Source: Eledone cirrhosa (lineage: Eukaryota). Taken from it: DNA of 64,000 bases. The DNA lies in NCBI GenBank assembly GCA_964016885.1, contig OZ024764.1:25048001-25112000 (forward strand). The letters are read 5' to 3'. The position numbers and the translations under genes are program-made. The notes under the pieces were generated by a model that had not been told where the DNA came from, ran no database searches, and saw nothing but the letters and a program-made list of their open reading frames with translations. This document shows, piece after piece, positions 1 to 64,000 of the stretch (position 1 is the stretch's first letter; each line of letters starts with the position of its first letter).

Positions 1-411
1 TCTAAATGTCCGCTAAATAACAATTGCTTAGTTAAAAATATAATATACAACTGTAATGTTAAAACTGACTTAAATTCTTTTAATTATGTTGGTTCCACCT
101 CGACAGAATTTAAACTTCGCTATAATAATCACAAAAATTCTTTCACGGATCCAAATAAAAAATCTTCAACATCACTATCAGGCTTACTCTGGCAACTTAA
201 ACATGATAAAGTTGGATATTCGATGGTTTGGAATATAGTCTCAAAAGGGATTCCTTTTAATTCCTCTTCTGAGACATGTGACCTCTGCGCGGAGGAGATA
301 TTCTTTATACTAAAATCTAAAAATTCCCTTAATTTACGAGCCAATTTATTCAGCTGCTGCAGACATAGATTGAACTCAACTTTTAAATATAAATATAAAT
401 TTAAAATGTAG
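1..411 (+). pseudogene. Penelope-like element 3' fragment (GIY-YIG endonuclease C-terminus), disrupted
   Basis: Translations YVGSTSTEFKLRYNNH and CDLCAEEIFFILK...LNLRANLFSCCRH match the PLE endonuclease C-terminal motifs seen in the other PLE copies here. Confidence 0.75.
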
Positions 412-1693
412 TATAAAATGTAATATATTTACTTAAGATATTTAATTATTTATGAAACTTGGCGATAAATCTTTCGATTCCTTCAATTTTTTTAAAAACC
501 TTTCTGCATGAATATATAATTAATGAGATTAATTAAACTACCCTAAAATTGGCGATGTTCCCAATCTTTTGAATAAATTTTTAAGCTAGATAAACTTCTA
601 TAATAAATATAAGAGCATTTGTAGAATAAGTTTTGAATGATTTCTGCTAATTGAGGTTTGTTGAGCAATTTTGGTTTTTGTTTGCTTTTGATTCTGATTG
701 CTTCTAATGAACTTGACAACATTTGTCAAATAAATTGGAAGGGTGGTTTTATGTGACTGATATGCGTGGCATACTATGCTCTCTTGCGTCCCTAGATACT
801 CTGCGGAGTGACGAAGATATTCTTGGCGTTTTTAATTTTTAATATTGATTTCTGTTGTCTATTCTATGCTTGATCGATAATCATGTAAGTGAGGCAGGAA
901 TATTACTTTAAATGTTAATGTATATTTTATGTCTATATATATATATATGTATGTACATATATGTATGGTGGAATCTTTTGTAACACAATGAAGATTTTCA
1001 TGAAAAATAAGAATCTGTGGAGCATATCACGTAAGTTCACATGTGTGTCTATAATTATCAACCTGAATTTGAGATAACCTTCTCTTTTCTCTTTTTTCTT
1101 TTTTTTTTTTTTTCATGAGAATGCATATATACTTATGTTTGAAGTTTTATCTCAGATTTTGCTTATAGACCTAAGAATTTTTAAACTAAGCATGGGGTCA
1201 TTTTTTTTTTTTTTTCACACATTATGGATATGTGTCTCATTCATGAATACTGATATTTACATTATAATACCTAATTCATAAAAATTGATAATTCAAATGG
1301 ATGAGACATAATATATTTTTAATATATTTTAAATATATCATCTTTCTTTCTTTTTCTCCTCTACACTGGACGTGATCTATGTGTCGGCTATTTTAACTGT
1401 ATCCCTTCCCTCCTTAACCTCTCACATATACGATGATCATCTGTCCCCAAGCTGCCTACTATTTTTTCACTTCCTCAATGTATTTCTCTCTCCCATATCT
1501 CCCTCTCTCTCTATCTCGCTCTGTTGGTTTTCTTTACATACATCTCTTCATCTTCTTCTTTTCATCTTCGTTTTTCTTCGTCTTTCTTTCTATATAACTG
1601 TCCTAATAGTTTCACTACCAAATCAACTTTTTAAATGGAAGTTGCATTACTCTAAGGTATGTCAAAATTATTTATAAAACAGCTTATATATTG

Positions 1694-1768
1694 TATTTTG
1701 TCTGAGGAAGGCATACCATATTTTTAATATTTTTAATATGATATCCCAGAAATATATATAACGAAATA
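1694..1768 (+). ncRNA. Type I hammerhead ribozyme (PLE pseudo-LTR type)
   Basis: Stem I TATTTTGT/ACGAAATA (8 bp); CTGAGGA 1702-1708; stem II GGCATACCATATT/AATATGATATCCC; GAAA 1749-1752; palindromic TATATA stem III; predicted cleavage after 1760. Confidence 0.75.
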
Positions 1769-1809
1769 AATATGGTTTTATAAATATAGTTTCCATTTGT
1801 TTAATATCG

Positions 1810-1839
<30 letters not shown>

Positions 1840-1841
<2 letters not shown>

Positions 1842-2190
1842 GATAAATCTACCAAGAGTTTACGGTAGTGTCCAATCCGTATGAAGAACTCAATGTATTC
1901 CGGATATCATGGAAAGAAGAGATGTAATGAAAAATCACTTTCGGTGAAAGATAAACGGTATACAGAGTCAAGATAAAATATTAAACAAATAATGAATAAA
2001 ACAATGAAACAGTTCCTTATATTAAACAAAAAAAGTTCATTATTTAACGATCGTTTCTAGGATATATATGTGTTAGAATTGGCATGCATATTCAACAGAT
2101 CTATGTACAAAATTATACAAAATTATACAAACTATCAAGATTAAATATACATACCAACACATATATACGCCGTCTTCAGAAATAATATAT
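1840..2190 (-). mobile_element. ~340-bp non-coding HHR-bearing element (solo pLTR or retrozyme-like) between (TA)n tracts
   Basis: Reverse-complement homology to 18294-18620; contains an HHR; no ORF. Confidence 0.7.
2038..2188 (-). ncRNA. Type I hammerhead ribozyme with extended stem II
   Basis: Minus strand: TATTATTT-CTGAAGA-(~120-nt hairpin TATATATGTGTT...AACACATATATA)-GAAAC GATC GTT-AAATAATG. Confidence 0.65.
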
Positions 2191-2239
2191 ATATATATAC
2201 ATGGGAGGGTCATATTTGTGTAATATTGCCAGAATTAAT

Positions 2240-2312
<73 letters not shown>

Positions 2313-2419
2313 ATAATAATAAAATTGAAGACTAAAATCCAAAGAGGGCTCGATAAGGAAAATATATATCAAATATATAAGAACCGTAGAGAAAATATTT
2401 ATTAAAATAACAGATTAAA

Positions 2420-2470
2420 GATTAAGCAAAGAATCGCTGCTTTCACCCTTAACGGGATCTTCTGAAACTA
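2420..2470 (-). ncRNA. Degenerate hammerhead motif at the end of the PLE 3' region
   Basis: Minus strand: cAGAAGA-TCCC GTTAA GGGT-GAAAGCA...TGCTTA; core U>A change and poor stem I. Confidence 0.4.
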
Positions 2471-2557
2471 ACAAAGTCAATCTGTAAACGCAGAACTGGA
2501 TATTTCAAAAAACGTTGCAACCGGAGGAAGACAGGAAGACGATACTTTGGTTCGTGG

Positions 2558-2825
2558 AAACGTTCGCTGGCTAAGAACGGGAAAAAAACGAATAATACGT
2601 CATTAATAGGAGCGGTGAAAAACAATTACGCGCAAAGACAGAACCACGTTTATGGTATAATAGAGGTCGTAGACTAATTTTCTCTTAGGTGGTGCATAGA
2701 GACGTTCTCTGGCGATGAACGAAAAAAACGAAGATAATACGTCATATGTGGAGCGTGGAGAACAATAGCACGCAAAGACAAAACCACGTAAAAGGTAAAG
2801 CAGAAGTTGTAGACTAAAATTCTAA
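2558..2825. repeat. Diverged ~140-bp tandem dimer in PLE 3' region
   Basis: ACGTTC.CTGGC...TAATACGTCAT...GCAAAGACA.AACCACGT...GTAGACTAA occurs twice. Confidence 0.7.
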
Positions 2826-3403
2826 CTAGGAGACCAAATGAATCTCCGCTACAGAGTTAAGAACAAAGTAAATAAATACAATACAGAAGTAATAGAAACA
2901 AATAAATACATACACGCAAACAGATACGTACATATACAAGCATTCGCAAAACCTTACCATAGGTATACAAAACCACGCACATATAAATATGTGTGTGTGT
3001 GTATGCTTGTGTACAAATAAATAAATAAATAATTATATAAACGTATATAAGTAAATAAATACGTATATAACAAGCGCACACACATACCTACAAATAAATA
3101 CACGAATGTTCGGAGACGTAAGTCAACTAAAACAAGAAGTACACATATACACACACCCACCATACGTACGAACCTGCATACTCACGCAGACGCAAAACTC
3201 CCGTATACACATAGCCAAACCCTAAATACCAGAATATGTAAAAATTATACGCCATAACAGTCAAATATACGTACGAGAAGGTATACATACCTTCACAAAA
3301 CATACGGGTAATATATACTTACCTATGCAAATAATTAAAGGAATAAACAAAACATATACTTAGCTCCCACACCAAGACGTAAAATATCCACGTATAGATC
3401 GTG

Positions 3404-3832
3404 CTATCCGTTAGGGTATAACGTGGGGCTGTAATACAGGAAAGTTTTGTGCAATTTATGTTTACAAGCCGAAATTGCCTCAGATCTTTTGTTTAGGATG
3501 TGGTCCCTGGCGTAGAGTATTTCCAGGGCCTCAGCGGCGCAGAGGTCACATGGTCTTTTATTTCCGTTATACGATCTAGCCCTAGCTAGGATCTCCCAGT
3601 GTAACTTATATTGGGTGTGGTTGTCTTTTAGACTCCAGATATAAGCTGAAAGTGACGTCATATTCCTTCTTAGAGGGTAACGAAAAGAATGGGTATGCAT
3701 GTAAAGACGCTGCTTGAAACTATTGGCGGTTAACCCTATGTAGGCCCTACGGGACGTGGGTGTTAGTACTAACTGTAATTGTAGGAATCGGGCTGATTGC
3801 CTCCTATCCGGGAAATGCCTCTCTAGTAACAT
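3404..3832 (-). pseudogene. PLE GIY-YIG endonuclease 3' fragment
   Basis: YIGLTANSFKQRLYMH...CDLCAAE...LNKRSE...CKH. Confidence 0.85.
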
Positions 3833-4196
3833 TGTCTACAAATGTAACACGCACCAGTTGCTTTCACTTCTATTTATTATAATAAATTTATAAATTTAGG
3901 AATTTATAAATTTCCGGTTGGTTGGTTGGTTCCACAACCAGATGGTTGTTTATATATTGTCAAAGTTCTTTCGTCACACATTCTGTGACCTTTTCAGTGA
4001 CTGGGAATTCTTTTCTTTGTTTTTGTGCCTCTCCTTTCTTCTGTCATTACGCCATCTTGTTTCTGTGTGTGTGTTGTGTGCTCAGTCTGCGCATGCGCCA
4101 CATCCGGATGTCTGTGTGTGTTTATATTCGTTTATTTATTTATTTATTCACAGGTTGGTTGTTTGTTCTATGTGCGTGTATGTTTTCATTTTGTCC

Positions 4197-6357
4197 TTAA
4201 TTGTAAGTTGTTATGTTGCTGTTCCACTCATGTTTTCTATTTAATTTTGGTTGTAATTCTTTTATGTTTATTGCCTCTGTGATTTGTCTAAACTTTGCGT
4301 CTTTTCTGTGTGTAGATTCTATTTTTATTTCTATGTTCTCTAATTTACCCTTATGTTCTATTTTAGCATGTTGGTAGAGTACAGATGATTCTTTACTATC
4401 TTGAAGGTCTCGCCAGTGTTCATTTACCCGTTCCCCTACACTACGAGCTGTCTCACATATGTACACTATATTTTTATCTCTACATTGTCCTTCAGTACAT
4501 CTTATGCTATATACTACATTTCTAGTTTTACAGTTAATATGGGGGCTTAATTTACAGGTTATACATTTCTTATCTATACAGGGGGGTCTTTGAAAAGGGT
4601 ATGTGTTGCTAATAAGTGTTTTTATGGAGGTACCTGGTCTTTCTACTATCTTAATATTGAGTTTATGTTTATCTAGAGCCCTTCTAAATTTGTAAGCTAA
4701 TTCAACTCTAGGGGTTGTATCGATGAACATTACACTCTGGTATTTATTGCTATCATACCATGAGTTTATTCTATTAGCCTTTTTCCTAGTTCTTTCTATT
4801 CTATTCCAAAATGTGCTCCTATACAAGGGGCAAGTCCGATTTGTGCTATTATTTACCATTTTTTCCCATTTGATTCTGGCTCCTCTATACAGTCTGATTT
4901 TATCTCTCTGATTGTAACCAGAGAACTGCATACGGTGGATGAAGTGTTGTATGTGTCTCTCTAGTTCTTCGGGGTTGCACATGCGGGACACGTTTCTCAT
5001 CACCCGTACCAAATCTGCAATCAGTATGTTGATTTTGGTATGGTCCGAAACAGCTGAGTTTCGGTGGATCAGATATTTGGAAGTCATGGGTTTGGCATAA
5101 TGGGAATGGAGGATTTGTTTTTTGTTATTAATGGTATCTAACCAGAGCTCTGTGTCTAGTACAGGTAATCGATGGTTGGGGTGTTTGCTTGGGTTGTCTA
5201 TAGTAACACTAATACTCTGGTGGATGGAGTTAGCTATTTGCTGGATGCTTTCCATTGTGTTTTTCTCTAATTCCTGACTGTTCTCTAGTGGGGGTGTCTT
5301 AACTACGATGTTTATATCATCAACGTAGTGGGAGTACATTATCAGCGTTAAGGGGTCTTCTAATTGTTCTTTAAGTTTAAGTTTAAGTCTACTGTCCCAC
5401 CATACCATGAATAAGTTAGCTATGTCGCCTGCAATGCTAACACCAATGGCTGCTCCTTCCTCTTGGGCATATGTTTTTCCATTAAATTTGAACATATGTT
5501 CCTTAAGGGTTAATTTTATGCTGGCCCCCACCGCATGTGCAATCATTTTCTTTAGTTCATCGTGGTTTTCGGGTGTCCGTATGGCTCTGGTCCACCCGTT
5601 CCATCTATCTGTGTTGGTTTTCTTGGCCATTGAGGTAATGGTAGGTGGTCTGCCTCTTGCTGGTCTTGTAGGGCACAGGTTGCTAAGGTCATATGTGTCT
5701 AGATAATCATTACTATAGGTAAGTTAAAGTAGGAGTCCCAGCTCACTGGTATCAATCCCACGGAACTCAACATTGCTCTCACTGATCATTTCTACGCATT
5801 TCTCCACAGCAAAATCCACGTCAATAGATGGATACAGGGACACAACATCCATACTACCTATTATGCAGTTTGTTAGGTCCCTAGATCGGTTACTCTCGCC
5901 GATTCTGCTGAGGAGGTCCTCCGTGCTGTCACATACATCTGGGGACATTTCAATGATGGGGCGTATGATCAGGGAGAGGAAGTAAGACAGTCTGTAGTTA
6001 CTAGCAATGTTAGCTCAACAGAGTGGCCGTGTTGGTGGTCCCGTGACAGGGTCACTGCCCGTTTTATGGTCTTTTCGAAGCCCATACAACACTGGCACGT
6101 CATTGTTCCAGGCCTGGAAGTTGTTGGCAGTCATTTTGTTGGGTTGCATTATATTTGTCCACATCACCATATGGGCATTGAGGGCTTTTTCTCTATCCTC
6201 ATGCTCTTGTGGTGTTACTTCTCTTGTGTTAGTGATGTGGGGTTGCATTTCCTGGATGTAGTTTGGCAGACTGTCAACCGACATTCTGCCAGACTTGTCT
6301 GTTGGAAAGCATGCTATCTCTCCATTACGCGAGCGCTGCATGAGCTTTCGCAAGCCA
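4197..6357 (-). mobile_element. 5'-truncated, frameshifted PLE ORF (RT + GIY-YIG)
   Basis: Consecutive ORF pieces: PTDKSG, LYGLRKDHK...RP, SMDVVSLYPSI, QEEGAAIG, YVDD, CxxxxCxxC linker, VVYSIRC...YICET.R...R..EH. Confidence 0.92.
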
Positions 6358-6639
6358 TTTGACAATATATAAACAAGAGATAGAGAGATAGAGAGATAAA
6401 TATATATATAAAAAATATATATATATAAATAAAAATAAAGAAAGGGGGGAGAGAAAAAAGAAAAGAAAAGATAGCAAAAAAGGGAGAGCAGAAAAGAAGA
6501 AAACGAAAAAAAAAGAGAAAAGGAATGAAGCGGGAGGGAGCGATATAGGTATTGGTTATTGTGGGTAATTAAAGGGGTTAGATACAATAAGAGGGTAGAA
6601 AGTCTAAGTATATCCAGTTTGTCAGGTGGTAGTAAGAGG

Positions 6640-8512
6640 TTAAGGGTTCGATTTGCACTTGTAGTGCGATAACTTTTCTTTGAGTCTATGGTTGCAATAA
6701 ATTGATCTTTCGATTTTATTGTTGAGTAACTTATTCTTCGAACTCAAAAGGTGGAACAGCTCAAGGTCACATAACCGACAGCTTCTCATACCACTCCGAT
6801 ATGGGGGCGCGTTCGATAATTTTTTCCACTTCAGAGTGTATTGATGGTTACTTTCCCTCAGTTGCCAGGTCTTGTTCGCAAGGGTAGTTACATAACGATG
6901 CTGGGAATGTTTCATTGCGTAACGGTGTGTATACCAACGAGCTTTAAAAGTATTCCCAGTCGCTCCGATGTAATACCATTTCTGGTTGTCTGATTCCACT
7001 GTGCATTGGTAAACCAGGTTAGACTGCATACATTCATTATGTAATGGACAGGTTTCAGGTAGGTGGCAATTACAATTCTTGTCATGAGCAACTTTGGCAA
7101 TATCGGTGGGCTGCGATGCTTGTACAAGTGTGTTACGTTTTGTTTGCCTATTAGTGGGTGGTTGTGTATTAAATATTTTGTTGTGTTCGATGGTAATTGC
7201 ATTGTTATTGTTATAAATTTGTGTTCCGGTGATGTTAAGTATCTTTTTAGCGTTAAGCATCTGAATGTGTGCATCCATATTTGGTGCCGTGGAGTAAGAT
7301 AGTCTAATAGATTTAGTGTTAAGGATTTTGCTGTATCTATGTGAATCTGGAAAGTGCTTATTTATTATTCTAAAGAAGGTAGAGGGTAGGTTAGTACTAA
7401 TAGGTGTTAAATATGGGGTTATACCAAATATATTTTTGTGCGTGCTTTGCGGAGGCTCTCATTTATATATTCTACTCTATCTAGGTGGCCTGCCTTATCT
7501 AGTGCAGTATTGTAGTACTCTGTGTGTTCCTCGAAGATTTGTCGGTTAGACGAGACGCGGGAGATCTTAAGGGATATGCTGCGTGGAACGGATTTAATTA
7601 TGGATAGTGGGTGGTTCGAATTACAGTTGATGTATGCTAATTTTTCATTAATATTTTGAAAGGTCTCATAAGTTTCGTATTCAGGTTAAGCGTCGCGTCT
7701 AGAAAGTTAACTATTTTAGTTCTATATTCATACGTTATGCTAAGGCCTAGTTTCCCAAGAGTCTTTCTAATATTCTTACGGAGTCTTTCTATGCTCTGGT
7801 TATTTAGATTCTTAACTAGGAGAAGCGCGTCGTCTCTGTAGATTCCACCGTGAAGGTCGCTAAACTCACTCTGTAAATTGTGGGCTATGTAAATACCTAC
7901 TAAATCTGTGACTTGAGCCGAGTCACCGTGATGTCAAAGTTATTTAATCTATCCTTACGTTCCCAATAGGCGTTTTCAAATTTAATTATTGTTTTTCTAG
8001 CAGCTAATATAATTTTTATCTTGTCGTCTGTCAGGTCAGAATTGGTTTTGGCGAATGCTAAGGCTTTATCCAAGGTATTGGTGATATAGAGGAGTAATGG
8101 TATAAACTTAGATACTTTTTTGTTAGCTATATTGTTAAACCACTTAATTGTTTCGGTAGTGCTACCCCATAGTTTAATCACTAGTTTATTCTTCATTTGT
8201 GCTATCACTCTGTCTAATATATGTTTACTAATTTTCCCAATGTCCGATTTGGACGGATATATAAGTCTAATTGTGGGGTTATGATCAAAATTTTCCTTGT
8301 GGTCCTTGAGATTAAATGTGGGAGTACATGGCCTAAGTGGCTCCGTTCTGTCGTCTACTCCTAGGTGTTTGACTATATTGTGTGCCCCGTTGTTGATGTT
8401 TATCAATGCCGTCTCGTTAGTCCTTTTGTATTTCCTATGTAATTCTTTCCGTATGAAGCTATTGTATGTATTAATGTCCATCGTATACACATTTGAGGTT
8501 TTTTCCGAAAAA
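6640..8512 (-). mobile_element. 5'-truncated, disrupted PLE (RT + GIY-YIG), same family as 23658-25011
   Basis: LKDHKENF..NP..RLI.PSKSDIG, GGIYRDD, FLDATL, CNC...CPL..EC, YYIGATGNTFKARWYTH, CRLC..E. Confidence 0.9.
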
Positions 8513-8571
8513 AAAAAAATCTAATAAACATTTGTCGTACTGCCTCTCTGTTCTGTCCCTGTTCAATTTTT

Positions 8572-8632
<61 letters not shown>

Positions 8633-8717
8633 ATAACCCTTTAAATATGCACAACATATTGAAACTAAAATTTATTTATTCTACAAGATATAATCTCCAT
8701 TGAATGTAATAACATCT

Positions 8718-9657
8718 TTACAGTGCTAGCAAAACACATAGCGCCGAAAGGGGAAGCAACAATCCGGGAACCACTAGCAACTCAACAAGTCCCCAACAGC
8801 CCACAGCACGCTCAACCCACCCACATAGGAATAGACGTAGAAAAATCACATGGTACAACCAACCCTGCTCAGCGGCCCTAAAGAACAGCCTGGCCCAGTC
8901 ATTCTTTAGAGCACTAGATAAATGCTTCCTGAGGGACCATAGATACCACAAGATGTTCAACAGACACACTATGAAGCGCTCGTATTCTACCACGCGCAAC
9001 GTAGCCCAGCACATAGCTAGCATCAATAGGAGTAGACTTAGAAACTACACACAACCAGAACCTGGCAATATAAGCACCCAGCAGAGCCATATGGAGGGAA
9101 GGAATAGTGGACTCAGTACCCACCCTGGGAACCCAAACAGACCCAGGGACCCCCCACCGGGCCCAGGAGACCACCCTATAATATGCAACGGGAACCCCAC
9201 ATTAGGCACTCGGCGGTCGACCACCTCCTGCAACTGCAGAACCCCCACATTATGCCCACTTAGTAATGAATGCCTGAGGAAGAACTTAATATACGGATGT
9301 AGAGTAAAACCCCCCAAATCTGAGCACATTTACATAGGAGTCACATCAACGAGCTTCAAAGACCGATGGTATAACCATCGCCATACCTTTAATAGGGAGG
9401 ACAAAGGGAAAAGAACGGCTCTTTCCGAACTGATCTAGAAGCTCAAGCTGGACAGAACCCCGTAGTCTATGGCCTGGTCCAAAATCTGGAAAGTACCACC
9501 TGATAGAGGGGGATCTGACATCTGCAAACTATGTCTGAGCGAGACCCTCAAGATACTCAGCGGTGGAAGCAGCCTAATAAACCTCAGGCCCAACTTCTTC
9601 AGTACATGTAGACACCTCAGGGCCGGGACCTTCCTAAAGCTATATGGACAATAATAA
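8718..9657 (+). mobile_element. PLE 3' fragment (linker + GIY-YIG) with internal stops
   Basis: RRKITWYN, HRYHKMFNRHTMKRSYS, CNC..CPLSNEC, IYIGVTSTSFKDRWYNH, CKLCLSE...CRH. Confidence 0.88.
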
Positions 9658-9933
9658 CACATTGGGATGGGAACTTCCCTCAAGCTATAGGGACAGTAGC
9701 CCTGCCACACTGATCCCAAGGTAAACCACCCCCTACACACTCACCACCTCTACTCCTGGTTTGATCGACTCCTATAGCAACACATACTTATACATATGTC
9801 CATACATAGATACTGTTGTTTAAAATTATACATACATAGATACTTGCATGTATGTGTATGTGTATATATATATATATATATGTATGTGTATATATATATA
9901 TATATACGTATGTGGGTGTGTATATAATGTGTG

Positions 9934-10002
<69 letters not shown>

Positions 10003-10721
10003 GGAATGCACTTGAGCCTGTGTTTGTGCGTGTGGGCTAGCAACAATGTGCGTTGACATACACACATATGTACTTTATGCCGTAAATAGAAACTGTAGTC
10101 CTTTGCATTTCCAGATTTTGACACTCAGATTTTTGAGGTTTTACACTCCACTTTTATCTCATTTGTTCTTAAAACGCACCACCCCATGATAGTATAAGAA
10201 TTTGAATTCTTTACACTTCTCGATTCTGACACAGGTTTTCAACTTCAGTTAATATTTTTCAAATCTTTAAAATTTTGATATTAGTTGTAACACGCATTTT
10301 TTATTTGCTTATTTGTTTGGCAACCCCACCACGTGAAATTGTGGCAGGATAGATGCCAACCCCTACACACAAATTCTTCTGAACATAGCAGCAGCCCACT
10401 AAAGCTGACCTGCCAGCTGACCCCTTAACACCACTACCACTACCAACACAATGGAGGAGGTCAGCTGTACTTAAACAAAAACAACTACAACAGATTGTCT
10501 TGCCTCAGAAAAATTTCTATAGACTTTTGACTGAGGAATGTTCTCACAACTGACCAATGGGATAAGAGAGTGTCTTATGACGTAATTTGTTTGTTCTAAT
10601 TCATATGATTCCAGTTCCTCAGAGGAATAACAACACAACCAGGAGCTGGACATATCGATGTATTGACAGTGTAAAACACACTTCAACAACATGTGTACCT
10701 GTCTCTACCACACCAATTCGG

Positions 10722-10776
10722 ACTAGCTGAAGAGATCACAGCCAATGATGGCTGTCATCGAAATATATATAGTAGT
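10722..10776 (+). ncRNA. Type I hammerhead ribozyme
   Basis: ACTAG-CTGAAGA(10727)-GAT C ACAGCCA ATGA TGGCTGT C ATC-GAAA(10760)-TATATATA-GTAGT; predicted cleavage after 10771. Confidence 0.75.
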
Positions 10777-10876
10777 ATATCTATAATTTATAATAAACGA
10801 AGCCAAATTTTACATATTCGACTTAATTATTTTATTTTATATATATATATTGATATATATATATGTATATATATAT

Positions 10877-12584
10877 GAGCTGGATGATCATCAACGAGAT
10901 CACAGGGAGGAAGAAAAGGTGTTCGAGTCAGATCCAGGGAACGGGGCCCGAGGATAGGAAGAGGAAATGGCTAGACCATTTTAGGACCCTACTAGGAGAG
11001 CCACCCTCCACAGCCCAGAGCAGTGGGGAGATCAGGCGGCTGTTTGAGGAACTGGATGTTGAGACAGAGCCCTTCACCAGAGAGGAGCTTCAGAGAGCCA
11101 AGAAGAAGATCAAGGAGGGAAAGGCTCATGGAGAGGATGGAGTGGCATCAGAGGTGATGAAGAGGTGTGATTTTGATGATATCATCCTGGGGTTCTGTAA
11201 CGGGGCACTGGAGAAAGGAGTTGCCCCGAATCAGTGGAGGATCAGTAACATCGTCCCAGTGCCAAAGAAGGGAGATCTCTCTAACACCAACAACTACCGG
11301 GGGATCTCACTGACGTCACTTGTGGCAAAGACCCTCAACAGGATAATTCTTAGCAGGATCCAGCCTGAGATGGAGAAGAAGCTCAGGGACAACCAGAACG
11401 GCTTCAGAGAGGGTAGATCAACCACCAGTCATATCCTGATGCTGAGGAGGATATTAGAGGGAGCTAGAGCAAAGTGCCTTCCTGCGGTCATGGTTTTCAT
11501 TGACTTTAGGAGGGCCTTTGATTCTGTGGACCGTTACTGCCTGATGAAGATCTTACAGGCTTATGGAATCCCCAAGAGGATAGTGGACCTGATATCACTG
11601 CTCTACACCAACACCAAAGCCCAAGTCATTACACCTGATGGGATGACAGAGTTCTTTGAGATACTGGCTGGAGTGCTCCAGGGAGATACATTGGCTCCCT
11701 ACCTTTTTATCATCGTAGTGGACTATTGTATGCGCCTTGCACTGGAGAAATACCAGGACACTGGCTTTACTGTAGCACCGGCTCAGAGCAGGAGAGTTGG
11801 GGCGAAAAAGGTATCGGATGCTGAATTTGCCGACGACATAGTTTTGGTGACAAATACAGTGAAGGAGGCAGAGGATTTGATGCGGGAGGTTGAGACTGTG
11901 TCGATGAGTGTGGGGCTGAGAATGAATGAGACTAAAACAAAATATCTGGTGGAGAATGTTGAGAAGCCAGAGGGGATCACTAATGTAGGCGGGAAGCCGC
12001 TGGAATTGGTTGAGGACTTCCTGTATTTGGGAGCAAAGATTGGGAATACGGAAGATGATGTGGTTGGGAGGAAGAGCAAGGCCTGGGCGGCGTGTCACAG
12101 CTTGAGATCGGTGTGGAAGTCGGACCTTCGTAGAGACCTGAAAATCCGCCTCTTCATTGCTGTAGTGGAGTCTGTGCTGCTGTATGGGTCTGAGACTTGG
12201 ACACTGACCAAGAGACTCACTCAGATGGTGGATGGGTGCTACACGAGAATGCTGAGGATGGCTCTGAACATTAATCAGTATACACTGAGGATGAAAAACT
12301 CAGAGCTGTATGGGAGCATCCCAAAAGTCAGCTCAAAAGTGACACAGAGGAGACTGAGGTTGGCTGGACATGCTCACCGACATCCAGAGTTGACATTGCA
12401 CTCAGTGCTCCTTTGGGAGCCCCTACATGGACACATTAGAAGAGGAAGACCAAGGTTAACATATGTTGATGCCCTAAGGACAGACACTGGTCTGTTGGAG
12501 ATGCAGGATATGGCAGCGATAATGAGGGACAGAGACCGCTGGAGAGAACTCGTCCATGGATCTCGGGAATTTTACCCGCCTTAG
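10877..12584 (+). CDS. RTE-clade non-LTR retrotransposon reverse transcriptase, 5'-truncated but uninterrupted
   Basis: PKKGDLS...NYRGISL, QNGFR.GRST, FIDFRRAFDS, GVLQGDTLAP, FADD, FLYLG, LLYGSETW, RRGRP; both ends abut (TA)n, and the first residues of the ORF track are microsatellite. Confidence 0.93.
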
Positions 12585-12606
12585 ATATATATGTGTATAC
12601 ATATAT

Positions 12607-13886
12607 ATCAATATGTCGTCGGCAAATTCAGCATGCGATTTCTTTTTCGCCTTATCTCTCCTGCTCTGAGCCGGTGTTACAGTAAAGCCAGAGACCTGGT
12701 ATTTCTCCAGTGCAAGGCGCATACAATAGTCCACTACAATGATAAAAAGGTAGGGAGCCAATGTATCTCCCTGGAGAACTCCAGCCAGTATCTCAAAGAA
12801 TTCCATCATCCCATCAGGTGTAATGACTTGGGCTTTGGTGTTGATGTAGAGCAGTGATATCAGGTTCACTATCTTCTTTGGGATTCCATAAGCCTGTAAG
12901 ATCTTCCTCAGGCAGTGACAGTCCACAGAATCAAAGGGCTTCCTAAAGTCAATGAAAACCATGACCGCTGGAAGACACTTTGCTCGAGTTCCCTCTAATA
13001 TCCTCCTCAGCATCAGGATATGACTGGTGGTTGATCTTCCCTCTCCGAAGCCGTTCTGGTTGTCCCTGAGCTTCTTCTCCGTCTCCGGCTGGATCCTGTT
13101 AAGAATCATCCTATTGAGGGTCTTTGCCACATGTGATGTCAGTGAGATCCCTCTGTAGTTGTAATGGAGGCAGAGAATTTGATGCAGGAAGTTGAGACTG
13201 TGTCGATGATTGGGGGGTTGAGAATGAATGAGATTAAGATAAAATATCTGGTAGAGAATGTTGAGAAGCCAGAGGGGATCACTAATGTAGGCGGGAAACC
13301 ACTAGAATTGGTTGAGGACTTCCTGTATTTGGGAGCAAAGATTGGGAATACGGAATATGATGTGGTTGAGAGGAAGAGCAAGACCAGGGTGGCGTGCCAC
13401 AGCTTGAGATTGGTGTGGAAGTCGGACCTTCGTAGAGACCTAAAAATCCGCCTCTTCATTGCTGTAGTGGAGTCTGTGCTGCTGTACAGGTCTGAGACTT
13501 GGACACTGACCAAGAGACTCACTCAGATGGTGGATGGGTGCTAAACGAGAATGCTGAGGATGGCTCTGAACATTAATCAGTATACACTGAGGATGAAAAG
13601 CTCAGAGCTGTATGGGAGCCTCCCAAAAGTCAGCTCAAAAGTGACAGAGAGGAGACTGAGGTTAGCTGGACATGCTCACCGACATCCAGAGTTGACACTG
13701 CACTCAGTGCTCCTGTGGGAGCCCATGCATGGACATACTGGAAGAGGAAGACCGTGGTTAACATTTGTTGATGCCCTATAGACAGACACTCTTCTGTTGG
13801 AGACGCAGGACATGGCAGCGATAATGAGGGAAAGAGACCGCTGGAGAGAACTTGTCCATAAATCTCGGGAATTTTACCCGCCCTAG
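12607..13886 (+). mobile_element. Second copy of the same RTE LINE with a 5' inversion (12607-13153 inverted, 13156-13886 direct)
   Basis: Inverted part matches ~11300-11840; direct part matches ~11862-12584; one premature stop. Confidence 0.9.
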
Positions 13887-13900
13887 ATAGATAGAGATAT

Positions 13901-13953
<53 letters not shown>

Positions 13954-14245
13954 TACATATATGTATATATATTTATATATAAACGGAAAAAATAAAACGA
14001 AATTTCATTTCCCACTCTTAGTACGGCTGTTACTTAAATATAAGTATGTATACGTACATACATATATGTATACAGACGTACAGTAGTATGTATATATATA
14101 TACATACATGCACACATATATATATGTACGTATGGATTCACCAAACATTTATTATAATGCTCGGTGTGTTTGTAAACAAACATCCCGAATTAAGCCGTAG
14201 TGTCTAGCAACCACCGCTGCTCGTTTGTTCAACACTGACAAAGGA

Positions 14246-14288
14246 ATGATGTACTAGTTTCAAGCTTATTAGCTATCGTCAGCAACGT
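14246..14288 (-). ncRNA. Minimal type I hammerhead ribozyme
   Basis: Minus strand: ACGTTG-CTGACGA-T AGCT AATA AGCT T-GAAAC TA GTA-CATCAT. Confidence 0.8.
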
Positions 14289-14505
14289 ATACCTTCCTGC
14301 CAGATAGTTGAACGTCCGAAAGTATATACTTTCCTTATGCATATTAACGGCTGGGAAATGAAATTTCGTTTCATTTTTTCCGTTTATGGTTTTCGGTGCA
14401 CCTGGCCGATTAACCCACTCAATATGCAAATTGGGCTACTCAGCCGTTAATATGCATAAGGAAAGTATATACTTTCGGACCTTCAACTATCTGGCAGGAA
14501 GGTAT

Positions 14506-14548
14506 ACGTTGCTGATGATAGCTAATAAACTTGAAACTAGTACAGCGT
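14506..14548 (+). ncRNA. Minimal type I hammerhead ribozyme
   Basis: ACGTTG-CTGATGA(14512)-T AGCT AATA AACT T-GAAAC TA GTA-CAGCGT; stem I ACGTTG/CAGCGT; predicted cleavage after 14542. Confidence 0.8.
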
Positions 14549-14753
14549 TCCTTTGTCAGTGTTGAACAAACGAGCAACAGTGGTTGCTAGACACTACGGA
14601 TTAATACGGGATGTTTGTTTACAAACAGACCGATCATTATAATAAATGTTTGGTGAATCCATACGTACATATATATATATATATGTGTGCATGTATATAT
14701 ATATATACATACTACTGTACGTCTGTATACATATATGTATGTACGTATACATA

Positions 14754-14834
<81 letters not shown>

Positions 14835-15239
14835 ATATATATCAATATATAGCCCCTGTGGATCCCATCGAAGCCATCACAGTGTTGCCCTACATGCTCG
14901 TTCAAGTTACCTGCAATGAGTATGAGGTTGCTGTTATTTATTTGGGAAGTAGTGTCTATTAAGGACTCATAAAACCTGTTTCTTTAGTACGTCTGGCAGT
15001 CCAGATTGAGGTGTGTATGCAGATATAATTGTCATGGTTGTTCTATTTAGTACAAGTCTAAGTTTAATTATTGTAATTTATTCTGTTTACAGCAATTACT
15101 TTGACTCCCCATTTTTCTGCTACCATATATATATATATTTATACAAACAGTCAAATGGCCTTCACCTCTGTCTGTACTCTGCTCAAATAAGGCACCTATT
15201 GGCATCAATATCCATTTTCCTTTAAATAACAGATGTTAC

Positions 15240-16775
15240 AAGGTATTTAAATATTGCATATCAATCCTTCCAGTGGGTCCTGTTAGAAGTAACTGCCTGT
15301 TAGAAGTAACTGAACAGCTGGATCACGAGGCGTGACCATCAAAGTTCATGGAAGTTATCCAACCATCTTGTTTGGGGTCTACCTCTAGGTCTCCTGCCAG
15401 TTGGTTTGCCTGTAAAATCTGTCCAGCGATTCTTTCCTCAGACTTTCTAACCACATGCCCATAGTATCGGAGCCATGATCTCTCAATTTAGAAAAGTAGA
15501 GGCTCTACCTGGAGTGACTCTCTGATCTCTGAGTTATGCACTTTATCGAGTAACACTACTCCAAAGATCCTTCGGAGGGATCCCATTTCGTGATCATATT
15601 CTTTCAGTCATTACCCAAGATATGTGACCATAGGTAAGGGTTGACACTAAAACTGAATTGAAGAGAGCGAGTTTGGCTTTTACATCTACCTCCCTTCTTC
15701 TGCTTACTGTATGCTAAAGCTGGTGCATTGCTGCACCAGCTTTTGCAATTCTTGCACTTAATTCTGCCTCCATCACTTGTGAACATGGCTCCGAGATAAT
15801 TGAACTTCTCTACCTGCTTCAGTGGAACTCCTCATGTAGAGTGCACTGTGCAGGCTTCCTTGAGAGGACGAGTGTCTCAGTTCCCGCAGCACTGATTTTA
15901 ATTCCAGCCATGCAGCACTCTGCATCAAATCTATCAAGTGCAAGTTGAAGACAATCTTCTGTCGAGTTAAGTAACACCGTGTTGCCTGCAAATTCCAACT
16001 GATTTATTTTACTCCTGCCAGTCATGATACCAGTTCCAACCAGGCTCCACATGTCAATCCTGTTGATGAAAATAATTGTTTCTATTTTAGGCACAAGGCC
16101 AGCAATTACCTAGTACATTACTGGTACTTTATTTTATTGACCCCGTAAGGATGAAAGGCAAAGTTAACCTCGGCGGGATTTGAACTCAGAATGGCAAGGG
16201 CCGTAATTCTATGCGTCGAAGCATGGCGTCCGACCCTCTACCGATACTGCCAATCCACCTGTTAATGAAAATAATGAACAGGTGAAGTGGCAGTACAGAC
16301 CCTTGACACAAATACTCGGACATTTGTATAAAGACATCAGAGCAGCAAGAAGCTGACCATCGATCCCATTCACCTGCAGAACCTTCCACAACAGGACCCA
16401 AGGAATGTGGTCATATGCCTTCTAAAGGTCAACAAAACAAGAATGTACTTCTTGACAATACTCCCACGATTTCTTAAATACCTGCCGCAGTGTGAATATT
16501 TGGTCAGCTGTGCTGCAACTGGGGCGAAAACCACACAGTTCACCAGCTAGCTTGGACTCGACAATTTCCCTGCATCTCTTTGTCAGACACTTAGCAAAGA
16601 CTTTATCAAGGTGATCCCTCTGTAATTGGAACAATTTCTCTTGTCTCCCTTTTTCAAAATCAAGGTCATCACTCCCAATTGCCATTACTTAAGTAACTTT
16701 CCAGAGATCAAGGCCACCTGGCACACTCGAGCCAAATTTCCATCCTTCCCAACGGTTTTGCCATGTTCAAGTCTA
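15240..16775 (-). mobile_element. Degraded RTE-like LINE RT fragment interrupted by a SINE
   Basis: KVFAKCL..RCREIVESKL...CGFRP..STADQIFTLRQV..KSWEY..EVHSCFVDL; many stops. Confidence 0.75.
16072..16260 (-). mobile_element. tRNA-derived SINE (cephalopod-type)
   Basis: Reverse complement of 21445-21630; A-box TGGCAGTATCGG, B-box GTTCAAATCC. Confidence 0.8.
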
Positions 16776-16989
16776 TATTTGGAGCCTAAAAATATCTCTC
16801 CAAAACCACGGGTCGCCTTGCCTGCTGAATATAGTATGTTAACCTTTACCACTGCTGGGTAAACAGTGAAACTGCCTGCCTAACACTTGTTGTACACCAC
16901 TTACCATAATTATTTCTACTGAATCTCATATTTGTTAAGTCTAATGTAGAGATTATAATAATATCAATGACATGCTGTAGCTTATAGTG

Positions 16990-18000
16990 TAGGTTACATT
17001 AGGGTAGGTTACCATAGGGTAGGTTACTGGAGGGTAGAGTACCATATGGTAGGGTACCATATGGTAGGGTAGCATAGGGTACGTTACCATAGGGTAGGTT
17101 ACTGTAGAGTAGGATACCATAAGGTAGGGTAGCATAGGGTAGGTTACCATAGGATGGGTTATCATAGGGTAGGTTACCATAGGGTAGGTTACCCTAGGTT
17201 AGGTTATCATAGGGTAGGTTACCGTAGAGTAGGTTACTGTAGGGTAGGTTACCATAAGGTAGGTTACCATAGGATAGGTTACCATAGGGTAGATTACCGT
17301 AGAGTAGGTTACTGTAGGGTAGGTTACCATAGGGTAGGTTACGATAGGGTAGGTTACTATGGAGTAGGTTACCATGGGATAGGTTACCATAGGATAGGTT
17401 ACCATAGGGTAGATTACCGTAGAGTAGGTTACTGTAGGGTAGGATACCATAGGTTAGGTTACCATAGGGTAGGTTACGATAGGGTAGGTTACTATGGAGT
17501 AGGTTACCATGGGATAGGTTACCATAGGGTAGGTAACCATGGGATAGGTTACCATGGGATAATTTACCATAGGGTAGGTTACCATAGGTTAGCATGGGAT
17601 AGGTTACCATCGGGTAGGTTACCATAGGGTAGGTTACCATATGGTAGGTTACCTTAGGGTAGGTTACCATAGGGTAGGTTACCATATGGTAGGTTACCTT
17701 AGGGTAGGTTACCATAGGGTAAATTACTATAGGGTAGGTTACCATAGGCTAGGTTTCCATAGGATAGGTTACCATAGGGTAGGTTACCATAGGGCAGGTT
17801 ACCATAGGATAGGTTACCATAGGGTAAGTTACTATAGGGTAGGTAACCTTAGGATAGGTTACCATAGGGTAGGTTACCATAGGGCAGGTTACTATAGGGT
17901 AAGTTACCATAGGGTAAGTTACTATAGGGTAGGTAACCTTAGGGTAGGTTACCATAGGGTAGGTTACCATATGTTAGGTGACCATAGGGTACGTTACTAT
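16990..18000 (+). repeat. 15-bp satellite array 1 (TAGGGTAGGTTACCA variants), preceded by the shared left flank from ~16778
   Basis: Direct inspection; flank TTTGGAGCCTAAAAATATCTCTCC... is shared with 50924. Confidence 0.95.
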
Positions 18001-18044
18001 ATATATACATATATATATATAGTTTTTCTCTTTCACTCTCTCTC

Positions 18045-18078
<34 letters not shown>

Positions 18079-18158
18079 TTCTCTAAATATATATATATAT
18101 AAATTAATAAAAATAGTGAATAAAAAACAAAGAAAGAATTCCTTATATTATAAAATTC

Positions 18159-18292
18159 ATCATTTTACGATCGTTTCTAGGATATATATGTGTGTGTTGG
18201 TATGTATATCATATAGATCTATGTAAAACTTTTACAAACTATCAGAGGGAATATACATACCTACACATATATATGCTGTCTTCAGAAATAAG
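18159..18292 (-). ncRNA. Type I hammerhead ribozyme, long stem II
   Basis: Minus strand: TTATTT-CTGAAGA...GAAAC GATC GTA-AAATGAT. Confidence 0.7.
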
Positions 18293-18428
18293 ATTATTTT
18301 TCTGAAGACAGCATATATATGTGTAGGTATGTATATTCCCTCTGATAGTTTGTAAACATTTTACATAGATCTATATGATATACATACCAACACACACATA
18401 TATATCCTAGAAACGATCGTAAAATGAT
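18293..18428 (+). ncRNA. Type I hammerhead ribozyme, long stem II
   Basis: ATTATTTTT-CTGAAGA(18302)-hairpin (ATATATATGTGT/ACACATATATAT; GGTATGTATAT/ATATACATACC)-GAAA(18410)C GATC GTA(18421)-AAATGAT. Confidence 0.72.
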
Positions 18429-18616
18429 GAATTTTTTAATATAAGGAACTCTTTCTTTGTTTTTATTCATTATTTTTATTAATTTATCTTGATTCTGTTT
18501 TCCTGTGTTTTTCATCGAAAAAATGTTGAATATATCTTCTCTTTTTTCATGATATTTGGATTACATTGAGTTCTTCATACGGATTGGACACTACCGTATA
18601 TTTTGGTAGATTTATC

Positions 18617-18672
<56 letters not shown>

Positions 18673-19200
18673 AGTACAGCATATTCGAAGTTTGATCAGC
18701 AGCTAAGCCAACGAATGCTTTCAGCAGTGCAGCCAAGCACTCGACAAGGTATAGACCTCAGAGTAATAACATACAGTTTAAAGGGCTTTGCAAATTGAAA
18801 ATAGCGACAGCTAATTCAGCCACGTGGTCTGTAGCAACGAAAGAACTGACTAGTGAGAAAAGGAAATACACACACACATACAAACACACATATATATATA
18901 CATATAAAAATATACATACATACATATATGCACATATCTGTATATATAACATACCTGGAACGTCACTTGGAAATTACTGAATATCCAAGTGAGGTTTCTG
19001 TAAATCCGAAATCAACAAAATCCGCTTGTGGTGTATACAAGTTAGGTTTCTGGAAGATCGAACTGAGGAATTTACTTTCTCAACAGGCTTTCGTTCTAAC
19101 CCAAAACCTGGTGTGAAGCACATGTTACTCGAAAGGGAGGTAACCCCGGTTTATGGCGGTCAATTTTTGGCGGTCTCTCTCTCTCTCTATATATATATAT

Positions 19201-21400
19201 TCATCATCATCGTTTAACGTCCATCTTCCACGATAGCATCGGTTAGACGGGAGTTGTCCCACTTGAGGCGAGGTTGGTCGGGTGACCGTGTCTCGCTCAT
19301 ATAGGACTATCTGGCAGGTTTTCTACGGCTGGATGCCCTTCCTAACATCAACCACATTTACAGTGTGGAACTGGGAACTTTTTACCGTTACATACACGGC
19401 CACATTACAGACTGGATTGTGTGTTTTGTCGTGACACCTACACGATCTTGATCTCATTATCTCATTTATTTGGACTGGATGTTGTGGTACCAACTTTACA
19501 GAGAGAGGGTGGTGTTGGTGGGAGTGGGAGGATAGGGTAGCGTTAGTGGATTGGGGTGTATATTTGGTTAAGAGGTGCCTACTTACTGTAGGTTTCACTT
19601 TGTACATAGGCAAGGCCGTTCTTCTGTATTACTGCGTAGCGCCAAAGATCTCGGTCCGGTGACATTGTCTTAGAGAGGTGTAAGTGTGTGAGGTCGGAAT
19701 TTATCAGATCATCCCAGGTTTTTCTGGGTTTACCTACTCCGTAACTACCATCAATTTTGATCGCCCTGCACATTTTTATGCAGCTGTCGTCTTTCATGCG
19801 CATCATGTGGCCATACCAACGTAGTCTTCTCTCAAGTAAACAGCATCTGATCCATCTTATTCCTAATTTCTCACTTAGTTCATTTATGCTCTGCCGTTCA
19901 CGTATATTACTATTACACACCTAGCGGAGCATGCATGCTTCGTTCCTCTCCAGTCTACGCAGGTCCACTGCACGTAATGCCCATGTCTCACTGCCATGTA
20001 GCATTGCTGTTCGTATACAGGCATCATACAGCCTGCCTTTCATTTTTAGAGAGAAACCTTTTGTGGCCAACAGCGGTATAAGCTCTCTGAACTTTTTCCA
20101 TCCCGTTCTGACTCTGGCTACTGTACTTTCAGAGCACCCTCCCCCACTGATGATTTCATCACCCAGGTAACGAAACGTGTCTACTATTTAATAGAACCAC
20201 CTGGGCAATAGAAGGAGCTAGTATCCTTAGGACACTTGCTACTTATTGCACCTGAGCATTGGCCACATATAAAGTCTACCTTCTTAGATAGTTTAACTGT
20301 GATCCCACTACATCTTTTATGTACCCATACTTTGCATTTGGGACATAAAATGGAATTTCTGCCTACTCCTTTCCTACACACTGAGCATGGCCATTTCCCT
20401 GAGGGCACATGTGCCCTATTTTCCTTTCTACAAACTAGAACTTTAGTCTTAGACAAGTTAACTTTAAGGCCTTTTGATTCTAGGCCATGGTTCCATGTTT
20501 CGAATTTCTTCTCTAGTTCAGCCATTGATTCAGCTATGAGCGTTAGATCATCTGCGTATAGAAGTTTCCATGGGCAGCCGGTCTTGAACTCCTCTGTTAT
20601 AACCTGAAGGGCAATAATAAATAAGAGGTGGATAAGGACAGAGCCTTGATGAACGCACACTTTTACACTAAATTCTTCACAATATTCATTGTTAATTGTA
20701 ACCTTACTGACTGTTTCATTATACATAGCTTGTATAGCTCTCACAAGTCATTCATCTATACCTAGTTTTCTAAGAGCCCACCAGATAATGGAGCAGGGGA
20801 CTCTGTCAAAAGCTTTCTCCGGGTCTACAAAAGCTAAGTAGAGGGGTTTACTTTTAGCAAGGTACTTCTCTTGTAGTTGTCGTACAAGGAAAAGAGCGTC
20901 TGTGGTACTTTTACCTGACACAAACCCAAACTGCATTTCATCTAGATCAATTCGCTCTCTGATTAGTTGCTCTATAACTCTTTCTGTGACCTTCATGACC
21001 TGTTCAACTATCTTAATGCCTCTATAGTTTCCCCTATCTAGAGCTTCCCCTTTACCCTTGTAGCAGTTAATGAGGATGCTGCTACGCCAGTCATTTGGTA
21101 TGACCCAATTCTATATTACTTGGTTAACTATACGGGTGACCATAGTGTGTCCCACCGATCCAGATGCCTTCAACATCTCAGCACCTATCTCCGAAGGCCC
21201 AGCTGCCTTGCCTGTCTACATATCTTTGATTGCCTTACTTATTATACTACCTTTAACTTGCACCGCTGGTCCTTCTATTGGTTCGATTTGGGGCAGACTA
21301 TCTTTTTCCCATTTATTCTCCTCATTTAATAGTCTCTCGTAGTGACACTTCCAGGCTATCTTCTTATCAGTATCAGTGAGCGCAAGTACACCGTTATCAT
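19201..21400 (-). mobile_element. 5'-truncated RTE-clade LINE with PHD-like Cys/His insert and (GAT)n tail
   Basis: EMQFGF...LQEKYL...AFVD.EKAFDRVP, HQGS, LLYADD, CSVC...C..C..WVHKRC...C..C, RRLRWYGH; the tail reads TCATCATCAT at 19201. Confidence 0.9.
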
Positions 21401-21444
21401 TACATTATATATTATCATATATAATGGGTGGTAAATATATAATG

Positions 21445-21630
21445 GGCGGTGAATTGGCAGTATCGGTAGAGGGTCGGACATGCTTCCCAGCATAGTTACG
21501 TCCCTTCACGATCTAAGTTCAAATCCCGCCGAGGTTAACTTTGCCTTTCATCCTTACGGGGTCGATAAAATAAAGTACCAGTAATGTACTGGTATAATTG
21601 CTGGCCTTGTGCCAAAAGTAGAAAGAATTA
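21445..21630 (+). mobile_element. tRNA-derived SINE (cephalopod-type)
   Basis: A-box TGGCAGTATCGG 21455, B-box GTTCAAATCC 21517, body CTTTGCCTTTCATCCTTACGGGGTCGATAAAATAAAGTACCAG; four copies in the window. Confidence 0.82.
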
Positions 21631-21711
21631 TATATTATCATATATATATATATACAGAGAGAGAGAGAGAGAGAGAGAAAGAGTGTGAGAGAGAAAGAGA
21701 GGAAGTGAGAG

Positions 21712-23262
21712 AGATACATTAAAACAATAACAGAAGGACTGACTGGAGAATTTACTTTAGAATTTTAAGAGAAAAGAGGAAGGTTTCAGACTTCTGGAAT
21801 TCCTTCACGAAAATGTCCAATTTATCTGTAACACAAACTTCAAAAAACGAGACAACCACTTAATAACCTATAGATCAAGTGAGCCCACCAGCTAGATAGA
21901 TTTCATTGTTACCAGAAGACAGAGTGACTGTTATAAACACAAAGTCCGTCCCTAGTGAAGAATGCACCTCCCAACATACCTTGGAAGACAACCTGGAAGA
22001 AAAGAGTAGAGATCAAAATCAAAAGGTCTTAAAGTCAATTTGGTAAAGACTAAAGTTCTAGTAAGTAGAAAGGAAAACAGGGCCCAGATCTCTTCAGGTA
22101 AACTGTCCTGCTCAGTGTGCAGATAAGGAGTAGGTAGAAATTCCATCCTATGTCCCATATAGAAATGATGGGTACACAAAAGATGTAGTGGGATCTCAGG
22201 AAGGCTAACAAAGAAAGTAGCTTCTACATGGGGCCAGTGAACAGGGCAGTAAATAACAAGAGCTCTCGGCTTACAATCTCCTTCAAATGCCCAGAAATTT
22301 CTGTAGAGGTGGTAGATAGTTTCTGTTACCTGGGTGACCAAATCAGCAGTGGAGTAGGGTGGTCCAAAAACTCAGTAACCAGAGTGAGATTAGATTGGAG
22401 AAAGTGCAGGGATCCACTACTACTGCTAAATACAAAACATTTTTCCCTCAAAATGAAGGGCAGATTGTCTGATGCAGGTATACAAACAACAATGTTGCAT
22501 AGCAGCGCGACCTGGGCACTGTCCGCAGAAGATCTGTAAAGCTTGGAAAGAAATGAAGCCTCCATGCTTCAATGGATGTGCTATAGTAATATATGCAAAT
22601 GGCAAAACATAAATGTAGTGTGAGAGAAATTATGCATAAGAGGGATTAGTTGCAGTGTACAGGAGAGGGATTGTTTTGGTATAGACATGTGATGTGTATG
22701 AAGGGTGACAGCTGTATAAAAAGGTGCATAACACACAAAGTTGACAGAAGCCATGGAGTGGGCAGGTCTGGGAAGACTTGGGATGAGGTAAGGAAAGCTG
22801 ACTTTGCACAATTACACCTAGCTAAGGCAATGACACAGGATGTTGACCTCTGGCGCTATGCAGAATTATAGAGGACCTGCCCTCATAAATCCACGAGCTG
22901 AGGCATATATCTAGTATGTAACACCTTCCCCACCATCTTCCCTCCCAAACATCTTAATTGATGTTATCATCCCACCCCTATAACAACATCCACAATCCAC
23001 CAGACATTTTCCCTACCAACACCCCACTCAAGTTCCCAAACCTCACCATAAAGTGGTCCCACTGCAGCCATGACAAACGTGTCCAGTCCACACTGTACAG
23101 TGTTCATGTAGGTGTCCCGACAAAAAGCACCCAGCACACTGTACAAATGTGGTTGGCATTAGAAAGGGCATCCAACCATAAAAACCAAGCTAAAATCAGT
23201 TCCATGTGAGTGAAACATGGTCCTCTGACCTCATCTCCCACAAAGGGACAACCCATCCAACA
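21712..23262 (+). mobile_element. Degraded, internally deleted RTE LINE (copies at ~35725-37275 and ~54006-55545)
   Basis: GLKVNL.KTKV, CSVC.KGVGRNSILC, VDSFCYLGD, KTWDEV; 3' UTR AGGGCATCCA. Confidence 0.8.
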
Positions 23263-23264
23263 CA

Positions 23265-23640
23265 TTGCCATTCCTTAAGTGCCTTTCCAGACATCAAGGC
23301 CACCTGGCACACACAAGTCAGCCAGAGAATACCTTCCTAATTTAAGGCTTTTAACATCTGAAGCCAGATTTCATCTTCCCCAGCAGTTTTACCACATTTG
23401 AGCTCTTTAACTGCTCTTGTGATCTCAGCCTCTGAGAGATTAGTCACCACTCCCAGATACACCTCATCTACATCCAAAAATGCTGTTGTGATCGGGTTTA
23501 GGAGGTCAGCAACATATTCTCTCCACCTTGTGGGGATGCACCTTTCTGAAGATAGGAGAACTCAGGATTCATACTTGATAGCAGGTGTGGAGGAAGGCTT
23601 CATATTACGAAGCCGGCAGATGATCTGCCAGATCATTTGC
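23265..23640 (-). mobile_element. LINE fragment, same family as 15240-16775 (copies at ~37278-37653 and ~55550-55925)
   Basis: RWREYVADLLNP...EAEITRAVKELKCGKTAGEDEI..MLKAL; overlaps 16680-16730 in sequence. Confidence 0.7.
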
Positions 23641-23657
23641 ATATAAGTGTATATATA

Positions 23658-25665
23658 TCGTAGGAATTTACATAGCCCACATATTACATAGTAAATTTAG
23701 TAATCTACAGGGGGGGGGTATACAGAGATGACGGGCTCTTATTAGTTAATAACTTGAATAACCAAAATCTTGAAAGGCTACGGAAAAATATTAGAAAATC
23801 TTTTAGTGAACTGGGTCTAAAAATAACATACGAATACAATCTTAAAGTAGTAAACTTTCTGGACGTAACTCTTAATTTAAATACCGGACAGATACGACCC
23901 TTCCACAAGGTAAATGAGAACCTTACGTATATTAACTTTAACTCTAACCACCCACTCTCCATGATCAAATCAGTTCCCCGGAGTATTTCTCTTAGAATCT
24001 CTCGCCTATCGTCTAACTCTGATATTTTTAGTGAACACGCTGAATACTACAATAATGCATTAAGGAATGCTGACCACCGGGATACAATAGAATACATCGA
24101 TAGGAATTTCCATAACACACATAGCTCTACACGAAATCAAGGAATGCGTAACCGGGGGACTAAAATACAAGCACACACACACTACTACCAGACATACTAA
24201 TAATAGAAGATCACCACCAAATAAATCACGTTGTAGAAAGTATATCTGGTACAATCCTATTTTTAATGCCTCGATTAGTACAAAACTATCTCTTTCATTC
24301 TTTAAGTTAATCAACAAACACTTCCCTAGTTCCCATAAATACAGCAAAATTCTGAACTCTAAAACTATTAGACTATCATACTCCACGGCACCAAACCTTG
24401 AAGCATACATAAAAAAACTTAACTTAAGGCAATTAAACAACTCTACAAAACAAAACATTTTAGTAACAGATGGGGAGAACGCAATATCTGCCTCCCAACC
24501 ACTAAATGGGAGACGGGTATTGCACAACCCACCTGTACCGCTATCACAACCTATCCATGGTATACCCGCTACCCACAACAAAGAATGTAACTGCCATCTA
24601 CCTGAAAGATGTCCATTGAAGAATGAATGCCTAAAGTCCAACATTGTTTACCAATGCACGGTTGAATCGAACGACCAGAAATGGTATTATATCGGATCTA
24701 CCACCACATCGTTTAAATCTCGCTGGTACCGTCATCGATTCTCAATCAAACATCCGAATCACCGTTTTGTGACCACGCTCGCCAACAAGACCTGGCAACT
24801 CCGTGAACACAACCAACAGTTCACCTTAAAATGGGATATACTTTCCAGCGCAAGTGCATATCGGAGTGGATTGAAGTACTGCAGGTTATGTAACCTTGAG
24901 CTCTTTTACATATTAAAATCCAAAAACAAACTACTTAATGATAGAATTGAACGATCATTATACTGCAACCACAAACTAAAGGCTAAATTCTCTCACTATA
25001 AAATAACTTAACATTCGAACCCGTAACTATAACACCGCTTTCTAGCTAACAACCTTCTCTTCCCCCCACACTACAAGACAATACACTGCTTATCACTATA
25101 CATGGTAACTCAGTGCAATTCCTAGATTACTACTACAAACCCAAAGTTCACTCACCACACAAACTTTGTCTGTCCCCTCTCTACCTATATCTCTCTCTAC
25201 ATCCATTACACACTCTCTCTCTCGCCTTTGGCCTACCTCCCTCTCAACATCTATGAACCTGCCCTCTGGGGCAATAAATAATTCCGGCCTTAACTATCAA
25301 CGCATCTCTCCAAAAGTAACCAGTATAATAAAACCCCTACCATAACATTTTGATTAAGATATCTACAAGCCACTCTCTCCTACTTCTCCAACCCCTGCAT
25401 ATCTTTCTTTCTCTCTCCCTCTTCCCTACTTTTCTCTCTTCCTTTTCTACTCTATCTTCCCCAACAACCCCACTTAAGGGTATTTACATTGTACATTTTA
25501 CCATTCTGCTCTGAGGAAACAGTGGTCACAGCATTGGATATTTGAGTTCTGCAAGTACTTGTGAATTTGCACGTAGCATAACTAGGCTGCAGTACCACCG
25601 TGGAAACACTTGTAATCACACGGAATAAATTACCTTTTTATGATGTCTACCTGTTATTATTCATT

Positions 25666-25668
<3 letters not shown>
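23658..25668 (+). mobile_element. 5'-truncated PLE (RT C-half + GIY-YIG, stop at 25011) with 3' pseudo-LTR
   Basis: YRDDG, VNFLDVTLNL, YINFNSNHP, CNC..CPL..EC, YYIGST..FKSRW..H, CRLC..E; frameshifts; HHR at the 3' end. Confidence 0.9.
25503..25626 (+). ncRNA. Type I hammerhead ribozyme with extended stem II in PLE pseudo-LTR
   Basis: CTGAGGA 25511; stem II ACAGTGGT..CAGC/GCTG..ACCACCGT; GAAA 25603; C ACTT GTA (predicted cleavage after 25614); imperfect stem I. Confidence 0.62.
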
Positions 25669-25753
<85 letters not shown>

Positions 25754-26599
25754 GAATGATCGACCATCGGAATATTGGCCCACGAAATCACGATAAACAA
25801 TATCCGACATGTGTGGTAGGGGGCTCAATAGTTTGGATAAACCAGAGCTATACCTATCGTTAAAATTCCAACACACACAGATCATGCCTAAAATCACCCG
25901 TGCAGCCGAAAAAGAACGACCAGGAAGATTCGGGTCACTCAAATAAAATATCAATAAATTAATAAATTAAATGAATGTAAAAAAACTCACCCGGACCCGC
26001 TAGCAGGATGTTAAATTCTAGCTTTTTGGGTTTCTGCAATTCCTTAATCAAATCACTATCAGCCCACATAAAAAATATGTATGACTTCTAGAGAGGAGAC
26101 GAACGAGGAAAAGCTTCTTCAACGAGTTTCCGTTCAAAAATACGGAGGGACCCACCGCCAAAAACGCACATGGTATTCAGCAAGGGAGGGAACCCCTATA
26201 TTAGCGAAAGAATTCGGTGATGTGTAAATTATGTAAAAATACGAAGTATCACATATCGAATCAGAGTGCTTAACAGATGTGTTAAAATAAACAAGAGCTA
26301 TTCATCAGTCAATAAGATCAACAAAAAAAATATATATATATATATATATTTAAAAGAATAGAGATGTAACACACAAGTTATTATATATTTGTAAACGGAA
26401 TAGAAAATGCTGACAAATTGTTCACAGTTGAAAAATGGTTTAATTAGGAATAAAAGAGTATTAGTAATTGTATGGGTTAGTATTCAGTTGTGGTTTTAAG
26501 TTTTTACCGGTTGCGCATTTCTAAATGCTTTTCAAAAATAATTTTGAGATAGAGTGTCCGTGTTGTTTGCTCTGATCTGATTAGTTTTGGGAATTCTAC

Positions 26600-26847
26600 C
26601 TGTTTTTATGTTAAAAAAGTGGCTCCAGCGCTACTTTCGTGTTGCAAAAATTCTTGTGGTCAAAACAATTTTGATTGGTCGGTAGAGGTCATGTGAATGT
26701 AAAAAATTGATTTTGCACCAAGACTGTTTTTATGTTAAAAAAGTGGCTCCAGCGCTACTTGGTGTTTGCAAAATTTCTTGTGGTCAAAACAATTTTGATT
26801 GGTCGGTAGAGGTCATGTGAATAAAAAATTGATTTTGCGCCAAGACT
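26600..26847. repeat. ~124-bp tandem dimer (also at ~40555-40802 and ~58913-59158)
   Basis: CTGTTTTTATGTTAAAAAAGTGGCTCCAGCGCTACTT...GATTTTGC.CCAAGA occurs twice. Confidence 0.9.
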
Positions 26848-26870
26848 GAGAAATGACTCTTTCACAACAA

Positions 26871-26936
<66 letters not shown>

Positions 26937-28177
26937 TAGTAGTAGTAAAGTGCTCGATGTTGTGATAATGGTTAGCAGGGATGTGTGTCAAATGGCTATT
27001 AAGTTAAGTGTGTGTGTGTGTGTATGTGTGTGAGTGTGTATATAGCAGAGTAATTCGTGGTAGCGGGGATGGTCAGTAGGAGTGTGTCTGTAAGCAGTGG
27101 GGGGTATTTTAGCATGTCAAAAGATATTTTTCAGCTTTTGTCTTATACGGAGAAGTGTGTGTGTGTGTGTGTGTATAAGTCTCTTTGTATGTTAATGTAC
27201 GCGTGTGTATGGTTAATGTACGCGTGTATATGGAAAAACTGGCTCGAAAACCAGGTTTTTCGAGAAGTAATTTGATTGGTTTGTCAATAATTATAATAAA
27301 TTTCGCGCCAGTTCGCGTTACAATAGTTCTTCAAATAAGAGAGGGGGGGGGGTTGTCACAGGTTGTTTTTTCATATATGAGTGTTTGAATTTCTTTTTAC
27401 TTGAAAAAATGAGGCTCACGAAGGCTTTTTTTTGGTTGGTTATAAATGAAATTTGGCTGTCACGTGAACAAGTTTTCATTACATTTTTGCGCCCTTATTT
27501 GGAAAACTATTCTGTAGTCTTTATAGTGAAAGTTATGACAATGGAGAGATAGTGGTCAAGGGAAAAGGGATTGGGAGAAATGTTCTGGTTCAGTGAATAT
27601 GGCCAGCTGTCAGAGTTCAGGTGTCAGAGTTCAGATTTTCTATTGAGACTGAAGATACGTGTTTATTTGTGTGCTTGTGTGTGTGTATATGTGTATTGGA
27701 AGATGATTCTATTAGTAGAGATGGGGGAGGGAGTTGTGTGTGTGTGTATATGGGTGTTATGTGTGTGTGTGTGCGAGTATGTTAGATAGAGAGAATATAT
27801 ATTTTTTGTGTGTGTGTATATATATATGTGTGTAGGAAAGTGGTTCTATTAGTAGAAATGGGGAGGGTGTTGTAGGTGTGGGGGTTTTTATGTGTGTGTA
27901 TGGGTGTTATGTGTGTGGGAGTATGGTTAGCATGTTAAGATGAAGAGAATATATATATATATATATATATTGTGTGTGTGTATGTGTGTGTGGAGGAAAA
28001 TGATTCCTTTAGTAGGAATATTTTTGAATGAACATATTTTCCTGACTTTTTCGTGTTTGCTGTTGTATTGCCAGTGCAAACGTATGTTTAAGGTTTATTT
28101 AGTTCGGGTTTTTATTTTCTAAAGTAGGTGTTATGTGTGTGTGTGTATGTCATATTGTGGTGTTGACATAATGTATA

Positions 28178-30299
28178 TTAAACCTTATTTAATGTTGGTC
28201 TATATTTTTGAATAAACATATTTTCCTTATTTATTCGCATTTGTTCTGTTGTATTGTTAGCGCAAAGGTAAAATGGGAAGACTTGGAATTTGGGTGTCTT
28301 ATTACTTGCGCAAATGTCTAGATGTGCACTTAGTGGTATTTGTCTCGTGGTTGGATCTCGTAATTGTTGGCGATGAACTGTCATTCTGTTTCTGAGTGTG
28401 AGTTTAGTTTGTCCTATATAATCTTCATTGCATCCTTTACATTTAATGGCATAAATTAGATTTTTTGATGAGCAAGTGAAGTGATTTTTTACAGTAAAAT
28501 TTTGTCCTGATTTAAATGTATACGTGTTGCCTTCAATGAGGTGAGTGCAGGTTCCACAATTAGAGCGACCACATTTTTTGATACTTGGTTGTGGGTTTGT
28601 GGTAGGTAATTTGGCATTGGTGAGTAATGTTTTCAGTGATTTTGGTTGTCTTTTGCTTTTGATTATTTTGTGTGTTTCAAGGGCTTTTTTCATTCTTGGG
28701 TTTTGTTTTAGTAGTGGGATGTTATTGTGAATAGTGTTGTAAGCTTCCGCATTTCTTGGGTTGTGTGTTGAGATATATGATAGAATATTGGACGTACCTT
28801 GAATTTGTTTCTGTTTCCGTAATTCATCAATGCCTATTGCTTTAGCCCTTTCTATTCCATTATTTATTAGTAATAGTGGGTACTCTCTCTCAAGTAGAAT
28901 TTCCTTTAATTCTTGAAGTCTTTTATTTCGCGTTTCATAATTGGAGACAATTGTGCAAATTCTTCTTGCTAGGTTAAAAGGAATGTTCGTCTTCGTGTGC
29001 TTTGGATGGTTGGAGGTGAATAGCAGATATTGTTTGGAATCTGTTGGTTTGTAGTGTATGTCAGTTTCGATATTTGTGTCTTTTTTTGTGATTAAGATGT
29101 CCAGAAATGGGAGTTGATCTTGGCTGTATTCCATTGTGAATTGGATGTGGTTATTGATGCCGTTTATTAAGTTTTTGAAATCCTTCAGTTGGTCGAGTGT
29201 GTGGGACCAAAGAATGAGGCAATCATCCAAGTAGCGTTTCCAATTCTCTGATAAATATTTGTGAAAGTTCAATCCGTATTTTGATTTGGACTGTTCATAT
29301 ATCTGGACTTCTAAGTATACCATGACTAAGTTGGCATAAGTTGGAGCGGCTTTTGTGCCCATCGCAGTCCCCGATATTTGCTTGTAAGTATTGCCATCGA
29401 AATCAAAAAAGTTGTTCTGTAGGATGAATTTTAATCCCTCGGTGATGAAGCTTTTTTCTATTCTGTCAGGTATCTCATTGGGATATTTCTCTAGCCAGAA
29501 TCCTATTGCTTCTAGTCCGTATTGGTGTGGGATCGTTGTGTAGAGATTCACTACATCGAAAGACACAATAATAGTGTCGTTGTTGACATGTTTGGGGAGG
29601 TGGTTTAAGAGGTCCAGATCGTCTCTTACAAGGCTTGGTATGTGTTTCAGTATTGGTTTCAGTAGTATGTCTATAAAGTTGCTCAATCTGTGTGTTTCAC
29701 ATTGTGGGCCCGCTACAATTGGTCTTAATTTAAGGTCTGTGGGGTATTGTGTGTTCACGCAGGCTGAGGTGGATTGTTTACAGGCATCGTTGATTATTTT
29801 ACATTTGTGGATCTTCGGAAGTCCGTAAAGGTTGCTGGTTTTGTATTCAAAATTTGTTAAATAATCGCGTTCCTTTTTAGTTAGGTCTTCCTGGTATCGA
29901 TAAATCAGTGTGTTTAATTTGGTCATTATTTTTGATTGCTGGTAGTTTTTTACTCTTTCATAGTAATTAGCATTTTGTAAGAGAGAGAACATAGAATTTT
30001 TATATTTTTCAGCCTCCATAATGACAACAGTACTTCCCTTGTCCGCTTCCTTAATTACAATGTCCGGATTGTTTTTTAGTTCATGGATAATCTCCCATTC
30101 CCTTCGACTTGTGTTGGGTTTGGGTTTAGGTTGCGGTAGTTCATGGTATGGGAAGGTAGCTATGTGGTCACAAAATTTGTCCAGAACTCTGTTTCTACCT
30201 TTTGTTGGGTTGTAGCTGCTTTTATTCCGTACAATTGATTCGTCGTTATTCTCCTTGTCAAAGAATTCCTCTGTGAGACGTAATTTTCTACAGAAGTGT

Positions 30300-30300
<1 letters not shown>
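28178..30300 (-). CDS. PLE ORF (RT + GIY-YIG), open over ~700 codons, 5' end cut at (TA)n
   Basis: [69 protein letters not shown]...RM..H. Confidence 0.93.
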
Positions 30301-30343
<43 letters not shown>

Positions 30344-30344
30344 T

Positions 30345-30408
<64 letters not shown>

Positions 30409-30409
30409 T

Positions 30410-30461
<52 letters not shown>

Positions 30462-30579
30462 TTTTTTTGTGTTGCACCATAGAGCATGTGTGTTCACGTA
30501 TGTCATTGTGTTTATATGTGGGTAGAGATGTGTGCTGATGTAGGTATGTATGTTGAAGTGTGTATGTTGTGGGTTCGTC

Positions 30580-30639
30580 TTAGGGAGAAGTGTTTAGACG
30601 GGGTCCGTATTTGTTAATGAAGTAAGATTCCTTGCTGAT
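30580..30639 (-). pseudogene. Tiny 3'-terminal fragment of a related PLE ORF
   Basis: Minus frame [19 protein letters not shown] resembles the C-terminus [18 protein letters not shown]. Confidence 0.55.
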
Positions 30640-30650
30640 GTATATATATA

Positions 30651-30728
<78 letters not shown>

Positions 30729-31455
30729 GAAAAATAAATGTTACGGGCGAAAGAGAGGAATATCCATCGTCAGTTGTCTGCTAGGAATCATAGGTATTTC
30801 TTCGTGTTAGGGGCAAGATACTTCAGCCTAGGGTGAACTATAACTAAAATAAGTTATTGGGATAAAAAAAGAGAGGAAAGAGAGAAAAACATGTAAACAG
30901 ACACGAAGGGTGAAGCCACGTAAAGAGAGGAAAAATAGGAAATATATCAAGTCAACAACTCATTTCGAACGTAAGAATGGTGAGTTTGACGACAGAGAAA
31001 ACGACACGTCTTCACTGTTGCAGTGTTAGCGAGAGAAGAGGCTGCTTACAGTGGTGGACAAGGGAGGAAGTGAACTAGTGGAGAGAGGGAGTGAGTGAAA
31101 GTAAGAGGAAGCGAGAAAGAGATAGTTATAGTGGCAGGGTAGCCGAGATAAGGTGACTAGCAGAGGGGGTGAGCGAAAGTAAGAGGGAGAAGGAGAGAGA
31201 AGGGGGAGAGAGATGATAGGAAGAAGGGGAGAGAAAAGTGACGGGTCACAGCGAAGAAGGAAGCTTATATGAATAAAATGGTGAGCTGTGTGGTTGCAAA
31301 TAAGTATAATGAAATAAAAATCTATCTATATAACATGGACCTCCAAGGGCCTGGAGATTAGGTCACAAATTTGATCCCTCTTACAATCTGGAGATATGGT
31401 CAATATTGGGCCTTAAAACCTTGAGTCCCTTTTATTCTGTGTATGAACATAAATA

Positions 31456-31640
31456 AATAATTGTTTCTACTTTTGGCACAAGGCCAGCAATTATCCAGTG
31501 CATTACTGGTACTTTATTTTATCGACCCCGTAAGGATGAAAGGCAAAGTTAACCTCGGCAGGATTTGAACTCAAACCATAAAGGGGCGTAACTCTTTGCT
31601 GCAAAGCATGGCGTCAGACCCTCTACCGATACTGCCAACC
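31456..31640 (-). mobile_element. tRNA-derived SINE
   Basis: Same family as 21445-21630. Confidence 0.8.
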
Positions 31641-32050
31641 CTGAAATAATGTAATATATATATATATATATGTATGTGTGTATATATCTATTTATATATT
31701 GAACTATATTTTTTGTAATCACAGAGCTGGACAGAGTCTACTTCCACAACCCAGTAACGTGTAAGTTTTAGTTTTATACACTATCTAACCATTATTCTAT
31801 CTGTTCATTCCCGTCTCTCTCTAACTTCACGATTTCACCGAACTTATATTCATGGAAATTTGGGACTTGACTCCTTCTTCCTCACTTTTCGTTGCTTCAC
31901 CATCTTTGTTTGTTTACACTCTCGTGTCCCCTTTATTTACGTGTTCCAACGACTTTTTTTAGCCGTTGCTCGCACCAACCGGAGGTATATGGTCTTTAAA
32001 GCGATGAAATACCAATGATGGTTGGAAGATCACTGATGAAGGACTAACTT

Positions 32051-32091
<41 letters not shown>

Positions 32092-32133
32092 TGGCTGCCA
32101 ACTCGTTTTCGAGTACGGCCACTACTTTATATC

Positions 32134-35100
32134 CAGTGAAACTGCCGGCCAAACACTTGTTGTACACCACTTACCATAACTCTAGCAACCCACCACATTT
32201 ATTTCTACTAAATCTCATATTTGTTAAGACTAACGTAGAGATTATAGTAATATCAATGTCTTACTGTAGCTTATAGTGTAGGTTACCATAGGGTAGGTTA
32301 CTGGAGGGTAGGATACCGTAGGGTAGGTTACTGTAGGGTAGGGTACCATAGGGTAGGTTACCATAGGGTAGGTTACCATAGGGTAGGTTACTGTAGGCTA
32401 GGTTACTGTAGGGTAGGATACTGTAGGGTAGGTTACCATAGGGTAGATTACTGGAGGCTAGGATACCGTAGGGTAGGTTACCATAGGGTAGGTTACCATA
32501 TGGTAGGTTACCATAGGGTAGGTTACTGTAGGGTAGGTTACTGTAGGGTAGGTTACTGTAGGCTAGGATACTGTAAGGTAGGTTACTGTAGGGTAGGATA
32601 CCGTAAGGTAGGTTACTGTAGGGTAGGTTACTGTAGGGTAGGATACCGTAAGGTAGGTTACCATAGGGTAGGTTACTGTAGGGTAGGGTACCGTAAGGTA
32701 GGTTACCATAGGGTAGGTTACTAGAGGGTAGGTTACTGTAGGGTAGGTTACTGTAAGGTAGGTTACTGTAGGGTAGGTTACTGTAGGGTAGGTTACTGTA
32801 GGGTAGGATACCGTAAGGTAGGTTACCATAGGGTAGGTTACTGTAGGGTAGGATACCGTAAGGTAGGTTACCATAGGGTAGGTTACTGGAGGGTAGGTTA
32901 CTGTAGGGTAGGTTACTGTAAGGTAGGTTACTGTAGGGTAGGATACCGTAAGGTAGGTTCTGTAGTGTAGGTTACTGTAGGGTAGGATACCGTAAGGTAG
33001 GTTACCATAGGGTAGGTTACTGTAGGGTAGGATACCGTAAGGTAGGTTACCATAGGGTAGGTTACTGTAGGGTAGGATACCGTAAGGTAGGTTACCATAG
33101 GGTAGGTTAGTGTAGTGTAGGTTACTGTAGTGTAGGATACCGTAAGGTAGGTTACCATAGGGTAGGTTAGTGTAGTGTAGGTTACTGTAGGGCAGGATAC
33201 CGTAAGGTAGGTTACTGTAGGCTAGGATACTGTAAGGTAGGTTACTGTAGGGTAGGATACCGTAAGGTAGGTTACTGTAGGGTAGGTTACTGTAGGGTAG
33301 GTTACTGTAGGGTAGGATACCGTAAGGTAGGTTTACATAGGGTAGGTTACTGTAGGGTAGGGTACCGTAAGGTAGGTTACCATAGGGTAGGTTACTGGAG
33401 GGTAGGTTACTGTAGGGTATGTTACTGTAAGGTAGGTTACTGTAGGGTAGGATACCGTAATGTAGGTTACTGTAGGGTAGGTTACTGTAGGGTAGGATAC
33501 CGTAAGGTAGGTTACCATAGGGTAGGTTACTGTAGGTTAGGATACTGTAAGGTAGGTTACCATAGGGTAGGTTACTGTAGGGTAGGATACCGTAAGGTAG
33601 GTTACCATAGGGTAGGTTAGTGTAGTGTAGGTTACTGTAGTGTAGGATACCGTAAGGTAGGTTACCATAGGGTAGGTTAGTGTAGTGTAGGTTACTGTAG
33701 GGCAGGATACCTTAAGGTAGGTTACCATAGGGTAGGTTAGTGTAGTGTAGGTTACTGTAGGGTAGGATACCGTAAGGTAGGTTTCCATAGGGTAGGTTAC
33801 CATAGGGTAGGTTAGTGTAGGGTAGGCTACTGTAGGGTAGGTTACTGTAGGGTAGGTTACCATAAGGCAGGTTACCATAGAGTAAGGTACCTAAGTTTAG
33901 GTTACCATAGGGTAGGTTATTTAGGCTAGGTTACTGTAGGTTAGGTTACTGTATGGTAGGTTGCCATAGGGTAGGTTATCATAGTGTAGGTTACCATAGG
34001 GTAGGTTTCTGGAGGGTAGGTTATTATTGGGTAGGTTACCATAGTGTAGGTTACCATAGCGTAGGTTACCATAGGGTAGGTTACCATAGGGTAGGTTACT
34101 GGAGGGTAGGTTATTATAGGGTAGGTTAACATAGGGTAGGTTAACATACTGTAGCTTACCATTGGGTAGGTTATTATAGGGTAGGTTATTATAGGGTAGG
34201 TTACCATAGGGTAGCTTACTGGAGGGTAGGTTATCATAGGGAGGGTTACCATTGGGTAGGTTACTGTAGGGTAGGGTAGGTTACTATAGGGTAGGTTACT
34301 ATAGGGTACGTTATTATAGGGAAGGTTACCAATGGGTAGGTTACTGTAGGGTAGGTTACCATAGGGTAGGTTACTGTAGTGTACCGTAGTGTAGGTTACC
34401 ATAGGGTAGGTTACCATAGGGTACGTTATTATAGGGTAGGTTTCCATAACGTAGGTTTCCATAGGGTACGTTAGCATAGCGTAGGTTACCTTATGGTAGG
34501 TTACCATAGGGTAGGTTACCATATGGTAGGTTACCTTAGGGTAGGTTACCATAGGGTAAGTTACTATAGGTTAGGTTACCATAGGGTAGGTTACCGTAGT
34601 GTAGGTTAATGTAGGGTAGGTTACTATAGGATAGAGTACCTTAGGGTAGGTTACAATAGGGTATGGTACCATAGGGTAGGTTACCATAGGGTAGGTTACC
34701 ATAGGTTAGGTTACCTTACGTTAGGTTACAATAGGTTAGGTTATCATAGGTTAGTATACTATAGGATAATGTTACAATAGGGCATGTTAGCATAGGCTTG
34801 GTTACCATAGGGGAGGTTACTATAGGTTGTTACCATAGGGTAGGTTACCATAGCGTAGGTAACTATATGGTATGTTACTGTAGGGTAGATTACCATAAGG
34901 TAGGTTACTATAGGGTAGGTTACCATAGGGTTGATTACCTTAAGGTAGGTTACCATAGGGTAGGTTACCTTAGGGTAGGTTACTATAGGGTAGAGTACCA
35001 TAGGGTAGGTTACTCTAGGGTAGATTACCATAGGGTAGGTTACCATAGGGTAGGTTACCATACGGTAGGTTACCATAAGGGAGGTTATTATAGGGTAGGC

Positions 35101-35679
35101 TACCATAAGCTAGGTTACAATCGGGTTGGTTACTACAAGATAGGTTACCATAGGGTAGGTTAGCATAGTGTAGGTTACTATAGGGTAGGTTACCATAAGT
35201 TAGGTTACTATAGGGTAGGTTATATATGACAGTTTACCATAGGGTAGGTTACCATAGGGTAGGTTACCATAAGGTGGGTTATCATAGGCAGGTTACCATA
35301 TGTTAGGTTACCATAAGTAGGTTACCATAGGCTAGTTTACCATAGGTAGGTTACCAGAGGTTGTCATAGGGTAGCGTACCATACCATAGGTTACCACAGT
35401 GTAGGTTAGCATAGGGTAGGTTACCATACCATATGTTTGTTAAGGTTAGGCTAGGCTGGTTTACTCGGTGAGTTAGAACTCACTTGTGACTGTATTGTTT
35501 TAGAAGAAGAGTCTTAACATTTAGTGCACCACTAAATTTTTTAGCTGATTCCCCTGCAACTGCCTTATTTTGGGGGGGGGTCGTCTTATCAATGCAATAG
35601 GGTCCTAAACCTAAGTTACACCTCAGAATTTTAGGGGCCGACCTATGTACCAGATAGACTTGTACACCGGCATATATGG
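32134..35679. mobile_element. Left-truncated satellite-carrying TIR element (copy B)
   Basis: Starts mid left flank (CAGTGAAACTGCCGGCC = 51009); right TIR CTTGTACACCGGCATATATGG 35659-35679 followed by TA. Confidence 0.7.
32277..35430 (+). repeat. 15-bp satellite array 2 (~3.1 kb)
   Basis: TAGGGTAGGTTAC(CA/TG) monomers with local 45/60-bp periodicity. Confidence 0.95.
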
Positions 35680-37670
35680 TATATATATATATATGCAAAG
35701 AGAGAGAGAGAAAGAGGAAGTGAGAGAGATGCATTAAAACAATAACAGAAGGTCTGACTGGAGAATTTACTTTAGAATTTTAAGAGAAAAGAGGAAGGTT
35801 TCAGACTTCTGGAATTCCTTCACGAAAATGTCCAATTTATCTGTAACAAACTTCAAGAAACGAGACAACCACTTAATAACCTATAGATCAAGTTAGCCCA
35901 CCAGCTAGATAGATTTCATTGTTACCAGAAGACAGAGTGACTGTTATAAACACAAAGTCCCTCCCTAGTGAAGAATGCAACTCCCAACATACCTTAGAAG
36001 ACAACCTGGAAGAAAAGAGTAGAGATCAAAATCAAAAGGTCTTAAAGTCAATTTGGTAAAGATTAAAGTTCTAGTAAGTAGAAAGGAAAACAGGGCCCAG
36101 ATCTCTTCAGGTAAACTGTCCTGCTCAGTGTGCAGAAAGGGAGTAGGTAGAAATTCCATCCTATGTCCCATATAGAAATGATGGGTACACAAAAGATGTA
36201 GTGCGATCTCAGGAACGCTAACAAAGAACGTAGCTTCTACATGTGGCCAATGAACAGGGGCAGTAAATAACAAGAGCTCTCAGGTTACAATCTCCTTCAA
36301 ATGCCCAGAAATCTCTGTAGAGGTGGTAGATAGTTTCTGTTACCTGGGTGACCAAATCAGCAGTGGAGTAGGGTGGTCCAAAAACTCAGTAACCAGAGTG
36401 AGATTAGATTGGCGAAAGTGCAGGGATCTACTACTACTGCTAACTACAAAAGGTTTTTCCCTTAAAATGAAGGGCAGATTGTCTGATGCAGGTATACAAA
36501 CAACAATGTTGCACAGCAGCTAGACCTGGGCACTGTCCGCAGAAGATCTGTAAAGATTGGAAAGAAATTAAGCCTCCATGCTTCAATGGATGTGCTATAG
36601 TAATATATGCAAATGGCAAAACATAAATGTAGTGTGAGAGAAATTATGCATAAGAGGGATTAGTTGCAGTGTGCAGGAGAGGGATTGTTTGGGTTTAGAC
36701 ATGTGATGTGTATGAAGGGTGACAGCTGTATAAAAAGGTGCATAACACACAAAGTTGACAGAAGCCATGGAGTGGGCAGGTCTGGGAAGACTTGGGATGA
36801 GGTAAGGAAAGCTGACTTTGCACAATTACACCTAGCTAAGGCAATGACACAGGATGGTGACCTCTGGCGCTATGCACAATTATAGAGGACCTGCCCTCAT
36901 AAATCCACGAGTTGAGGCATATATCTAGTATGTAACACCTTCCCCACCATCTTCCCTCCCAAACATCTTAATTGATGTTATCATCCCACCCCTATAACAA
37001 CATCCACAATCCACCAGACATTTTCCCTACCAACACCCCACTCAAGTTCCCAAACCTCACCATAAAGAGGTCCCACTGCAATCATGACAACGTGTCCAGT
37101 CCACACTGTACAGTGTTCATGTAGGTGTCCCGACAAAAAGCACCCAGCACACTGTACAAATGTGGTTGGCATTAGAAAGGGCATCCAACCATAAAAACCA
37201 AGCTAAAATCAGTTCCATGTGAGTGAAACATGGTCCTCTGACCTGATCTCCCACAAAGGGACAACCCATCCAACACATTGCCATTCCTTAAGTGCCTTTC
37301 CAGACATCAAGGCCACCTGGCACACACAAGTCAGCCAGAGAATACCTTCCTAATTTAAGGCTTTTAACATCTGAAGCCAGATTTCATCTTCCCCAGCAGT
37401 TTTACCACATTTGAGCTCTTTAACTGCTCTTGTGATCTCAGCCTCTGAGAGATTAGTCACCACTCCCAGATACACCTCATCTACATCCAAAAATGCTGTT
37501 GTGATCGGGTTTAGGAGGTCAGCAACATATTCTCTCCACCTTGTGGGGATGCACCTTTCTGAAGATAGGAGAACTCAGGATTCATACTTGATAGCAGGTG
37601 TGGAGGAAGGCTTCATATTACGAAGCCGGCAGATGATCTGCCAGATCATTTGCATATAAGTGTATATATA

Positions 37671-39679
37671 TCGTGGGAATTTACATAGCCCACATATTAC
37701 ATAGTAAATTTAGTAATCTACAGGGGGGGGGGTATACAGAGATGACGGGCTCTTATTAGTTAATAACTTGAATAACCAAAATCTTGAAAGGCTACGGAAA
37801 AATATTAGAAAATCTTTTAGTGAACTGGGTCTAAAAATAACATACGTATACAATCTTAAAGTAGTAAACTTTCTGGACGTAACTCTTAATTTAAATACCG
37901 GACAGATACGACCCTTCCACAAGGCAAATGAGAACCTTACGTATATTAACTTTAACTCTAACCACCCACTCTCCATGATCAAATCAGTTCCCCGGAGTAT
38001 TTCTCTTAGAATCTCTCGCCTATCGTCTAACTCTGATATTTTTAGTGAACACGCTGAATACTACAATAATGCATTAAGGAATGCTGACCACCGGGATACA
38101 ATAGAATACATCGATAGGAATTTCCATAACACACATAGCTCTACACGAAATCAAGGAATGCGTAACCGGGGGACTAAAATACAAGCACACACACACTACT
38201 ACCAGACATACTAATAATAGAAGATCACCACCAAATAAATCACGTTGTAGAAAGTATATCTGGTACAATCCTATTTTTAATGCCTCGATTAGTACAAAAC
38301 TATCTCTTTCATTCTTTAAGTTAATCAACAAACACTTCCCTAGTTCCCATAAATACAGCAAAATTCTGAACTCTAAAACTATTAGACTATCATACTCCAC
38401 GGCACCAAACCTTGAAGCATACATAAAAAAACTTAACTTAAGGCAATTAAACAACTCTACAAAACAAAACATTTTAGTAACAGATGGGGCGAACGCAATA
38501 TCTGCCTCCCAACCACTAAATGGGAGACGGGTATTGCACAACCCACCTGTACCGCTATCACAACCTATCCATGGTATACCCGCTACCCACAACAAAGAAT
38601 GTAACTGCCATCTACCTGAAATATGTCCATTGAAGAATGAATGCCTAAAGTCCAACATTGTTTACCAATGCACGGTTGAATCGAACGACCAGAAATGGTA
38701 TTATATCGGATCTACCACCACATCGTTTAAATCTCGCTGGTACCGTCATCGATTCTCAATCAAACATCCGAATCACCGTTTTGTGACCACGCTCGCCAAC
38801 AAGACCTGGCAACTCCGTGAACACAACCAACAGTTCACCTTAAAATGGGATATACTTTCAAGCGCAAGTGCATATCGGAGTGGATTGAAGTACTGCAGGT
38901 TATGTAACCTTGAGCTCGTTTACATATTAAAATCCAAAAACAAACTACTTAACGATAGAATTGAACGATCATTATACTGCAACCACAAACTAAAAGCTAA
39001 ATTCTCTCACTATAAAATAACTTAACATTCGAACCCGTAACTATAACACCGCTTTCTAGCTAACAACCTTCTCTTCCCCCCACACTACAAGACAATACAC
39101 TGCTTATCACTATACATGGTAACTCAGTGCAATTCCTAGATTACTACTACAAACCCAAAGTTCACTCACCACACAAACTTTGTCTGTCCCCTCTCTACCT
39201 ATATCTCTCTCTACATCCATTACACACTCTCTCTCTCGCCTTTGGCCTACCTCCCTCTCAACATCTATGAACCTGCCCTCTGGGGCAATAAATAATTCCG
39301 ACCTTAACTATCAACGCATCTCTCCAAAAGTAACCAGTATAATAAAACCCCTACCATAACATTTTGATTAAGATATCTACAAGCCACTCTCTCCTACTTC
39401 TCCAACCCCTGCATATCTTTCTTTCTCTCTCCCTCTTCCCTACTTTTCTCTCTTCCTTTTCTACTCTATCTTCCCCAACAACCCCACTTAAGGGTATTTA
39501 CATTGTACATTTTACCATTCTGCTCTGAGGAAACAGTGGTCACAGCATTGGATATTTGAGTTCTGCAAGTACTTGTGAATTTGCACGTAGCATAACTAGG
39601 CTGCAGTACCACCGTGGAAACACTTGTAATCACACGGAATAAATTACCTTTTTATGATGTCTACCTGTTATTATTCATT

Positions 39680-39682
<3 letters not shown>
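37671..39682 (+). mobile_element. PLE copy B (as 23658-25668)
   Basis: ORFs 37768-38214 and 38534-39025 nearly identical to copy A. Confidence 0.9.
39517..39640 (+). ncRNA. Hammerhead ribozyme copy B
   Basis: Same sequence as 25503-25626; CTGAGGA at 39525. Confidence 0.62.
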
Positions 39683-39713
<31 letters not shown>

Positions 39714-40825
39714 GAATGATCGACCATCGGAATATCGGCCCACGAAATCACGATAAACAATATCCGACATGTGTGGTAGGGAGCTCAATAGTTTGGATAA
39801 ACCAGAGCTATACCTATCGTTAAAATTCCAACACACAGAGATCATGCCTAAAATCACCCGTGCAGCCGAAAAAGAACGACCAGGAAGATTCGGGTCACTC
39901 AAATAAAATATCAATAAATTAATAAATTAAATGAATGTAAAAAAACTCACCCGGACCCGTTAGCAGGATGTTAAATTCTAGCTTTTTGGGTTTCTGCAAT
40001 TCCTTAATCAAATCACTATCATCCCACATAAAAAATATGTATGACTTCTAGAGAGGAGACGAACGAGGAAAAGCTTCTTCAACGAGTTTCCGTTCAAAAA
40101 TACGGAGGGACCCACCGCCAAAAACGCACATGGTATTCAGCAAGGGAGGGAACCCCTATATTAGCGAAAGAATTCGGTGATGTGTAAATTATGTAAAAAT
40201 ACGAAGTATCACATATCGAATCAGAGTGCTCAACAGATGTGTTAAAATAAACAAGAGCTATTCATCAGTCAATAAGATCAACAAAAAATATATATATATA
40301 TATATTTAAAAGAATAGAGATGTAACACACAAGTTATTATATATTTGTAAACGGAATAGAAAATGCTGACAAATTGTTCACAGTTGAAAAATGGTTTAAT
40401 TAGGAATAAAAGAGTATTAGTAATTGTATGGGTTAGTATTCAGTTGTGGTTTTAAGTTTTTAAGTTTTTACCGGTTGCGCATTTCTAAATGCTTTTCAAA
40501 AATAATTTTAAGATAGAGTGTCCGCTCTGATCTGATTAGTTTTGGGAATTCTACCTGTTTTTATGTTAAAAAAGTGGCTCCAGCGCTACTTTCGTGTTGC
40601 AAAAATTCTTGTGGTCAAAACAATTTTGATTGGTCGGTAGAGGTCATGTGAATGTAAAAAATTGATTTTGCGCCAAGACTGTTTTTATGTTAAAAAAGTG
40701 GCTCCAGCGCTACTTGGTGTTTGCAAAATTTCTTGTGGTCAAAACAATTTTGATTGGTCGGTAGAGGTCATGTGAATAAAAAATTGATTTTGCGCCAAGA
40801 CTGAGAAATGACTCTTTCACAACAA

Positions 40826-40893
<68 letters not shown>

Positions 40894-42165
40894 TAGTAGT
40901 AAAGTGCTCGATGTTGTGATAATGGTTAGCAGGGATGTGTGTCAAATGGCTATTAAGTTAAGTGTGTGTGTGTGTGTGTATGTGTGTGAGTGTGTATATA
41001 GCAGAGTAATTCGTGGTAGCGGGGATGGTCAGTAGGAGTGTGTCTGTAAGCAGTGGGGGGTATTTTAGCATGTCAAAAGATATTTTTCAGCTTTTGTCTT
41101 ATACGGAGAAGTGTGTGTGTGTGTGTGTGTGTATAAGTCTCTTTGTATGTTAATGTACGCGTGTGTATGGTTAATGTACGCGTGTATATGGAAAAACTGG
41201 CTCGAAAACCAGGTTTTTCAAGAAGTAATTTGATTGGTTTGTCAATAATTATAATAAATTTCGCGCCAGTTCGCGTTACAATAGTTTTTCAAATAAGAGA
41301 GGGGGGGGGGGGGTTGTCACAGGTTGTTTTTTCATATATGAGTGTTTGAATTTCTTTTTACTTGAAAAAATGAGGCTCACGAAGGCTTTTTTTTGGTTGG
41401 TTATAAATGAAATTTGGCTGTCACGTGAACAAGTTTTCATTACATTTTTGCGCCCTTATTTGGAAAACTATTCTGTAGTCTTTATAGTGAAAGTTATGAC
41501 AATGGAGAGATAGTGGTCAAGGGAAAAGGGATTGGGAGAAATGTTCTGGTTCAGTGAATATGGCCAGCTGTCAGAGTTCAGGTGTCAGAGTTCAGATTTT
41601 CTATTGAGAAACGTGTTTATTTGTGATACGTGTTTATTTGTGATACGTGTTTATTTGTGTGCTTGTGTGTGTGTATATGTGTATTGGAAGATGATTCTAT
41701 TAGTAGAGATGGGGGAGGGAGTTGTGTGTGTGTGTATATGGATGTTATGTGTGTGTGTGTGCGAGTATGTTAGATAGAGAGAATATATATTTTTTGTGTG
41801 TGTGTATATATATATGTGTGTAGGAAAGTGGTTCTATTAGTAGAAATGGGGAGGGTGTTGTAGGTGTGGGGGGTTTTATGTGTGTGTATGGGTGTTATGT
41901 GTGTGGGAGTATGGTTAGCATGTTAAGATGAAGAGAATATATATATATATATATATATTGTGTGTGTGTATGTGTGTGTGGAGGAAAATGATTCCTTTAG
42001 TAGGAATATTTTTGAATGAACATATTTTCCTGACTTTTTCGTGTTTGCTGTTGTATTGCCAGTGCAAACGTATGTTTAAGGTTTATTTAGTTCGGGTTTT
42101 TATTTTCTAAAGTAGGTGTTATGTGTGTGTGTGTATGTCATATTGTGGTGTTGACATAATGTATA

Positions 42166-44141
42166 TTAAACCTTATTTAATGTTGGTCTATATTTTTGAA
42201 TAAACATATTTTCCTTATTTATTCGCATTTGTTCTGTTGTATTGTTAGCGCAAAGGTAAAATGGGAAGACTTGGAATTTGGGTGTCTTATTACTTGCGCA
42301 AATGTCTAGATGTGCACTTAGTGGTATTTGTCTCGTGGTTGGATCTCGTAATTGTTGGCGATGAACTGTCATTCTGTTTCTGAGTGTGAGTTTAGTTTGT
42401 CCTATATAATCTTCATTGCATCCTTTACATTTAATGGCATAAATTAGATTTTTTGATGAGCAAGTGAAGTGATTTTTTACAGTAAAATTTTGTCCTGATT
42501 TAAATGTATACGTGTTGCCTTCAATGAGGTGAGTGCAGGTTCCACAATTAGAGCGACCACATTTTTTGATACTTGGTTGTGGGTTTGTGGTAGGTAATTT
42601 GGCATTGGTGAGTAATGTTTTCAGTGATTTTGGTTGTCTTTTGCTTTTGATTATTTTGTGTGTTTCAAGGGCTTTTTTCATTCTTGGGTTTTGTTTTAGT
42701 AGTGGGATGTTATTGTGAATAGTGTTGTAAGCTTCCGCATTTCTTGGGTTGTGTGTTGAGATATATGATAGAATATTGGACGTACCTTGAATTTGTTTCT
42801 GTTTCCGTAATTCATCAATGCCTATTGCTTTAGCCCTTTCTATTCCATTATTTATTAGTAATAGTGGGTACTCTCTCTCAAGTAGAATTTCCTTTAATTC
42901 TTGAAGTCTTTTATTTCGCGTTTCATAATTGGAGACAATTGTGAAAATTCTTCTTGCTAGGTTAAAAGGAATGTTCGTCTTCGTGTGCTTTGGATGGTTG
43001 GAGGTGAATAGCAGATATTGTTTGGAATCTGTTGGTTTGTAGTGTATGTCAGTTTCGATATTTGTGTCTTTTTTTGTGATTAAGATGTCCAGAAATGGGA
43101 GTTGATCTTGGCTGTATTCCATTGTGAATTGGATGTGGTTATTGATGCCGTTTATTAAGTTTTTGAAATCCTTCAGTTGGTCGAGTGTGTGGGACCAAAG
43201 AATGAGGCAATCATCCAAGTAGCGTTTCCAATTCTCTGATAAATATTTGTGAAAGTTCAATCCGTATTTTGATTTGGACTGTTCATATATCTGGACTTCT
43301 AAGTATGCCATGACTAAGTTGGCATAAGTTGGAGCGGCTTTTGTGCCCATCGCAGTCCCCGATATTTGCTTGTAAGTATTGCCATCGAAATCAAAAAAGT
43401 TGTTCTGTAGGATGAATTTTAATCCCTCGGTGATGAAGCTTTTTTCTATTCTGTCAGGTATCTCATTGGGATATTTCTCTAGCCAGAATCCTATTGCTTC
43501 TAGTCCGTATTGGTGTGGGATCGTTGTGTAGAGATTCACTACATCGAAAGACACAATAATAGTGTCGTTGTTGACATGTTTGGGGAGGTGGTTTAAGAGG
43601 TCCAGATCGTCTCTTACAAGGCTTGGTATGTGTTTCAGTATTGGTTTCAGTAGTATGTCTATAAAGTTGCTCAATCTGTGTGTTTCACATTGTGGGCCCG
43701 CTACAATTGGTCTTAATTTAAGATCTGTGGGGTATTGTGTGTTCACGCAGGCTGAGGTGGATTGTTTACAGGCATCGTTGATTATTTTACATTTGTGGAT
43801 CTTCGGAAGTCCGTAAAGGTTGCTGGTTTTGTATTCAAAATTTGTTAAATAATCGCGTTCCTTTTTAGTTAGGTCTTCCTGGTATCGATAAATCAGTGTG
43901 TTTAATTTGGTCATTATTTTTGATTGCTGGTAGTTTTTTACTCTTTCATAGTAATTAGCATTTTGTAAGAGAGAGAACATAGAATTTTTATATTTTTCAG
44001 CCTCCATAATGACAACAGTACTTCCCTTGTCCGCTTCCTTAATTACAATGTCCGGATTGTTTTTTAGTTCATGGATAATCTCCTATTCCCTTCGACTTGT
44101 GTTGGGTTTGGGTTTAGGTTGCGGTAGTTCTACAGAAGTGT
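42166..44141 (-). pseudogene. PLE RT + GIY-YIG copy B with N-terminal nonsense codon and deletion
   Basis: 613-aa open segment 42166-44007; TGG>TAG at 44083-44085; ~146-bp deletion at ~44130. Confidence 0.9.
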
Positions 44142-44142
44142 G

Positions 44143-44175
<33 letters not shown>

Positions 44176-44176
44176 T

Positions 44177-44291
<115 letters not shown>

Positions 44292-44512
44292 TTTTTTTGT
44301 GTTGCACCATAGAGCATGTGTGTTCACGTATGTCATTGTGTTTATATGAGGGTAGAGATGTGTGCTGATGTAGGTATGTATGTTGAAGTGTGTATGTTGT
44401 GGGTTCGTCTTAGGGAGCTGTGTTTAGACGGGGTCCGTATTTGTTAATGAAGTAAGATTCCTTGCTGATGTATACATATATATATGTGTGTATATATATA
44501 TGTGTGTATATA

Positions 44513-44578
<66 letters not shown>

Positions 44579-45304
44579 GAAAAGTAAATGTTACGGGCGA
44601 AAGAGAGGAATATCCATCGTCAGTTGTCTGCTAGGAATCATAGGTATTTCTTCGTGTTAGGGGCAAGATACTTCAGCCTAGGGTGAACTATAACTAAAAT
44701 AAGTTATTGGGATAAAAAAAGAGAGGAAAGAGAGAAAAACATGTAAACAGACACGAAGGGTGAAGCAACGTAAAGAGAGGAAAAATAGGAAATATATCAA
44801 GTCAACAACTCATTTCGAACGTAAGAATGATGAGTTTGACGACAGAGAAAACGACACGTCTTCACTGTTGCAGTGTTAGCGAGAGAAGAGGCTGCTTACA
44901 GTGGTGGACAAGGGAGGAAGTGAACTAGTGGAGAGAGGGAGTGAGTGAAAGTAAGAGGAAGCGAGAAAGAGATAGTTATAGTGGCAGGGTAGCCGAGATA
45001 AGGTGACTAGCAGAGGGGGTGAGCGAAAGTAAGAGGGAGAAGGAGAGAGAAGGGGGAGAGAGATGATAGGAAGAAGGGGAGAGAAAAGTGACGGGTCACA
45101 GCGAAGAAGGAAGCTTATATGAATAAAATGGTGAGCTGTGTGGTTGCAAATAAGTATAATGAAATAAAAATCTATCTATATAACATAGACATCTAAGGGC
45201 CTGGAGATTAGGTCACAAATTTGATCCCTCTTACAATCTGGAGATATGGTCAATATGGGCCTTAAAACCTTGAGTCCCTTTTCTTCTGTGTATGAACAGA
45301 AATA

Positions 45305-45490
45305 AATAATTGTTTCTACTTTTGGCACAAGGCCAGCAATTATCCAGTGCATTACTGGTACTTTATTTTATCGACCCCGTAAGGATGAAAGGCAAAGTTA
45401 ACCTCGGCGGGATTTCAACTCAAACCATAAAGGGGCGTAACTCTTTGCTGCAAAGCATGGCGTCAGACCCTCTACCGATACTGCCAACCC
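45305..45490 (-). mobile_element. tRNA-derived SINE
   Basis: Duplicate of 31456-31640. Confidence 0.8.
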
Positions 45491-45699
45491 TGAAATAATG
45501 TAATATATATCTATATATATATGTATGTGTGTATGTATCTATTTATATATTTAACTATATTTTTTGTAATCACAGAGCTGGCCAGAGTCCACTTCTACAA
45601 CCCAGTAACGTGTAAGTTTTAGTTTTATATACTATCTAACCATTATTCTCTCTGTTCATTCCCGTCTCTCTCTATCTCTCTCTCTATATATTTATATCT

Positions 45700-46360
45700 A
45701 TATACATACATGCACACACATATATATATGAACGTATGGATTCACCGAACATTTATTATAATGCTCGGTGTGTTTGTAAACAAACATCCCCAATTATGCC
45801 TTACAGTGTCTCACTGTGTCATTTCCCACTCTTAGTACGTCTGTATACATATATGTATGTACGTATACATACTTATATTTAAGTAACAGCCGTACTAAGA
45901 GTGAGAAATGAAATTTTGTTTCATTTTTCCGTTTATCCTTTTCGGTACCCCGGCCGATTAACTCACTCGATATGAAAATTAGGCTGCTCAGCTGTTAATA
46001 TGCATAAGCAGAGTATATACTTTCAGACGTTCAACCATCTGGCAGGAAGGTATACGTTGCTGACGATATCTAATAAGCTTGAAACTAGTACATCATTCCT
46101 TTGTCAGTGTTGAACAAATGAGCAACGATGGTTGGTAAACACTGTACGGCTTAATTCGGGATGTTTGTTTACAAATACACCGAGCATTATAATAAATGTT
46201 CGGTAAATCCATTCGTACATATATATATATGTGTGCATGTATGTATATATATATACATACTACTGTACGTCTGTATACATATATGTATGTACGTATACAT
46301 ACTTATATTTAAGTAACAGCCGTACTAAGAGTGAGAAATGAAATTTCGTTTCATTTTTTC
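45700..46360 (+). mobile_element. Non-coding HHR unit, more than one monomer (430-bp period), with 5' inverted pieces
   Basis: GTGAGAAATG at 45901 and 46331; ~95-bp terminal redundancy; inverted fragments at 45700-45839. Confidence 0.8.
46041..46105 (+). ncRNA. Minimal type I hammerhead ribozyme
   Basis: GGCAGGAAGG...ACGTTG-CTGACGA(46060)-T ATCT AATA AGCT T-GAAA(46081)C TA GTA-CATCATTCCTTTGTC; distal stem I AGGAA/TTCCT. Confidence 0.75.
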
Positions 46361-46366
46361 TGCTTA

Positions 46367-47244
46367 TCTATATATAGAAAACTATGGTTGTCTGTCTGTC
46401 TATCGATTTTTGGCACACATCTCCTCTTAGAATCTCTCACGGAATTGCACCGAAATTGCTATACTTGTACATTGAGCCCTAGCGAAGACATCGGAAAAAA
46501 AAATATTTCAAATTGACCCACCCTATGTGACGAAATCGAATATAATGTATCGATTTTTGAGCGTAAGTGATCAGTTATTTCCCTTTGTTCTGTTTACATT
46601 GAGCGTCTTACGTAAAAAATTACGCTGGCTTTAACAGTTGTCGAGCCAGCAAAATATTGACCTGCAAAATTCATCAGTTCGAACACTAAGCTTCCGTTTT
46701 GCTTCATTTCCATTTAAAAGCATTTTAAAACAATATTTTTACTTGAAAACAAGTCTATTTAAAGACTACGTAAAACAAGCAAATATTTCGTCGTTAGGCG
46801 TGCAGACAGACAGTCGTGCAGACAGACAGTCGTGCAGAGAGGTGATATAGGCGTGCAGACAGACAGTCGTGCAGAGAGGTGATATAGGCGTGCAGACAGA
46901 CAGTCGTGCAGAGAGGTGATATAGGCGTGCAGACAGACATAACTGATAATTTGGTTACGTTAATGTTTTTCTCTGCGTTGCAGTGTTTACATTTTCGATC
47001 TTTGTTAATAAATAACCAGTGCAGTTTCTATCCCCAGCATCCTCTTTTGTTATAACATTCGGGTTATCGTTATGTTTTCTTAACTTCATAAGGCATATTG
47101 TTGGTTGAGGGAATATTAATCAAAAACACCACATGCAAGTCTGCACAGTAGATACTACAGTTTTTAAGCCAAGAAAGAAACTTAACATTGTAACTTTAAC
47201 ACAGCTACTGAGCGACCCCGAGCAACGCCGGGCTTTACTGCTAG
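46367..47244 (+). mobile_element. Non-autonomous Helitron
   Basis: 5' TCTATATATAGAAAA...GTCTGTCTGTC; 3' hairpin CCCGAGCAACGCCGGG followed by CTAG; inserted between A and T with no TSD. Confidence 0.8.
46796..46939 (+). repeat. 37-bp minisatellite inside the Helitron
   Basis: AGGCGTGCAGACAGACAGTCGTGCAGAGAGGTGATAT, about 3.5 copies. Confidence 0.9.
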
Positions 47245-47390
47245 TATATATATATAGTAAGGTGTATTATTAGTTGTGTAAAACGGTCCAATAAATTTTT
47301 GTTACCAATATTAAGTTCTCCACGCTTTTGTATATCTCCAATTCCATTCAAGGGAACAGCTAGATGATGTAAAACGGAGTATTTCTATCA

Positions 47391-47483
47391 AAATGAAAAT
47401 CCGAAGGCAAGGTAAAATTTCCAATCATTTTAATCCCGTCGTGATTAAAATGATTGGAAATTTTACCCTCCCTTCGGATTTTC

Positions 47484-47487
<4 letters not shown>
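47391..47487. repeat. Near-perfect hairpin, ~45-bp arms
   Basis: AAATGAAAATCCGAAGG.AAGGTAAAATTTCCAATCATTTTAATC ccgtcgt GATTAAAATGATTGGAAATTTTACC...CTTCGGATTTTCATTT. Confidence 0.9.
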
Positions 47488-47521
<34 letters not shown>

Positions 47522-48825
47522 GAAAGTATAGAAATTATTGTGAGCGTGAAGCCAACAGCATTTCATAATATATGTGACTATAACGTCAAAATGGAAAATA
47601 ATTAACGTAAGATGTGGGAAAAATAATTCAAACTCAATTTTAAAAAATCAAGACAGATTTATCCATAGAATTTTGTGAAATCCAGGGAAAAATCAATAGA
47701 GCCTTAACTCTGAATAAAATAAAGTTTAAATACTCATCCTTCAATTTGGAAAAACTTCAAATGCTCTATATAGTCTTAAAAAGACTATTTCACGAAACTT
47801 TCAGTGGGGATGGTCACGGTTGGAACCGTTCATCAGTAGAGCTCAACATGGTAACCCTAAACCACTGCCAGAATATGCTAAAAAGGGAATTTCAAAGCAG
47901 CCTAGTTCAACTCATGCGTAAATATGAAAATAAACGCACATGGAGAGACATGGCTGGTGACGTCAGAATGAGACGAATGTCTGTTTACAGGAAACAGCAG
48001 TCAAAAAACATTCCGAAAAAAAAGTCTACAAATGTAATATTATATATATATATATATATAATATTAAGGATACTATTTATAGTTATGTATATTTTAAACT
48101 ATAAACAGGGAATATCAGTAATTTATTACTACCTTATTACCATAAGATAAATAGCTCAATGTAATAACATCAGTTGTTCTACAGAGTAGTTATATAGAAT
48201 TTACAAGAATCAAAGCTATGTTCAAAGCATTTATTCACTTACAACTGTTACATCCAAACCTTGGCTTGGTGCCTTCGGACCATTTTTTAATGCTTGTACA
48301 AATAATTGACCTCCTATCCAACGTAAGAAACATTCAGATACACATATATATTAACCTACAGTGGAGCGACATATATTATACTATACTATATTTGTATAGT
48401 AATTCAAATTTAAAATCAAAATTAAAATACAGGCGTCAAGTAACACAGATAATGCAAGAGAATAGTTCAATAATCTGATCTAGTAGACAGTGTATGCGTT
48501 AGTCATATATACAAGTGTGTCTCATTTATATAAGAGTATTGTGTGGCAAGGTATTACATGTAATACAAGCACTTTAAGCGGGTAAGAAAGAGTATTATGG
48601 TGGTTGTAGTGGGAGAGTATTTTTTGTATAGATCGAATTAGTATGTGTGCAGAAGAAGAAAAAGAGAGTTATAGTTTCACATCCACCGCCATTTTCACAT
48701 CCAGAAAAAGGAAGTTATGTCTATTACATCCATCACATTTGTTACTTAATACGAATACATCGTTTACAAATGTACTCTATATACTAAATATATATATATA
48801 TATATGACTCTGTCTCTTATAAACC

Positions 48826-49118
48826 ACGTTGGCTATTATGAACCCCCCTCTCTCTCTCTCTCTCTCTATGCTGGCTATTATGACTATCTCTCTCTCTTTC
48901 TATGTTGGCTATTAAGACTCTCTCTCTCTCTATGCTGGCTATTATGACTCTCTCTCTCTCTCTCTATGTTGGCTATAATGACTCTCTCTCTCTCTCCATG
49001 TTAGCTATTATGTCTCTCTCTCTCTCTCTAAGTTGGTTATTATGACTCTCTCTCTCTCTATGTTGGCTATAATGACTCTCTCTCTCTCTATGTTAGTTAT
49101 TATGACTCTCACTCTCTC
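48826..49118 (+). repeat. ~30-bp minisatellite (CT)n-ATGTTGGCTATTATGA
   Basis: About 9 units with variable CT run length. Confidence 0.9.
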
Positions 49119-49459
49119 CCTGTTCAAGATTTACAAAGTTAGATGAACATCTTCAAAGTCCTCCCATACTCACCTTGTCTAATATGCGTTCTTGTACCTG
49201 ATTATTTCCTCCAAATCTCCTGGGATGTTACAAGCCATGATGGCTACCTATCTCACAATTTCCCTCCTGCCCACCCCCTCACACCACCATAGTGTATTCG
49301 ACCAATCAAACCTCAGCAACGTGTCCCTCACCCATTACCAACCCCAACAAACTCTGCTATTACTACTACTTCTACTTTTCTTCTGGCCCTTACCAGCCCC
49401 AACAAACCCTGCCATTATTACTATTATTGTCCTTCTAGCCCTGAATTCTTTTACTGTTA

Positions 49460-50893
49460 TGTAAGGGTGAGCTGAGGATAAATGGGGCAACCCCAAATTA
49501 ATAAATGAATATGAATCCGCGAGTTACCAAGCACCCATGCAAAGCTTTAATTCAGAGACAGGAAGCTATCACACCCCACTGCAAAAATTCACCCTTTCCC
49601 GCGAGTGGTGGCAAATGCCCAAAACTCCGAGTTGGAACCATCAATGTAAGCACAATGAAAGGAAGAGCAGGAGAAATTGTAGAGATGCTAGAGCGAAAGG
49701 AAATTGATGTATGCTGTGTGCACGAGACTAGATGGAGAGCAGAGACCGCTAGAGTCCTTGCAGGTAGAAGTCAGTGCTACAAATTTTTCTGGGTAGCAAA
49801 TGACAACAGGATGGGAGGTGTAGCTATCCTATTAGCTGACAAATGGGTAGATAAGGTAATCTCAGTGAACAGCGTGAAGGCAAGAACCATGAAACTCGGA
49901 CTAGTCCTGAATAAAACAATTGCCACAATAATATCAGCTTACGCACTCCAAATGGGGTTGTCAGGCGACTATAGCGGGGAATTTAGCGTAGATGTCGGTG
50001 TCCACCAGGGTTCTGTTTTTAGCCCTCTCCAGTTCGTTATAGTATTGCAAGCAATAACAAAGGTGATTATGACCGGATGCCCATGGGAACTCCTATATGC
50101 GGATGATCTCACACTTATAGCCGAATCTATGGTGGAACTATACTTGCTCAGTATGTAGGAAAGGAGTAGGCTGGATACAAAAGGCTTCCCCCTCAAAATG
50201 AAAGGAAGGCTGTATGATGTGGGTATACGAACAGCAAGTTACATGGTAGTGAAACCTGGGTACTGTCTGTGGAAGACTTGCATAGATTAGAAAGAAACGA
50301 AGCCTGCATGCTGCGATGGATGTGTAATAGTAATATACGCGAAGGGCAAAGCATAAATGAATTGAGAGAGATACTGAGCATAAGAGGAATGAAATGTTGT
50401 GTGCAGGAGAGGAGGTTGCATTGGACATGTGATGCGTATGAAGGATGACAGCTGTATAAAAAGGTGTAGAGCACTAGAAGTCGATGGAAGCCGTGGAGTG
50501 GGGAGACCCAAGAAGAGCTGGGATGAGGTGATAAAAGCCGACCTTACCCAGTTGCACCTCTCAAAGGCGATGACACAGGACCGTCACCTCTGGCATCACG
50601 CAGTAATACAGAAGACCCGGTTCCCCACAGCTACAAGCGGAAGCCGAAGCGTATGCTCCCACCATCTCCGACTGTAAAGTGGACGTATAGGTGACACAGA
50701 AAAAAAGCACCCAGTACTCACTGTAAATGAGGTTGGTGTTAGGAAGGGCATCCAGCTGTGGGAATCAAGCCAGAATCAGTTCCCGTATGAGCAAGACAAG
50801 GTCAGCTGAACAGACACTGCCCACAACAGGACAACCCGTCTAACCCATGCTAGCGTGGAAGAACGGACGTAAAACAGTGATGATGAAGATGAT
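49460..50893 (+). mobile_element. Internally deleted RTE LINE (APE endonuclease N-terminus fused to RT) with (GAT)n tail
   Basis: LRVGTINV.TM.GR...IDVCCVHETRW...ISAYA.Q.G joined in frame to EFSVDVGVHQGS...LLYADD; tail GTGATGATGAAGATGAT. Confidence 0.88.
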
Positions 50894-50896
50894 ATA

Positions 50897-53800
50897 TCAT
50901 ATATGCCAGTGAACAAGGTGACATTTGGAGCCTAAAAATATCTCTCCAAAACCAGGGGTCGACTTGTCTGCTAAATATAGTATGTTAACCTTTACCACTG
51001 AGGGGTAACAGTGAAACTGCCGGCCAAACACTTGTTGTACACCACTTACCATAACTCTAGCAACCCACCACATTTATTTCTACTGGATCTCATATTTGTT
51101 AAGTATAACGTAGAGATTATAGTAATATCAATGTCTTACTGTAGCTTATAGTGTAGGTTACCATAGGGTAGGTTACTGTAGGGTAGGATACCGTAGGGTA
51201 GGTTACTGTAGGGTAGGTTACCATAGGGTAGGTTACTGTAGGGTAGGATACCGGAGGGTAGGTTACCATAGGGTAGGTTACCATAGGGTAGGTTACTGTA
51301 GGGTATGTTACTGTAGGGTAGGTTACTGTAGGGTAGGGTACCATAGGGTAGGATACCGTAGGGTAGGTTACCATAGGGTAGGTTAGCATAGGGTAGGTTA
51401 CTGTAGGGTAGGATACCGGAGTGTAGGTTACCATAGGGTAGGTTACCATAGGGTAGGTTACTGTAGGGTATGTTACTGTAGGGTAGGTTACTGTAGGGTA
51501 GGTTACCATAGGGTAGGTTACTGTAGGGTAGGATACCGTAGGCTAGGTTACCATAGGGTAGGTTAGCATAGGGTAGGTTACTGTAGGGTATGTTACTGTA
51601 GGGTATGTTACTGTAGGGTAGGGTAACATAGGGTAGGATACCGTAGGGTAGGTTACCATAGGGTAGGTTAGCATAGGGTAGGTTACTGTAGGGTATGTTA
51701 CTGTAGGGTAGGTTACTGTAGGGTAGGGTACCATAGGGTAGGATACCGTAGGGTAGGTTACCATAAGGTAGGTTAGCATAGGGTAGGTTACTGTAGGGTA
51801 GGATACCGGAGTGTAGGTTACCATAGGGTAGGTTACCATAGGGTAGGTTACTGTAGGGTATGTTACTGTAGGGTAGGTTACTGTAGGGTAGGTTACCATA
51901 AGGTAGGTTACTGTAGGGTAGGATACCGTAGTGTAGGTTACCATAGGGTAGGTTAGCATAGGGTAGGTTACTGTAGGGTATGTTACTGTAGGGTATGTTA
52001 CTGTAGGGTAGGGTACCATAGGGTAGGATACCGTAGGGTAGGTTACCATAGGGTAGGTTAGCATAGGGTAGGTTACTGTAGGGTATGTTACTGTAGGGTA
52101 GGTTACTGTAGGGTAGGGTACCATAGGGTAGGATACCGTAGGGTAGGTTACCATAGGGTAGGTTAGCATAGGGTAGGTTACTGTAGGGTATGTTACTGTA
52201 GGGTAGGTTACTGTAGGGTAGGGTACCATAGGGTAGGATACCGTAGGGTAGGTTACCATAGGGTAGGTTAGCATAGGGTAGGTTACTGTAGGGTATGTTA
52301 CTGTAGGGTAGGTTACTGTAGGGTAGGGTACCATAGGGTAGGATACCGTAGGGTAGGTTACCATAGGGTAGGTTAGCATAGGGTAGGTTACTGTAGGGTA
52401 TGTTACTGTAGGGTAGGTTACTGTAGGGTAGGGTACCATAGGGTAGGATACCGTAGGGTAGGTTACCATAGGGTAGGTTAGCATAGGGTAGGTTACTGTA
52501 GGGTATGTTACTGTAGGGTAGGTTACTGTAGGGTAGGGTACCATAGGGTAGGATACCGTAGGGTAGGTTACCATAGGGTAGGTTAGCATAGGGTAGGTTA
52601 CTGTAGGGTATGTTACTGTAGGGTAGGTTACTGTAGGGTAGGGTACCATAGGGTAGGATACCGTAGGGTAGGTTACTGTAGGGTAGGGTACCGTAGGGTA
52701 GGTTACCATAGGGTAGGTTACCATAGTGTAGGTTACTGTAGGGTAGGTTACTGTAGGGTAGGTTACTGTAGGGTAGGTTACCATAGGGTAGGTTACTGGA
52801 GGCTAGGATACCGTAGGGTAGGTTACTGTAGGGTAGGTTACCATAGGGTAGGTTACTGTAGGGTATGTTACCATAGGGTAGGTTACTATAGAGGAGGTTA
52901 CCATACGGTAGGTTACCTTAGGGTAGGTTACCATAACGTAGGTAACTATAGGGTAGGTTACCATAGTGTAGGTTAATGTAGGGTAGGTTACCATAGGATA
53001 GGGTACCATAGGGTAGGTTACAATAGGGTATGGTACCATAGGGTAGGTTACCATAGGGTAGGTTACCATAGGTTAGGTTACCTTAGGTTAGGTTACAATA
53101 GGGTAGGTTATCATAGGTTAGTATACTATAGGATAGGTTACCATAAGGTAGGTTAGCATAGGCTTGGTTACCATAGGGGAGGATACTATTGGTTGTTACC
53201 TTAGGGTAGGTTACCATAGGGGAGGTTACTATAAGTTGTTACCATAGGGTAGGTTACCTAGGGTAGGTTACTATATGGTAGGTTACTGTAGGGTAGATTA
53301 CCATAAGGTAGGTTACTATAGGGTAAGTTACCATAGGGTTGATTACCTTAAGGTAGGTTACCATAGGGTAGGTTACCATAGGGTAGGTTACCTTAGGGTA
53401 GGTTACTATAGAGTAGAGTACCATAGGGTAGGTTACCATAGGGTAGGTTACCATAAGGGAGATTATTATAGGCTAGGTTACCATAAGTTAGGTTACTATA
53501 GGGTAGGTTATATATGACAGTTTACCATAGGGTAGGTTACCATAGGGTAGGTTACCATAAGGTGGGTTATCATAGGTAGGTTACCATATGTTATGTTACC
53601 ATAAGTAGGTTACCATAGGCTAGTTTACTAGAGGTAGGTTACCAGATGTTGTCATAGGGTAGGTTACCATACCATAGGTTACCACAGGGTAGGTTACCAT
53701 AGGGTAGGTTACCATACCATATGTTTGTTAAGGTTAGGCTAGCCTGGTTTACTCGGTGAGTTAGAACTCACTTGTGACTGTAGTGTTTTAGAAGAAGGGT

Positions 53801-53964
53801 CTTAACATTTAGTGCGCCACTAAATTTTTTAACCGTTTCCCCTGCAACTGCCTTAATTTTGGGGGTCGTCTTATCAATGCAATAGGGTCCTAAACCTAAG
53901 TTACACCTCAGAATTTTAGGGGCCGACCTATGTACCAGATAGACTTGTACACCGGCATATATGG
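50897..53964. mobile_element. Non-autonomous Tc1/mariner-pogo-type TIR element enclosing the 15-bp satellite
   Basis: TIRs TCATATATGCCAGTGAACAAG / CTTGTACACCGGCATATATGG (18/21 match); TA on both sides; subterminal GGGGTCGACTTGT and GGGGCCGACCTAT motifs. Confidence 0.75.
51152..53720 (+). repeat. 15-bp satellite array 3 with a 105-bp (7-mer) higher-order repeat
   Basis: The GGTTAGCATA variant ends at 52065, 52170, 52275, 52380, 52485 and 52590. Confidence 0.95.
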
Positions 53965-55942
53965 TATATATATATATGCAAAGAGAGAGAGAGAAAGAGG
54001 AAGTGAGAGAGATGCATTAAAACAATAACAGAAGGTCTGACTGGAGAATTTACTTTAGAATTTTAAGAGAAAAGAGGAAGGTTTCAGACTTCTGGAATTC
54101 CTTCACGAAAATGTCCAATTTATCTGTAACAAACTTCAAAAAACGAGACAACCACTTAATAACCTATAGATCAAGTGGGCCCACCAGCTAGATAGATTTA
54201 ATTGTTACCAGAAGACAGAGTGACTGTTATAAACACAAAGTCCGTCCCTAGTGAAGAATGCACCTCCCAACATACCTTAGAAGACAACCTGGAAGAAAAG
54301 AGTAGAGATCAAAATCAAAAGGTCTTAAAGTCAATTTGGTAAAGACTAAAGTTCTAGTAAGTAGAAAGGAAAACAGGGCCCAGATCTCTTCAGGTAAACT
54401 GTCCTGCTCAGTGTGCAGAAAGGGAGTAGGTAGAAATTCCATCCTATGTCCCATATAGAAATGATGGGTACACAAAAGATGTAGTGCGATCTCAGGAACG
54501 CTAACAAAGAAAGTAGCTTCTACATGGGGCCAGTGAACAGGGGCAGTAAATAACAAGAGCTCTCAGGTTACAATCTCCTTCAAATGCCCAGAAATCTCTG
54601 TAGAGGTGGTAGATAGTTTCTGTTACCTGGGTGACCAAATCAGCAGTGGAGTAGGGTGGTCCAAAAACTCAGTAACCAGAGTGAGATTAGATTGGCGAAA
54701 GTGCAGGGATCTACTACTACTGCTAACTACAAAAGGTTTTTTCCCTCAAAATGAAGGGCAGATTGTCTGATGCAGGTATACAAACAACAATGTTGCACAG
54801 CAGCTAGACCTGGGCACTGTCCGCAGAAGATCTGTAAAGCTTGGAAAGAAATTAAGCCTCCATGCTTCAATGGATGTGCTATAGTAATATATGCAAATGG
54901 CAAAACATAAATGTAGTGTGAGAGAAATTATGCATAAGAGGGATTAGTTGCAGTGTGCAGGAGAGGGATTGTTATGGTTTAGACATGTAATGTGTATGAA
55001 GGGTGACAGCTGTATAAAAAGGTGCATAACACACAAAGTTGACAGAAGCCATGGAGTGGGCAGGTCTGGGAAGACTTGGGATGAGGTAAGGAAAGCTGAC
55101 TTTGCACAATTACACCTAGCTAAGGCAATGACACAGGATGGTGACCTCTGGCGCTATGCAGAATTATAGAGGACCTGCCCTCATAAATCCACGAGTTGAG
55201 GCATATATCTAGTATGTAACACCTTCCCCACCATCTTCCCTCCCAAACATCTTAATTGATGTTATCATCCCACCCCTATAACAACATCCACAATCCACCA
55301 GACATTTTCCCTACCAAGTTCCCAAACTTCACCATAAAGAGGTCCCACTGCAATCATGACAACGTGTCCAGTCCACACTGTACAGTGTTCATGTAGGTGT
55401 CCCGACAAAAAGCACCCAGCACACTGTACAAATGTGGTTGGCATTAGAAAGGGCATCCAACCATAAAAACCAAGCTAAAATCAGTTCCATGTGAGTGAAA
55501 CATGGTCCTCTGACCTGATCTCCCACAAAGGGACAACCCATCCAACACATTGCCATTCCTTAAGTGCCTTTCCAGACATCAAGGCCACCTGGCACACACA
55601 AGTCAGCCAGAGAATACCTTCCTAATTTAAGGCTTTTAACATCTGAAGCCAGATTTCATCTTCCCCAGCAGTTTTACCACATTTGAGCTCTTTAACTGCT
55701 CTTGTGATCTCAGCCTCTGAGAGATTAGTCACCACTCCCAGATACACCTCATCTACATCCAAAAATGCTGTTGTGATCGGGTTTAGGAGGTCAGCAACAT
55801 ATTCTCTCCACCTTGTGGGGATGCACCTTTCTGAAGATAGGAGGACCCAGGATTCATACTTGATAGCAGGTGTGGAGGAAGGCTTCATATTACGAAGCCG
55901 GCAGATGATCTGCCAGATCATTTGCATATAAGTGTATATATA

Positions 55943-58062
<2,120 letters not shown>

Positions 58063-59181
58063 GAATGATCGACCATCGGAATATTGGCCCACGAAATCAC
58101 GATAAACAATATCCGACATGTGTGGTAGGGGGCTCAATAGTTTGGATAAACCAGAGCTATACCTATCGTTAAAATTCCAACACACAGAGATCATGCCTAA
58201 AATCACCCGTGCAGCCGAAAAAGAACGACCAGGAAGATTCGGGTCACTCAAATAAAATATCAATAAATTAATAAATTAAATGAATGTAAAAAAACTCACC
58301 CGGACCCGCTAGCAGGATGTTAAATTCTAGCTTTTTGGGTTTCTGCAATTCCTTAATCAAATCACTATCAGCCCACATAAAAAATATGTATGACTTCTAG
58401 AGAGGAGACGAACGAGGAAAAGCTTCTTCAACGAGTTTCCGTTCAAAAATACGGAGGGATCCACCGCCAAAAACGCACATGGTATTCAGCAAGAGAGGGA
58501 ACCCCTATATTAGCGAAAGAATTCGGTGATGTGTAAATTATGTAAAAATACGAAGTATCACATATCGAATCAGAGTGCTTAACAGATGTGTTAAAATAAA
58601 CAAGAGCTATTCATCAGTCAATAAGATCAACAAAAAAGATATATATATATATATTTAAAAGAATAGAGATGTAACACACAAGTTATTATATATTTGTAAA
58701 CGGAATAGAAAATGCTGACAAATTGTTCACAGTTGAAAAATGGTTTAATTAGGAATAAAAGAGTATTAGTAATTGTATGGGTTAGTATTCAGTTGTGGTT
58801 TTAAGTTTTTAAGTTTTTACCGGTTGCGCATTTCTAAATGCTTTTCAAAAATAATTTTGAGATAGAGTGTCCGTGTTGTTTGCTCTGATCTGATTAGTTT
58901 TGGGAATTCTACCTGTTTTTATGTTAAAAAAGTGGCTCCAGCGCTACTTTCGTGTTGCAAAAATTCTTGTGGTCAAAACAATTTTGATTGGTCGGTAGAG
59001 ATCATGTGAATAAAAAATTGATTTTGCGCCAAGACTGTTTTTATGTTAAAAAAGTGGCTCCAGCGCTACTTGGTGTTTGCAAAATTTCTTGTGGTCAAAA
59101 CAATTTTGATTGGTCGGTAGAGGTCATGTGAATAAAAAATTGATTTTGCGCCAAGACTGAGAAATGACTCTTTCACAACAA

Positions 59182-59247
<66 letters not shown>

Positions 59248-59315
59248 TAGTAGTAAAGTGCTCGATGTTGTGATAATGGTTAGCAGGGATGTGTGTCAAA
59301 TGGCTATTAAGTTAA

Positions 59316-59350
<35 letters not shown>

Positions 59351-59724
59351 TGAGTGTGTATATAGCAGAGTAATTCGTGGTAGCGGGGATGGTCAGTAGG
59401 AATGTGTCTGTAAGCAGTGGGGGGTATTTTAGCATGTCAAAAGATATTTTTCAGCTTTTGTCTTATACGGAGAAGTGTGTGTGTGTGTGTGTGTATAAGT
59501 CTCTTTGTATGTTAATGTACGCGTGTGTATGTGTGTGTGTGTGTGTATATATATGTGTGTGTGTGTGAGAATGTGTGTGTGTGTGTGGGTGGACCAGTAT
59601 TTTATTCCCCCTGGTAAAGTGGTGTTCATTATTCGATATTTTCAGTAAAATCGGTTCTCTTAATAGAACATCAAAATTCTTAACAATAAAAGGTGTGAAA
59701 TGATATTCACTATATATATATATT

Positions 59725-59755
<31 letters not shown>

Positions 59756-60945
59756 GTGAGGTTTTTTTTACAAAATGAAAAATAACCGAGGTGTCCTACA
59801 CGAGTGGAAGTATAAAGAAAAAAGGATGAAATCGAGAATGCAACTGAAGTCTTATTTTTTTTAAAAATATATATATTTATTTGGTTCCTTTACCGGTTTC
59901 GCAGTTCTTCTGCTTTTCAAAAGGTGAGTTGAGATGGAGGGTCTGTGGTTTTTCTCACATCTGGTTGGTCTCTAAATGTTACTTGTTTTATATGGAAAAA
60001 CTGGCTCGAAAACCAGGTTTTTCGAGAAGTAATTTGATTGGTTTGTCAATAATTATAATAAATTTCGCGCCAGTTCGCGTTACAATAGTTCTTCAAATAA
60101 GAGAGGGGGGGGGGGGTTGTCACAGGTTGTTTTTTCATATATGAGTGTTTGAATTTCTTTTTACTTGAAAAAATGAGGCTCACGAAGGCTTTTTTTTGGT
60201 TGGTTATAAATGAAATTTGGCTGTCACGTGAACAAGTTTTCATTACATTTTTGCGCCCTTATTTGGAAAACTATTCTGTAGTCTTTATAGTGAAAGTTAT
60301 GACAATGGAGAGATAGTGGTCAAGGGAAAAGGGATTGGGAAAAATGTTCTGGTTCAGTGAATATGGCCAGCTGTCAGAGTTCAGGTGTCAGAGTTCAGAT
60401 TTTCTATTGAGACTGAAGATACGTGTTTATTTGTGTGCTTGTGTGTGTGTATATGTGTATTGGAAGATGATTCTATTAGTAGAGATGGGGGAGGGAGTTG
60501 TGTGTGTGTGTATATGGGTGTTATGTGTGTGTGTGTGCGAGTATGTTAGATAGAGAGAATATATATTTTTTGTGTGTGTGTATATATATATGTGTGTAGG
60601 AAAGTGGTTCTATTAGTAGAAATGGGGAGGGTGTTGTAGGTGTGGGGGTTTTTATGTGTGTGTATGGGTGTTATGTGTGTGGGAGTATGGTTAGCATGTT
60701 AAGATGAAGAGAATATATATATATATATATATATATATTGTGTGTGTGTATGTGTGTGTGGAGGAAAATGATTCCTTTAGTAGGAATATTTTTGAATGAA
60801 CATATTTTCCTGACTTTTTCGTGTTTGCTGTTGTATTGCCAGTGAAAACGTATGTTTAAGGTTTATTTAGTTCGGGTTTTTATTTTCTAAAGTAGGTGTT
60901 ATGTGTGTGTGTGTATGTCATATTGTGGTGTTGACATAATGTATA

Positions 60946-63067
60946 TTAAACCTTATTTAATGTTGGTCTATATTTTTGAATAAACATATTTTCCTTATTT
61001 ATTCGCATTTGTTCTGTTGTATTGTTAGCGCAAAGGTAAAATGGGAAGACTTGGAATTTGGGTGTCTTATTACTTGCGCAAATGTCTAGATGTGCACTTA
61101 GTGGTATTTGTCTCGTGGTTGGATCTCGTAATTGTTGGCGATGAACTGTCATTCTGTTTCTGAGTGTGAGTTTAGTTTGTCCTATATAATCTTCATTGCA
61201 TCCTTTACATTTAATGGCATAAATTAGATTTTTTGATGAGCAAGTGAAGTGATTTTTTACAGTAAAATTTTGTCCTGATTTAAATGTATACGTGTTGCCT
61301 TCAATGAGGTGAGTGCAGGTTCCACAATTAGAGCGACCACATTTTTTGATACTTGGTTGTGGGTTTGTGGTAGGTAATTTGGCATTGGTGAGTAATGTTT
61401 TCAGTGATTTTGGTTGTCTTTTGCTTTTGATTATTTTGTGTGTTTCAAGGGCTTTTTTCATTCTTGGGTTTTGTTTTAGTAGTGGGATGTTATTGTGAAT
61501 AGTGTTGTAAGCTTCCGCATTTCTTGGGTTGTGTGTTGAGATATATGATAGAATATTGGACGTACCTTGAATTTGTTTCTGTTTCCGTAATTCATCAATG
61601 CCTATTGCTTTAGCCCTTTCTATTCCATTATTTATTAGTAATAGTGGGTACTCTCTCTCAAGTAGAATTTCCTTTAATTCTTGAAGTCTTTTATTTCGCG
61701 TTTCATAATTGGAGACAATTGTGCAAATTCTTCTTGCTAGGTTAAAAGGAATGTTCGTCTTCGTGTGCTTTGGATGGTTGGAGGTGAATAGCAGATATTG
61801 TTTGGAATCTGTTGGTTTGTAGTGTATGTCAGTTTCGATATTTGTGTCTTTTTTTGTGATTAAGATGTCCAGAAATGGGAGTTGATCTTGGCTGTATTCC
61901 ATTGTGAATTGGATGTGGTTATTGATGCCGTTTATTAAGTTTTTGAAATCCTTCAGTTGGTCGAGTGTGTGGGACCAAAGAATGAGGCAATCATCCAAGT
62001 AGCGTTTCCAATTCTCTGATAAATATTTGTGAAAGTTCAATCCGTATTTTGATTTAGACTGTTCATATATCTGGACTTCTAAGTATGCCATGACTAAGTT
62101 GGCATAAGTTGGAGCGGCTTTTGTGCCCATCGCAGTCCCCGATATTTGCTTGTAAGTATTGCCATCGAAATCAAAAAAGTTGTTCTGTAGGATGAATTTT
62201 AATCCCTCGGTGATGAAGCTTTTTTCTATTCTGTCAGGTATCTCATTGGGATATTTCTCTAGCCAGAATCCTATTGCTTCTAGTCCGTATTGGTGTGGGA
62301 TCGTTGTGTAGAGATTCACTACATCGAAAGACACAATAATAGTGTCGTTGTTGACATGTTTGGGGAGGTGGTTTAAGAGGTCCAGATCGTCTCTTACAAG
62401 GCTTGGTATGTGTTTCAGTATTGGTTTCAGTAGTATGTCTATAAAGTTGCTCAATCTGTGTGTTTCACATTGTGGGCCCGCTACAATTGGTCTTAATTTA
62501 AGATCTGTGGGGTATTGTGTGTTCACGCAGGCTGAGGTGGATTGTTTACAGGCATCGTTGATTATTTTACATTTGTGGATCTTCGGAAGTCCGTAAAGGT
62601 TGCTGGTTTTGTATTCAAAATTTGTTAAATAATCGCGTTCCTTTTTAGTTAGGTCTTCCTGGTATCGATAAATCAGTGTGTTTAATTTGGTCATTATTTT
62701 TGATTGCTGGTAGTTTTTTACTCTTTCATAGTAATTAGCATTTTGTAAGAGAGAGAACATAGAATTTTTATATTTTTCAGCCTCCATAATGACAACAGTA
62801 CTTCCCTTGTCCGCTTCCTTAATTACAATGTCCGGATTGTTTTTTAGTTCATGGATAATCTCCCATTCCCTTCGACTTGTGTTGGGTTTGGGTTTAGGTT
62901 GCGGTAGTTCATGGTATGGGAAGGTAGCTATGTGGTCACAAAATTTGTCCAGAACTCTGTTTCTACCTTTTGTTGGGTTGTAGCTGCTTTTATTCCGTAC
63001 AATTGATTCGTCGTTATTCTCCTTGTCAAAGAATTCCTCTGTGAGACGTAATTTTCTACAGAAGTGT

Positions 63068-63068
<1 letters not shown>
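60946..63068 (-). CDS. PLE ORF (RT + GIY-YIG) copy C, 5'-truncated at (TA)n
   Basis: 613-aa track ORF plus upstream sequence matching copy A. Confidence 0.92.
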
Positions 63069-63125
<57 letters not shown>

Positions 63126-63126
63126 T

Positions 63127-63222
<96 letters not shown>

Positions 63223-63223
63223 T

Positions 63224-63271
<48 letters not shown>

Positions 63272-63460
63272 TTTTTTTGTGTTGCACCATAGAGCATGTG
63301 TGTTCACGTATGTCATTGTGTTTATATGTGGGTAGAGATGTGTGCTGATGTAGGTATGTATGTTGAAGTGTGTATGTTGTGGGTTCGTCTTAGGGAGAAG
63401 TGTTTAGACGGGGTCCGTATTTGTTAATGAAGTAAGATACCTTGCTGATGTATATATATA

Positions 63461-63534
<74 letters not shown>

Positions 63535-64000
63535 GAAAAATAAATGTTACGGGCGAAAGAGAGGAATATCCATCGTCAGTTGTCTGCTAGGAATCATAGG
63601 TATTTCTTCGTGTTAGGGGCAAGATACTTCAGCCTAGGGTGAACTATAACTAAAATAAGTTATTAGGATAAAAAAAGAGAGGAAAGAGAGAAAAACATGT
63701 AAACAGACACGAAGGGTGAAGCAACGTAAAGAGAGGAAAAATAGGAAATATATCAAGTCAACAACTCATTTCGAACGTAAGAATGATGAGTTTGACGACA
63801 GAGAAAACGACACGTCTTCACTGTTGCAGTGTTAGCGAGAGAAGAGGCTGCTTACAGTGGTGGACAAGGGAGGAAGTGAACTAGTGGAGAGAGGGAGTGA
63901 GTGAAAGTAAGAGGAAGCGAGAAAGAGATAGTTATAGTGGCAGGGTAGCCGAGATAAGGTGACTAGCAGAGGGGGTGAGCGAAAGTAAGAGGGAGAAGGA

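What the first reader, a model, noticed from the sequence alone, without database searches (positions are those of the whole stretch)
45836..46360. 430-nt ribozyme-bearing unit with circular permutation: candidate retrozyme-like circular RNA
Seen: an ORF-less unit with one minimal type I hammerhead (46060-46090) and an exact 430-bp period (GTGAGAAATG at 45901 and 46331). In the separate copy at 13981-14760 the two arms start and end at different points of the same unit, and the minus arm runs into the sequence that begins the plus arm. Known: metazoan non-LTR retrozymes are 170-400 nt HHR repeats that give circular RNAs and are proposed to use PLE enzymes. The short palindromic stem III (ACTAGT) is typical of HHRs that cleave as dimers. 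Inference: this is a family copied from a circular or tandem RNA template by the neighbouring PLE machinery, possibly not yet described in this lineage.
Basis: partly seen in the sequence, partly recalled or inferred. Interest (0 to 1): 0.85.

Follow-up and report, generated by a model that had tools for sequence, protein, structure and literature searches.

The report
Ribozyme repeat carrying Penelope insertion signature
This is one copy of a very abundant protein-free repeat with a hammerhead ribozyme motif (a retrozyme, a known kind of element) whose copies end at two fixed points and sit back to back just as Penelope retrotransposons do, so it is likely copied by Penelope enzymes, possibly from a circular RNA that was not observed here.

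Summary
45835-46368 is 1.24 turns of a 430-bp ORF-less unit with a type I hammerhead, plus an inverted arm. It belongs to a family with 6,181 exact core matches (35,668 with relatives, including a 470-bp sister family), in dispersed copies and in arrays of up to 50 units. It is a new member of the known non-LTR retrozymes, probably in an octopod.

Corrections: the hammerhead is canonical, not minimal, and its stems covary between families. The permutation is not free: 5' ends are scattered, but 114 of 136 3' ends fall on two sites about 58 nt apart, mostly joined to (AT)n. That is the Penelope 'tail'. Head-to-head double insertions use one site per arm: 28 of 31, then 10 of 10, in this family, 19 of 19 in the sister family, and 13 of 13 in the autonomous Neptune element of this window. 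Copies run through the ribozyme cut site (1 stop in 87), so the template has uncut or re-ligated junctions. Circle versus tandem RNA is unresolved, no RNA data were found, and the partner PLE was not identified. The flagged copy has one weakened ribozyme and is probably a dead end.

The parts
45835..46368 (+). Main arm: 1.24 turns of the unit, 5' end u365, 3' end at outer site S2 (u36-37), followed by a TA run
45901..46330 (+). One full 430-bp unit; no ORF over 69 aa; circular fold z -5.1 against 40 shuffles (part of this from AT-rich palindromes)
46048..46100 (+). Canonical type I hammerhead motif (core 46060-46090, predicted cut after 46090, 2-bp palindromic helix III); this copy has a broken helix II pair at 46069 and two helix I mismatches
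46306..46366 (+). Tail: stretch between inner 3'-end site S1 (u406-411) and outer site S2 (u36), holding a strong hairpin (about 46333-46359); inferred RT start sites
45689..45809 (-). Inverted head-to-head arm (u239 to u359); its outer end is lost, since paralogous copies L002 and L003 extend to u384 and abut an RTE-like 3' end
45810..45840 (-). Junction between the arms, containing a short inverted piece of the unit (about u421-u11)
13979..14353 (-). Second locus, minus arm u89 to u36 (ends at S2 in (AT)n), hammerhead core 14282-14252
14352..14763 (+). Second locus, plus arm u2 to u411 (ends at S1 in (AT)n), hammerhead core 14512-14542
59748..63126 (-). Context, not part of the retrozyme: autonomous Neptune-type PLE (RT + GIY-YIG ORF 60946-63126; own U3-A8 hammerhead at 59920; two 3'-end sites near 59811 and 59748) that obeys the same one-tail rule

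Best explanation
This is a dispersed, two-armed copy of a non-coding hammerhead repeat family (non-LTR retrozyme) whose copies end at two fixed sites joined to (AT)n and are likely inserted by a Penelope-like (PLE) reverse transcriptase/endonuclease working in trans. Shown: the family, its arrays, the conserved hammerhead fold, the two 3'-end sites, the head-to-head arms with one site each, and read-through of the cut site. Inferred steps: (1) loci with two or more ribozymes are transcribed by read-through and self-cleave as dimers; (2) unit-length RNA is likely circularised by a host ligase; (3) a PLE protein, probably a dimer, binds the tail hairpin and cuts both strands of an (AT)n tract; (4) each DNA end primes at one of the two sites flanking the tail; (5) both cDNAs run back for a random length, often past one unit, and their ends join head to head; (6) long arrays grow later by local duplication. 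I put the main template as a re-ligated circle at about 0.5 and an uncut tandem transcript at about 0.35; a minority of insertions need a mixed tandem template. The flagged copy has a single, weakened ribozyme and could not release a unit-length RNA.
For: Family size and arrays. Hammerhead pairing 92% with 6 of 15 pairs changed on both sides, 0 of 500 shuffles, slid controls 28-46%. 3' ends: S1 55, S2 59, other 22 of 136 arms; (AT)4 in the flank of 93 of 114 S1/S2 ends. Head-to-head 41, tail-to-tail 0; S1+S2 in 28 of 31 pairs with both ends on a site, p 5e-6; 10 of 10 in new loci, about 7 independent, and 19 of 19 in the sister family; 13 of 13 in the Neptune element. Stops at the cut site 1 of 87, about 1.6 expected. 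Arms and repeats of one young insertion differ 0.7% against 6.1% between loci. Two adjacent internal RT start sites, cutting of both strands and a predicted dimer are reported for a PLE in vitro (PMC11167929). Tail at one end of inverted PLE insertions and (TA)n bias: PMC3846280, PMC8557442.
Against: No cleavage, transcript or circle was observed. The partner PLE was not found: no tail similarity to the three window PLEs or to the 3' flanks of 30 GIY-YIG loci. Rfam does not recognise this family's ribozyme. The covariation comes from few independent lineages (16 chosen rows, essentially two families), so the shuffle count overstates it. Subfamily switches inside single arms (L058, L069, L093) and in-register shared variants (L231, L058, L128, L097) cannot come from one monomer circle without template switching or conversion. 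In the PAc study unprocessed RNA was the dominant substrate, and 8 of 9 Xenopus dimers did not cleave in vitro. The priming sites here carry 2-5 nt of TA microhomology to the target, so alignment blurs the ends by a few bases.
Confidence: 0.8

Rival explanations
1. Same element and same PLE enzyme, but the template is an uncleaved linear tandem transcript from an array; circles are absent or a by-product.
For: Mixed-subfamily arms in 3 of 45 within-arm pairs; both arms of L231 share two variants in the 3'-most unit that upstream units lack; arrays of 10-50 units exist; ribozyme cleavage was dispensable for PAc insertion.
Against: Overall, in-register and out-of-register copies differ equally (0.75 v 0.81% and 3.64 v 3.85%). 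The ribozyme fold is kept through compensatory changes although no copy ends at the cut, which cleavage followed by ligation would explain. Retrozymes of coral, mussel and axolotl are mostly circular.
Confidence: 0.35
2. The unit is the pseudo-LTR of an ordinary autonomous PLE, and these are its 5'-truncated fragments.
For: It has every PLE end signature; the Xenopus retrozymes are related to pLTRs.
Against: None of the 86 loci has PLE coding sequence contiguous with an arm's 5' end, no common 5' extension appeared among 54 solo arms, and arms read back into the previous unit instead. The ribozyme is canonical, while this genome's PLEs carry other variants. An origin from a pLTR remains possible.
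Confidence: 0.07
3. A satellite or inverted-repeat DNA element spread by DNA-level recombination or as a MITE, with an incidental ribozyme-like motif.
For: Long arrays with 2-unit and 4-unit higher-order periods did expand at the DNA level (L065 lag-2 0.5% v lag-1 3.4%; the inverted arm differs from both alternating units).
Against: Polarity (fixed 3' ends, random 5' ends), strictly head-to-head arms of unequal length, (AT)n targeting and a covarying hammerhead are not expected of a MITE or satellite.
Confidence: 0.04
4. A SINE-like element moved by a LINE (for example RTE) with L1-type twin priming on one linear RNA.
For: 5' inversions and microsatellite tails occur with LINEs (recalled); RTE-like elements lie beside both window loci.
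Against: Twin priming predicts that one arm starts where the other ends; observed 51% within 60 nt against 48% by chance, p 0.42. Two internal 3'-end sites used once each are shared with the Neptune element. No Pol III box A or B on the ribozyme strand.
Confidence: 0.05

Closest known systems
Metazoan non-LTR retrozymes (Cervera and de la Pena 2020, PMC7229834; results and discussion read)
   Same: Non-coding, low-GC, structured tandem unit with a canonical type I hammerhead and weak palindromic helix III; U-U at the base of helix II as in axolotl HHR_Amex2; thousands of copies; co-occurs with PLEs.
   Different: Unit 430-470 nt against 170-400 there; circles and cleavage not shown here; the paper's main text has no mention of inverted arms, tails, truncation, microsatellites or cephalopods.
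Retrozymes as non-autonomous PLE derivatives (Li, Clavereau, Pollet, bioRxiv 10.64898/2026.07.22.740005; parts 1-3 of 5 read, abstract to discussion)
   Same: Monomers, dimers and arrays; PLE link; later local array growth; size within their 51-972 bp range.
   Different: Their evidence is co-occurrence and pLTR homology in Xenopus, with no mollusc sampled and no end mapping. Here no pLTR homologue was found, but the insertion signature itself is PLE-type. Their supplements were not seen.
EN+ Penelope-like elements, Neptune clade (PMC3846280 and PMC8557442, passages; PMC11167929, main text)
   Same: Partial tandems, inverted 5'-truncated arm, optional tail at one end, two RT start sites, (TA)n targets.
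   Different: No ORF; tail 58-74 nt against 30-40; canonical rather than minimal hammerhead.
Non-autonomous Chlamys PLEs such as MRC1 (PMC8557442, passage)
   Same: ORF-less PLE dependants forming multicopy head-to-tail insertions.
   Different: Those share 3' sequence with an autonomous family and mostly lack hammerheads.

Membership tests
Non-LTR retrozyme | Non-coding unit of a few hundred bp, GC below 50% | tested here: met
   430 bp, GC 0.35, longest stop-free frame 69 aa
Non-LTR retrozyme | Type I hammerhead in each repeat | tested here: met
   Core motif and covarying helices I and II; sister family hits Rfam HH9 below gathering; this family has no Rfam hit
Non-LTR retrozyme | Occurs as tandem repeats with two or more ribozymes | tested here: met
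   Family: arrays to 50 units; 18 of 84 position-picked arms span two or more cut sites. The flagged locus itself has one ribozyme.
Non-LTR retrozyme | No LTR, PBS or PPT layout; no own RT | tested here: met
   Pure unit repeats with variable 5' ends and no contiguous ORF in 86 loci; a PBS was not searched for separately
Non-LTR retrozyme | Self-cleavage as monomer or dimer | not testable with these tools
   Needs an in vitro assay
Non-LTR retrozyme | Accumulates as circular RNA | tested here: inconclusive
   No RNA holder listed; the four runs laid were contigs of unrecorded kind
Non-LTR retrozyme | Target-site duplication when present | not tested
   Targets are mostly (AT)n, where a duplication cannot be read
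PLE-mobilised element | Two adjacent 3'-end sites (tail) | tested here: met
   114 of 136 arms; 55 of 57 in the sister family
PLE-mobilised element | Partial tandem plus inverted 5'-truncated arm, tail at one end | tested here: met
   41 head-to-head, 0 tail-to-tail; 28 of 31, 10 of 10, 19 of 19 with one tail
PLE-mobilised element | Sequence shared with the pLTR of an autonomous partner | tested here: inconclusive
   None among three window PLEs, 16 Neptune loci and 30 GIY-YIG loci; the genome has over 10,000 GIY-YIG candidates
Autonomous PLE (ordinary pLTR) | RT plus GIY-YIG ORF inside the repeat unit | tested here: not met
Minimal PLE hammerhead (min-HHR) | Helix II 7-8 bp, helix I 4-5 bp with poorly defined loop 1 (PMC4209133) | tested here: not met
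   Helix II 4 bp, helix I 6 bp with internal loop and distal stem

The most novel reading that the evidence does not exclude
The near-strict rule that the two arms of one insertion use different start sites, and come from the same RNA haplotype, records an asymmetric PLE dimer that primes both ends of a cut (AT)n tract on either side of one RNA hairpin and sends two RTs round the same small circle. The retrozyme would then be a 430-nt minimal substrate that explains the long-standing tandem/inverted/tail architecture of all Penelope elements, and its end signature is direct genomic evidence for which enzyme moves animal retrozymes.
Probability: 0.35. Interest if true: 0.65.

Novelty: new member of a known kind. 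Interest (0 to 1): 0.42.

Why it matters
The element class is known. Two things are of use. First, a 2020 review states that metazoan retrozyme repeats show no conserved motif pointing to their autonomous partner (PMC7761336, passage). Here thousands of copies carry the PLE tail signature, which adds mechanistic support to the proposed PLE link. Second, 'tail at one end only' has been noted qualitatively for PLEs. Counting it (70 of 73 two-site pairs over two retrozyme families and one Neptune element, a few of them duplicates) turns it into a rule that a reconstituted PLE system can test with a small RNA. It also marks about 36,000 hammerhead motifs in what appears to be an octopod genome; my searches found no such report.

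Tried and rejected
Rfam on the window and on 14200-14620: no hammerhead hit; only AT-repeat miRNA noise and weak snoRNA matches. MFE folding of the ribozyme alone does not give the active fold and is no better than shuffles (z -1.5 to +1.1), as expected for a dimer-type motif, so it is no support. Sequencing runs: no RNA holder listed; the four runs laid were contigs and say nothing on expression. Linear twin-priming test: not significant. Nearest-neighbour distance as a test of template heterogeneity: dropped as biased. In-register test for circle versus tandem: no overall difference. ABAB array L065 as the product of a dimeric circle: rejected, since the alternating units and the inverted arm differ by private changes. 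Partner search: unit against Neptune loci, tail alignments, hammerhead-variant patterns, GIY-YIG flanks; none found, and the one strong hit (L347) is a separate insertion. Earlier scan findings: nothing returned. Rows dropped before counts: duplicate views of one locus (L002, L003, L008, L035, L041, L042, L051, L053-55, L057, L059), the empty L064, arms cut by a locus edge, and the AT-rich part of the unit (about u306-387) in distance tests. No structure or complex prediction was run.

Full report
Observation. With u1 = 45901, the hammerhead core is u160-190 and the predicted cut follows u190. The unit has no frame over 69 aa even as a circle and folds better than shuffles (z -5.1), partly through AT-rich palindromes.

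Family. A 35-letter core pattern has 6,181 exact matches in the 3.0-Gb genome, control 0. A broader pattern has 35,668, control 0, and includes a 470-bp sister family with 4,087 exact matches. Copies are dispersed (mostly 0.5-2 units) or in arrays of 10-50 units. The nearest named relative of the neighbouring PLE protein is from Octopus bimaculoides at 75% identity, so the host is probably an octopod; this is inference.

Ribozyme. In 16 chosen copies from both families, 92% of cells pair in helices I-III, 6 of 15 pairs change on both sides, and slid controls give 28-46%. The rows represent few independent lineages. Helix I has 6 bp plus an internal loop and distal stem, helix II 4 bp with a 6-nt loop, helix III 2 bp in a palindrome. 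By the definitions in PMC4209133 (part 1 of 4 read) this is the canonical dimer-type form, not the minimal PLE form. Rfam misses this family but hits the sister family with Hammerhead_HH9, E 9e-7, below gathering. The flagged copy has a helix II change present in 1 of 121 arms and the minor helix I variant, and only one ribozyme, so it is probably inert.

Copy ends. Among 136 arms in 86 loci, 3' ends fall at S1 (u401-412) 55 times, S2 (u24-37) 59 times and elsewhere 22 times; none lies within 10 nt of the cut; 5' ends are near uniform (p 0.11). In the 84 arms picked by position rather than similarity the counts are 34, 38 and 12, and 46 arms exceed one unit. (AT)4 follows 93 of 114 S1/S2 ends. 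All 41 adjacent opposite arms are head to head. Of the 31 pairs with both ends on a site, 28 are S1+S2 (p 5e-6); the other 10 pairs have at least one end off-site. New loci gave 10 of 10 (about 7 independent; 6 more pairs had an off-site end) and the sister family 19 of 19 (2 off-site; 55 of 57 3' ends on two sites 74 nt apart). The Neptune element of this window has two 3' ends about 62 nt apart in (AT)n. Among 22 loci examined, the 13 with a head-to-head partner all had one long and one short end.

Template. In 67 arms picked by a motif downstream of the cut, 87 cut sites were reached and 1 arm stopped there, about 1.6 expected. Cleaved linear RNA is therefore not the usual template. In the young sister family, repeats within an arm differ 0.70% and the two arms 0.66%, against 6.1% between loci, so both arms come from one haplotype. 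In this family, lineage-marking differences are 0.5% within insertions against 1.8% between loci, but 3 of 45 within-arm pairs switch subfamily, and 4 of 58 two-armed loci show variants shared in register. The overall in-register test is null. A circle or a homogeneous tandem transcript fits most insertions, and a mixed tandem template is needed for some. Array L065 grew after insertion by duplicating a two-unit block. Linear twin priming is not supported (p 0.42). No RNA data were available.

Partner. No PLE coding sequence is contiguous with any arm's 5' end. The tail is clearly homologous between the two retrozyme families (0 of 300 shuffles) but not to the three window PLEs (p 0.11-0.99), nor to 3' flanks of 30 GIY-YIG loci from five sequence clusters. 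The resident Neptune shares the signature and has many intact young copies, so it is a candidate only.

Mechanism. Shown: repeat structure, conserved hammerhead fold, two-site 3' ends, one-tail rule, read-through of the cut. From the literature: retrozymes are cleaved, circularised by RtcB in vitro, and proposed to use PLE enzymes (PMC7229834, parts 2-4 of 6 read). A PLE protein cuts both strands of AT-rich DNA, starts at two adjacent internal RNA sites that define the tail, is predicted dimeric, and does not need ribozyme cleavage (PMC11167929, parts 1-2 of 4). Inferred: a PLE protein primes the two ends of an (AT)n break at S1 and S2 of one RNA with closed junctions, and the two cDNAs join head to head.

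Comparison and novelty. It is a member of the non-LTR retrozymes on every feature testable here; cleavage and circles are untested. The PLE origin of retrozymes is argued in a 2026 preprint, and a tail on one of the inverted arms is described for PLEs (passages). Term searches in the two retrozyme papers found no mention of tails, none of inverted arms beyond one reference title, and none of cephalopods. Library searches (listings only unless cited) showed no retrozyme report for octopus, and an O. vulgaris repeat annotation has no occurrence of ribozyme or retrozyme in its main text (PMC13282606). Subscription papers, repeat databases and supplements were not seen.

Verdict. Real, correctly spotted, and of a known kind. 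The added value is the PLE end signature and the one-tail rule. Interest 0.42.

Noticed in passing
L163:5681-7143 and L213-L248: Sister retrozyme family, 470-bp unit, 4,087 exact core matches, younger (0.7% within insertions), same two-site tail and inverted layout; one array of about 31 units near G000:C1:5.74 Mb.
   Followed up: yes
window 59891-59920 (-): The Neptune element carries a hammerhead with the U3-A8 core variant and palindromic helix III; another Neptune cluster (L323 group) has a similar one.
   Followed up: partly
window about 3950-3992 (-) and 10727-10775 (+): Two more hammerhead-like motifs: one 3' of the PLE at 4197-7900 (core with one mismatch), one with a long helix II just upstream of the RTE-like ORF at 10854.
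   Followed up: no
window 21698-31826, 35713-45677, 53996-64000: A block of about 10 kb with two opposed PLE remnants recurs three times at 97-99%; the flagged retrozyme locus is also duplicated about 27 and 54 kb downstream (L003, L002).
   Followed up: partly
window 16980-18000, 32260-35450, 51140-53740: 15-bp-period GC-rich minisatellite arrays with long open frames giving weak Lamprin matches below cut-off; probably low-complexity matches.
   Followed up: no
L061-L063 (G000:C1:51.772-51.794 Mb); L065; L052: Arrays show higher-order periods (4 units in part of the 50-unit array, 2 units in L065 and L052), a clear case of a retro-insertion turning into a satellite while keeping its insertion ends.
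   Followed up: partly
L323, about 105 nt before the 3' (AT)n: An 11-nt stretch in this Neptune family's 3' end matches the retrozyme tail hairpin's 3' side; not significant by BLAST, a possible lead to the partner.
   Followed up: no
window 18101-18485 and 1810-2187: A further inverted-repeat element (95% palindrome) of an unrelated family; not examined.
   Followed up: no
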